Shown piece after piece: positions 1 to 64,000 of a stretch of 64,000 nucleotides of DNA. Under the pieces are notes generated by a model, which was given only the letters and a program-made list of their open reading frames with translations, did not search any database and was not told where the DNA came from. Position 1 is the first letter of the stretch; each line of letters starts with the position of its first letter. The DNA comes from Pristiophorus japonicus (lineage: Eukaryota), in assembly GCF_044704955.1 (NCBI RefSeq), contig NC_091999.1, positions 29,140,001 to 29,204,000 of the forward strand, read 5' to 3'. A program made the translations under genes and the position numbers.

Positions 1-1260
1 CAATTAATAGACAAAATGGGAAGAGAATTAGTAAAGGATGTGTTAGTAAAGAATAGAAAACAGGAACCAAGGGATGAGGAAGATGGAGAATACAAGGAGA
101 ATCAGTTTAAATCAGAAGGAAAGTGAGAGCTGACAGGATAGCTCAGAATAGGAGCTACAGCAAGGTTAGCAGGAGTAAACAGAATAGATATAGAAAGTGA
201 ATGGGAACACGATGTGGCTTACTGGAGGTATCATGTGTAGCCTCTGTGAAATTTATGATGAATGTGATACAGTAGGAACTGGACAAGAGAGAGAGTAATC
301 AAATCCCTTTGTTTATTCATGAAGAACAACTGAGAAAATGGTTTAGGGGAACCAAGTCATAGGCTTTGATGTGATGCCGACAATAGGAATGGGGATTTTG
401 GCTCGTAGGGAAGAAGAAAGAAGTGAAGATATTAGACCAGTGGGATTGGTCTTGCCTTTGCTGAGGAAAAATGGAACTGAAATGAAACCTTGGCCAGTGT
501 CTAGGGTAGAACTGTTTGCAAGGGTGGAAGACTGAGCTAGGTCCGATCCATAAACAGTATGAGGAATATCCAAGATATCTGATTGAGAGGGGAGGAACTT
601 GGATAGCACCAGATATGCAGTGTTGTACTCAGAAAGGGACAACATTGGTTTGTAGATGTTCCAGAATGCCAGATTGAAATAAATAAATGGGGCGAAGGCC
701 AAACTAATACCGTGTATAAAGGAAAAGGACAGTATTGTGTGACTACTACTGTCACGTATATGACTGTGGGTTCAACCCGATGCCCCATACAAGAACATCA
801 CTTTAGCTTGATTCTACCGAGGAACACATGTATCGGTGCTAAACGTTGGTTCTGGTGCATCATCATGACGCAACTTATCTGCAGACAAGACTGCCTCTTG
901 AGGATGAAGCCACTCAAGTCATTCCACACATAGGACACTATATTCTCCCTGTTTCTGGCTTTAAAGCTCATAATTAAGCGAATTAGGACATCCCAGAAAC
1001 ACACAGTGCAAATCATATAGAGGAATAGAGAGACAGAATGGGCAATCCCGAGACATGAGAATCAGGAATGGAGGAAAGTAGTATCTAATTAGATTGTTCC
1101 AGCTGGGATTGGTGATAGCATGGATAATAGCTTCAGGGATTCTGGTCATTGCATTATGCTGTAAGGAAGTCAATAAGAGACATTGAAAATATAAGGAAAG
1201 GGAAGGACACTGAGAGGAAACCAGGATTAGTAAAGACAAAGAAGGATATAAAACACTTTT
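1..1260 (+). pseudogene. env: Degenerate retroviral env remnant (SU/TM cleavage site, fusion peptide, Cys-rich ectodomain, TM anchor)
   Basis: Frame 1 at 121-195 reads K*ELTG*LRIGATARLAGVNRIDIE, interpretable as a decayed KR cleavage site followed by a fusion peptide. Later fragments include GPIHKQYEEYPRYLIERGGTWIAPDMQCCTQKGTTLVC and YKGKGQYCVTTT, then a hydrophobic anchor LFQLGLVIAWIIASGILVIALCCK (~1090-1165). Many stops and frameshifts; an LTR-like segment follows. Confidence 0.55.
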
Positions 1261-1271
1261 TCAACAGGTAA

Positions 1272-1860
1272 TGTAACCCGTAAAAAAACCTCTGGGACAG
1301 GTTGACACGTGGACCCTGGTTAATTCAGCTTCTGAAAGGGGTTTATGTTTAATTCATTTGATAGTGGGATAAATGTGGTTCGTATTATTAGGGAGAGAGA
1401 GACAGATTTCACTGAGCAACAGCTGTTGTTTTGTGACCAACCAGGCTTCGATATTCATAATAGAATGGATTAGAAATATTGTTAGGATAAGAAAAGTCCA
1501 GAACTAGTGGTTTATGATCACCGTGGCCAGGTCGCAATGCTTCTAAATGTGTTGCTGATGTAAACTTGTGTCTCTGGACTATGCAGTAGCCAGAGACTAC
1601 CATATTAGGCAATGCCGGCTCCAGTTTGATAAGAAAACAGTCTATAAATGTAAGCTTTTTCCTTTGTTCGTTAGCATGGGGATACCCGTGCCTGGTTACA
1701 CGTGCTCCATCTGTGACTATATTCCACTTGTAAATTGCTTTTCATGCTGATGGTAAAGAATAAATTGATTATAAACAGAAGACTGAATTCGTTACTACTC
1801 AAGTGAACAAACAGAAGTTTGTTTTAAATCAAGATTTTTTTTAAGTTTGGAACTTCATAA
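1272..1860 (+). mobile_element. Putative 3' LTR of the env-bearing element
   Basis: Starts TGTAAC just after the env remnant, is non-coding, and has AATAAA at ~1759. The right boundary is approximate. Confidence 0.4.
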
Positions 1861-3811
1861 CTTCCTTAATAATTAAAAATACGTTAACACAGCAGAATCA
1901 TTAGTAAAGCTATCATTATTAACCTTGAATAAAACATAGCTAAGTTAATTTAAATAGCTCCAATTTAATTCAGACCAATATATTATTAACTAAACAATAC
2001 AGAACAGATAAAATAAAACAAAATAGCACATGCTTACAGAACACAGTAAATTACATCATTGTTAACTTCAGGTGCTTTTCCAAATGACTAAAAATACTGA
2101 CTATGAGCAGACAAACATTGATTTAATGTGTTTAAATGTGAAAAAACAAAGTGCTTTTGAAATTTCAAAACAAGCATCAGGCACATGGCAACCGTAACTT
2201 CAAGGCTGAAGCTTATCTTTTGTAAAACAAACTCGCCTGACTTTCAGAGTGGCACAGCTTGCCCCAGTCAAAATATATCCACAGCAGCGTCTTTAACCTC
2301 TAAATGTAAATCACAAAGATCCACTGCTACTAGTTCCATAATCTGAATTGAAATGAACATACTCAACACATCCACACTTCCGTAAAACTCCCAATATCCA
2401 AGACAACAAAGGGTTAAATGGCTTTTAGCTCCATGTAGAGAAAAGTGGGTGAAGCTAAAACAAACATAACAGTCGCTTTTTTCAAAGACAGACTTTCAGA
2501 CAAAAGGAATACTGTAAATTCTTAAACATTCATGGTCAGGAAAACTTCCACTCTAATATAATTCACACAAACTTAAATTTCAGCATCCTTTCAGGTTCCT
2601 TTCACTCAGTAATCTTGTGCTTTATTTTTCTCGGCACAGACACTGACAGCTTCAGTGTTGGTTTCAACTTTAAGTTTCCTTTTTTCACCTTTTAAATTAT
2701 CATCTCAGCAACTTATTCTCTAATTCTGTTTTGTCCTTCCTTTGCTGAGTTCTCGGCTGGGTTAACTTGCACCTTAGATCTTTTCCCCTCTCTGTCTCGT
2801 CTGTTCCTTATGCTTCTCCTCCCTCACCTGTTAATTTCTCAAGTCTGCGCACAGAGGTGGGTTGCGTAAACCAATATACGCTTCCCTTTGTCAAATTGGA
2901 ACTTGCCCTCGTCAATTTGACCCTGACCCCAATCGACCACTTTTCAGTACGACTCACCTTCTGGTCTCGCAAGGAATGATGTCAAGTGAGTGTAGGGAGC
3001 AGCTTCACATGTTCATTGTTCCTGGCACACTCTGTCAGGTTAGCCATGCTTAGCAAACCCATCGCTCAATTACAGGTAGATTAGTCCTACATCTCCCAGA
3101 AATTCTCCATCCTGTATTGATAGCCTGGCTGAGTAAAACGAGTTGGCCAGAGATCTCCGGACCCCAGTTCCACTGAACAAAATATTGATTAATTACTATC
3201 TGTCAAGTCAATTTGTTGAGTTTTTGGGTCTGTGCCAATTCGCCCTTTCACACCTAAGTTCAGAAAGCTTTGACTTAACTCGTATTGGTGACAGTAATTA
3301 TATTTTATTCAGTGAAATTGAGACACTACTATTCACCAAACCCTGCATCCCAGCTCCTCTTGCACCTCTGTCTCCAACCATCTTCATCCCAACTCATTTC
3401 ACCCTTATTCTCCACCCTCACTGACCACTCCTCTTAAACCCCTCTCATCTTAGTCATTTCAATTGATAGGAAACAGAGAGATTGTACCAGTCAGGATTTG
3501 AAAGATATTTACAACAGATTCTACAGGTTCTTGGACTTATGGTCTTTCTATATTCTATCCACGCGATCAGTTAGATAACAGACATTCTCCTGTGAATACT
3601 GAGCTGGACTATTGGGCTCTGATGTGTTTATTTGTTCATTTTGGTGAATCTAAAGCTTTGCCAATTAATTGATATGATCGGTCTATTTGTTCATCTTTTG
3701 TCAAATACATTTCCTGAGTGGATTCAAATTTAAATTAAAACCAGGTTTGCAGCCATGATGCTCTATTCACACATCGAAGGTGAGAGAGATGCTATGGGGC
3801 ACACGCTAAGT

Positions 3812-4440
<629 letters not shown>

Positions 4441-4611
4441 ACCATAAGTACACAAAAAAAATTCAGAACAGTAAATCCTAGCTTTTATGGAACATTTTTT
4501 CCTCTCTTGTTCCTCCAAAGCTGTAAATCGCTGCCTCCTCCTTGTGCTGAAATCCAAACACATCGCACGTCTCAAGACATTTTATCCTCCATTCCCAGTT
4601 TTCCCCACCAA

Positions 4612-4790
4612 CCATGGCTGGTTTCAGTTCTACACTCCCTCTCCTACTCTGATGGTGCTGACTCTGGCTGGGTTCAGTTCGACACTCACTGGTTCCACTC
4701 CCTCTCCTCCCCTTATGGTGCTGACTCTGACTGGGTTCACTTCTGCACTCACTAGTTCCCCTCCCTCTCCTCCCCTGACTGGGTCCCTGA
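4612..4790 (-). repeat. ~60-65-bp ZNF-associated repeat, ~3 copies
   Basis: Unit GGTGCTGACTCTGGCTGGGTTCAGTTCTACACTCACTGGTTCCCCTCCCTCTCC is the reverse complement of the arrays at 13385-13600 and 19075-19560. Confidence 0.85.
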
Positions 4791-4965
4791 AGTTCCAAGC
4801 ACTCTGTGTTCATTTTAAAAGGTGACCACACATGCGCTCTATGGCTCGACGAACAGCGATAGCGGTGCACAGATCTGCAGCGTTCCTTTACAAAGGCTGC
4901 CAACCTGGGCCTGTTCCCGTGAAAAAGTCCCAGAGCTGCAAACGTGGGAGCTCTAGGTTCTTAGT

Positions 4966-5190
4966 CAGGGTTTAGCACCTACACCAGTTACAAATGGATA
5001 TGGTCTCATAGCCATTACAGAGACATGGTTGCAAGGTGACCAAGACTGGGAACTTAACATTTCGGTGTACTTGACAATCCAGAAGGAAAGACAGAAAAGA
5101 AAAGGAGGTGGGGTAGCTCTGATGATAAAGGATGGAATCACCGCCATAGAGAGAAACGATATTGGCTCAAATGATCAGGATGTTGAAACA
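4966..5190 (+). mobile_element. CR1 LINE ORF2 endonuclease fragment (element C, left piece)
   Basis: Encodes LIAITETWLQGDQDWELNI...RKGGGVALMIKDGI...DQDVET, typical of the CR1 APE domain. Confidence 0.85.
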
Positions 5191-5395
5191 CGTTTAGTTA
5201 CCAACGGATGGCTATCTTTTCTCTTACACCCTTTCCTCCTCACTGAAATATATTTTTCTTGAGAGTTGTGAAATATCTCCTGAAATGTACACCAACCATC
5301 CTACACTTTAATCTATTTTCCCAGTCCACTTTAGCCAACTCAGCCCTCATCCCTTCATAGTCCCCTTTATTTAAGCTTAGTACGATGGTTAGAGA
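5191..5395 (-). mobile_element. CR1 LINE ORF2 fragment (element C, inverted piece)
   Basis: Encodes LSLNKGDYEGMRAELAKVDWENRLK, which continues the ORF2 fragment at 9975-10354. Confidence 0.8.
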
Positions 5396-5470
5396 CCATA
5401 GAAACATAGAAAATAGGTGCATGAATAGGCCATTTGGCTCTTCGAGCCTGCACCGCAATTCAACGAGTTC

Positions 5471-6305
5471 ATAAGAACATAACATAAGAATTAGGAACAG
5501 GAGTAGGCCATCTAGCCCCTCGAGCCTGCTCCGCCATTCAACAAGATCATGGCTGATCTGGCCGTGGACTCAGCTCCACTTACCCGCCTGCTCCCCATAA
5601 CCCTTAATTCCCTTATTAGTTAAAAATCTATCTTTCTGTGACTTGAATACATTCAATGAGCTAGCCTCAACTTCTTCCTTGGGTAGATAATTCCACAGAT
5701 TCACAACCCTCTGGGAAAAGAAATTCCTTCTCAACTCGGTTTTAAATTGGCTCCCCCGTATTTTGAGGCTGTGCCCCCTAGTTCTAGTCTCCCCGACCAG
5801 TGGAAACAACCTCATTGCCTCTATCTTGTCTATCTCTTTCATTATTTTAAATGTTTCTATAAGATCACCCCTCATCCTTCTGAACTCCAACGAGTAAAGA
5901 CCCAGTCTACTCAATCTATCATCATAAGGTAAACCCCTCATCTCCGGAATCAACCTAGTGAATCGTCTCTGTACCCCCTCCAAAGCCAGTATATCCTTCC
6001 TTAAGTAAGGCGACCAAAATTGCACGCAGTACTCCAGGTGCGGCCTCACCAATACCCTATACAGTTGCAGAAGGACCTCCCTGCTTTTGTACTCCATCCC
6101 TCTCGCAATGAAGGCCAACATTCCATTCGCCTTCCTGATTACCTGCTGCACCTGCAAACTAACTTTTTGGGATTCATGCACAAGGACCCCCACGTCCCTC
6201 TGCACCGCAGCATGTTGTAATTGCTCCCCATTCAAATAGTATTCCCAATTTTTGTTGTTTTTCCCCAACGTGGATGACCTCACACTTTCCGACATTGTAT
6301 TCCAT
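5471..6305 (-). mobile_element. CR1 LINE 3' fragment (element B) nested in the 3' UTR of element A
   Basis: ORF 5570-6295 encodes the RT C-terminus (LYRVLVRPHLEYCVQFWSPYLRKDI) and the element has a CATAAGAA tail. The host sequence GAGTTCAT|GGTTGAACATG is contiguous in the related copy near 43885. Confidence 0.9.
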
Positions 6306-7000
6306 CATGGTTGAACATGCAACTTCAGTACCCCATTCCTACTTTCTCGCCATACCCCTTGATGCCCCTAGCAGTAAGGACTACATCTAACTCCTTTTTG
6401 AATATATTGAGTAAATTGGCCTCAACAACTTTCTGTGGTGGAGAATTCCATAGGTTCGCCACTCTGAGTGAAGAAGTTTCTCCTCATCTCTGTCGTAAGT
6501 GGCTTACCCCTTATTCTTAGACTGTGACCCCTGGTTCTGGACTTCCCCAACATTTTTGAACATTCTTGCTGCATCAAACCTGTCGAAACCCGTCAGAATT
6601 TTAAACGTTTCTATGAGATCCCCTCTCATTCTTCTGAACTCCAGTGAATACAAGCCCAGTTGATCCAATCTTTCTTGATATGTCAGTCCCGCCATCCCGG
6701 GAATCAGTCTGGTGAACCTTCGCTGCACTCCATCAATAGCAAGAATGTCCTTCCTCAAGTTAGGAGACCAAAACTGTACACAATACTCCAGTGTGGCCTT
6801 ACCAAGGCCCTGTACACTGTAGTAACACATCCCTGCCCAGTACTCAAATCCCCTAGCTAAGAAGGCCAACATGCCAGTAGCTTTCTTAACCGCCTGCTGT
6901 ATCTGCATGCCAACCTTCAATGACTGATGTACCATGACACTCAGGTCTCGTTGCACCTCCCCTTTTCCTAATCTGTCACCATTCAGATAATAGTCTGACT

Positions 7001-7694
7001 TGTAGGAGGTAGGCACCTTTAGAATATACCAGAATACTAGGCATTAGGCACCTGCTAGATATATCTAAACGCATATAAGTTTAAAGTGGACACACACATA
7101 AAATGGCTGCCCAGGCATGATGGGAAATCAGGTAGTCAAGCTGTGAACTGTTGAACATTCAATGACCAAGAAATAACCCTGTGAGGCCCACTGTAGGAAT
7201 GCCTGGGATGCGGGAAGACAGAGATAAGAAGGAAACCATCTCCTGTGAACAAGGTCATAAACCAATTAATTCCCCAGGAAGAAAGATAAGAGGGGAACCA
7301 TCTCCTGTAAACAAGGTTATAAACCAATTATTTCTCCCAGATGAAAGAACTAGGGAGAGAACCTATAAAGTCATCGATCAGCCCAAGCTGACAATAACCG
7401 AACATATGGTTCCCTGGATACTAGGGGAATTCTATTGGGTTAAAAGAACCTATATGTAATCTATAATCGTTGTGATTGGCTTGTGTCCAGCCGTGATGGG
7501 CTGTGTAGCTGTAGTAAACTGTTTTGTAACTGTTGTGAAACATATAAAGGTGCATGTGACCCTTTGTTCGGTGGAGAGAAACCTGAATACGGTACTGAGT
7601 TTTTCCTCCCCGCTGAGCGTAACAAAAGCCGCATCAGCATTGGAACCGACTCTGAGTGTTGAGTGATTCTTCTGAGAAAACACTAACGCTAACA
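7001..7694 (+). mobile_element. Solo LTR inserted in CR1 element A
   Basis: TG...CA termini, near-duplicated flanks (GTCTGACT / GTCTGTCT), an internal ~60-bp direct repeat and TATAAA at ~7543. CR1 sequence resumes immediately after. Confidence 0.75.
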
Positions 7695-9974
7695 GTCTGT
7701 CTCTCTGTTTTTACCACCAAAGTGGATAACCTCACATTTATCCACATTATACTTCATCTGCCATGCATTTGCCCACTCACCTAACCTATCCAAGTCACTC
7801 TGCAGCCTCATAGCATCCTCCTCGCAGCTCACACTGCCACCCAACTTAGTGTCATCCGCAAATTTGGAGATACTACATTTAATCCCCTAGTCTAAATCAT
7901 TACTGTACAATGTAAACAGATGGGGCCCCAGCACAGAACCTTGCGGTACCCCACTAGTCACTGCCTGCCATTCTGAAAAGTACCCATTTACTCCTACTCT
8001 TTGCTTACTGTCTGCCAACCAGTTCTTAATCCACGTCAGCACACTATCGCCAATGCCATGTGCTTTAACTTTGCACATTAATCTCTTGTGTTGGACCTTG
8101 TCGAAAGGCTTCTGAAAGTTCAAGTACACCACATCAACTAGTTCTCCCTTGTCCACTCTACTAGAAACATCCTCAAAAAATTCCAGAAGATTTGTCAAGC
8201 ATGATTTCCCTTTCACAAATCCATGCTGACTTGGAACTATCATGTCACCTCTTTCCAAATGCGCTGCTATGACATCCTAAATAATTGATTCCATCATTTT
8301 ACCCACCATCAATGTCAGGCTTACTGTTCGCTAATTCCCTGTTATCCCTCCCTCCTTTTTTTAAAAAGTGGGGTTACATTGGCTACCCTCCTCTCCATAG
8401 GAACTGATCCAGAGTCTATGGAATGTTGGAAAATGACTGTCAATGCATCCGCTATTTCCAAGGCCACCTCCTTACCTGCTCTGGGATGCAGTCCATCAGT
8501 TCCTGGGGATTTATCGGCCTTCAATCCAAACAATTTCCCCAACACAATTTCCCAACTAATAAGGATTTCCCTCAGTTTGTCCTTCTTACTAGACCCTCTG
8601 ACCCCTTTTATATCCGGAAGGTTGTTTGTGTCCTCTTTAGTGAATACCAAACCAAAGTACTTGTTCAATTGTTCTGCCATTTCTCTGTTCCCCGTTAATA
8701 CTGCCCCTGATTCTGAGTGCAGGGGACCTCCGTTTGTCTTTACTAATCTTTTTCTCATTACATATCTATAGAAGCTTATGCAGTGCGTTTTAATGTTCCC
8801 TGCAAGCTTCTTCTCGTACTCTATTTTCCCTGCCCTAATCAAAGCTTTTTCCTCCTCTGCTGAATTCTAAATTTAGCCCAGTCCCTGTGTTCGCTGCTAT
8901 TTCTGGCCAATTTGCATGCCACTTCCTTGGCTTTAATACTGTCCATGATTTCCCTTGATAGCCACGGTTGAGCCACCTTCCCTTTTTATTTTTACGCCAG
9001 GCAGGGATGTACAATTGTTGTAGTTCATCCATGCAGTCTCTAAATGTCTGCCATTGCGCATCCACTGTCAACTCCTTAAGTATCATTCGCCAATCTATCC
9101 TAGCCAATTCACGCCTCATACCTTCAAAGTTACCCTTCTTTAAGTTCTGGACCATGGTCTCTGAATTAATTGTTTCATTCTCCATCCTAATGTCGAATTC
9201 CACCATATTATGGTCACTTTTCCCCAAGGGGCCTCACATTACACATTCCTCGCTCATTACACAACACCCAGTGTAAGATGGCCTCCCCCCTAGTTGGTTA
9301 CTCGACATATTGGTCTAGAAAACCATCCCTTATGCACTCCAGGAAATCCTCCTCCACCGTATTGCTTCCAGTTTGGTTAGCCCAATCTATATGCATATTA
9401 AAGTCACCCATGATAACTGCTGCACCTTTATTGCATGCACCCCTAATTTCCTGTTTGATGCCCTCCCCAACATCACTACTACTGTTTGAGGTCTGTACAC
9501 AACTCCCACTAACGTTTTTTGCCCTTTGGTGTTCTGCAGCTCTACCCATATAGATTCCACATCATCCAAGCTAATGTCCTTCCTAACTATTGCATTAATC
9601 TCCTCTTTAACCAGCAATTCTACCCCAGCTCCTTTTCCTTTTATTCTATCCTTCCTGAATGTTGAATACCCGTGGATGTTGAGTTCCCAGCCCTAATCAT
9701 CCTGGAGCCACGTCTCTGTAATCCCAATCAAATCATATCTGTTAACATCTATTTGCACAATTAATTCATCCACCTTTTTATGGATACTCCTTGCATTAAG
9801 ACACAGAGCCTTCAGCTTTGTCTTTTTAACACACATTGTCACGTTATAATTTTGCTGTAATGTGGCCCTTGGGATTCTCTGCCTTCCACTTTTACTATTC
9901 TCCTTTCTCTCTTTTGCCTCTGTCTCCCTTTTATTTCCCTCTGCCTCCCTACAAAAGTTCCCATCCCCCTGCCA

Positions 9975-10354
9975 TCTGAATTTGAAATTGAATCATGCTA
10001 CTGATTCCAAGGGGATCTTTTACTTGGAGATTGTTTATTAATCCTGTCTCATTACACAGGACCAGATCTAAGATAGCTTGCCCCCTGCTTGGTTCCGTTA
10101 TATACTGTTCAAGGAACCCGTCGCTTATGCACTCGATGAATTCTTCCTCAAGGCTACCTGACCAATTTGATTTGTCCAATCAATATGGAAATTAACATTA
10201 CCAGTGATTATTGCTGTTCCCTTTTCACTAGCCCCCACTATTTCCTGGTTTATATTCTGACCAACAGAGTTGCTGCTGTTCGGGGGCCTATAGAATACAC
10301 CCACCAAATGACTTTTTCCCTTTATTATTCCTTATCTCCACCCAAACTGTTTCA
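9975..10354 (-). mobile_element. CR1 LINE ORF2 endonuclease fragment (element C, inverted piece)
   Basis: Encodes ETVWVEIRNN..VGVFYRPPNS..EEEFIECISDGFLEQYITEPSRGQAILDLVLCNE. Confidence 0.85.
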
Positions 10355-10562
10355 GCACACAGCCGATTTAATTAACTGTTTCTCCTCAGATAATAAAGAT
10401 CACATATATTTAATTGCAGTTCCAAACCTACAGCAATACCAAAGATTTCTTAAAGAAAAAAAAGTCACATATCCACCAGCCAATCACTTACCTGCTTGGC
10501 CGTGACGTCACACTTCGATTTAGATTTTTTTTTTACTTTATGTTCCTGCTGCAGCTGGCCTC

Positions 10563-11432
10563 CTGACTGCTGCCCTTTGTACTCCCGCGTTCACTCAGGT
10601 CTCGCGATGCTGGCCTCCTCCTGACTGCTGCCCTTTGTACTCCCGAGTCCGCTCAGGTCTCGCGCTGCTGGCCTCCACCTGACTGCAGCCCTTTGTACTC
10701 CCGCGTCCGCTCAGGTCTCGCGATGCTGGCCTCCACCTGACTGCTGCCCTTTGTACTACCGCGTCCGCTCAGGTCTCGCGATGCTGGCCTCCACCTGACT
10801 GCTGCCCTTTGTACTCCCGCGTCCGCTCAGGTCTCGCGATGCTGGCCTCCTCCTGACTGCTGCCCTTTGTGCTCCCGCGTCTGCTCAGGTCTCGCGATGC
10901 TGGCCTCCTCCTGACTGCTGCCCTTTGTACTCCCGCGTTCGCTCAGGTCTCGCGATGCTGGCCTCCTCCTGACTGCTGCCCTTTGTACTCCCGCGTTCGC
11001 TCAGGTCTCGCGATGCTGGCCTCCTCCTGACTGCTGCGCTTTGTACTCCCGCGTTCGCTCAGGTCTCGCGATGCTGGCCTCCTCCTGACTCCTGCCCTTT
11101 GTATTCCCGCGTCCGCACAGGTCTCGCGATGCTGGCCTCCTCCGGACTGCTGCCCATTGTACTCCCGCGTCCGCTCATGTCTCGCGATGCTGGCCTCCTC
11201 CTGACTGCTGCCCTTTGTACTCCCGCGTCCGCTCAGGTCTCGTGATGCTGGCCTCCTGCTGAATGCTGCCCTTTGTACTCCCGCGTCCGCTCAGGTCTCG
11301 CGATGCTGGCCTCCTCCTGACTGCTGCCCTTTGTACTCCCGCGTCCGCTCAGGTCTTGCGATGCTGGCCTCCTCCTGACTGCTGCCCTTTGTACTCCCGC
11401 GTCCGCTCAGGTCTTGCGATGCTGGCCTCCTC
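10563..11432. repeat. 58-bp CpG-rich tandem array, 15 copies
   Basis: Unit CTGACTGCTGCCCTTTGTACTCCCGCGTCCGCTCAGGTCTCGCGATGCTGGCCTCCTC starts at 10563, 10621, 10679 and so on to 11375. Confidence 0.95.
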
Positions 11433-11564
11433 CCGACTATTCCACAGAAGCACGGGGTTTGTCTGCTTTTATTCATGAATTTAACAAGTCTATATTAAAA
11501 CGATGAATTTAAAAAATCTGCATTAAAATGTGAGCCAGTGGGTTGTGAGCCCCAGAGCCTTGTG

Positions 11565-11912
11565 TCCACGGCAAACGAGCCAAAAGTGGGCAGCAGAAAT
11601 GTTACAAGGACACCCTTACAGCTTCCCTGATAAAGTGCGACATCACCACTGACACCTGGGAGTCCCTGGCCAAAGACTGCCCTGGATGGAAAAAGTGCAT
11701 CCAGGAGTGCATTGAGCACTTCGAGTCTCAATGCCGAGAGCATGAAGAGGTCAAGCGCAGGCAGCGGAAGGAGTGTGCAGCAAACCTGTCCCACCCACCA
11801 GTGACACAGTCTGTGGTTCCCGTATTGGACTGTTTAGCCACCAAAGAACTCACTTCAGGAGTGGAAGCAAGTCTTCCTCGATTCCGAGGGACTGCCTATG
11901 ATGATGATGATG
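11565..11912 (+). mobile_element. RTE-clade LINE 3' end
   Basis: Decayed C-terminus resembling GGQRKRYKDTLKASL...TDTWESLAKD...CGSRIGLFSHQRTH, ending in an (ATG)n tail at 11898-11912. Confidence 0.75.
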
Positions 11913-11929
11913 TGTCCAAAAGGGCACAC

Positions 11930-12560
11930 AATTAGGGCCATAGCCTCCCCTGGCCCCAGGCCCTCAACAAGGGACTGCACAAGGTCGCGCCATGCGGTTC
12001 AGACAATCAGCGGCACAAATCCGTCCCTCGGGCTCCCCAATTGGTTGGAGGACCCGCCGCTGGCTCGTTCCTCCAGCGCCGGCCCGCTCGCTGCGCATTG
12101 GTCGGAAGCTCCCGTCAATCAGGCCCGGTCACATGTCCCTCGAGCGCGCTCCGCCAAACTGGTGAAAACTGGTCTCGGGGACCCGGATGGGCGGACCCTC
12201 GGGTTTAGATTTCCCTTTATTCTCTCCCTATCCCCCCCGCTCCCCCGCGCAATTCTCTACCCAATCGGAGTGGAGGAAAGTCGCTTTGCATCACCGCTCG
12301 CGGCACTTTAACGGACTCAAACGCCTTTCCCCAGAAGGCGCCGCGCCGACTCCACATCAGAGGATCCGAGTGCACAGGCGCAGCTCCGAGTGTGGGGGGG
12401 AGGAGGCGGTTGGTGTCCCCTGGGCATGCGCGGCTATTCCCGATGGCGATCGCGAGGGTGGCACTGTGCTGGACGTGTTTCCCAGTGTGCATGCGCAGAC
12501 TCTCGGCTGTCAATCACCAATCAGGCAGCTCAGCTGCTGGTGAGACCTGTGACATCATCG
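11930..12560. promoter_or_regulatory. CpG-island, probably bidirectional promoter between the divergent ZNF genes
   Basis: High CpG content, several CCAAT/ATTGG boxes in both orientations, and NRF1-like GCATGCGC motifs (~12424, ~12489). It lies between the minus-strand and plus-strand ZNF modules. Confidence 0.55.
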
Positions 12561-12694
12561 AATCCCAGACATTGACAGCACAGAAGGAGGCCATTCGGCC
12601 CACCGTGTCCCTGCCGGCCGGCACAGAGCTCTGCAGCCTAATCCCACTGTACAGCTCTTGGTCTGTAGCTCTGTAGGTTATGGCACAATAAAGA

Positions 12695-13125
12695 AAGCCG
12701 TACATTTATATAGCGCCTTTCATGAACACCGGACGTCTCAAAGCTCTTCACAGAGAATGAAGTACCTTTGGAGTGTAGTCACTGTTGTAATGTTGGAAAT
12801 GCGGCAGCTAATTTGTGACCAGCAAACTCCCACAGACAGCAATGTGATAATGACCAGTTAAACTGTTTTTGTTATTTTGATTAAAGGATAAATATTGGCC
12901 ACGACGCTGGGTGTAGCTTCCCTCCTCTTTTTCGAAATAGTGCCATGAGATCTTTTACGTCCACCAGAGAGAGAGAGGATCAGGCTTCTGTTTAAAGCCT
13001 CATCCGAAAGCTGGCCCCTCTGACAGTGCAGTGACACTGGAGTGTCAGCCTAGATTTTTTGTGCTCAAGTCTCTGGAGTGGGACTTGAACCCACAACCTT
13101 CTGACTCACTGAGCCACAGCTGACA
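12695..13125 (-). mobile_element. tRNA-derived DeuSINE-like SINE
   Basis: CATTTATATAGCGCCTTT tail end, conserved core and tRNA B-box-like GGACTTGAACCC head. Related copies at 14960-15200, 38680-39095 and 61325-61785. Confidence 0.75.
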
Positions 13126-13382
13126 CCTCTGCTAAGGCCAATAGGTCCTTCCTATCCACTCTATCTAGGCCCCTCATAATTTTATACACCTCAGTGAGGT
13201 CTCCGCTCAGCGTCCTCTTTTCCGAAACAAACAACCCCAGTCTATCCAATCTGTCCTCATAGCTAAAATTCTCAGGTCCAGGCAACATCCTCGTAAATCT
13301 TTGTACCCTGAGTGGTGCAATCACATCTTAATTGTAATGTGGTGACCAGAACTGCACACAGTACTCTAGCTGTGGCCTAACT
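13126..13382 (-). mobile_element. CR1 RT fragment
   Basis: Encodes RVQRFTRMLPGPENFSYEDRLDRLGLF. Confidence 0.75.
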
Positions 13383-13384
13383 AG

Positions 13385-13600
13385 AACCTAGCCAGAGTCA
13401 GCACCTTCAGCGGAGGAGAGGGAGGGGAACCAGTGAGTGTAGAACTGAACCCAGCCAGAGTCAGCACCTTCACGGGAGGAGAGGGAGGGGAACCAGTGAG
13501 TGTAGAACTGAATCCAACCAGAGTCAGCACCTTCAGGGGAGGAGAGGGAGAGGACCTAGTGAGTGTAGAACTGAACCCAGCCAGAGTCAATACCTTCAGC
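13385..13600 (+). repeat. ~60-65-bp ZNF-associated repeat, ~3.5 copies
   Basis: Unit GAACCAGTGAGTGTAGAACTGAACCCAGCCAGAGTCAGCACCTTCAGGGGAGGAGAGGGAGGG. Confidence 0.9.
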
Positions 13601-13679
13601 ATGAAGGAATAAATGTTGGCAATGAAGTAATGGGTTTGGATTTCAGCATGGGGAGTAGGGATGACTTTTGTAAACTCCT

Positions 13680-14714
<1,035 letters not shown>

Positions 14715-15209
14715 CTGCAGGGTTCAATTATGCTGTGATCACATCAGGACTGAATCGTGTTCATTTTGACAGTCGGGCTGTGTTTCCCCTGTAACTGGGC
14801 AGGATTTAATGTTCTGGATATCTGACAAATAAATCAGCTTTGGTTCCAACACACAGTGTGTCGATTCCTTGACTTCTCCAATATAAGTGGCGACTAATTG
14901 TTGTCCTGTTACTAACTGTTCCTTTTTTGGATCTTTTCTCCTTCATTTAACAAAGACCTGCCCTTATGCAGCACCTCACATGACCTCAAAGTGCTTTACA
15001 GCCAATGAAGTGCAACAACACCAAAGTACATTTGAAGTGCATTCACTGTTGTAGTATAGGAAATGCAGCAGATGATTTGCACAAAGCAAGCTGCCATGAA
15101 CAGCAATGGCCAGAGAATCTGTTTGAGTGATATTGGTTGAGAGCTGATGGGGCCTCGGTTGAACGACTCATGTGAAAGATGGCAACACTGACATTGCAGC
15201 AATCCTGTG

Positions 15210-15432
15210 CAGTACCTGTCCTAGGAGTGTTTGATGGGACAGTGTAGAGGTAGCTTTACACTGTATCTAACCAGTACTGTACCTGTCCTGGGAGTTTTGA
15301 TGGGACCGTGTAGAGAGAGCTTTACTCTGTATCTAACCCGTGCTGTACCTGCCCTGGGAATGTTTGTTGGGAAAGTGTAGAGAGAGCTTTACTCTGTATC
15401 TAACCCCGTGCTTTACCTGCCCTGGAAGTGCT
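15210..15432. repeat. ~65-bp dispersed tandem repeat (CTGTACCTGCCCTGGGAGTGTTTGATGGGACAGTGTAGAGGGAGCTTTACTCTGTATCTAACCCGTG)
   Basis: 3-4 copies here; the same family occurs at 43060-43720, 44880-45160, 55740-56080 and 60315-60450. Confidence 0.85.
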
Positions 15433-16167
15433 TTAGGCAGACACAAGGTGCTCAGAATGACCCTTTCCCAAACACTGACATCCATCACCTCGATGAGAAC
15501 ATCAATTAAGCCAAAGATAAGGAAAACCCATCAGTTCCTCCCCTGGACACAGATCCGGAGAGCCAGTGAGTGTCCCGAACATTGTTGTACAGTGTGTTCG
15601 ATAGCTCACCCCTGGGTCTGAGCCTTTTGGTGATGATTTGAATTTGATGCCCTCGAGTTGCTGACTCACCGACTGGTGGAAATAGTTTTTCGTCACATAC
15701 CGATCAAACTTTGAACACCTCCCTCAGATCTCCAATGACCCTTTGTTCTAATGAAAAGAGTCCCAGTTTCTCCAATCTGCCCTGTTAACTAAAGCCTCTC
15801 TTCCCTGGTATTATCTCAGTGAATCACTCTGCACCCTCTCCATGGGCTCGATATCCTTCCTGGTGTAAGATCCCCAAAACCTGACACAATACTCGAACTG
15901 CAGCCTAACCAATGATTTGTGCAGGTTTACATGACCTCTGCCCTTTTGTACTCCACACCCCTATTTATAAACCATAGGACCCCATGTGCTTCTTTAACCA
16001 CGTTATCAACATAAAATGGCTAAAATACATTGACTTTGATTTCAATGAGCATCATGGGAAAGATAAGTTTAGTCTGAGTTAGAAACTCAAACAATCGATT
16101 CACTGCAGACAGGTCACCTTGACAACACTGATCAGACATTCCATTCACTGAACTCACTGTTGCAATC

Positions 16168-16680
16168 TGTAATCAGCTCGGGGAATGAACAGGGTTTGTC
16201 TGTGAGTAACCAGAATGTAAGCTTAAACAAGAGTGAGTAACACAATAGATTAGAATATAACGCGTGATGCTTATACCTATAATTGTGAAACTATAAGAAC
16301 TAACAACTAACAGCAGGCAGGGGAGTTTAGGGATAATGAGAAAATTACTGAAGAAAAGTAACTGCTGGGAACCAGGGAAAGTGTCCTTGTAAATCACGGA
16401 TTAGAGACTTTCCAGCTATCTTTTCCTCGTATCCTGCCCAAACCCAGCAGACAAGACAAAGAAGAGTCCAGTGCCAGAGGTGGATCAGTGCAGGGTATAA
16501 AAGTGAGGAGTGACTGATGTAAGAGGACAGTGGGGACTAGAGACACCGTAGATCAAGCTCAGGGCACCCGAGGTTCAATCCAGTTACTGTGGACACGCGG
16601 GACTTGCATCTTTACTCTGATGTGGTAGAGCACAGAGAATCTGCTCAAGTTATATTTCTTAAAATATTAATGTTTCTCAT
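16168..16680 (+). mobile_element. Possible truncated solo LTR
   Basis: Begins TGTAA, is non-coding, has GGGTATAAAAG at ~16493, and is cut by a CR1 3' end at ~16685. Confidence 0.35.
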
Positions 16681-17699
16681 AATAATCATTGAATATATTT
16701 AAGGTGGAGATAGACATATTTTTGAGCGATCAGGGAGTGAAGGGTTATGGGGAGCGGGCAGGGAAGTGGATTTGAGGCCAGGATTAGATCAGCCATGATC
16801 TTATTGAATGACGGAGCAGGCTCGAGGAGCCAGATGGCCTACTCCTGCTCCGATTTCTTATGTTCTTGTGTTCTAACACTTGTCTCTCGATCCTCAATAA
16901 GACATGGAATTAGCTGGAATCCTACAACCCTAAATCTCTCTGCTCCTCTACTCCATTGAAAGTTTTACCATTTAATATACATTTCCTCCCTTTTTCTTCC
17001 TCCCGAAATCTATCGCAGCACATTTCTCTGCATTAACTTTCATTTCAGATCTACCTGCCCAATTATTAACCTGTGTATTGACAATGAAGGCACTTACAGT
17101 CCTCTTCACAGTTAGCCATGAGCCCTTTTTGGTGTTCCCTGGAGATTTTGATCATGTGCCCCATATACCCAAGCCCAGATCAATTCTCTATATTGAGCAG
17201 AGCAATGGTCCCAACGCTTATCCTGGGGACACCACTGTTTACATCCCCCCAGTCTGAAGAACCTCCATTAACCGCCACTCTCTGTTTTCTGCCCTTGACC
17301 CAACTTCCTCTCCATGCTGCCCCACTCCCTTTAATACTGTGAGCCTTAATTTGATCAACAAGCCTCCTGTCCGGCATCCTTATCGAACACCTTTTGACAA
17401 TCCATCTACACAACATTTATTTCCTTTCTCACTGCACTGTGTGATTTCCTGAAACCCTGCTGCCTGTCCTGAATGAATCCATTTCACTAACAGATGATGC
17501 AATGTTTGCTCCACCCCACAGGGTTCCATCTGTTTAAAGCCACAACACAAAGGTCCCGTTTCCTCCTGGAGTTTAAGAGACAACACTCCGCATTATCCGC
17601 CGCCTCACAACCACCCGCCAGTTTCAGACACAGACTCTGGGACCACCAGGAAGTGCTGGGAAATCCCCAGCGAGTCAGGAAGTGTCTGCAACTGGGGGA

Positions 17700-18878
17700 T
17701 AAATGGGGACTGGTCAGGGAGTGTCTGTCAATGGAGGAGAAATGGGGACTGGTCAGGGAGCGTCTGTAAATGGAGGAGAAATGGGGAGGGGTCAGGGAGT
17801 GTCTGTAAATGGAGGAGAAATGGGGACTGGTCACGGCGTGTCTGTAAATGGAGGAGAAATGGGGACTGGTCAGGGTGTGTCTGTAAATGGAGGAGAAATG
17901 GGGAGTGGCCAGGAAGTGTCTGTAAATGGAGGAGAAATGGGTACTGGTCAGGGAGTGTCTGTAAATGGAGGAGAAATGGGGACTGGTCAGGGAGTGTCTG
18001 TAAATGGAGGAGAAATGGGGACTGGTCAGCGAGTGTCTGTAAATGGAGGAGAAATGGGGACTGGTCAGGAAGCATCTGTAAATGGGGGAGAAATGGGGAC
18101 TGGTCAGGGAGTGTCTGTAAATGGAGGAGAAATGGGGACTGGTCAGGGAGTGTCTGTAAATGGAGGAGAAATGGGGACTGGTCAGGGAGTGTCTGTAAAT
18201 GGAGGAGAAATAGCAACTGGTCAGGGAGCGTCCGTAAATGGAGAAATGGGGACTGGTCAGGGAGCATCTGTAAATGAAGGAGGAATGGGGACTGATCAGG
18301 GAGTGTCTGTAAATGGAGGAGAAATGAGGACTGGTCAGGGAGTGTCTATAAATGGAGGAGAAATGAGGACCGGTCAGGGAGTGTCTTTAAATGGAGGAGA
18401 AATGAGGACCGGTCAGGGAGTGTCTGTAAATGGGGACCGGTTAGGGAGCGTCTGTAAATGGAGGAGAAATGGGGAGTGTCAGGGAGTGTCTGTAAATGGA
18501 GGAGAAATAGCAACTGGTCAGGGAGCGTCCGTAAATGGAGAAATGGTGACTGGTCAGGGAGCATCTGTAAATGGAGGAGGAATGGGGACTGATCAGGGAG
18601 TGTCTGTAAATGGTGGAGAAATGAGGACCGGTCAGGGAGTGTCTGTAAATGGAGGAGAAATGAGGACCGGTCAGGTAGTGTCTGTAAATGGAGAAATGGG
18701 GACCGGTTAGGGAGCGTCTGTAAATGGAGGAGAAATGGGGAATGGTCAGGAAGCATCTGTAAATGGGGGAGAAATGGGGACTGGACAGGGAGTGTCCGTA
18801 AATGGAGAAATGGGGACCGGTCAGGGAGCGTGTGCAAATGGAGGGAAAATGGGGATTGGTCAGGGAGCGTCTGTAAAT
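17700..18878. repeat. 39-bp minisatellite, ~30 copies
   Basis: Unit GTCTGTAAATGGAGGAGAAATGGGGACTGGTCAGGGAGT. Confidence 0.95.
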
Positions 18879-19074
18879 TAATTAGACATTACTATTTTTA
18901 GTGAACAAATGTATCATTTCCCGTGTCCCAGCTCCTGTAAATACTGGCCGTAAAGGGATCGAATCCTCAGGAGGCTCCACACTGCTGGCTGTTCATGAGT
19001 CAGTGATCTCGCATCACATTCATGGGCTTCTGCTGTGTGTGTTTAATAAAGTGTCAGGAGCATTTCACAAACAG

Positions 19075-19560
19075 TGAGGAACCAGTGAGTGTAGAACTGA
19101 CCCCAGCCAGAGTCAGTACCTTCAGGGGAGGGGAACCAGTGAGTGTAGAACTGAACCCAGCCAGATCCAGCACCTTCAGGGGAGGGGAACCAGTGAGTGT
19201 AGAACTGAACCCAGCCAGAGTCAGCACCATCAGGGGAAGGGAACTAGTGAGAGTAGAACTGAACCCAGCCAGAGTCAGTACCTTCAGGGGAAGGGAACCA
19301 GTGAGTGTAGAATTGAACCCAGCCAGAGTCAGTACATTCAGGGGAGGGGAGCCAGTGAGTGTAAAACTGAACCCAGCCAGAGTCAGCACCTTCAGGGGAA
19401 GGGAATTAGTGAGAGTAGAACTGAACCCAGCCAGAGTCAGTACCTTCAGGGGAGGGAAGCCAGTGAGTGTAGAACTGAACCCAGCCAGAGCCAGTACCTT
19501 CAGGGGAGGGGAACCAGTGAGTGTAGAACTGAACCCAGAAAGAGTCAGTACCTTCAGGTG
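19075..19560 (+). repeat. 60-bp ZNF-associated tandem array, ~8 copies
   Basis: Same unit as 13385-13600, with period ~57-60 bp. Confidence 0.95.
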
Positions 19561-20400
19561 GGAGGGGGCGAGCCCGAGTTGGGGGAGGGGGAGAGACGGG
19601 GTTGGGGGAGCCGGAGTTGGGGGAGAGGGGGAGGGAGAAAGAACGAGTTGGGGGAGAGGGGTGGAGAGGGAGAGCCTGAGTTGGGGAGGGGGGATGGGGA
19701 GAGCACAAGTTGGGGGAGAGGGGGAGGGGAAGAGCCCGAGTTGGGGTAGATGGTTAGAGCCCGATTGAGGGGGAGGGGGGGAGCCCGAACTGCGGGGGAG
19801 GGGGAGGAGGAAAGCCCGTGTTGGGGGAGAGAGGGACGGGGAGCCCGAGTTTGGGGAGAGGGGGAGGGGGAGCCCGAGTTGAGGGAGAGGTGGAGGGGGA
19901 GAGCCCGAGTTGGGGAAGAGGGGGAGAGCCAGAGTTGGGGGAGAGAGGGAGGGGGAGAGCCCGTGTTGGGGGAGAGGGTGAGGGAGGGGGAGAGCCCGAG
20001 TTGGGGGAGTGGGGGAGGGGGGAGCCCAAGTTATTTGGGGAGAGGGGGAAGGGGAGGAGCCTGAGTTGTGGGGAGGAGAGGAGCCCGAGTTGGGGGCTGG
20101 GGAGGAACCCCAATTGGGGGAGGTGAGAAGCGCCAGTTGTGGGGGAGAGGAGTAGCCTGAGTTGCGGGGGGGGTGTGGTGATAGCTCGAGTCGGGGGGGA
20201 GGGGAGGATGTAGGAGCCCGAGTCGGTAGGAGAGGGGAGGGTGAAGGAGCCCAAGTCGGGAGGGGAGGGAGCCCGAGCCAGAGTGTGGTGGGTGGGAGGG
20301 GAGGGAGCCCGAGTTGTGGGGGGAGGGTAGGGAGCCCGAGTTGAGCTGGGAGAGAGCCCGAGTTGGGGAGAGGAGGGGTGGGAGCCCGAGTTGGGGGAGG
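19560..20400. repeat. G-rich degenerate ~28-bp repeat (GAGCCCGAGTTGGGGGAGAGGGGGAGGGG)
   Basis: Dense G-runs and strong strand asymmetry. Confidence 0.9.
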
Positions 20401-20404
20401 GGTG

Positions 20405-22926
20405 TGTTGTGCATCTGTAAAGCATGCACTCCCATGTTCTGCCAACAGGGAGCACATCCCCTGAAGTCCCAAGGGATCCCAGCATCCCTTGGGAGCACTG
20501 TACATAAGCCGGCCCCTAAGGCCTGTTCCTCATTCTGGAATGCCTTAATAAAGACTGAGGTCACTGTTACTTTAACCTCCCTGTGTGCAGTCTCATCTCT
20601 GTTAGGAACACAATAACTGGCGACGAGTATGCAAATCCAATGGAAAGATGCAGCAAACTGTTGGCGTCCTGGAGAAGGTCTTGGAGGATGGGAACTAGGA
20701 AGCCTATGTCGAACGGCTAAACCATTACTTTGTAGCCAATGAGCTGGACGGAGAAGGAGGCGCTGCGAAAAGGAGAGCAGACCTCCTCACGGTTTGCGGG
20801 GCACCGACCTACAGCCTCATGAAGAATCTTCTGGCTTCAGTCAAACTCACAGATAAGTCGTATGAGGAGCTGTGTACACTGGTTCGGGAGCATCTTAACC
20901 CGAGGGAGAGCGTGCTGATGGCGTGATATCGGTTCTACATGTGCCAGCGATCTGAAGGTCAGGAAGTGGCGAGCTACATCGCCGAGCTAAGGCGACTTGC
21001 AGGACAATGTGAATATGATGGCTACCTGGAGCAGCTGCTCGGAGACTTTTTTGTACTGGGCATTGGCCACGAGACCATCTGACGAAAACTTTTGACTTTA
21101 GAGACACCGACCCTCAGTAAGGCCATTGAAATAACACAGGCGTTTATGTCCGTCAGTGATAACACCAAACAAATCTCTCAGCACACAAGTGCTATCAATG
21201 TTCACAAATTAATTGGAACTGTGTTTGTGAGCAGAAATGTACAGGGCAGAAACCACGTGTTTGCAATTGCCAGAAGGCCTCAGGTGACCCAGATGACTCA
21301 GAGTCCGCAACAAAGGATCAATGCAAGGTAATTCACACCTTGTTGGCGTTGTGGAGGCTTCCATTCAGCCTATTCATGCCGCTCCAAAGGGTATGTTTGC
21401 AACAGCTGTGGAACAATGGGGCTGCTCCAACGAGCTTGCAGACGAGCTGCAAGCTCTGCAAAACCTGCTGACCACCACGTGGCAGAGGAAGATCGGTCCA
21501 TGGTGGATAAAAGCAATTTCGAGCCTCAGAGAGAGGAGGCAGATGCTGAAGTACACGGGCTGTACATATTTTCGACAAAATGTCCACCTATAATGCTAAA
21601 TGTAAAATTGAATGGGTTACCCGTAGCCATGGAACTGGACACTGGCGCTTGCCAATCCATCATGGGTAAAAAGATGTTTGAGAGACTGTGGTTCAACAAG
21701 GCACTCATACCAGCCCTGAGAACCATGCACACGAAACTGAGAACGTACACCAAAGAGCTCATCACTGTCCTGCGCAGCGCCATGGTCAAGGTCACCTATG
21801 AGGGCACGGTGCATGAACTGCCACTCTGGATTGTCCCGGGCGATGGCCCCACACTGCTTGGAAGGAGTTGGCTGGGCAAAATCCGCTGGAACTGGGATGA
21901 CATCCGAGCGCTATCACATGTCGATGAGGCCTCATGTAGCCAGGTTCTTAAAAATATCCTTCCCTTTTTGAGCCAGGCATTAGACATTTTTACCGGGGCG
22001 AAGGTGCTCATCCACTTGGTCCCAGAGGTACGGCCCATTCACTACAAGCTGCGAGCGGTACCTCACATGATGAGGGAGAGAGTGGAAATCGAGTTGGACA
22101 GGCTGCAACGCGAGGACATCATCTCCCCAGTGGAATTCAGTGAGTGGGCCAGCCCGATTGTTCCAAAGTGATGGCACGGTCACGATTTGTGGCGATTATA
22201 AAGTAACTATTAATTATTTCTCGCTACAGGACCAATACCCACTATCTAAGGCAGACTACCTATTTGCGACGCTGACAGGAGGCAAGACGTACACCAAGCT
22301 CGACGTGACTTCGGCCTACATGACGCAGGAGTTGGAGGAGTCTTCGAAGGGCCTCACCTGCATCAACACGCACAAGGGACTGTTCATCTCCAACCGATGC
22401 CCGTTTGGAATTCGGTTGGCTGCAGCGATCTTCCAGAGAAACATGGAGAGCCTACTCAAGTCAGTACCATGCACAGTGGTCTTTCAGGACGACATATTGG
22501 TCATGGATCGGGACACTGTGGAGCACCTACAAACCTAGAGTGGGTCCTCCAGCGAATGGATCGCGTAGGGCTGCGGCTGAAGAGGTCGAAATGCGTTTTC
22601 ATGGCAACAGAAGTGGAGTTTCTGGGGAGAAAGATCGCGGCGGACGGCATTCGGCCCACAGACGTCAAGACTGAGGCGATCAGGAACGCGCCCAGGCCAC
22701 AGAACATCATGGAGCTGAGGTCGTTCCTGGGACTTCTCAACTATTTTGGCAACTTCCTACCGGGTTAAGCACCCTCTTAGAGCCCCTACATGTGTTATTG
22801 CGTAAAGGTGAGAACTGGGTATGGGGGAAAAAAACAAGTAATTGTTTTTGAGAAAGCCAGAAACATTTTATGCTCCAACAAGCTGCTTGTATTCTATAAC
22901 CTGTGTAAAAGACTTGTGCGAGCATG
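20405..22926 (+). mobile_element. Gypsy/Ty3 LTR retrotransposon (Mag-like): 5' LTR plus decayed gag-pro-RT, truncated in RNase H
   Basis: ~208-bp LTR 20405-20612 (TG..CA, AATAAA) and PBS TGGCGACGAG at 20618-20627. Protein motifs: gag EAYVERLNHYFVANEL, CCHC-like [13 protein letters not shown], protease [41 protein letters not shown]. Ends at the RNase H start (KRLV.AC). Confidence 0.92.
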
Positions 22927-23456
22927 TGTTTTGGATCGATAATAATAGATCCAGATTCGGGATCTGGATGAATGTTAAATAAGAGACAAGACAAATGAAG
23001 TAAAGATAAAACACCATTTACTGAGAGAAAGGAAACATCATAGAGTTTACGAAGAAAAGGGAAGTATGATAAGATGCAACAAAGGTCACGGCCTTCGGCC
23101 CGTCGGGAACTCCGCAACGACGGCTGGTCTGGAGCCTTAGGGGTCCCGGCACCACTCGCGAATCATGGTCTAAGGTGAAATTCAAAGAGCTACTGGTCAG
23201 TTCCGTTCCTTTATACTATTGAATAAACATGGGTGCATGTGGCTTATGGACAACTCCTAATCTGTAAGTCCCCAGCTTTTCTTCCACAAAGCATGAGGCC
23301 TCGAGGCGCTGATCGTCCCATAAACAAGATGGTGTGCGCATCAAGGTCTCTCTCTCTCTCTGGATCAACAACATTCCACGAGGCATGAAGCAGAATACAC
23401 ACTGTAAGTGTCGGAATATCATAATTAACCCTATGTGATTAACCCTATACAATACA
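22927..23456 (-). repeat. 3' LTR of the class III ERV
   Basis: Direct repeat of 28721-29259 (roughly 90% identical by eye). The minus strand reads TGTATTG...AAAACA, with TATAAA at ~23210. Confidence 0.92.
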
Positions 23457-23514
23457 ATCCAAACTTGATATTTAGACATTCTAAGTAATATAATCGAGTT
23501 GAAAGCGTAGTGCA

Positions 23515-23979
23515 TCAGTTACATATTGTGTATGCGCGAACAACGCCCACAATCTACATCAAAGAATACATACATATCAGAAATAACGCGATGAGTAAAA
23601 CAACGATAGGATGTAGTAACAGCTTCAAAGCGGCAGATGTCTTTGGGGACCATCCGTAAAAGATATCCCACCAATGGTGTACCGTAAGGTCAATGACAGT
23701 TGTCGCAACTCTGACCAAGGCGCTTTCACTGTAACTCATAGCAACTTGCAGAGTATGAAGAGTACGCCCTCGTTTGTTCAATTCGTCAGTGACCTTTTGA
23801 TTATCTTTTAGAAATTGAGCTTAACGAGTTAGGTCTACAGTGGGAGGAAGGTTAGTAATTGTCTTGCGTACGATCAGTGTTAGCTATCCGCCACCCCATG
23901 CTGTGTTTGAGGATGGAAGTAGCACAGTCACAGATAAGGAGACACAGAGGCTGGCCAGCACGAGTTGGTAAGTCGCCAT
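23515..23979 (-). pseudogene. env: Miniature env-like ORF (signal peptide, heptad region, Trp-rich motif, TM) with 3 in-frame stops
   Basis: One frame from ATG 23979 reads MATYQLVLASLCVSLSVTVLLPSSNTAWGGG*LTLIVRKTITNLPPTVDLTR*AQFLKDNQKVTDELNKRG...HHWWDIFYGWSPKTSAALKLLLHPIVVLLIALFLICMYSLM*. A splice acceptor TTCCTCCCACAG lies just upstream. Confidence 0.7.
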
Positions 23980-24021
23980 TTTGTGCAGAATTCCTGTGGG
24001 AGGAATCATAATTATATTAAT

Positions 24022-26711
24022 TCAGCCCCGTTTAGTCAATTTACCCTTGTCAACAGAGAGAGGAAAATCTTGACCCGTCAGGAGCACACAATAAGTGTTT
24101 CGTTCTCCTTTCACTAAGATTTCCCCTGCTTGTAAGCGTTTCTGGGGGTACTGCACCCACACTTTTCCTCCTTCACAAACTGTGTCCTGAGTCTGATTTT
24201 CTTTTTCAATAGTAGGGACACTAACTTTGCCTAACATGTGGCTTATGGGAGTTCCCCCCAACAATGGTCGGTGATTCAGATTGCGCACTGCTTGTGGTAA
24301 GATCTTTAACCACCCTTGCAATGTGTTAGTGGGAGTTAATATTTTAATCTGTTGTTTAAGTAATCCATTCCTGCGTTCCATTAAACCTGCAGCTTGCGGA
24401 TAGTAAGGTTTGTGAAACATCCAATAGATCTCGTTGTCTACCGCCCACCGTTGCACTGTTTGACCTGTGAAGTGCGACCCATTATCGGACTGTACTTCTG
24501 CCGGCTCACTGTAGTATGTGATTAAATTCTCCAGTCCTTTAATTGTACTTGGTTGATTCGCTTTAGTCACTGGATAAGCGAACAAAAGTATAGAATAGGT
24601 ATCAACAACAATGAGCAAATATTGGAACCGTTGTTGCAATGGTAAAGGTCCTACATCATCAACTTGCCATGTTTCTGCTGGTTGAGTCCCTCTCTTAATA
24701 TGGCACCGTGTTGTCGTTGTTGGGGAAAATGCTTCACCTTTTGACAAATTTCACAGGTGTTTATGATCTGATTAACACCGTCCGTCGTCAAATGTAACCC
24801 CTTATCTCGTGCCCACTGTATCGTACCCTGAATGCCCAAATATCTAGATTTGTGGTGGACCCACTTGCCTATGCCATATTCTTCCTCTTCCGCCTCTTTG
24901 ACAGCCCGTACCCGGGCTATATTATCAACGGTGTTATTATATTCAGAGGTCTTTGAAGTATTTTTCATGTGAGTGTCCACATGATATACAGTTATTTTCA
25001 TCTTCTGGGCTTTGGACCATATTTGTTCCCATAGGTATTTTCCCCACAAGTCTTTCCCAGTTATTTGCCAGTTATGTTCATGCCAGTTTCGCATTCAGCC
25101 CGCCATGCCATTGGCTACTGCCCATGCGTCAGTATATATGTTTACTTGTTGCTGTTCCTCTTCTAACGCAAGGACTACAGCTGCTAGTTCTGCTTGCTGG
25201 CTGGAGCCTCCCACGCCCTCATCATGCACAATTGTCTGGGTTTTTGTATTGAAGGCAGCGGCTCGCCATCGCCGAAAGCCATTTCGCCAGACCGCTGAGC
25301 CACCTGTGAACCAGGCATGGCTACGTTCTTCGGGTGTTAACTGTTCAAAAGACACGCCCCAGGGGATCGGTGACTCTTTGGTTAAACTGACAGACGACTG
25401 CGTAAGTTCACTCTCAACTGTTTGTGGGTATTCAGCCACATGCTCATGTAGCCGGGTGATTCCTTCTTTCCCTTTACTTGCTCTGTCTGCGATATACCAT
25501 TTCGAGCGCACTATGGAGCTTTGCTGCACTCGCCCGACCTTATGTGTCTCATTTTCTGACAGAACCCAGGATAATATGGGTAGGTCTGGTCTTAAACTGA
25601 CTTTGGCGTCCCCTGTCTGTCCTTCTGATTCTGTAAGGGCCCAATAACATGCTAATAATTGTTTCTCAAATGGAGTGTAACGAGCAGCAGCATCTGTCAA
25701 TGTTCTAGACCATAACCCTAACGATATACGAGTGCCATGTTGAACCTGCCACAAACTTCATACTGCAGTATCATTGGTAACGGATACCTGGAGCTCAAAA
25801 GGCTGTCCAGGCACTCGTGGGGCTAGGGGTAAAGCTTGAGCTACGGCTTCTTTGGCTGCATGTTGTTCCTTTCCCCACTCGAAGTGGGCCTTTTTTCGTG
25901 TTACGGCATACAACGGTTTTAAAAGCATCGTGAGGTGAGGGTTGTGTCTCCTCCAGTAACTCAATAGTCCCACGAACCGTTGTGTCTCAGTTTTATTCGT
26001 GGAGGTGGCCATTTCTTGAATGTTATTCTTCACAGGCTCGGGTATGACGCGCTCACCCCGAGACCATTGGATCCCCAGAAACTGGACAATCTGGCTCGGG
26101 CCCTGCATCTTCTTCGGATTTATCTCCCAGCCCCTGTCTCTCATGTGTTGGACTAAAGTAGCTAGGGCTTCTGACACCACAGCCTCGGTGGGATCCCTTA
26201 TTAGTACATCATCGATGTAGTGTGCCAGTGAGGCATTAGGAGCCAACGTGCACATGTCCAGGTCCCGGGCCACCAATCCTTGGCATAGGGTAGCGCTATG
26301 TCGGTAACCTTGAGGTAGGCCTTTAAACGTGTATTGTCTCCCTTCCCAAGTGAATGCAAACTGGTCCTGGGATTCTTTCGCTATTGGAATGGAGAAGAAG
26401 GCATTGGCCAGGTCGGTTACCGCATACCACTCCGCACCTTCTTGAGACAGCCGCTCTGTTATAGTTACTACATCTGGGACAGCAGTTGCCAGGAGAGGGG
26501 CACATTTGTTCAGTTGTCGGTAATCCGCAGTCATCCTCCAACTTTTGTCGGATTTCTGCACACGCCAAACAGGGCTATTGTAGGGGGACACCACATGTCT
26601 AATGATTCCTGCCTCCAAGAGCCCTTGTATGGTTTCCCCTATTTCTTTGTGTCCCCCAGGTATGCGGTACTGTTTCATAGTCACTATACGCGATGGCCAT
26701 GGTATTACCAC
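24022..26711 (-). pseudogene. pol: ERV pol (RT, tether/RNase H, integrase), disrupted
   Basis: RT motifs SPYNSPVW, DLANAFFSIP, LPQGY and HYIDDVLI; RNase H YTPFEKQLLA, AWFTGGSA, SSQQAELAAV and NIYTDAWAV; integrase TWQVDDVGPL, VQSDNGSHF and GLMERRNGLLK. Stops at ~25755 and ~25095; frameshift at ~24700. Confidence 0.93.
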
Positions 26712-27070
26712 TGGTTCCTACTTTGCTTCCCTGCAATCTCAGTGATCGCCCATATCCCGAATGAGAATCGCCCAAACGAGTTGTTGTGTGTGATTCCCTT
26801 TAAAAGGTCCATCCCAATAATATGTTCCTTTACTGCCGATATTAAGACCGTTATCCAGCGCGGAGGCCCATTTCCCAACGCCATTTTGATAGTTGTTCGG
26901 ACAGCGGGCGTTTCTGCCCCTCCGAACCCATTAATCATCACACGGGTCCCTGTGTGTTTCCTAGGGTTTCCATGGATAATAGTAACTTCTGCCCCTGTGT
27001 CTAGTAAAGCAACATCTCTTTGTATGTTCGCCCCTGCTCCGCCACTGTATCGTAATCGGAATGTGTGGCC
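26705..27070 (-). pseudogene. pro: ERV aspartic protease
   Basis: DVALLDTGAEVTIIHGNP at ~26965-27015, followed by EHIIGMDLL. Confidence 0.85.
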
Positions 27071-28691
27071 TCAGATCCCCGGGAACTTGGGTTGATGTGG
27101 TTCTAACGGGGAGTACTCCCGGATCCTGGCCACACCCCATTCGAGGGGATTACTAGCCTTCCACAGCTCTTCTACGCTGGGGTATAGGCTAGTGGGAGGT
27201 GGTTTCTCCGCATCCGCAGACTTGTCGCTATCCGACTTAGTCTCCCTTACCTCCCTCCTTTTTCCCTTCCCTGTTCCCGGGACGCAGCGTTGCTTCCACA
27301 TAGAATACATTGCTCCTGTTGGGATTCCATCAATTTTTTCCTTGGGGACCCCTGCTTTCAGTAAAGCCGTGAACATGTCCCTCCGCAAAATTATTTTTTT
27401 TTCTTTCCTGACCCTATATCTTTCCCAGAGGTCGAACCTTGTCGCTGGTCCTGATCCCCCTCTACATTAGCCGTTCTCGACTCTCCCACACTATCTTCTA
27501 CATCCTCTAACTGTCCTAACAACAGGAAAGCGTCCCCTACCCGCTGCCCTTGGGCTGGTCCCAATAATGCGAGTAGTGCACCCCTCATCATAGGAGGGTC
27601 ACTCTTCATCAGCCTGCTCTGCATTCCTGCCGTAAAGAGCTCCTGGTCTGGCCCCCCATATTGTTGGTGATATATTCCTCCCTGTGTTGCCATGTTGCGC
27701 AATTGTATTGCACCCTCTCCCACAGTACTCCAAGGTTTTACCTCCACTTCCAAATCAACGGAGAGGGATATTTTTGCTGGACCCCTATAATAACCATGTC
27801 CCATAGCGACTTGTTCCCTGGACATTCCGTAGCACTGCTGTGATATAGTGGTCCGTAATCATAGTCCTCAGTTTTGTTAACTCTTCAGGGTTAAATATTA
27901 CGCCTGATGCTCCCTGATCCCAAATCCGGGTTAGCCATTCTGACAATGGTTCCTCGGGTTTTTTGCGAAATCGAGACCCTATTTCTTGTAACTCACTAGT
28001 GGTCAAGTCACGCACCCCTCTAGTGGTTACCAGCTGTTCCCCATCTTGCTGTTTCGCCTTATTTGTCATAAGGGGTCTAGCTTTCGTGCTCGGAGCGTAT
28101 GGGGGAGGATTTTTAGTTTCCTCCCGTTCCCCCCCTCTCCATCTGTCCACTCATATTCTGAGTCAGAGGAGTACCAGATGTCTCCTTCCCAATGAGCCGG
28201 ATCCCAAGTGGGTCCAGCTACCAATGCACGTACCTTTGACCGATCTATCTGCAATTTCCATCGTCTGGCTTTTTAATAATTTTGTACTTTCACCAGATGG
28301 CATATTAAAGTTTCTGATTGTTCATTGAGCTTGTCCACCCGTTATTGTGCAGTGCGGACCGCTTCAGTGAGAGTCGAGTTTTGACTTTCAAAAACTTTAA
28401 CAGCTGTTTTTAACTCTAGGTTTTCTGCCTCACTTTCCTTAAGTTGTTTACACATCGTCCTTAATGCTGTCAACAAAATCCATTCCATTTGTGAGGGGCT
28501 ACTTTTCTCCTGTGGGCTACGGTTCTATCTTTGCTCTGTTCCAATAACTGCATATCCCAATGTTGCGGGGGTGCAAACTGGGCTAGCACATTGGCAAGAG
28601 AGCCAAAACCCTCATCACACGTGCTCCACCCTGGTATTCTATACTTCTCTCCCGCAGGAGGAGACTGCTCCTTGTCTTTTCTCTTAAACAT
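27071..28691 (-). pseudogene. gag: ERV-L-like gag, disrupted
   Basis: ATG at 28691 (MFKRKDKE). ERV-L-type blocks LTTSELQEIGSRFRKKPEEPLSEWLTRIWDQGA and LLKAGVPKEKIDGIPT; late-domain PPPY; several stops and frameshifts. Confidence 0.85.
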
Positions 28692-28720
28692 TTTACCAGA
28701 TCATGTTCGTGACGTCAACA

Positions 28721-29259
28721 TTTTTTGGATCGATAATAATAGACCCAGGTTCGGGATCTGGATGAATGTTTAATAAGAGACAAGACAATTGAAGTAAAGA
28801 TAAAACACCGTTTACTGAGGGAAAATAAACATAATACAGTTTAAGAAGAAAAGAGAAGTATTATAAGATGCAACAAAGCTCATAGCCTTCGGACCATCGG
28901 GAACTCCGCAACGACGGCTGGTCTGGAGCCTTAGGGGTCCCGGCACCACACGCGAATCACGGTCCAAGGTGAAGTTCAAAGAGCTACTGGACAGTTCCAT
29001 TCCTTTATACTATTGAACAAACATGGGTGCATGTGGTTTATGGCCAACTCCAAATCAGTAAGGCCCCAGCTGTTCTTCCACAAAACATGAGACCTCGAGG
29101 CGCCGACCGTCCCATAAACAAGTTGGTGTGTGCATCAAGGTCTCTCTCTCTCTCTCTCTCTCTCTGCATCAACAACATTCCACGAGGCATGAAGCAGAAA
29201 CAAACTGTAAATGTCGAAATATCATAATTAACCCTATGTGATTAACCCTACACAATACA
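28721..29259 (-). repeat. 5' LTR of the class III ERV
   Basis: Direct repeat of 22927-23456, followed on the minus strand by PBS-like TGTTGACGTCACGAACATGATC. Confidence 0.92.
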
Positions 29260-29500
29260 GGGGCCACAAGCCGCACCCCTTGCACACGCTGATTGGTTGG
29301 AAGACTAACCGCCCACCCAGACCTCCAGCTCCACAACTGCTCTCCCTATTGGTCGGGAGCTGCCGTCAATCAGCCAGGCAGTGTGAGCTGAGCATGCGCG
29401 GTGCGTGAGACAGGGGGTCAGAGATGGGTGGAGGGAGGGAGCGATTTAATAAAGGACGTGCATATTTGTACTGCAAAAATGGCCGCCATGCTCCAACCTT
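29260..29500. promoter_or_regulatory. CpG promoter-like module paralogous to the ZNF promoter at ~12.0 kb
   Basis: ATTGGTTGGAAGAC...CCTCCAGC...ATTGGTCGGGAGCTGCCGTCAATCAG matches 12040-12122. NRF1-like GCATGCGCG and YY1-like AAAATGGCCGCC are also present. Confidence 0.55.
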
Positions 29501-29664
29501 TTTCCATGATTGGTTCCTTTGGAAGATAAGCCACAGCCTGAGGTGTCACTCGAATGTGTAACTGAAACCGCCCATCCCAACGTCTCATTTACTTTGCAAA
29601 TTGTAACTTGATCCACTTTGACTTCCTGAAACAACAGAGGCAGAGCTCCCAGAAGACAGCGACT

Positions 29665-30290
29665 GCCAGCCAAAGTGTCTTGCCCCAGTCCCAGTGCATC
29701 CTTCCCCAGTCGAAGTGCCTTACTCCAGTACTAGTATATGCCTCCCCAAGCCAAAGTGCCTTATCCAGTCCCAGTGCATTCCTCCCCCAGCCAAAGTGCC
29801 TTACCCCAGTCCCAGTATATGCCTCCCCAGGCGAAGAACCTTACCCGAATATATGCCTCACCCAACCAAAGTGCCTTACCCCAGTCCCAGTATATGCCTC
29901 CCACAGGCGAAGAGCCTTACCCCAATATATGCCTCCCCCAATCAAAGTGCCTTACCCTAGTCGCAGTGCATGCTTCCCCCAGCCAACGTGCCTTACTCCA
30001 GTCGCAGTGGAAGTTTCCTCCAAACGAAGTGCCTTACCCCAGTCCCGGTGCATGCCTCCCCCAGCCGAAGTGCCTTACCCCAGTCCCAGTGCATGCATCT
30101 CCCAGCCGAAATGCCTTACCTCAGTCTCAGTGCATGCCCCCACCCCAGCTAAAGTGCCTTACCCCAGTCCCAGTGTACGCCTCCCCCAGCCAAAGTGCCT
30201 TACCCCTGTCCCAGTGTACGCCTCCCCAAGCCGAAGTGCCTTACCCCTGTCCCAGTGTACGCCTCCCCAAGCCGAAGTGCCTTACCCAAG
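29665..30290. repeat. ~41-bp minisatellite, ~15 copies
   Basis: Unit CCGAAGTGCCTTACCCCAGTCCCAGTGTACGCCTCCCCAAG, with period 41 at 30193, 30234 and 30275. Confidence 0.9.
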
Positions 30291-30319
30291 TTTTATTTCT
30301 CTGCACCACATGCACAGAA

Positions 30320-30720
30320 TGATTCGGGCCCAGATGGGGCGGGGCTTGTCTCCGGTCAGTCACAAAGTGCAGAACCAATAGTTCCCTGCGTTAATAAACC
30401 CCGGGCGGGACACGCAGCCCAAGCGCGGGCCCAGGCCCGAGAGACAACACTCGGCACCATCCGCTTCACATACACCCGGGCTCGTCCCCAATAACCGAAT
30501 CACAGCCCGGTTCCAGGCCCAGTCAGTGAGCGTCCGGGGCAGCGGGCTCAGCGGCCGTCATCTTGGTCAGGTTTGGGGAGCGGGCTCAGTGGCCGCCATC
30601 TTGGTCAGAGCGGATCTCGCGGCGCATGCGCGGCCCTTTGGGCAGCGATAATGGATGGGCGGGGCTTCAGTCAGTTTGATTGGACACATGTTTGTGACCA
30701 GGTCAGTGGGCCCTGACAGG
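30320..30720 (-). promoter_or_regulatory. CpG-island promoter-like segment
   Basis: YY1-type GCCGCCATCTTGG (~30592) with a variant at ~30554, NRF1-type GCGCATGCGC (~30622), GC boxes and CCAAT boxes. Confidence 0.55.
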
Positions 30721-30756
30721 GAGCCTTGTTGTGCTGACTGTTGTCTGGTGACCCTG

Positions 30757-31282
30757 TGCCAGCCCGGCTCATCCTATTGGGCCAGCCCAAGCTCGGCCTA
30801 TGGGTCCAGCCCGGCTCATCCTATTGGGCCAGCCCGGCTCACCCTATTGGGCCAGCCCGGGCTCACACTATTGGACAGACCCGTCTCACCCTATTGGGCC
30901 AGCGCGGGTTCACACTATTGGGCCAGCATGGCCTCAACCTATGGGGCCAGCATGGGCTAATCCTATAGGGCCAGCACAGACTCATCCTATTGGGCCAGCC
31001 TGGGCTCACCCGATTGAGCAAGCCTGGGCTCGCCATATTGAGCCAGCCCGGGCTCGCCCTATTGGACCAACCCGGCTCACCCTATTGGGCCAGCATGGGT
31101 TCACCCTATTGGGCCAGCATGTGCTCACCCTATTGGACCAGCCCGGGCTCACCCGATTCGGCCAGCTCGGGCTCACCATATTGGATCAGCATGGGCTCTC
31201 CCTATTGGGCCAGCCCGGCTCATCCTATTGGGCCAGCACAGGCTCACCCTTTTGCGCCAGCACAGGCTCACCCTATTGGGGG
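30757..31282. repeat. ~23-24-bp minisatellite of ATTGG/CCAAT-containing units, ~22 copies
   Basis: Unit CCTATTGGGCCAGCCCGGCTCA(C/T). Confidence 0.9.
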
Positions 31283-31819
31283 CCATTCTCCGGGGTTGTG
31301 CTAATTTGGGCGTTTGTGTCAGGTTTCTAACCCGTGCTGTACCTGCCCTGGGAGAGTGAAAGTACTCTGCCGTGTACTGAAGTGTGACAATCTGTGACGG
31401 AATGGAGTCCTGTTTTTTAATAGAACCTGCCATGTGACTGTGACAGACCATAATATTAGAGGAGACTGCATGGTGCACCTGGTCGTTGTGCCGTAATTCC
31501 GCCTCTGGGACCGATACAACAAGGCAGTGGTCGAGGTGTCTTTACTCCGATGGGACATTGGGTGGCGCCGTGGGTCATTCACCAATGGGACTTGGGTTCA
31601 ATCACATCCCAGACAGAACGGGTGAAACATACCTGTCAGGCAAATAAAACACAGTGTGACAGGAAAAATGAAGCGGTGTACAGGAGCCATGGAGAAAATC
31701 CAAGTTACTTCAATTTGTCATTCCAGATTTATTAACAATTTCACAGAAAACAATTTACAGGGAAGTGTAAAAAAGTGAACACAAAGTGAATATAACTGAG
31801 CAATACATTGAGAACCGAA

Positions 31820-32253
31820 TACAGGCGGATTGGGTCTGTACTCTCTGGAGTTTAGAATAATGAGAGGTGATCTGATTGAAACATAAGATTCTGAGGGCGC
31901 TTGACAAGTTAAATGCTGAAGGTTTGTTTCCCGCGGCTGGACACTCCAGGACCAGGGAGCACTCTCTCAGGATAAAGGATCGGCAATTTAAGACGGAGAT
32001 GAGAAGGAATTTCTTCACTCAGAGGGTTTTGAATGTTTGGAATTCCCTACCCCAGACGGCTGTGGATGCTGAGTCTCTAAATATATTCAAGGCTCAAATA
32101 GTTAGATTTTTGGACCCTAGGAGAAGCAAGGGATATGCTATTGGGCGGGAAAGTGGAGTTGAGGTCGATGTTCAGCCGTGATCTTATTGAATGATGGAGC
32201 AGACTCGAGGAGCCATAGGGCCTACTCCTGCTCCTATTTCTTATGTTCTTATG
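31820..32253 (+). mobile_element. CR1 LINE 3' end
   Basis: Encodes GLYSLEFR..RGDLIET..TREHSLRIK..FKTEMRRNFFTQRV and ends in a TTCTTATG tail. Confidence 0.85.
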
Positions 32254-32606
32254 TCGGAGCTGCCAGCTATCTGTACAGTTGTGACAAACATCAGAGCGAG
32301 TGAACAGGGGCTCAGCATAAAGGGAAGGGAACACTTGTGAATAAGAATGAGAAAAGTTATTTATTTACACATGAAATGTACAAAGCACAGTGAAACTCTC
32401 AGATACAGTTACATTACAGCCACAATTATCGCACACATTTCAAACAGAGAGACGGAAATCCCAGTTATATATTTCTCAGCGACTGATTCGGATCTAGTAA
32501 CTGAGACATTTTACTCTGAGAATCACCAAGAGGACATATTTTATTTTTAGTGACAGAGAGATGATAAACAGATGAGGAACATCCACGGCGGCCGAAATTC
32601 AGACCA

Positions 32607-32615
32607 TCACTTGAG
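32607..32615 (-). CDS. IGHM: IgM TM2 exon coding part (L-K-stop)
   Basis: Acceptor CTCTTTTACAG|CTC AAG TGA; candidate AATAAA signals at 32540-32545 and 32360-32365. Confidence 0.8.
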   Translation of the reverse strand, partial: LK

Positions 32616-32755
32616 CTGTAAAAGAGGGATAAAAGAATGAAGCGGAATTTTAGTGGTCCGGGTCATTTATCTCAGGGTTTTTATTAATGAAACATCCAGA
32701 GATTTGTCAAACGGCTTCAGTCAGATGGAAGTGTGAGCGGATTGAATCTTCCCAC

Positions 32756-32883
32756 CTTCACCAGAGTGACGGCAGCGCTGTAGGAAATGCTCAGGAAGAA
32801 CAGGATGATGAATGTGGAAGCTGTTGTCCAGATGTTGCCGCTCTCGTACTCATAGTCTTCATTCCAGATGTGGTCTGAGGAAT
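32756..32883 (-). CDS. IGHM: IgM TM1 exon
   Basis: Acceptor CCCCGTAG and donor GTGGGA. Encodes (D)SSDHIWNEDYEYESGNIWTTASTFIILFFLSISYSAAVTLVK with the conserved antigen-receptor TM (CART) motif. Confidence 0.95.
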
Positions 32884-33569
32884 CTACGGGGATGTAGGGG
32901 AGGAAATATATTCAGATCATTTATTAATCCCGGGTATCATACTATTATTTTATATTCTCTTTTCTTTCCCTTAAGGTATTAGTTTTTTCTTTAATTGGAC
33001 TTTCAATGTATATTTTGTGTTAAGTTAATTACTCTCAGCAATCTCTCACTGTTCCTCACTCCACTGCCGCTCTTCCTTTATGATCCCCCTGTAGTCCGTT
33101 TTGGAAAATATGATAGTTGTTCTTCCATGTCAGAGGCTAATTGATTTTGGATGACTTTGCTACGATCTATCCTTCGGGAATAATACGATGAAACATCGAG
33201 GAAGGTTTACAGCAGGATATCGATTATTTTTCCGCTAGGTTAAGGTAGTTACTTAGTTGGAGGCTGCCAAGGAGTCTATGTAAGAGATCAGTTGTGAGTT
33301 GTACCTTGTTTTTTTATTTGTTACGGCAATGCTCTGAACATAAATAACGTGTCAGTTTGCAACAACTACATTGATCCAGTGTATGTGTAAGGCCAGAATA
33401 GTAAAATGTGATATATTATGGTATCAGGAATTATTTATTCAGGCCAAGCGTTGGATACTTTATCCGTCCAAAAACTGTATCTTAGTTCTACATTCTTCTA
33501 TAGCCTGACGTTTTTGTTTGTGCTCTTTAGTGTCTCTATCACTGTATGACTATCTCTTGTTTTGGATTA

Positions 33570-34900
33570 GTCGGTGTTTGTGTTTCCCTGTGAGGGTGTT
33601 GATCTGTGGGGTTGTGCGTATGTATAGTTGTAAGATTGTGTATGTGTGTGGAAATATTTGTTTATGTTTTGTTTAAGAACGCTTGTGTTTATATGTAAGT
33701 GTGTGTGTTTATATTTAATTGTGAGTGTGCGATTTGGTGTAGGTGAGTGTGTGTACTTTTATGTGTAAACATGTTCATATCTAAGGGTTTGTGTGTGTGT
33801 GTGTATGTGTGTGTGTGTGCGTGTGCAAATGTGTTCATGTGTGTGCTTATGTGTAAGTGTATGTGTATCCTTGTGTATATGTATGTTTATGTGTATGTTT
33901 CCCTGTAAGTGTATGTGTAAGGTTATGTCTAAGCGTTTGTTTATGTTAAGGTGTAAATGTGTGTGTGTGAGTTTTCGTGTAACATTGTGTTTACCTGTAA
34001 GTTTGTGTGTGTGTGTTTTGTGTTAGTTTGTGTTTGGATTTATATGCGTGTTCATGCTTGTGTAAATGTGTTCAGGTGTGTGTTTCCCTGTAAGTGTATG
34101 GCTATGTCGCAGTGTTGTTCATGTTTAGGTGTAAGCGTGTGTGTGTTTATGTGTAACAATGGGTTTGCAGGTAAGTTTATGTGTTTGTGTGTGTGTGTTT
34201 TGTGTCAGTGTGTGTTTTGATTAATGTGTGTGTCTAAGTGCAATTGTGTATGTGCATGTAAGCGATTGTGTGTTTTGTGTAAATGTGTGTTTGGATTGAT
34301 GCGTTTGTTTACGAGTGTGTGTGTGTTTTGTGTACGTGTGTGTGTGGATTGATGTGTGTATTTATGTATGTGTAAGTCTGTTTGTGTGTTTTGTGTAAGT
34401 GTGTGTGTTGATTGATGTGTATTTATGTGTGTGTAAATGTGTTTTGTGTAAATGTGTGTGTGGATTGATGTATGTGTTTATGTGTGTAAAAGTGTGTGTA
34501 AGTTTGTTTTGCAAGTGTGTGTGTATGGATTGATGCGTGTGTCTATGTGTGTGTAAGTGTGTTTTGCGTAAGTTTGTGTGTGGATTGATGTATGTGTTTA
34601 TGTGTGTAGGTGTGTTTTGCGTAAGTATGTGTGTGGATTGAAGTGTGTGTCTATGTGTGTGTAAGTGTGTGTAAGTATCCGTTGTGTAAGTGTGCGTTTA
34701 GATTGCCGTGTATTATTGCTATTGTTCAAAGTTTTAGAGAGTACCAATAACTTGATTTGACAATGATGGTTTTCATGATATTCTAGTTATGTATAATATT
34801 ATGTGCCAGAGTGTTAATGTATGTCTTTATATGTAAGTCTATGTGTGTTTGTGTGTAATTGTGCACTTACACAAAAACACACACACTTAGACAAAATCAT
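33570..34900. repeat. Degenerate (TG)-rich low-complexity tract in the Cmu4-TM1 intron
   Basis: Long TG/TGTA-rich run; the Cys/Val-rich ORFs here are artefacts of it. Confidence 0.85.
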
Positions 34901-35664
34901 CAGCACACTTACATATGAACACAGACAAACTCACCTCCACATGTATTCTCCCTGCTCTGTGTAAGTGTGTCCTGTGTGAGGCACAATGTGACGTCAGCCG
35001 AAGGAATGCAACAATTCAATCGATGGGCCTCAGAAACATCAGGGACACAACTGTGAGAAACCCGCAGAGGATACAATCACCAGTTTAGATATGGCCCATT
35101 GAATTCAGCATGTTAGGTTACAATTAACAGGGACTGTTGCACCCCCAACCCTATTTAAAAATATTACGTGGAATAAATAGTTATATCAGAATATAATACT
35201 CATGTGACAAGTTTAAAATCTTTAGACCATGAGTTAGAATGTGACATTGTACTGATGGCAACTTAGTGCATTTAAAAGAGAGTGGTTCACTGCCCATCTC
35301 CCTGCGGGAGGGGCAGTGGGGGTTACGTGAATTACGTATTTCCCGTTCCCCTCTCGCTGGTGGGTGTGAGAGGTACAGTGAGTTAAAATTACCCTTTACT
35401 CTCTCTCTGCTGAAGTTACTTTCAGGAATCCTGTAATGAGAGAACTTCACCCAGTCTCCAACGCATGGTGTATCTGAGCTGGGAGCGCTGGCTGTACAAG
35501 CCTTGGGAGCGAGACGCGCAAACACCCGACTTCAGATAAACAGCCCTGACATTGGCAAAAATAGGAAACATAGTTAATTGAGCGGCTGTGTGTTTAACTC
35601 ATGATTGGAAAAAAAAGCCATTTATTGTTTTTTATTTAAGAACTGAAATGCAATCGAGAGATTC

Positions 35665-36056
35665 TCATTGACAAGAATTGACGGTGTCCATCAGAACAAG
35701 GGAAATGTTGACGAAACTGGGTTTACCGCTGGATTTATTGACGGTTCTGTTGGTGATCTTCAAGGGGATCGCTTCATGTCCCACCACACAGGAGTAAGAA
35801 GCGCCGCTGGACCACTCCTCGGCTGCAATGGATAGCAGGCTGTACATGAAGAAGGATCTGCTGCCGTTCTCCGCCATCACCTCGGTGTTCTTGTAGTTGC
35901 CCGAATCCACCGGCTTGTCATTGACGGTCCATTTGACGAAGATCTCTCGGGGGGAGAAACCTCTCACTAAGCAGGTGAGGCTGACCAACCTCTGAGCGGA
36001 GACTTCTTCTGCCGAGGGCAGGAGGACAGATACGGCTGGTTCCCGTGGAGCTTTCG
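35665..36056 (-). CDS. IGHM: IgM Cmu4 exon plus secretory tailpiece
   Basis: Acceptor TTTTCTATAG; encodes [43 protein letters not shown]...[33 protein letters not shown]. Internal donor G|GTAAAC at 35727/35726 serves the membrane form. Two AATAAA signals at 35631-35636 and 35621-35626. Confidence 0.97.
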
Positions 36057-36977
36057 CTATAGAAAAGTTACAATAAAGGCCAATGAACTGGACAGTTCCA
36101 GAGACAATGGGGAAACTTTAATTCAATACAGATGGCGGGCTTTGGTCGTGGAAATTTTTAAATTGATAAAATTCGGAATCCCGACCTCAACGCGCCCACT
36201 CCCGGTTGTAATATTATATTTGAGTAAAATATTTAAATGAGACTGGAATCTTCTATTTTAACCACCATTTGGTGTTTAACTGTCGCTGGTCCGGTTTGAC
36301 ACACTGTGTAAATCCCTGCAGTTATAGCGAGGCGGGGACCGCTGCACCCAGGTGGCAATTGCCCTTACCTCTACCCCCTGGATCCAGGGTCCCTGCCTAA
36401 CCCAGCCCCCGCGATCTGAAACCTCCTCACTCGGCTTCCAATCTTCCCGTTCTCCCGTTTGGACTGTGAGACCACCGCGCCCACAACTCGCCTTCCTCAT
36501 TTAAATTCTTCCAATTTCAGGTGGTTAGATGTGAGAGAAATGGACACTCCATTAAATTTTAACGCTTTTCCTTTTCCCCTCTGGGGCCTCTCTGGTGTTC
36601 CATCCCGCAGCAGAGGGAACACAATCCTTCTCTCTGAAATCTTGAAGGATTGGTCTGGAAAATTACATAGAATTTACTGCACAGAATGAGGAGATTTGGC
36701 CAACTGGTCTATGCCGGTGTGTATGTTCCACATCAGCCTCCTCTTAGCTCACTTAATCTAATCCTAATAACATACCCTTCTATTCCTTTCTCGCTCATGG
36801 ACTTATCCAGTTTCCCCTAAAATACATAATGTCAGGTCCCAGAGTGCTGAGTTCGTGGAATTACCAAACTGAATGATCAGAGTAGCCCATTAAACACTTT
36901 ATATAATGAATTGGCCCTTGAACATGCACTGGAAATAATCACAGTATCTCACTTATTGCAACAATCTCCCCGCTCAC

Positions 36978-37286
36978 CCTTTTCCTTGTGAATGGAATCT
37001 CTGATAGGAGTCGGCATATCCTGATGGCTCACCACGCAATAGAACTTATCCCCACTCAGCCAGTCTTGTGTCGAGATGTTTAAGTTGCTGATCACACTGT
37101 TGGGATCCTCTCCAGGTTGGACAGCAATCTCTGATTTCAAAGCCTCCTTTTCTCGGGTCCAGGACACGGTGAGTCCATAAGGAGCGTCAGACACGATGCA
37201 GGTTAAGGTCACCGTCGCCTCCAGTAAGACCTGTTCCAGTGACGGTGGGCGAAGAGTGATTTTTGAATCGCTGCATGGGACATCCA
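36978..37286 (-). CDS. IGHM: IgM Cmu3 exon
   Basis: Acceptor ATTTCGCAG and donor GTGAGC; encodes [43 protein letters not shown]...[22 protein letters not shown]. Confidence 0.97.
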
Positions 37287-38679
37287 CTGCGAAATAGGAA
37301 TGAAAGTCAGGAAAATCTGCAGCTTCAGAATCAGGGCACCAATATTTAGCCTTAACTCTTTCAAGGGGGATATATCACTTTTGAGATATCAACCTCTCGC
37401 TGTTGCTTTAAGACCGGCGGTATTGGAAGGACAATGAATTGGCAACGATTCCAGGAGATCTGTAACATTTCTTGTGTATTTGCAGCCAGAGCCACCTGTA
37501 ATGGGCTGTGAAGCAAATACCCGGCGTAAAATGGGAATACATTGGGGCGCAATTGTGTTAGGCATTGAATAGTGCTCTTCCTGAAATCCCTTGCTCCTTT
37601 AAGCCCGTCTGTAGATCCTTGCACCCAAATTCATCTCCGCTGGTTATAATAGCTGAAGCCCGAATAGCCCGAAGTTCAAGAGATTTACACCAGCATTATA
37701 CTGGTTCAAATCCAGTGTCAAATTAATTTCAGGATTTATGCGACACAGGAAACAAAGTTAAGTTTCTGGTCTCTTGTTGCAGTGAAAATGTGCAGGAACC
37801 AGTCACAGCCCCCGTCAGATGAGTCGTGCAAGGTCGGGAGAATGGAGTTCCAAGGGGTCTTTGTGGTGGGGCATCATTTGTAATGATGTGAGGTAGTTTG
37901 TTAACTTCTGTAATTACTGAACATTTATCATGTCTGGTGAGAGAGACTCAGAGTGAAATATGACCTCAGGGCATTAATAGCAACATAGGAACAGGAGGTG
38001 GCCATTCAGTCCATCCATCCTGTCCCGCCAACCAGTTAGATCATGGCTGATCAACAATCAACACCATCTTCACGCCTTGGTTACGTAACCCTTGATAACC
38101 TTGCCTAACAAAAATCTATCAATCTCAATTTTCAACTTTTCAATTGAAAGCAAGCTTCATCAGCTTTTGGGGAGGGAAATCCCGACTTGCACTATTCTTC
38201 CTGTGAAAACATCCTTTGTAACATCACCTCTGCACGGCCTAACTCTAATGTTAAGTTTCTGCTACTTGTTCTGGACTCTCCCATCAAACTAAATAAATGT
38301 TTCTATATCTACTCGATCAATTCCATTTATCAACTTAAACACCTCAATTGGATCATCTCTTAACGTTCTATACTCGTCTCCTGCTCATTTTACATTATTA
38401 GCCACGGTTTAATTCGGGTAAACCTGCAGTTTAGCGCCTCCATGTATATCCTTCCTGAGGTGCGGAGCCGAGAATTGGGCTCAGTGCTCTGAATAGGGTA
38501 GATGCCCATTCTAGCAGGATTCCTGGACAGTTGGCAGGAAAGGGTTCCAGACTCCTACTGCCACTCCGTATATGACCAGCCAACTCAGGATAAACCTGTG
38601 ACTAAGGACATTTCACTCACTGCCTGACATCAGAGCAAGAGGAAAGCTTCTTCGGCGAGGTTAATAAATCCTGATCAAT

Positions 38680-39095
38680 GAGGAATCCTGAACCAGAAGA
38701 TCCTGGATTGAATTCCCACTCCAGATACTTGATCACAAAATGTAAGCTGAGTCTCCCAGTGCAGCACTGGGGGCATGGCACACGATCGGAGGTGCCGTCT
38801 GTCAGATCAGCTGTTAAACCGAGGATCCGTCTGTCCTCTCAGGTGGAGGTAAAAGATACCCTGGCATTACTTCAATGAAAAGCAGAGGAGTTCTCCCTGG
38901 TGGCATGGGAATATTTATCCGTCAAAAAATATCACTCAAAAAAAAATGGTCATTATCACACTGCTGTTTGTGGGAGCTTGCTGTGCACTAAATGACTGCT
39001 TACTTTGTAAATTACAACTGTGACCACATTTCACAACTTAATTCATTGGCTGACAAGCGCTTTGGTTCAGTCTGTGGTCGCTGAAAGCGCTGTAT
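38680..39095 (+). mobile_element. DeuSINE-like SINE in the Cmu2-Cmu3 intron
   Basis: Reverse-orientation homologue of 12695-13125. Confidence 0.7.
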
Positions 39096-39240
39096 AAAGG
39101 CAAGTTTGTATCGCAAGAATACACAAACTGCATGATTGGAAATTAGGAACAGTCCTCTGCTTTTTACTAATTCCAATAAAAGTCATGACTGAGGTCAGCG
39201 CTCAGAATGGTCTGGAACCTCCCGGGATTGTGCCTCTTAC

Positions 39241-39558
39241 CCTGAGATCTGCTGAAGTTACGGCTTTGCATGACCCCTTGATGAGTGACCTGGCAGGTGT
39301 AGACCGAGCTTGTGAACCATTCCTCGGCGGGGACCGTCAGCCGACTGGCCGTCGAGAAGTTCCCGTTCACCTTAAAGACGGGAGAGGTGATGAAGCCCGA
39401 ATCCAGGAGTTGTCCACTTTTCAGCCAATTCACGGTCAGTGACTTTGGCCGGAAATCGATGATTGAACACACAGCGCTTGCATATCTGCTGCTGGTGATT
39501 TGTTCAGTGGAACTCAGCGTGAGGAGAACAGTTGGAGGAACGATGTCCCGTTCAGGAT
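39241..39558 (-). CDS. IGHM: IgM Cmu2 exon
   Basis: Acceptor TTTTTTTTGAAG and donor GTAAGA; encodes [47 protein letters not shown]...[20 protein letters not shown]. Confidence 0.96.
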
Positions 39559-39711
39559 CTTCAAAAAAAAACATATTACTGACATTGCTCAGAAAATAAA
39601 TGATTAAGAAATGCAAAGTGTCCTTATATTTTAACAGGTTATTTGCTGTCAGGCTAACATTAACCTGGCATTTACAGAGAGCAGAACTGTGCACATTATT
39701 CTCAGTGTAAT

Positions 39712-40305
39712 AGGCAGACCAGAACTGTGCATAATATTCTAAGTGCGATGTGGGGACCAGAACCATGCACAGTATTCTAAGTGTGATATGGAGACCAGAA
39801 TTATGCATAATATTCTAACTATGATATGGAGACCAGAACTTTACACCGTATTCTAAGTAGGTGATGGAAGCCAGAATTCAAACAATATTCTAAGTGTGAT
39901 ATGGAGAACAGAACTGTGTACAATATTCAAACTGTGATGTGGAGACCGGAACTGTGCATAATATTCTAAGTATGATATGGAGACCAGAACTTTAGACACT
40001 ATTCTAAGTATGAGAGGGAAACCAGAATTGTGAGTAATATTCTAAATGTGATAAGGAGACTAGAACTGTGCACAGTATTTTAAGTATTATATGGAAATCA
40101 GAACTGTACACAATACTCTAAGTGTAATATGGAGATCAGAACTGTACACATTATTATAAGTATGATAGGGAGAGCAGAACTGTACACAGTACTCTAAGTG
40201 TGATTTGGAGGCCACAACTGTGCACAGTACTCCAAGTATGATATGGAGAGCAGAACTGTACACAGTACTCTAAGTGTGGTCTAACCAAATTTCTATACAA
40301 GTTGA
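39712..40305. repeat. 38-bp minisatellite, ~15 copies, derived from CR1 RT
   Basis: Unit GGAGACCAGAACTGTGCATAATATTCTAAGTGTGATAT; the last copy runs into CR1 sequence TCTAAGTGTGGTCTAACCAA. Confidence 0.9.
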
Positions 40306-40355
40306 ATATAATTTCTCACCTTATCACAGTTTGCCCTGTATCCCACACCACTAAC

Positions 40356-40655
40356 CTGTCATTGTGATGGCCCAGATCGACACACCACGTCGAACCTCGC
40401 AATAGATTGTGCTGCTCCCCACATCTGACTCGGTGATGGTTAACTGGCTGCTCTGGGTGTAGGTTCCCTTCTTGTTGAGCACTGGCGGGTAGGTCTTCAA
40501 TCCAGTGGTGATCGGCACTTTATCTTTCTTCCAGGAAAGGCTGGTGATATCGGGGGAGTAGTCCATCGCCAAACAACCGTATGTGATGGAGCCATCGGTG
40601 CTTGGTTGTTCACAGGAGGAGAGCAGGGCGTAGAGGGTAGGGGGAGACGATGTTA
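40356..40655 (-). CDS. IGHM: IgM Cmu1 exon
   Basis: Acceptor TTTTTTCCCAG and donor GTTAGT; encodes [44 protein letters not shown]...[17 protein letters not shown]. The light-chain-linking Cys is retained. Confidence 0.97.
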
Positions 40656-41389
40656 CTGGGAAAAAATGGCCCATTGAACAAGTTAGACTCTGTAATCCAT
40701 GATTATAAAAGAAATAAACAACTCGAAATTTGACTGCAGAATAAAGTAATTCCACCATTTCCCCATCAAAGATTACACGGGCATTTGAGTTTCTGTCAGT
40801 TCCATGATAAGCACCTGTCAATGCGCTGGTCAGGAACACACCTTTCTATCCCCGAGCTCTATCATATTACACAACAAGAACCTTTACACAACTCGTCAAT
40901 AAAGAATCCTTCATTGGACCATACAATAGAAGAACAGAGATGTGTTCCTGCTATTTCGGCCAGCATTTATTTCTCAATCAGCACCATTTCTGGTCCTTTA
41001 TTTAATTGCAGTTTGGGGAAATTTGCTCTGTGCACATTGCCTGCGGCGTATCCCTAGAAAACAACAGTGACTGCACTTCAAAGTAACAGCGGAATTCCTG
41101 CTTCGGACGTTAGCAAAAAACCCTCTAAATTTGCCTACCACATAATTCAACAGGTAGCATTTCCATAGTCTAGTTTCTAAGATTCAAACTGTAGGTGAAC
41201 CGCGATTGAGTCGAATTTCTCCCTTTCTTTCTCAGCTTTTGAGGGAGAGCGATGTCCCTCAGTGCACTGTGATCTGGGCTCTATTCCATCCTATTGATTG
41301 CATGTCCCTTGAGTTTCCTCCTCCCTCCCACTCAATTAATAATCCGAATAAAATACCACTCCAAAAACTGGTTAATTGGAAGTTTCTCC

Positions 41390-42330
41390 TTAAATGGCCC
41401 ATTTCAATTCCTATTGTTGTTCTTGTTATATAACAATGATCTGGACTTGGTTATAGGGAATACAATTTCGAAGTTCGAAGGTGATGCAAAACCTGGCAAC
41501 GTAGCCAATAGTGAGCATGATAGCAGCAGACTCCATGAGGGTGATAAATGAAATGGATCAGGACATGTCAATTGCAATTTAATGCGAATCATTGAGAAGC
41601 AATGCACATTGGGTGGAAGATGGAGATGCAGTATAATCTAAGTAGTATTGTTTGGAGGGGATGCACGAATAGAGAGATCTAGATGTACATATTCACAAAT
41701 CTTTGAAGGGGGCAGGGCAAACTGGTAAGACAGTTATGAAAGCGTATGGGATAGATGACTTTGTAAATGGGCCATTGACTACAAAAACAAGGCGGTTATG
41801 CTAAACTTACAGATCACGTGTTAGACCTCAGCTGGCGTATTGTGCACAATTCTGTAACAACAATGTAGGAAGGATGTCAAGCCCTTGGGGAGTGTAGAGG
41901 GGAGGCTTTTACCAGGATGATGCCAGGGATGTGGTCTTCAGTTATGTGGAAAGATTGGAGAAGCTGGGCCGTTCTCCTTAGAGCAGAGGTTAAGAGGAGA
42001 CCTAAGAGAGATATTCAACATTATGACAGGTTTTGATAGAGCAAGTAGGGAGAAACTGCTTCCGCTGGAAAGTAGGTGGGTAACTAAAGATCACAGATTT
42101 AAAATAATTGGCAAAAGATCAAAAGGGAAAATTGGGGTAATTTTTTCACACAGAGGGTTGGTAATTTCAGGAATGCTCCAGGCAGTTCCTCCTCTACTTC
42201 AGGAGGACTCATGTGCACGTTTACAAGGAAAACCCTGGTGAGTTTGGCTAAATTGGACAGCTCTTTCAGAACCGGCACAAGCACGATGCCTGAATGGCCT
42301 GTTTCAGTGCTGTGAGATACTATCATTCTA
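41390..42330 (+). mobile_element. Old CR1 LINE 3' fragment in the J-C intron
   Basis: Decayed YINDLD..ISKFADD, VRPQLAYCAQF and CR1 3' UTR. Confidence 0.75.
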
Positions 42331-43799
42331 CACGAGTCAGTGGGAATAGTTCTTCTACATTTAATGGAAGGAAACGCTTCATATTTTGGACACCTCTACC
42401 AGATCTATTTTTATTGTTCGTTAAAATGAAAGAGGATATTTAAAATAAAGGGATCTTATAAATCTGACGCAAATTAGTCAATCGCATGTTGTTAGAAAGG
42501 CTTAAATTCATTACGAATGATGACTTATTGCAGGTTGAGTCTATCTCTTTAAATGTTTCACAGAATTGCAGCTCAGTGACTGTGTGCCTTGTGTTGTGAC
42601 CCAGGCCAATAGCTGCATCTCATCAAAGTTTCTCCCTGCCTTGAACATTACAGGAAAAATTGGACAAAATAATGTTTCTAAACATGAGGTCCCCATGACG
42701 GTTATTTGAAGCGGCAGTCCCTATATTCTCCATTTAAATTGTGAAAATAACTTACAGCCTCCCAACAGATCAGAACAGGCGCTGCTTTCTGGAGCGTTAT
42801 TCACTTCCTGAAACGGTTTGTTCTGAAAGTGAGCTGAGGATCAGGCCAATCGTTTTCAATAGTAATCTAATGCTCAAAATGTTCAAACATTAATAACGCA
42901 TTAAAAATTGGGCATTTTTTTCAGAAAGAATAGAAACATCAATGAATGTGCGTTGTTTAATCTGGGCAATGGGACGATTTATTGTTTATATCTGGCACGA
43001 GTAGTTTATCTGCTATCTGTTAGTCGCAGATAACGGTGCCTTGAACATTGCCTGACCAAGCACTCTCAGGTCAGATACAGCACGGATAAGAGAACAAAGC
43101 TCCCGCTGTGCTGCCGTGTGGGTCAGGACAGGTATAGCAAGTGTTGCACACAGAGTAATATGTTATCTATACTATCCCGTCAAACATTCCCAGCTCAAGA
43201 ACTGCAGAGATGTGCTACGAAATATCTCCCCATAAAATGCGTTATCAAATTGATCGATTAATTAAGCACAATTATCACAAGTACAAAGAAAAGCTTCCCA
43301 TACACTGATCCATTAAAGCGCACCCACTGATATATAGCTCTGATTAAATAGAAGATCAATCGATATTGAAGGACCCAATTAAGCTCCGCGTCCTTGTAAA
43401 TAAAAGGTTAAATACTGAGTAAAGCTATCTCTGCAATGTCCCATCAAGCACTGCCAGATAAGTTAAAGCACGGGTCAGTTGCAAAGTAAAGCTCCCTCTT
43501 CACTGTCACATCAAACACTCCCAGGGCAGGTACGGCACGAGTTAGATAAAAAGTAAATTTCCCTCCACACTGCTAATTAAACACATTCACGGCAGGTACA
43601 GTAAGGCTTGGATAAAGAATAATGCTTTCTCTACACTGTCCCATCATACACTCCCAAGACAGGTACAGAATAATCTTCCTCTACAGTGTCCCATCAAACA
43701 GTCTCAGTGCAGGTACAATATTGGCAAAATAAATTGGAGCACCCATCAGATCGGACGAGGCGCTGCTTTCCTGAAACTGTTTGTTCGTAAAGTGAGCTT

Positions 43800-44612
43800 A
43801 GAAACATTGAAACATAGCAACATAGAAAATAGGTGCAGGAGCAGGCCATTCGGCCCTTCGAGCTTGCACCGCCATTCAATGAGTTCATGGCTGAACATGC
43901 AACTTCAGTAACCCATTCCTGCTTTCTCGCCATACCCCTTGATCCCCCGAGTAGTAAGGACGTCATCTAACTCGTTTTTGAATATATTTAGTGAATTGGC
44001 CTCAACAACTTTCTGTGGCTGAGAATTCCACACGTTCACCACTCTCTGGGTGAAGAAGTTTCTCATAATCTCGGTACTAAATGGTTTACCCCTTATTCTT
44101 AGACTGTGACCCCTGATTCTGGACTTTCCCAACATTGGGAACATTCTTCCTGCATCTAATCTGTCTAAACCCGTCAGAATTTAAAAGGTTTCTATGAGAT
44201 CCCCTCTCATTCTTCTGAACTCCAGTGAATACAAGCCTAGTTGATCCAGTCTTTCTTGATATGTCATTCCCGCCAGCCTGGAAATCAGTCTGGTGAACCT
44301 TCGCTGCACTCCCTCAATAGCAAGAATGTCCTTCCTCAAGTTAGGAGACCAAAATTGTACACAATACTCCAGGTGTGGCCTCACCAAGACCCTGTACAAC
44401 TGTAATAACACCTCCCTTCCCTGTACTCAAATCCTCTCGCTATGAAGGCCAACATGCCATTTGCTTTCTTAACCGCCTGCTGTACCTGCATGACAACGTT
44501 CAATAAATTATGTACCATGATACCCAGGTTTCGTTGCACCTCCCCTTTACCTAATCTGTCACCATTCAGATAATAGTCTGCCTCTCTGTTTTTACCACCA
44601 AAGTGGATAACC
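43800..44612 (-). mobile_element. CR1 LINE 3' fragment, same family as element A
   Basis: Encodes LYRVLVRPHLEYCVQFWSPNLRKDILAIEGVQRRFTR and has a CATAGAAA tail. Confidence 0.9.
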
Positions 44613-46556
44613 TTAGGTTCAGACCAATCTCATTCAATAATTATCTGATGCTCAAACTGCATAAACATTACTAATTAGTTACATGCAGATTGAAGTTTCT
44701 TCAATATTTTTAGAAAATCACTCAAATGAGATACAAGATAGATTCGATAGAGTAAATCTCCCTCTTCACTGATCTGTCTGGCGCTGTAAGGTCATGTAAA
44801 GCAAAGGATGAATGCATATTAAACTACACTACCCTGTAAGACGGGTCAAATATAACAAGGTTTAGATTCCGAGTAAAATTATTTCTGTACTGTGCCATCA
44901 ATCCGCACAGGGCAGGTACAGCATGGGTCAAGATACAGAGTAAAGCTCCCTCTACATTGTCCCATCAAACATGCCCAGAGCAGGTACAGTATGGGTCAGA
45001 TACAGAGTAACACTCCCTCTACACTGTCCCATCAAACACTCCCAGGGCACATACAGCATGGGCTAGATACAGAGTAAAGCTCCTTCTGCCCTGTCCCATC
45101 AAACACTCCCAGGGCAGGTACAACCGGGTTAGAAAATGATTAAAGCTCCTTCTACTGTCTCCCCGTGGTGTTTCGGAACTGCTCCTTCTGATTACCACAA
45201 TCTGGGTTACCGATTTCATTTCTGCGGCGACTCATCAAACTTAAATTAAATCTTTCACGTTTCTCACATATACCAGTTCCTTAAATAACTGAGTTAAATT
45301 ACACTCTCCGCAATACAGAATCACAACCCAGAAGGTTTACAACCAGTCAGAAGGACTCCTGATTCTCACACAGTGAGCAGGCGCACAGAAACAGAACAAA
45401 CACAAACGGTGCAACAATGGTGCTCCAGGCAGAGAGTCCAGTTCAATCTCTTAATTTCAATTAAGCTGTTTGATTTCTAATTTATTTCTTGTCAATTTCC
45501 AACCACCTCAACTCTGCAAATTTTTTAAAATTAAACTGATATTAATTTGAGAGACTCTGCAACATCCAGCCATTTTCCCATCTCTGTCAGCTATCTTCTA
45601 AACCGTGCAAAAATTAACTCCCCTGAAAGCAAGTATCAGGAAATAATTCACATTCCACGGGAATTTGCTGCCTGTCGCATGGGACTCGGTGACAGAATAA
45701 GAATGTCACAATCCAGGAGACATCTACATTGAAACCTGATCACCCACTGATTTGATATATTTTCATCAGTAAATATAACGTGTAAAATCATCGAGGCAAA
45801 ACAGGAAGTTAATTCACTAAAATCTGCAGCGGCACCTTATCGAACTCAGCACAGCCGAGTTATAAATGCATTGATTTATAAATTAATTTAGGAATTAATT
45901 AAACATTCTCTCCAACCATTGAGGTTTTGCAATAACTATAATACGAACCAGTATGCAACGCAATTGCAAGGGATCATTTATGTTTAATAAATGATCACTG
46001 ATGTTACATTCTAATTAATGTTCATGTTCGCTGATTATTGAAAATAATCTGAGTGCCTGTCTGGCCCTTCCTCCTCAGAAGCACACTTACCTGAAACATT
46101 TGAAATTAACTTAATGTGCAGAATTTCAGCCTTACTAATACAGCCAAGATTTGTTATTGAGAGACAGCTTTTGGTCTTGCAAAGTGTTCAAGATTAGTTT
46201 AGTGATAATTCTATCAAACAACACACAATATCTATTCAATAACAAATTTCGGCTGCACAGTAAGAATGTCATACACCGGCAGATATATTAAATGGAAAAA
46301 ATGCAATATAAAACACGGCTTTAAGTTACAAATAATTGTGCTCAGTCATGCATCTGTGTAAACAGGAGGTAGCAAGTAATTGAAAACCCTAATCAATCTG
46401 AACACAGCGCTGGAATCAGTCTGTTGTCAGTGAAATAATTGCAGGCATAATTAATAACTGTATCCAGCCTCTAAAAGTTTCCGCTCCCTTTAATGGTGCC
46501 CAGTGTACAGCAGGATTTTGGAAGGCGAATAATATTAAGTAAATGAGAATTGAACT

Positions 46557-47765
46557 TATAGCATATTTTAATAACACTGGGAGGTATCGCATTATAATCG
46601 GTTGGTTAATATTAATTTAATTCCACTACAACCTAAACACTTATTAATTATGTATATGGTAATTAGTTACATTTCACACAATAAAATATCAGCATCGTAA
46701 ACATAGATTAATAGTTGAATATATAATTATCACTTCAATAATTGTTATGTTAAAATACATTTCAATGATTTATGATTTCTAACACCTTCCTGTTCTCTGC
46801 CTACAATCTGTTTCCAAACAGTTTCAAACATATATCATTATTGCATTCGAGCGTAAACCTGCTGCTGCTCGCTGACACCGATATTAAACATTGTAGAAAC
46901 GCGAAACTGCTTCACAAATTCTCGGTATTCTGAGTAACACAGGCACAAACTCTCCTCAGCAGATCAACACTAAATCACATCACTGAGGGGCGGAATCCCT
47001 CGACAGAATCTTTCATGGAGCAGACCCTTCATTCTATAAACTCTTTCAGCAGAATCAAATGTATCCTTGCAAAAAATCTCATTACACAATCACCAAACCC
47101 GCCTAACAATGAAATAACTAATGATTGAATTCAACAGAAATGTAAAATACTGACAGCAGAATTGTGATTTGACAGATCATGCTGAATAAATTAATGTTCA
47201 TATTATAGCATATTTAATAATAATTGGTGATATTACTACATTATAATAATGTTAGTAATATTAATTTAAATCTTCCGGCTGGAAATATTAATTTTTCAGT
47301 TCTTAATTACAGTAACACTTCACGTATTTAATCTGAGCGTTCGGGATCATTCGCTCAGTTGATGAGAATGTAATTTTAATTAAAAAACATTAAATTCCTT
47401 AAGATTATTTACTGATCGCTAAGCTTTCTGTTTTGTGCCTACAATGTTCCTTTAAATAGATTTAAACACAATGTTTGCATTCGATCAGAAGAACTTCAAC
47501 AATCAGAGGTCACCGAGATTAAACATTGCAGAAACGTCAAACAGTGTAACAACCATAAAGTATTTAAAGTAACCCAGGCACACAGTCGTCAGCGAATAAA
47601 CACCAAATCACATCAACAACATTTTCTGTGGAGAAACTGTTGAATTCTATAATCATTTTGCAGCAGAATCACATTGAGCATTGCAAAAAATCTCAAAACA
47701 AAATCCACCGAACCCAAGTTTCAGTGAACGAAATAATTATTAAAATAAACAAAAATATAAAATAA
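46557..47765. repeat. Old tandem duplication (~600-650 bp, two copies) just 3' of JH
   Basis: Colinear shared blocks TATAGCATATTT, GCCTACAAT, TTGCATTCGA, ATTAAACATTG.AGAAACG, AAATCACATCA and TTGCAAAAAATCTCA at 46557-47150 and 47204-47765. Confidence 0.75.
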
Positions 47766-47808
47766 AGACACAAATACAAGAGTTACTGAATGAGTGAATG
47801 TTCCTTAC

Positions 47809-47856
47809 CTGCAGTCACCGTCACCATGGTCCCTTGTCCCCAGTAGTCCATAGCGT
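47809..47856 (-). CDS. IGHJ: JH segment, possibly a germline D2-J fusion: AMDYWGQGTMVTVTA
   Basis: ACGCTATGGACTACTGGGGACAAGGGACCATGGTGACGGTGACTGCAG followed by donor GTAAGG; contains the WGXG motif. Confidence 0.96.
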
Positions 47857-47884
47857 CACAGTGAGACACGTTGTGTCAAATACT
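47857..47884 (+). promoter_or_regulatory. 12-bp-spacer RSS 5' of JH
   Basis: CACAGTG (47857-47863), 12-bp spacer AGACACGTTGTG, nonamer TCAAATACT (47876-47884). No nonamer is present at 22/23-bp spacing (GGCGGACTG). Confidence 0.85.
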
Positions 47885-48199
47885 CCGGCGGACTGTTAAC
47901 TGTAAAATACAGAGATTAATTTGCACGCAGCTTTGAAAGCCTGATTCTGACTCCCCTAAGAGTGAATCAGTGAGATACTTCAGTTTGTACCGTTCATTAT
48001 ATTTATAAAAAATGATTGGAATACTTCTGAAGCAGCTGTGCAGATTCAGCATGTCAATCAAGAGTAATAAAGCAGAAAAATGTGATACATTTAAATATAT
48101 ATATATCTTACTTCCACTTATTATTTTTACTTAAACCTCAGTTCCTTCGACGCTCCTGGCGTGGTAGCGATCGCATGTTTGTGCAAATTCCATGTCTGG

Positions 48200-48282
48200 G
48201 GTTTTTGTATGGTAAGCTCGCTCTGCATACCACCGTGGCCCACTGCTGTAGTCCCACAGTGACAGGAACCCGCACAAATACT
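48200..48282 (-). other. IGHD: DH segment (D1 type) with a 5' 12-RSS and a 3' 22-RSS
   Basis: Coding GGACTACAGCAGTGGGC (48238-48254), open in all three frames. 5' RSS CACAGTG-12-ACAAATACT (48255-48282); 3' RSS CACGGTG-22-ACAAAAACC (48237-48200). Confidence 0.95.
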
Positions 48283-48689
48283 GCCCTCACTCTCTGCTCA
48301 GTACTAACTCTCAACGTACACTTCAAATAGACATTCACTTCAAATACACATTCGCTTCTGATCAAGTTTAGAATTTAGCCAACAGTTTACACAACACAAT
48401 AGAAAGTGAACACACTTCCAACCAGCTCCCTGCATGTACCAGGCACAGTGAATCGAGCATCATCTCCAGCTCTGCAATTGCTGACACTGTTCACATTAAA
48501 CAGGAGCACAACCAAAACTACCCCTCAGTACATGGGTTAGTGTGTTAGATTTTCACCATTGAATTCTCAGTGTCTTAGTTTTGTAAGAAGCGGTTTATGG
48601 TCTTGTTCTGAACACTGTTGTTAACATTGCATTTGTCACACTTACTGACCGTCAGGTTATGATGAAAATTGTTGAATTCCCTCTCGATC

Positions 48690-48728
48690 TGTTCTTGTAC
48701 GGGTCCAGCCCTGGTTCCTCTCGCTGTG
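48690..48728 (-). promoter_or_regulatory. 23-RSS of VH
   Basis: CACAGCG (48728-48722), 23-bp spacer, ACAAGAACA (48698-48690). Confidence 0.93.
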
Positions 48729-49033
48729 GTACCTTGCACAGTAATAGATGGCGGTGTCTTCGCTCTTCAGGTTCTTCATGTCCAGCGCGAAGATGTTGTT
48801 TGAAGTGTCTTTGGACGCAGTAAATCGGCTCGCAATCCCTGCGGCATAATACTTGTTCGATGGACTGTAATACTGAAGCAGCCACTCCAGCCCCTGTCCG
48901 GGAATCTGGCGGATCCAGTACATGTAGCTGCCACCAAGATCGAAGCCGCTGGTTTTACAGGTCAGTCTCAGGGAGACCCCGGGAATCCTGGTCTCTGCCT
49001 CGGGCTGAGTCAACACCACATCCGACTGGACAC
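48729..49033 (-). CDS. IGHV: VH exon (shark IgM type), unrearranged and open
   Basis: Acceptor TTTTCACAG; encodes [52 protein letters not shown]...[11 protein letters not shown]. Confidence 0.97.
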
Positions 49034-49159
49034 CTGTGAAAATAATCAAAAACCCCTACGATCAATCCTGGTGAAATGATTCCTGACTCTGTAACATTCC
49101 AGAGAGAAACTAACACTGAGACAGTAACAGTGAGAGATTGGACAATAAAAACTACTCAC

Positions 49160-49205
49160 GGGAAAAGAAAACCAGCAACACACTGAGAGAAATCGCCAAC
49201 CTCAT
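49160..49205 (-). CDS. IGHV: VH leader exon
   Basis: Encodes MRLAISLSVLLVFFS, then C|GTGAGT; the phase-1 split matches the V exon. Confidence 0.95.
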
Positions 49206-49269
49206 CCTCCTGGCAATGTGTGATGAATGGTTCCGGCAAGAACTCACTGAGCAAACCCACTTCCAGACT

Positions 49270-49370
49270 GTTGTATTGCGGTCGCAATGACCGGCAGTTA
49301 AATAGCCGGGAGATGGGGGCGAGGTCACAGGCGCCGCCCATTGATTCCCAGATAGGGGCGGTTTCTGGAT
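49270..49370 (-). promoter_or_regulatory. VH promoter region
   Basis: TATTTAA at 49304-49298, ~95 bp upstream of the ATG; CRE/decamer-like TGTGACCTC at 49329-49321; GC boxes; no ATGCAAAT octamer seen. Confidence 0.55.
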
Positions 49371-51002
49371 CCACATCACACCTTCCGCATCATGAACAGA
49401 ACGGACTCACATCTGGACTGTAAGTTAAATCCCTTTATTTTCTCACTGTTTCAAGGGGGTGTGAATCTCTGAGATTGAATTACATTATCAGGGTCTAAAG
49501 ACACTGCCATTTTGTGTTTCTCCATCTCCCACTATCTATCCATGCATCTGTACCAATAAAGTATCGCTTATAATCTGAATTGTTATCACTCTATGTAACC
49601 AAATGCGGGAGATGGGTAATGTGATTCTTTTTACGGTGTACATGGCTAAAGCTACACACTTTTGGTCTGGAGATGAGATCATACTCCTCACATTATGCAA
49701 TTGTCTCTCATTGCATTTCACTAACTGCCCCTGAGTCTGTGACCCTAAGACAGCCGTTTGTAAAATTAGCTGTAAAATAAGTCCGATTGACTGATGATAA
49801 AGGAGTGAGTTGACGGAGACACATAAGAAAATGGGTCCCGCCCGCTTCAGACCTGCGTTTTATGAGAGAATCTTGTGAATCAGAACCGATAATATGATCA
49901 GCAAACCTCGACATTCAAATCCTTGTAGCTAACTTTAATAGCGACCGACTGTGTAACAGACACGGGTAACAGGAACTCGGTGTATCAGGACATAGCGGTA
50001 TGTTACAGAATATCACAGGAGTAAATGCTTCATCTCCAGCAGAAACAGATCACAATCTGGGCATTTCACCACCCAATGGTAGCCGGGCTATGAGAGGGTT
50101 TGTTCAGGGATCCAAATCAGCGCAAATTACACCGCACACTGCGCGGCTACTAATCTGGAATAATGGAGACATTAGTTTAGACCAGGCGCAAAATTCTGTG
50201 AGAATATTAAAGAAGTGCAGCTGGCACTTCTCTGTGAGAATATTCAAGGCAATTGAACCTGTTTTAGTTACGTTGCGAATCTCACTCATCTTATTACAGT
50301 GTGGGATGAGGCCATTAAACCTCTCTCCAGCACTTCATGCTGTACTGAATAAAGTGACTGAATGGTCTAGAATGGTCTTTATTTGGAAATAGTTTTCCTT
50401 AGATACCGTGTGGATCAATTCATTATTTTCCGATCTTATCTTATAATATGGCGAGCTAAGAATTTATGGAAAATCATTCTTGAGATGTTATACCAAGTAA
50501 AATGCTTCTTATTTTAAAAGTTCGACTGAATAATTTAATGTTCAAATAGTTAAATACCATCTTTCTCCCATTCTTGTTCACGCTAATCTGACCCACACAA
50601 TATTTGGCAGTAACCTAACCGACTGACGTCAGCGAGCCTCGAACATCAGTGTAATTTACAGGAAGCATGTGGGGTTCTGTCCAGTCCATCAAAGGTCAGT
50701 TTTCTCACTACTGACCGCATGCCTGGAAGCCAACTTCAAAACCTTCACATGGTAAAAAGACCTATTTATAAACACATCTACCCAGTAACAGTACTGGAGT
50801 TAAGTTTAATTTTTTGCGTTGTGTAAATGTGTGTAACTGTTCCCATATCTCAGGAAAGGAAGTATATCCAATGTCTCAGAAACCATGTCAATAGCAGCAG
50901 TCAGCTGGAGTATCAGTACCGCACATAACCCTGTAATAGATAGATAAATAGATAGATAGATAGATAGATCGATAGAGAGATAGATTCGTAGCTAGCTAGC
51001 TA

Positions 51003-51239
51003 NNNNNNNNNNNNNNNNNNNNNNNNNNNNNNNNNNNNNNNNNNNNNNNNNNNNNNNNNNNNNNNNNNNNNNNNNNNNNNNNNNNNNNNNNNNNNNNNNN
51101 NNNNNNNNNNNNNNNNNNNNNNNNNNNNNNNNNNNNNNNNNNNNNNNNNNNNNNNNNNNNNNNNNNNNNNNNNNNNNNNNNNNNNNNNNNNNNNNNNNNN
51201 NNNNNNNNNNNNNNNNNNNNNNNNNNNNNNNNNNNNNNN
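51003..51239. other. Assembly gap (N run) preceded by a (GATA)n microsatellite
   Basis: Run of N; GATA repeats at ~50935-51000. Confidence 0.99.
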
Positions 51240-52405
51240 TGCTGGGTCCACTATTGTTCACAATTTATGTTGACAGTTTAGATTTTGGAGTCAAAAACAC
51301 AACTTCTAAATTTCCGAATGCACGTGGGGCGGGCAGGTCGGGGTGTAAATACTATGGAACACTGCAACGAATTACAAGAATACATGAATTGACTAATTAA
51401 TGTCAACACAGACAATTATGGGGTATTACATTTTGCTAAGAAAAATAAAGAGGTCACTTATCACGTTTAAAATAAGAATCTAAGTGGGATGGTGGAACAA
51501 AGGTCTCTGAGAGGGCAAATGCACACATCACTAAAAGTTGCGACGTAGGTTAATAATTCCATAAAAAGAAGAATACCTGAACTCGGGTTTATTTCGAGGG
51601 GGAAAGTATTGAAAAGTGCAAAAGTTATGCTAAACTTGGTTAGACCACACTTGAAGTACTTTGTATAATTGACCCAATTCCCCGCCCTTTCCCCGAAGCC
51701 CTGCATTTGTTTCCATTCAGATATGTGGATAGTGCAGGGAAGTGCAGTTGAGGTAGAAGATCAGCCATGATCCCGTTGAATGACAGAGCAGGCTCGAGGA
51801 ACCGTATGGCCTAATCCTGCTCCCAATTCTAATGTTCTTATGTTCTGATTTTCTCGTAAATATGGACATTACATACTCAATCTCTCCTCACAGGACAGCA
51901 CCACCCCCATCCCCGCACCCCCTCCACCCCCGCTGCCGTCCCTGGAATCAGGTCAGTCTGATGAACCTTAGATGCACTCTCTCCAAAGCAAGTGTATCCT
52001 TCCTTCGGTAAGGAGTACACAACTGTACACAATATACCAGGTGTAGTGTCAGCAGGGCCCTATATATGTGCATGAAGGCTTCTTTGCTCGAATACTCCAA
52101 TCCCTTTGCAATAAAATGTTGCTTACCAGTTGCGTTCCGAATTGCTCACTTTGGCTCGATTTTAGCTTTCTGTGATTCGTGTACAAGGCCATCCAAGTCT
52201 TTCTGAATAACAACATTACCCAGTTTCTCAGCATTCAAAAAATATTCTGCGTTTCTATTTGTCCTACAAAGGTGCGTAACTTCACACTTCTCCACATTAC
52301 ACTCAAGCTGCCATGTTCTTGCCCACTCACTTAACCTGTCAATATCCCTTTGCAGCCTCCTTACTTCTTCCTCACTGTTTACTGTACCACCTATCTTTGT
52401 ATTGT
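51240..52405. mobile_element. Mosaic of decayed CR1 fragments in both orientations
   Basis: CR1 RT and 3' UTR motifs: LGPLLF, LVRPHLKY, and minus-strand LEYCVQ-like blocks. Confidence 0.7.
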
Positions 52406-53451
52406 ACAGTACGATAATTTAAGTCATTTTCTATACACGTGTAGAAGCTCTAACAATCTTTTTTTCGGTTTTTGATAGCTTATTTAATTTTATATTTTCT
52501 CCCATATTCTCAGTTGCATGTGCATCTTTTGCAGAATTCTAAAATCTTCCCAATTGTCGGGCTTACTACTCTTTTTGTCAACATTCTAAACCTGTTCATT
52601 TAATCCACTACTATCTTTAACTTCCCTTGTTAGCCATGGTTGCACCATTTCTCCTGTGAGGTTTTTATTTCATTATGGAAGTTTATCTAATCTGACGGCT
52701 CTGTGTGATGGGCTGAAGGTGAATTTGCAACAATAATTTTGATATTCCGCCCTTGATACTTCCTGATCATCTGCTCTAAAAAAAATCCTCTGGGTAAAGG
52801 TTCAAGCAAGTTGTTGTGGTTGGAATTATGAATCATGTTTAAATAAGCTCTGGGGCTTGCAGTAAATATCGTTTATCAGCAGGTGGCGACAGTGATCATA
52901 TTGATACATCAGTCATGTGGAGACGGATGTTGCTGAGCATTTCAGTCACCGTCTGCATTGTCAAAACAAGTAAAACAATATAATTAATGCTTCTCATTCA
53001 GTCAAATTTGAAGGGAGCATGTATCCTTAGAAATAATCTGAAGGGCAAATAAAGATTGCATTTATTTCAATCCACATTTTCGGAAGATTGTCGGGCTCTT
53101 GCCGAAGATGCAGAGGAGATTGCTACAAGGCAGAGGGAGTTCAGTTATGTGGAGACGAGAGAGGATGGGATTATTCTTATTATAGCAGGGAATGCTTCGG
53201 GGGGAATTAAAATTGTGAAGGGGTTTCATAGAGTTGATATTAAGGTAGGGTTTCCATCGGCAGGTCTATCGGTAACCAGAGGACAAATATTGAGATGATT
53301 GATAAAATAAATAAAAGACGGGAGATAAGGAGATTTTTTATGCAGCGAGTTGTAATAACTGGAATGTCGTGCTTGAAAGGGTTATGGCAGCAGATTCAAT
53401 CATAACTTTCAAATAGGGAAATCAATATATATTTGAAAAGGAAAGATGATC

Positions 53452-56400
53452 TGGTGTAATAAAATGAGAGACAGTGTCGAGGATAATATAAACAGAGACA
53501 GTGCCTGGCGTAATATAAAAAGAGACATGGTCTCGTGTAATATAAACTGAGACAGAATCTACTGTAATGTAAACAGAGACAGGGTCGAGTGTAATATAAA
53601 CAGGGATAGTGTCTGGAAGAATATAAAGAGAGACAGGGTCTCGTGTAATATAAACAGAGACAGGGTCCAGTTTAATATAAACAGAGACAGGGTCTAGTGT
53701 AATATAAACAGGGATAGTGTCTGGAAGAATATAAACAGAGACAGGGTCTACTGTAATATAATAAGAGACAGTGTCTAGTTTAATATAAACAAAGACAGGA
53801 TCTAATGTAATATAAACAGAGACAGGGTCTAGTTTAATATACACAGAGACAGGGTCGAGTAATGTAAACAGAGACAGGGTCTAGTGTAATATAAACAGAG
53901 ATAGGTTATAATTTAATATAAACAGAGACACGGTGCAGTGTAATGTAAACAGAGACAGGGTCTCGTGCAATATAAACAGAGTCACGGTTTCGTGTAATAT
54001 AAAGAGAGACAGGGTTTAGTGTAATATAAACTGGGACAGGGTCTAATGTAGTATAAACAGAGACAGGGTCTAGTGTAATATAAACTGGGACAGGATCTAG
54101 TGTAATATAAACAGGGACAGGGTCTAGTGTAATATAAAAAGAGACTGGGTCTAGTACAATATAAACAGAGACAGGGTCTTGTGTAATATAAAGAGAGACA
54201 GGGACTCGGGTAATATAAACAGAGACTGGCTCTAGAGTAATATAAACAGAGACAGGGTCTAGTGTAATATAAACTGGGACAGGGTCTAGTGTAATATAAA
54301 CAGGGACAGGGTCTAGTGTAATATAAACAGAGACAGAGTCTAGTGTAATATAAACAGAGACAGGGTCTTGTGTAATATAAACAGAGACAGGGTCTCGGGT
54401 AATAAGTGTAATATAAAGAGGGACAGAGTCTCGTGTAATATAAAAAGAGACGGGGTCCAGTGTAATATTGGATAGAAGTACAGATAGATGGATAGAAGTA
54501 AGAATCGACGGACGGACGGACAGACGGATGGACCGACCAACCGAACGACAGACAGACAGACAGACAGATAGACAGTCAGACAGACATGAAGATTTGCATG
54601 GCTGGAATGTTGCTATCAAATTACTCTTGACATTCTATATGTTTAAATTACTCTAGACCCTATTTAATTATAACTGCACTCGACCATCTCTCTATTCAGA
54701 TTGCCCAATGCCCTGTCTCAGCTATTACCGCACTTGTCTCAAGATCTATTTTATTACTGTAGATCCTGTCTCAGTTACACTGCACTAGACATGGTCTCTG
54801 TTTATATTATGCTAGGCTCTGTATCAGTTATCACATTTCTAGACCCTCCGTTATAATACATTAGAACCTGTCTCAGTTACTACTGAACTCGACGCTGTCT
54901 CTGTTTATATTACCGTACACCCTGTTTCTGTCAATATTTCACTAGTCCCTGTCTCTCCTTATTTTACATTAGACACTGTCTCAGTTTATATTGCACTATA
55001 ATATGTAAATGTTTCTAATACAATAGATCATGTATTAGTTATTATTAGAGCACGATCTCCTTTATTATATTATGTTAGACATTGTCACTCTTTATATTAT
55101 ACTATCTCCTGTCTCTTTATAATAGATTGGTAGATTGGTCCTTTCTCTGTTTATATTACACTAGACCTTGTCTCTATTTATATTACACTGGACCCTGTCT
55201 CTATTTATATTGCACCCGACCCTGTCTCTATTTACTATTAAACTAGACCCTGTTTTTTTTATATTACATTAGACCCTGTCTCTGCTTATATTACACGAGA
55301 CCCTGTATTTTCTGTATTACACTAGACACGGTCTCTGTTTATATTAGACTAATCCCTGTCTCTGTTTATGTTACGCTAGACACTGCCTCTATTTATATTA
55401 CACAAGACGCTGTGTCTGTTTATTTTACACTAGACCTTGTCACTATATCCTCACTCTGTCTATGTTACAATTGGACCTGTCTCGGTTATTACTGCACTGG
55501 ACCCTGGGGTATAGATGTGTCTATATAGGTCAAATCGACGAATCCGTGTTGCTGAGGGTCAGAGGTCGCACTGATTTAGCTATGGCGACAAAGTCACGTT
55601 GAAGACGCTGCATTGTTGTGAACAATGACGTCGCCCATTGTTTACGTGTTGCTGACGTGATGATGTCAAACAGGTAAAAACGAAATGCAATATACAGGAA
55701 GTTGCACTGATAATACAATTTTCCTGGGATAGTGATGTCACACTGTGCCATCAAACATTCGCAGGGCAGGTACAGCGCGGATCTATGCAGAGAAATGCTC
55801 CCTTGATGCTGTCCCATCAAACAGTCCCAGCTCAGGTACAGCACGATTCGAGAAACAGTAAACGTCCCTCAACACCGTCACATCAAACACTCCCAAGGCA
55901 GGTACAGCACGGTTTAGATAGAGAGTAAAGCTTGCTCTACACCGTCCCATCAAACTCTCCCACGGCAAGTACAACACTGGTCTATACAGAGTAAAGCTCC
56001 CTCCACACTGTCCCAGCAAACACTCCCAGGGCAGATATAGCACGGGTTTACTACAGAATAAAGCCCCCTCTACACCGTGCCCTGTTCTTAATTCTTATGT
56101 TCTTATGTACACTACACCCTGTCTCTGTTTATGTTACACTAGGCCCTGTCTCTGTTTACAGTACACTCGACCATGTTCCTGTTCATATTACACTCGAATC
56201 TGTCTCTGCTTATATTAAATTATACCCTGTCTTTGTTTAATGGCCTCTAGGCCCTGACTCAGTTATCATTCTGCTAAACCATGTTTCTCTTTACATTACA
56301 TTCAACTGTATCTCTGTCTATATAAAGTAGGGCCCTGTCTTAGTTATTCCTGCACTAGATCCTGCCTTTTTTTATATATTACTCTCGCCCATGTCTCTGT

Positions 56401-57472
56401 TTATATTACACTAGACCCTGTCTCTGTTTATATATTAGACTAGACTTGTCTTTATTTATATTACACTAGGCCCTGCCTATATTTATATTACACAGACCCT
56501 GTCTCTGTTTATATTGCACTCGACCCTCTTGCTGTTTAAATTACACTGGACGTTGTCACTGTTTATATCATACCAGACGCTGACACTGTTTATATTGCAC
56601 TAGATCCTGTCCCCATCTAAAAAAGGACGTAGACAAAAAGCAGTAAACTATAGACGAGTTTGTCTAAAATCTGTCGTTGGGAAAATGCTGGAGTCTAAGG
56701 ATCAGTAACGGGACAATTACAAAAGCATAATTCAATCAGGCAGAGTCTGCATGGTTTTATGAAAGGGAAATCATGTTTGACAAATTTGATGGATTTCTTT
56801 AAGTAAGGATGTAACGAGCTGGGTGGATGAAGTAGATTGGTAGATTGGTCCTGTCTCTGTTTATATTACACTAGACCACGTCTCCATTTATATTACACTA
56901 AACCCTCTCTCTGTTTATATTTCACTAGATCCTGTCACTGTTTATATTACACTAGGCCATGTCCCTGTTTATATTACACTAGGCAATGTATCTGTTTATA
57001 TTGCACTAGACACTGCCTCTGTTTATATTCCACTAGACCCTGTCTCTGTTTATATTACACTAGGCCCTGTTGCTGTTTATATTACAGTAGACCGTGTCTC
57101 GGTTTACATTACACTCGATCCTGTCTCGGTTTATAATACAATGGACCCTGTCTCAGTTTATTTTACACTAGGCTCTGTCCCTGTTTACGTTATGTTAGGC
57201 CTGTCTCTCTTTATGTTATACTAGACCTTGTCTAATTTCATATTACACTAGACCCTGTCTTTGTTTAAATTACACTAGACCCTGGCCCTGTTTATATTGC
57301 ACTCGACCCTGTCTCTGTTTATATTACACACGGCCCTGTCCTTGTTTATATTACACTAGACCCTGCTGCTGTTTACATTAAACTAGGCTCTGTCCCTGCT
57401 TATATTACGTTATACCTTGGCTCTCTTTATACTGCACTAGACCCTGTCTATGTAATATTACACTCGACTCTG
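53452..57472. repeat. 27-bp satellite arrays (ACACTAGACCCTGTCTCTGTTTATATT) in both polarities
   Basis: Reverse polarity at 53452-54467; forward polarity at 54640-55505, 56108-56612 and 56833-57472; further degenerate blocks at 60060-60305 and 63430-63990. Confidence 0.92.
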
Positions 57473-58419
57473 TGAGGATGCAATACATTTTTTGGTTTGA
57501 AGTATATGTTTAGTTTTGTTAACAGCTATCAAGAGCTGTCTGCAATTTCTGCTTGATTTGGTATTGTTTCGTTAATATTTGTGTTGAGAAGATGTGGTGA
57601 ATTTTGTAACAATGTCCAAGAGGTGGACTGGGATTGAGGGACAGGAGTGAAGGTGTGCAATAGTGCACTGCACTTTGTACTACTTAGTGGCACTCTTTGT
57701 CTTAAAGGTTACTAATTTACACGTGTGTTGTCCTGTGCCAATTACTCCAAGTTCTTTAATATTAAGGATTGTTTTTCCTGCAGTATTTGCTAGTTCGCTG
57801 TCACGTGACCCACTGATTATGTCAGACAGAGCCTGGAAACTTGACCTAACAGCACTGCCGGATGGGCGGCCGCGTGGTCCTAATATCCACCTGAACGAAT
57901 TCTCTCATCTCGTTAAGATGAACAACTGAAAAGAGCACACACAAAGTTTTTCCTATATGTGTATGTGTATGTGTATGTGTGTGTGTACAAAACACATCAT
58001 TCATTATGTGTGCATTACACAAAGATAAATGATTAGCTTCAACCATTATTTTTCAGCATTTTATTGTATTCAAAATGCAATTGCATGTCGTTTAATAACT
58101 TTAAAATTTATTGATAACCCATTGTCCTGTATGCTCTTGTTTAGAAAGTGATGTCACACTGACCATTCCGTTACCAAGGTGACCATGTCTGTCGTTGTAT
58201 TCAGTGGGAAAGGGGATTAAATCCCACCGAGTATAATCAGCAGCCCCCCGCTTTATTGTCTAGTGATAACCTCACCGTCACACAGAAGTTCCTGAGATTT
58301 ACCTCTACTGTGGATGATTAGTGTAAGTTTTGGTAAAAATGAAAATGCACCTGTACCTGGCATGAGGTTAATAAATCTATAATTGTCTGATGAGTTGTTT
58401 CTCTCGTTACACCAGACCC

Positions 58420-59570
58420 CGTCGCAGTTTTTACTGCACCAATACCCAGTCTCAGTTTATATAGTTGATGTGGTCCACTTCCAAAAGGCGTTAGATAAAG
58501 TGTCTTGATAATATCCTTGCCGGCAAAGTTGAAGCCCATAAAATAAAAAGAACAGTGGCAGCATGGATATGAAATTGGCTGAGTGACAGGAATCAAAAAG
58601 TAGTGTTTTTATTTGGACTGTAGGAAGGTATACAGTGGTATTCCGCAGCGGTAGGTAATTGGAACTCTGCTTATATTGATTTATATTCATGGCGTAGATG
58701 TTGGTGTACGGGGCACAATTTAAAATGTTCATATCATTCATGGCTTGGAAGCATAGTGAACAGTGAGGAGGATAGTGCTGACTGCAAGAGGACATAGATA
58801 TTCTGGTGGAATGGGTGGACACGTGGCAAATGAAACGGAGAAAATTTTCAAGTGATACATTTTTGTAGCATGAACGCGGAGAGGGAACATAAACGAAAGA
58901 GTACAATTCTAAAACGTGTGATGAACAGAGAAACCTGGGGGTATGTTTGCACAAATTATCGAGGATGGCAGGAAAGGTTGAGAAATTGTTTTAAAAGCAT
59001 ACGGAATCCTGGGCTTCATAAATAGAGGCATAGAATACAAAAGGAAGGAAATTATGATGAACGTGTATAAAACATTGGTTAGGCCTCAACTGGAGTATTG
59101 TGTCCAATTCTGGACACCACACTTTAGCAAGGATGTGAAGCTCTTCCAGAGGGGGCAGAAAAGATTGACGTGTTGTTCCAGGGATAAGACACTTCCGTTG
59201 TGTGGATAGACTGGAGAAGCTGGGATTGTTTGCCCTAGAGCAGAGAAGGTTGTGATCAGATTTGAGAGAGGTGTTCAGAATCATAAGGGGTCGAGACAGA
59301 GTAGCTGGAGAGAAACTGTTCCCATGAGGAAAACGTTTTTACACAGCTAGAGGTTAGGATCTGTAATGCACTGCCTGAAAGGGTGGCAGAGGGTGAGTCA
59401 TTCATGGCATTACAAAGGGAATTCGATAAGTACCTCAATTAAGAAAATTCACAGGGCTATGGGAAAGGGCGGGCGAGTGGACTAGCTGAAATACTCTTGC
59501 AGAGAGCGGCACGGGCTATATGGGCCAAATGGCCATCTTCTGTGCTGTAACCATTCTATGATTCTATAAT
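58420..59570 (+). mobile_element. CR1 LINE RT/3' fragment
   Basis: Encodes LVRPQLEYCVQFWTPHFSKDV and ends in an ATTCTATG tail. Confidence 0.8.
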
Positions 59571-59639
59571 ACAGTCTCAGTTTTTATTACACGAGACCAT
59601 ATTCCTGTTTACATTACTCCATTCACCACGTTAAATATT

Positions 59640-60030
59640 TACTACCTCCACCACTGGCGCACTATGTCTGCAGTGAGCACTATCTACAAGATGCATTGCA
59701 GCAACTCGCCAAGACTTCTTCGACAGCACTTTCTAAACCTATGACCTTTTCTAGCTAGAAGGACAAGGGCTCCGGGCTCATGGGAGCACCATCACCTCCA
59801 CATAACCCTCCAAATCACACACCATCTTAACTTGGAAAGTGATTACCTATCTTTCATAATCGCTGGGTCAAGTTCGTGGAACACCCTCCCTAACACTGTG
59901 GGAGTACCTTCACCACACGGGCTGCAGCGGTTCAAGGTGACAGTTCACCACATGCTTTTCAAGGCCAATTAGGGCTAGACAATCAATGTTAGCCTTGCCA
60001 GCGACACCTACACCCACATGCCAGCGACCA
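59640..60030 (+). mobile_element. LINE 3'-end fragment of a different family
   Basis: Decayed LHH.R...TIYKMHCSNSPRLLRQH-like coding block followed by a 3' UTR. Confidence 0.55.
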
Positions 60031-61324
60031 ATAAACAATGTCCCAGTATCATTACTTACAGCACGAGCCACTACTTCAGTTATTATTGCACTAGATACAA
60101 TAATATTGTATTAGGCCCTGTTTCAGATATTACTGGAGTATGCCATGCCTTTGTTCCTATTACTGAAGACCCTGTCTCTGCTTATAGTAAACTAGACAAA
60201 TACACTCTTTATATTACACGAGCCCAATTCTTTCATAATAATAAACTAGACCATGCCTCTGTTTCTATTAAACTAGACCCTGTCTCAGTTATTACTGCAC
60301 TAAACTATGTAACTTACAGGGCAGGTACAGCATATATCAGATACAGAGTAAAGCTGTCTCTACACAGTCCCATCAAAAACGCCCAGAGCTGGTAAAGCAC
60401 GGGTTAGATAGTGTTTAAAGATCCCTCCACATTGTCCCATCAAAAACTGCCAGATAATTAAATGCACATGTCACATTTTGGATGAAAGCTCCTTCTGCGC
60501 TTCTGATCAATTTGGTTCGAGGCATATGATTAGGGCTCAAGGAAAACGTTTGTTGGATGTTGACATCTAGTTCTGGGGGAAAGCCAATTATCCATTCTTG
60601 AGAGACAAGACGGAAAGTGGAAATAGGAGAGGGAGAGGATACAGGAAGTCTCCACTGACACATTTGTGATGTCACTATATACGGTGATTAGAATCTTTTC
60701 CCTTTCTGTCCGTGGGGATCATCTTTACTTTATTCACCTATAATTTAGAGAAATGTATCAAAAAACAGTTGTTGCTGGAATCTGTTGAGAGATTTGCATT
60801 TCTCCCTATCTTTATTTCTGTGCTGTGTTGGTGGGGAAACATTTATTGTCTTTCTGTCGCTCAATACTCTAATCTGAGACTGCTATTTCTGTGTTTATTT
60901 ACATAAACGCCTCACTGGTTCCAATGAAATGTTCATGGCAGCAAAATAAGATCAACAGACTCACTTATTGATTCTTTTCAACTCACAACAAGGGCTTATT
61001 TTAAGAATCTTGACAGTTGGTAGACAAAATTATACATATCTCGAACAATGACGTTGGCTTTCGTTTTGTTCAATTAGAACAGATGTGATTTATATGAAAG
61101 GAAATAAATTTAAAAATGAATAATTCAGTTCTGAAAGTTCTGCTGCCAAACTCAGTGGAACATCTCTGAACAGGCTGCTATTCCACTGGATCTCCATTCA
61201 GTGGAATACTTAATCCATTGAAACTTAATACGTTAAAGCAGTGAGCAGAGGAGTGTCGGACAATCACAGTAATATCTGAGCTTTTCACATATCACAACAT
61301 GTGTTTTCCAATGTTGACATTTAG

Positions 61325-61785
61325 AAACACCTTACATTTATATAGCACCTTTAATGACCTCAAGTTGTCCCAAAGTGCTTTACAGCCAATGATTTATTTC
61401 GGAAGTGTGGTCACCGTTGTAATGTAGGAAACGTGGCAGCTAATTTGTGCACAGCAAGATCCCATTAACAGCAATGGTATAATGATGAGATAATCAATTT
61501 TTCAGATGTTGGTTGAGGGATACATTTTTCTGCTGGAAACCCTGGTGAACTCCTCTGCTCTTTAAGATAGTGCCATGAGTCCTTTAAATCCACCTGAATG
61601 GGAAGACGGGGCCTCAGTTTAATATCTGCCCCGAAAGACAGCACCTCTGATCATTCAGCACTCCCACAGTACTGACATCAGGCGTGTCGGTTTAGATTAT
61701 GGGCTCAGATGTCTCGAGCGGGGTTTAGTATCTGTGTCCTTCTGAGTCAGAGGCGAGAGTGATCCCGCTGAGCCGAGGCTTGAAC
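61325..61785 (-). mobile_element. DeuSINE-like SINE
   Basis: Homologous to 12695-13125. Confidence 0.75.
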
Positions 61786-64000
61786 ATATCACAGCTTGTA
61801 TTTTAAAATGCTGCCATTCAGCTCACCATGGCTGAGGTTCAAGGTCTGAGCCCAGTCTTACACCACTCTGTTTATCATCAGGCGCGAGTTCTCTTATCTT
61901 GCCTGAGATGTCATTACCACACTGGGATTTACACTGGGTCCGTAAACAAGTGTCAGTGATTCCGCAGCGAGCATCTGGAAGTGCTCGAGGCAGAAGGACT
62001 CATGGAACTTGAGATTTACATTGTGTGAGCTGCAGCATCGGAGCAGCTGGAAGCTGGAACTGTTCTCCTTAGAGCCGAGCAAGTTCTGGGCCACTTAATA
62101 GAGGTGTTCAAAATCATGGAAAGTTTTGATCGGGTAAATTGGAAGATACACCATCATTCCCTCCGACCATCCCTCCCATCCTCCACCCATCTCTCCTTCC
62201 CTCCATCCCTTCATCCCTCCCTCTCTCTATCCCTCCCGCCCGCCATACCTGCCTCCATCAATCGCTCCCTCCCTGGACCCACCTCTCCCTCCCTCCAGCC
62301 GGACTCCACCCGTCCAATACACTACATCTCCCTTGCTCCACTCCTCCCTCCCTCCATCGCTCCCTCGTGCACCCATTCCTACCTCCGTCCATCCCGCCAC
62401 CCCTCCACCTCTCCATCCATCCCTTGTTCCCTTCCTAACTCCCTCCCTCCCTCTGCCAGCCCAAACCTGTCTTTTTTCCCCTTTGCAGTATTTCTGATTC
62501 CATTGATGAGGATTCCTCAGCTGGAATTTTCTGCAGCCAATTCCTTCAACGGGCTTTCATATATATTAACAAGGGAGAGAGAGAGCAATGGCAATTATAT
62601 ATATATTTAACCTCCCCACGCCCACCTAAAAAAGCTGACAAGAATTAAAATGTTGACCTTTCCGGAGAGGGAGTTGGTTGGTGAACTGTCACAGGGTAGA
62701 AATTCTAGTTGGCACAGTCAGGATATTTTTCCTTTTTATAAAAAAAAGTAAGCGTAACAATTTTAAAAATTGTTTTAAGTCATCGTCGACTTTCAGCTGC
62801 TGTTTTTTCCTTCCCTTTCTCGCTGTTGTGGACAGGCCAGTGCCCGCCTGGAGCTCGCTGTCAGTGTGTGTACGGGACGGTAGGACCTAAGCTCTCGCTG
62901 CGCGGACAGAGTTGGAGAAGTTGGGGCTGTTCTCCTTACAGCAGAGAAGGCTGAGAGGAGATTTACCAGATTAGTACCAAGGATGAATGATGAGAAACAC
63001 TAGTTCTGCCCCAGCTGGAGTATTTTGTCCAATTCTGGGCACCACACTGTAGGAAGGACGTGAAGTCTTTCCAGAGGGTGCAGAATAAATTTACTGGAAA
63101 CGCATCAGGTATGGGGGTTACAATTATGTGGAGAGACTTGGGAAGCTGGGGTTGCTCCCCATGGAGCAGAGAAGGTTAAAAGAAGATTTAGTTGATTGGT
63201 ACCTAGATGAGGGATTTCAGTTAATGTGGAGAAACCGGAGAAGATGGTTTGTTCTTCGAGTAGAAAAGGTTAAGAGGAGATTTAGTAGATTAGTGTCAGG
63301 CATGTGATACTTCAGTTAACGTGGAGTTGAGGTCAGAGACCAGCCATGCTCTTATTAAAATGTGGAGCAGGCTTGAGGGGCCGAATGGCCTACTCTTGCT
63401 CCGAATTGTTATTTTCTTTTGTTCTTAAACAGAGACAGTGTGGATAACTCAGACAGGGCCGAGTGTAATATAAATCAGGTCCTGAGTTATGTAAACAGAG
63501 AAAAGATCTGTTTCAGTAATAAGTTATATAGGGACTTATGTAACATAAACAAAAATATGCTAAGATATAATTTAAATAAAATATGTTCTGGTGCAGAAAT
63601 AACTGAGAATGGGTCATGTGTAATATAAACATGGATATGGTCGAGTATAATATAAACTGAGGCTAGCTTGAGTACACTAATAAATTTGAAAGCGGCATCC
63701 TGCTTCAGTTATACTGATCGAGACAATGTCTCTGTTTAAAGTACAGTAGGACATGTGTTGGTTTTTGCTGCAATCGACCTTGTCTCTCTTTATATTACAC
63801 TAGACCCTGTCTCTGTTTATATTACACTAGACCCTGTCTCTGTTTACATTACACTAGACAATGTCTCAATTTATATTGCACTATACAATGTCTCTGTTTA
63901 TATTACATTAGACAATGTCGCTGTTTACATTACACTAGCCAATGTGTCCGTTAATATTACACTTGACAATGTCCCTGTCTATTTTGAATGAAGAGAGTAC

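What the first reader, a model, noticed from the sequence alone, without database searches (positions are those of the whole stretch)
47809..48728. IgM cluster with TCR-beta-like signal layout V-23 / 12-D-22 / 12-J, a probable germline D2-J fusion
Seen: only one D is present. JH is preceded by CACAGTG-12bp-TCAAATACT, nearly identical to the nonamer of the D's own 5' signal (ACAAATACT), and there is no 22/23-spaced nonamer. The D-J distance (~380 bp) is about one intersegment interval. Known: typical shark IgM clusters are V-23 / 12-D1-22 / 12-D2-12 / 23-J, and RAG-mediated germline joining occurs in cartilaginous fish. Inference: D2 was joined to J in the germline and trimmed to at most ~2 nt, so J inherited the 5' 12-RSS of D2. 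The cluster would still rearrange, needing two joins instead of three, and could also join V directly to J, which 23/23 spacing normally forbids at IgH. This predicts a short-CDR3 IgM subclass.
Basis: partly seen in the sequence, partly recalled or inferred. Interest (0 to 1): 0.85.

Follow-up and report, generated by a model that had tools for sequence, protein, structure and literature searches.

The report
One-D shark IgM cluster, 12-RSS J
An intact shark IgM antibody gene cluster has one D segment instead of two, and its J segment carries the recombination signal that normally precedes the second D; this inherited layout is a modest new variant of known shark germline rearrangement and is common in this genome.

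Summary
On the minus strand lies a complete, open IgM minicluster: leader, V, one D, J, Cmu1-4 and TM1-2. The signals read V-23 / 12-D-22 / 12-J, with no nonamer 22 or 23 bases from the J heptamer.

Contigs of the same species (run X1) show three things:
- One paralogue has a homologous 12-RSS followed by a D2-like coding piece and its own 3' heptamer.
- Other paralogues, also in a second species, have J behind an ordinary 22-spaced RSS.
- Multi-copy paralogues have this same 12-RSS-J layout.

Homology therefore breaks at the heptamer. D2, its 3' RSS, the D2-J interval and J's own RSS were removed at signal borders in inherited DNA.

A RAG hybrid joint gives the same product and I could not separate the two.

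This cluster is not unusual within its genome. About two fifths of the depth at J continues into this flank. This scan had already reported the same layout in at least six other windows of the chromosome.

The predicted direct V-J joins and short CDR3 remain untested. Germline VD1-D2J joins and a germline hybrid-joint signal swap are already described in sharks. Verdict: new variant of a known kind, moderate interest.

The parts
49160..49205 (-). Leader exon (ATG at 49205, GT donor at 49159)
   Evidence: Read; coordinates. RNA-like contigs of a related species cover the leader and V but not the intron.
48729..49033 (-). VH exon, ending ...YYCARY
   Evidence: Pfam V-set, E 4.4e-15; translation. 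Leader plus V is 351 nt and in frame. The best protein matches are shark VH at 67-75% identity.
48690..48728 (-). V 23-RSS: CACAGCG, 23-base spacer, ACAAGAACA
48255..48282 (-). D 5' 12-RSS: AGTATTTGT, 12-base spacer, CACTGTG
48238..48254 (-). The single D coding segment (17 nt, D1-like, no stop in any frame)
   Evidence: Germline VD-joined paralogues join V to exactly this 5' end (joint 48254 to 48732).
48200..48237 (-). D 3' 22-RSS: CACGGTG, 22-base spacer, ACAAAAACC
47864..48230 (-). D-J interval between the two heptamers (367 bp; it takes in the D 3' signal's spacer and nonamer and the J signal's nonamer and spacer). I read it as the former D1-D2 interval.
   Evidence: It has no homology to the V-D interval. 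Paralogous contigs of the same and related species cover parts of it (tables 2 and 8).
47857..47884 (-). 12-RSS on J: AGTATTTGA, 12-base spacer, CACTGTG. This is a D2-type 5' signal.
   Evidence: In a paralogue of the same species a homologous signal is followed by a D2-like coding piece and a CACAGCA heptamer (loose end at 47857).
47809..47856 (-). JH coding segment (48 nt, AMDYWGQGTMVTVTA), GT donor at 47808
   Evidence: RNA-like contigs of a related species splice from 47809 to a Cmu1-like sequence (loose end at 47809).
40386..40655 (-). Cmu1 exon
   Evidence: C1-set domain; open frame and splice sites
39241..39558 (-). Cmu2 exon
   Evidence: C1-set domain
36978..37286 (-). Cmu3 exon
   Evidence: C1-set domain
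35668..36056 (-). Cmu4 exon with the secretory tail and an internal TM splice donor at 35727
   Evidence: C1-set domain, E 1.6e-20; tail
32607..32883 (-). TM1 (32883-32756) and short TM2 (about 32615-32607); AATAAA at 32545

Best explanation
**What it is.** This is an intact, unrearranged IgM heavy-chain minicluster. It belongs to a derived, multi-copy cluster type of this shark.

**How it arose.** In an ancestral V-D1-D2-J cluster, recombination at signal borders in the germline removed four things: the D2 coding segment, D2's 3' 12-RSS, the D2-J interval and J's own 22/23-RSS. The 5' 12-RSS of D2 was left directly on a full-length J. The agent was most likely RAG. The cluster type then spread by duplication.

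**Which kind of joint.** Two RAG routes give this product:
I put this at about 0.4.
- A hybrid joint of the D2 5' signal end to the J coding end. I put this at about 0.3.

**How it should work.** This part is inferred, not shown.
- The cluster needs two joins instead of three. These are V(23) to D(12) and D(22) to J(12).
- The spacer rule also permits V(23) to J(12), a join without D.
- Without D2, CDR3 should be shorter on average than in two-D clusters.

**Shown:** the layout, the intact reading frames, the D2-type origin of the signal, and the multi-copy status.

**Inferred:** RAG as the agent, the kind of joint, and all functional consequences.
For: **Layout.** It was read directly and is far beyond chance.

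**Complete open cluster.** Leader, V, D, J, Cmu1-4 and TM1-2 have correct phases and splice sites.

**Contigs laid on the stretch:**
- A contig of organism A (run X1) matches from 47857 upward. In place of J it continues with 13 D2-like letters (GTACAGTGGGTGG) and then a CACAGCA heptamer.
- Two X1 contigs and two contigs of organism C (run X10) match J and the heptamer up to 47863. They then continue with a 22-base spacer and a nonamer reading ACAATAAC. That is an ordinary J signal.
- Homology therefore switches exactly at the heptamer.
- No length difference at 47856/47857 is reported for the organism C contigs (0 of 98.3 depth carries the insertion).
- X1 record 1 (261 nt, 47820-48079, depth 181.7 against about 11-30 for most other listed pieces) carries the same 12-RSS-J layout in several copies.
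- X1 depth is 1107 just downstream of J and 430 just upstream of the signal.

**Interval size.** The D-J interval of 367 bp is about one interval, and it is not a copy of the V-D interval.

**Precedent.** Germline VD1-D2J, VDD-J and VDJ clusters and one germline hybrid-joint signal swap are described in horned shark and skate (PMC2193153; PMC5192425).

**Direction of change.** V-D1-D2-J is described as the general cartilaginous-fish layout (PMC2435157; PMC5192425).
Against: - Only 30 letters of the D2-bearing contig's unmatched part were shown, and the length of its matched part was not shown. Homology may therefore cover little more than the signal itself.
- Contigs are short and come from a multi-copy family. 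None was shown to be this exact copy. At several positions every X1 contig differs from the window (table 3), and only 43% of sampled words were found in X1.
- The tissue of the sequenced sample is unknown.
- No D2 letters or N/P letters mark the junction, so there is no positive RAG footprint beyond the position of the break.
- The multi-copy paralogues carry two extra letters between the heptamer and J (table 4). I cannot explain them.
Confidence: 0.7

Rival explanations
1. RAG hybrid joint (a precise signal swap). RAG cut at the D2 5' 12-RSS and at the J 22/23-RSS, which form a legal 12/23 pair in the same orientation. The D2 signal end was then joined to the J coding end, and everything in between was deleted. 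This is a sub-version of the best explanation. It is listed separately because it contradicts the first reader's coding-joint route.
For: - The heptamer is intact and J appears full length and colinear with ordinary J copies. No D2-like letters remain.
- Signal ends are normally joined without loss (established knowledge of V(D)J recombination).
- A germline hybrid joint that swapped 12- and 23-spacer signals between D1 and D2 is documented in horned shark (PMC2193153).
Against: - Hybrid joints are much rarer than coding joints in somatic cells (my own knowledge).
- Nearly all germline events known in sharks are coding joints.
- Other windows of this genome were read by earlier agents as keeping D-like letters on J, which would fit coding joints with variable trimming (unchecked notes).
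Confidence: 0.3
2. Deletion without RAG. Replication slippage or microhomology-mediated repair between the two identical direct CACTGTG heptamers (D2 5' and J) removed one heptamer and everything between them.
For: The break lies within a 7-base direct repeat shared by both parents, so the product is exactly what such a deletion gives.
Against: - Seven bases is weak microhomology for a deletion of roughly 400 bp.
- This genome holds many other joins placed at signal borders, such as VD-joined and VDJ-joined paralogues. Those fit recombinase activity in the germline, as established for sharks (PMC5192425).
Confidence: 0.08
3. The one-D V23/12-D-22/12-J layout is original in this lineage, and D2 was never present in this cluster type.
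For: - The layout is common in this genome (scan notes).
- It has the same grammar as TCR beta and delta loci.
Against: - The same species keeps paralogues with a D2-like segment behind a homologous 12-RSS, and J copies with a 22-spaced signal.
- The two-D layout is described across sharks, skates and chimaeras.
Confidence: 0.07
4. Artefact. Either an assembly collapse between D2 and J, or a somatic D2-J join from lymphocyte DNA. V-D-DJ is a common somatic intermediate in nurse shark.
For: - V-D-DJ intermediates exist in shark lymphocytes and thymocytes (PMC2435157).
- This exact copy was not recovered as one bridging contig.
Against: - The same junction stands in independently built short contigs at a depth several times that of most other listed pieces (record 1).
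- It recurs in many windows of the assembly.
- The junction has no N additions or D2 remnant, unlike typical somatic joints.
- A rare somatic form would not become the assembly consensus.
Confidence: 0.03

Closest known systems
Partly germline-joined shark and skate IgM clusters (VD1-D2J, VDD-J, VDJ; Kokubu et al. 1988, as summarised in PMC2193153 and PMC5192425)
   Same: - Inherited removal of DNA between gene segments, exactly at recombination-signal borders.
- In VD1-D2J clusters the J-side unit is also preceded by the 5' 12-RSS of D2 and pairs with the 22-spaced signal of D1.
- Same minicluster architecture and same isotype.
   Different: - Here V and D1 are still separate.
- No D2 coding letters remain, so J itself carries the 12-RSS.
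- The form V-D-(D)J is not among the germline forms listed in the reviews I could read. It is described only as a somatic intermediate.
Germline hybrid-joint signal swap between D1 and D2 in a horned shark IgM cluster (Kokubu 1988, discussed by Lewis in PMC2193153)
   Same: A germline RAG event changes which spacer type sits on which segment, without destroying the cluster's ability to rearrange.
   Different: That case is an inversion of the D1-D2 interval and keeps both D segments. This one is a deletion that loses D2. Its joint type is not established.
TCR beta / TCR delta signal grammar (V-23 / 12-D-23 / 12-J)
   Same: The same order of spacer types, so the spacer rule alone would allow V to join J directly.
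   Different: - This is an IgM cluster by its V, Cmu1-4, secretory tail and TM exons.
- The long spacer on D is 22 bases.
- Whether a 'beyond 12/23' restriction blocks V-J joining here, as at TCR beta, is unknown.
Canonical cartilaginous-fish IgM minicluster V-23 / 12-D1-22 / 12-D2-12 / 23-J
   Same: V, D1 with its two signals, J coding, the C exons, the segment spacing of about 370-460 bp, and a cluster span of about 16.7 kb.
   Different: D2 is missing with its 3' signal, and the J signal is 12-spaced instead of 22/23-spaced.

Membership tests
Cartilaginous-fish IgM minicluster | Leader and VH exon with a 23-spaced signal | tested here: met
   V-set domain; RSS read
Cartilaginous-fish IgM minicluster | Own set of four Cmu exons with an IgM secretory tail and TM exons within about 15-20 kb | tested here: met
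Cartilaginous-fish IgM minicluster | Two D segments (D1 12/22, D2 12/12) | tested here: not met
   There is only one D, with 12/22 signals.
Cartilaginous-fish IgM minicluster | J with a 22/23-spaced signal | tested here: not met
   The spacer is 12 bases. The consensus match at 22 and 23 bases is 2/9 and 1/9.
Germline-rearranged (RAG-joined) shark Ig genes | Breakpoints exactly at signal/coding borders relative to unjoined paralogues | tested here: met
   Paralogous contigs diverge at 47857 (D2-bearing) and at 47863 (ordinary J signal).
Germline-rearranged (RAG-joined) shark Ig genes | Present in inherited (non-lymphoid) DNA | tested here: inconclusive
   Multi-copy depth and recurrence across the assembly argue for inheritance. 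The tissue of the sample is unknown, and this exact copy was not bridged by a contig.
Germline-rearranged (RAG-joined) shark Ig genes | Coding-joint footprint (remaining letters of both segments, trimming, N/P letters) | tested here: not met
   No D2-like letters remain at the 5' end of J in this copy. Paralogues have two extra letters of unclear origin (table 4).
Germline hybrid-joint signal swap | Intact signal of one segment joined to the coding end of another legal 12/23 partner | tested here: inconclusive
   The product fits, but a fully trimmed coding joint or a heptamer-to-heptamer deletion fits equally well.
TCR beta/delta locus | TCR-type V and C domains | tested here: not met
   The C exons and tail are IgM. 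V matches shark VH. Only the spacer grammar resembles TCR.

The most novel reading that the evidence does not exclude
A large, expressed subfamily of IgM clusters in this shark has switched to the TCR-beta-like grammar V23 / 12-D-22 / 12-J through a germline RAG signal swap. It really makes D-less V-J heavy chains as well as one-D chains. That would be a living example of the signal-swapping step proposed to explain why Ig and TCR loci differ in signal layout. It would also be a natural test of whether a 'beyond 12/23' restriction exists at an Ig locus.
Probability: 0.2. Interest if true: 0.6.

Novelty: new variant of a known kind. Interest (0 to 1): 0.4.

Why it matters
Sharks are the one group in which the antibody recombinase is known to have edited antibody genes in the germline.

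This cluster type shows an outcome that the reviews I could read do not list. A whole D unit is removed cleanly, so that J inherits a D-type signal, and the cluster stays able to rearrange. The resulting type has then multiplied.

It turns a three-join heavy-chain gene into a two-join gene with TCR-beta-like signal grammar. This offers a natural setting for two questions. The first is how signal layouts changed during the evolution of antigen-receptor loci. The second is whether spacer rules alone decide which segments join.

The practical weight is modest. The mechanism is of a known kind, the layout is common in this genome, and nothing is yet known about its expression.

Tried and rejected
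1. **Fetching complete IgM clusters of other sharks.** I took V-protein hits in Chiloscyllium, Scyliorhinus, Rhincodon and Mustelus to the look-up of encoding contigs. No full alignment with D1-D2 and D2-J intervals of two-D clusters was therefore possible.
2. **Is the D-J interval a copy of the V-D interval?** There is no homology beyond 7-15 base chance words. The two 12-RSS flanks are alike only in the heptamer and nonamer.
3. **A second cluster or leftover D2 / 23-RSS in the window.** None was found.
4. **Literature.** I found no open-access description of a germline V-D-(D)J IgM cluster or of a shark JH with a 12-spaced signal. Kokubu 1988 (PMC454840) and Hsu 2016 (PMC4874517) are not held.
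5. **Expression.** No run of the window's own species on record as RNA holds the stretch. Run X11 of a related species looks like RNA and shows many V-J joints with 14-34 letters between. These cannot be assigned to this cluster or to one-D clusters.
6. **Scan notes by sequence.** The search came back blank.
7. **Octamer upstream of V.** No ATGCAAAT lies near the leader. Only a TATA-like TATTTAA lies near 49300. I did not pursue the promoter.
8. **Artefact readings** (assembly collapse, somatic join) were rejected for the reasons given under rival explanations.

Full report
**What is there**

The finding lies on the minus strand. Reading that strand gives:
- a leader exon at 49205-49160;
- a VH exon at 49033-48729, ending ...YYCARY;
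- a V signal of CACAGCG, a 23-base spacer and ACAAGAACA;
- after 460 bp, a D flanked by AGTATTTGT-12-CACTGTG on its 5' side and CACGGTG-22-ACAAAAACC on its 3' side, with 17 coding bases at 48254-48238 that are open in all frames;
- after a further 367 bp, AGTATTTGA-12-CACTGTG directly abutting a 48-base JH at 47856-47809 (AMDYWGQGTMVTVTA) with a GT donor.

My own signal scan found these signals and no other D-like or J-like signal in the cluster. The 12-spaced pattern shared by the D 5' signal and the J signal occurs exactly twice in the 64 kb, against none in 100 shuffles. The nine letters at 22 or 23 bases from the J heptamer match the nonamer consensus at only 2 and 1 of 9 positions.

**It is a complete, open IgM cluster**

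- Four C1-set exons follow on the same strand.
- Their phases and splice sites are right: Cmu1 40655-40386, Cmu2 39558-39241, Cmu3 37286-36978, Cmu4 36056-35668.
- Cmu4 ends in the shark IgM secretory tail [20 protein letters not shown] and holds the usual internal donor for membrane splicing at 35727.
- TM1 (32883-32756), a short TM2 and AATAAA follow.
- Leader plus V is in frame.
- The cluster spans about 16.7 kb and is the only Ig cluster in the window.
- The closest V proteins are shark VH at 67-75% identity, from Heterodontus, Chiloscyllium, Scyliorhinus and Mustelus. The species itself is not in that collection.

**Where the J signal comes from**

The single reads call was informative instead. 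The stretch is held best by four runs of one sample of organism A (43% of sampled words). Small parts are held by runs of organisms B, C and D. I laid contigs of X1 (organism A), X9 and X11 (organism B) and X10 (organism C) at 80% likeness. Four results matter.

1. One X1 contig matches the window from 47857 upward, that is, the J signal and upstream. On the coding side it carries 130 other letters. In gene sense the first 30 of these read GTACAGTGGGTGG, then CACAGCA, then ATTACTGTCA. That is a D2-like coding segment with its own 3' heptamer behind a homologous 12-RSS.
2. Two X1 contigs and two X10 contigs match J and the heptamer up to 47863. On the plus strand they then continue with 22 letters followed by ACAATAAC. 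That is an ordinary 22-spaced J signal. Both parental forms therefore exist in the same species, and homology to this cluster switches exactly at the heptamer. None of the organism C depth at 47856 carries the two-letter insertion reported there (0 of 98.3). J here thus appears colinear with ordinary J copies and carries no D2-like letters.
3. X1 record 1 (261 nt, 47820-48079, about 9% different) has the same J / 12-RSS / upstream flank. Its depth is 181.7, against about 11-30 for most of the other listed X1 pieces. Summed X1 depth is 1107 just downstream of J and 430 just upstream of the signal. Very roughly two fifths of J copies therefore share this flank. Depth of contigs is a poor measure of copy number.
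4. The same run holds germline VD-joined paralogues (joint 48254 to 48732 with two letters between, depth 173.5). It also holds a VDJ-joined one (47842 to 48733 with 28 letters between, depth 33).

**Interpretation**

The general cartilaginous-fish layout is V-D1-D2-J (PMC2435157; PMC5192425). Against that layout, this cluster has lost D2, D2's 3' signal, one interval and J's own signal. The break sits at signal borders. The remaining D-J distance is one interval, and it is not a copy of the V-D interval.

Germline recombination of Ig genes is established in this group. VDD-J, VD1-D2J and VDJ forms are described, as is one germline hybrid joint that swapped 12- and 23-spacer signals (PMC2193153).

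Two RAG routes give the present product.
- **A D2-J coding joint with D2 trimmed to nothing.** It has the better precedent. It requires loss of all 13 or so D2 bases without damage to the heptamer and with little or no trimming of J.
- **A hybrid joint of the D2 5' signal end to the J coding end.** This is a rarer type of event. It predicts the clean border directly.

A non-RAG deletion between the two identical heptamers would look the same. I put the inherited, signal-border loss of D2 at about 0.7 overall. Within that I put the coding joint at about 0.4 and the hybrid joint at about 0.3.

The multi-copy paralogues carry two extra letters (TT in gene sense) between the heptamer and J (table 4). 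They do not match the first letters of the D2-like segment exactly, and I cannot explain them.

**What does not hold**

The cluster is not a singular event. Besides the depth evidence, this scan had already noted the same layout on other DNA of the same chromosome: s1-876492, s1-877203, s1-876494, s1-877846, s1-878450 and s1-878013. VD-joined versions with a 12-RSS J were also noted, for example s1-877410. Those notes are unchecked AI notes. I tested their common claim only through the contigs. The event, or events, therefore predate this copy and the type has been duplicated.

**Function (inferred only)**

- The cluster should need two joins, V to D and D to J.
- The spacer rule also allows V directly to J. 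Untrimmed ends would be out of frame. A join through the shared AC would give an in-frame CARYAMDYW (read; noted by s1-878293).
- In ordinary clusters V's 23-RSS may already use the same signal type at D2 and skip D1. Skipping a D is therefore not new in principle.
- No run of the window's own species on record as RNA holds the stretch.
- Run X11 of organism B behaves as RNA. Its depth falls on the leader, V and J only. It splices at 47809 into a Cmu1-like sequence. It shows many V-J joints with 14-34 letters between. It cannot be assigned to one-D clusters.

**Artefact readings**

Assembly collapse or a somatic V-D-DJ intermediate (PMC2435157) are unlikely for three reasons. The junction stands in independently built contigs at multi-copy depth. 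It recurs across the assembly. It has no N additions.

This exact copy was not bridged by a listed contig, and at several positions all X1 contigs differ from the window. Confirmation therefore applies to the layout and not to this copy.

**Verdict**

This is a real feature and an ordinary member of a common cluster type in this genome. The type is a new variant of the known germline rearrangement of shark Ig genes. Interest is moderate.

Noticed in passing
window 21416-31500: Retroelement coding remains downstream of the IgM cluster: reverse transcriptase (25758-26711, minus), integrase core (24022-24747, minus), and an aspartyl-protease-like ORF on the other strand (21416-22171, plus). I only observed these and did nothing further.
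   Followed up: partly
window 45977-47705: The J-Cmu1 intron starts with a tandem duplication of about 615-650 bp. Several matched blocks are 72-81% alike. The copy nearer J ends about 100 bp downstream of J, and no second J lies in the other copy.
   Followed up: partly
window 44859-45163: A 67-bp tandem array of about five copies in the J-Cmu1 intron.
   Followed up: no
window 33500-34800: A long low-complexity CA-rich tract, read as runs of T-H in translation, between Cmu4 and TM1.
   Followed up: no
window 18000-21000: A GC-rich stretch (0.54-0.55) with strong GC skew (0.49). It has long overlapping ORFs on both strands (up to 483 aa, 19054-20505 minus) with no convincing Pfam match.
   Followed up: partly
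paralogues of window 47842-48737, seen in runs X1, X9 and X11: Organism A DNA holds VD-joined (depth 173.5) and VDJ-joined (depth 33) IgM paralogues. In organism B, one VDJ junction core of 21 shared letters stands in both a DNA run (X9) and an RNA-like run (X11) from different samples. This suggests an expressed germline-joined VDJ gene (tables 5 and 5c).
   Followed up: partly
window 50936-51239: A GATA-type microsatellite runs into the N run at 51003-51239. The gap was left untouched.
   Followed up: no
window 47856/47857 in paralogues: The multi-copy one-D paralogues have two extra letters (AA on the plus strand) exactly between the J coding end and the heptamer (table 4). Their origin is unexplained: a D2 remnant, N/P letters or a later indel.
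   Followed up: no
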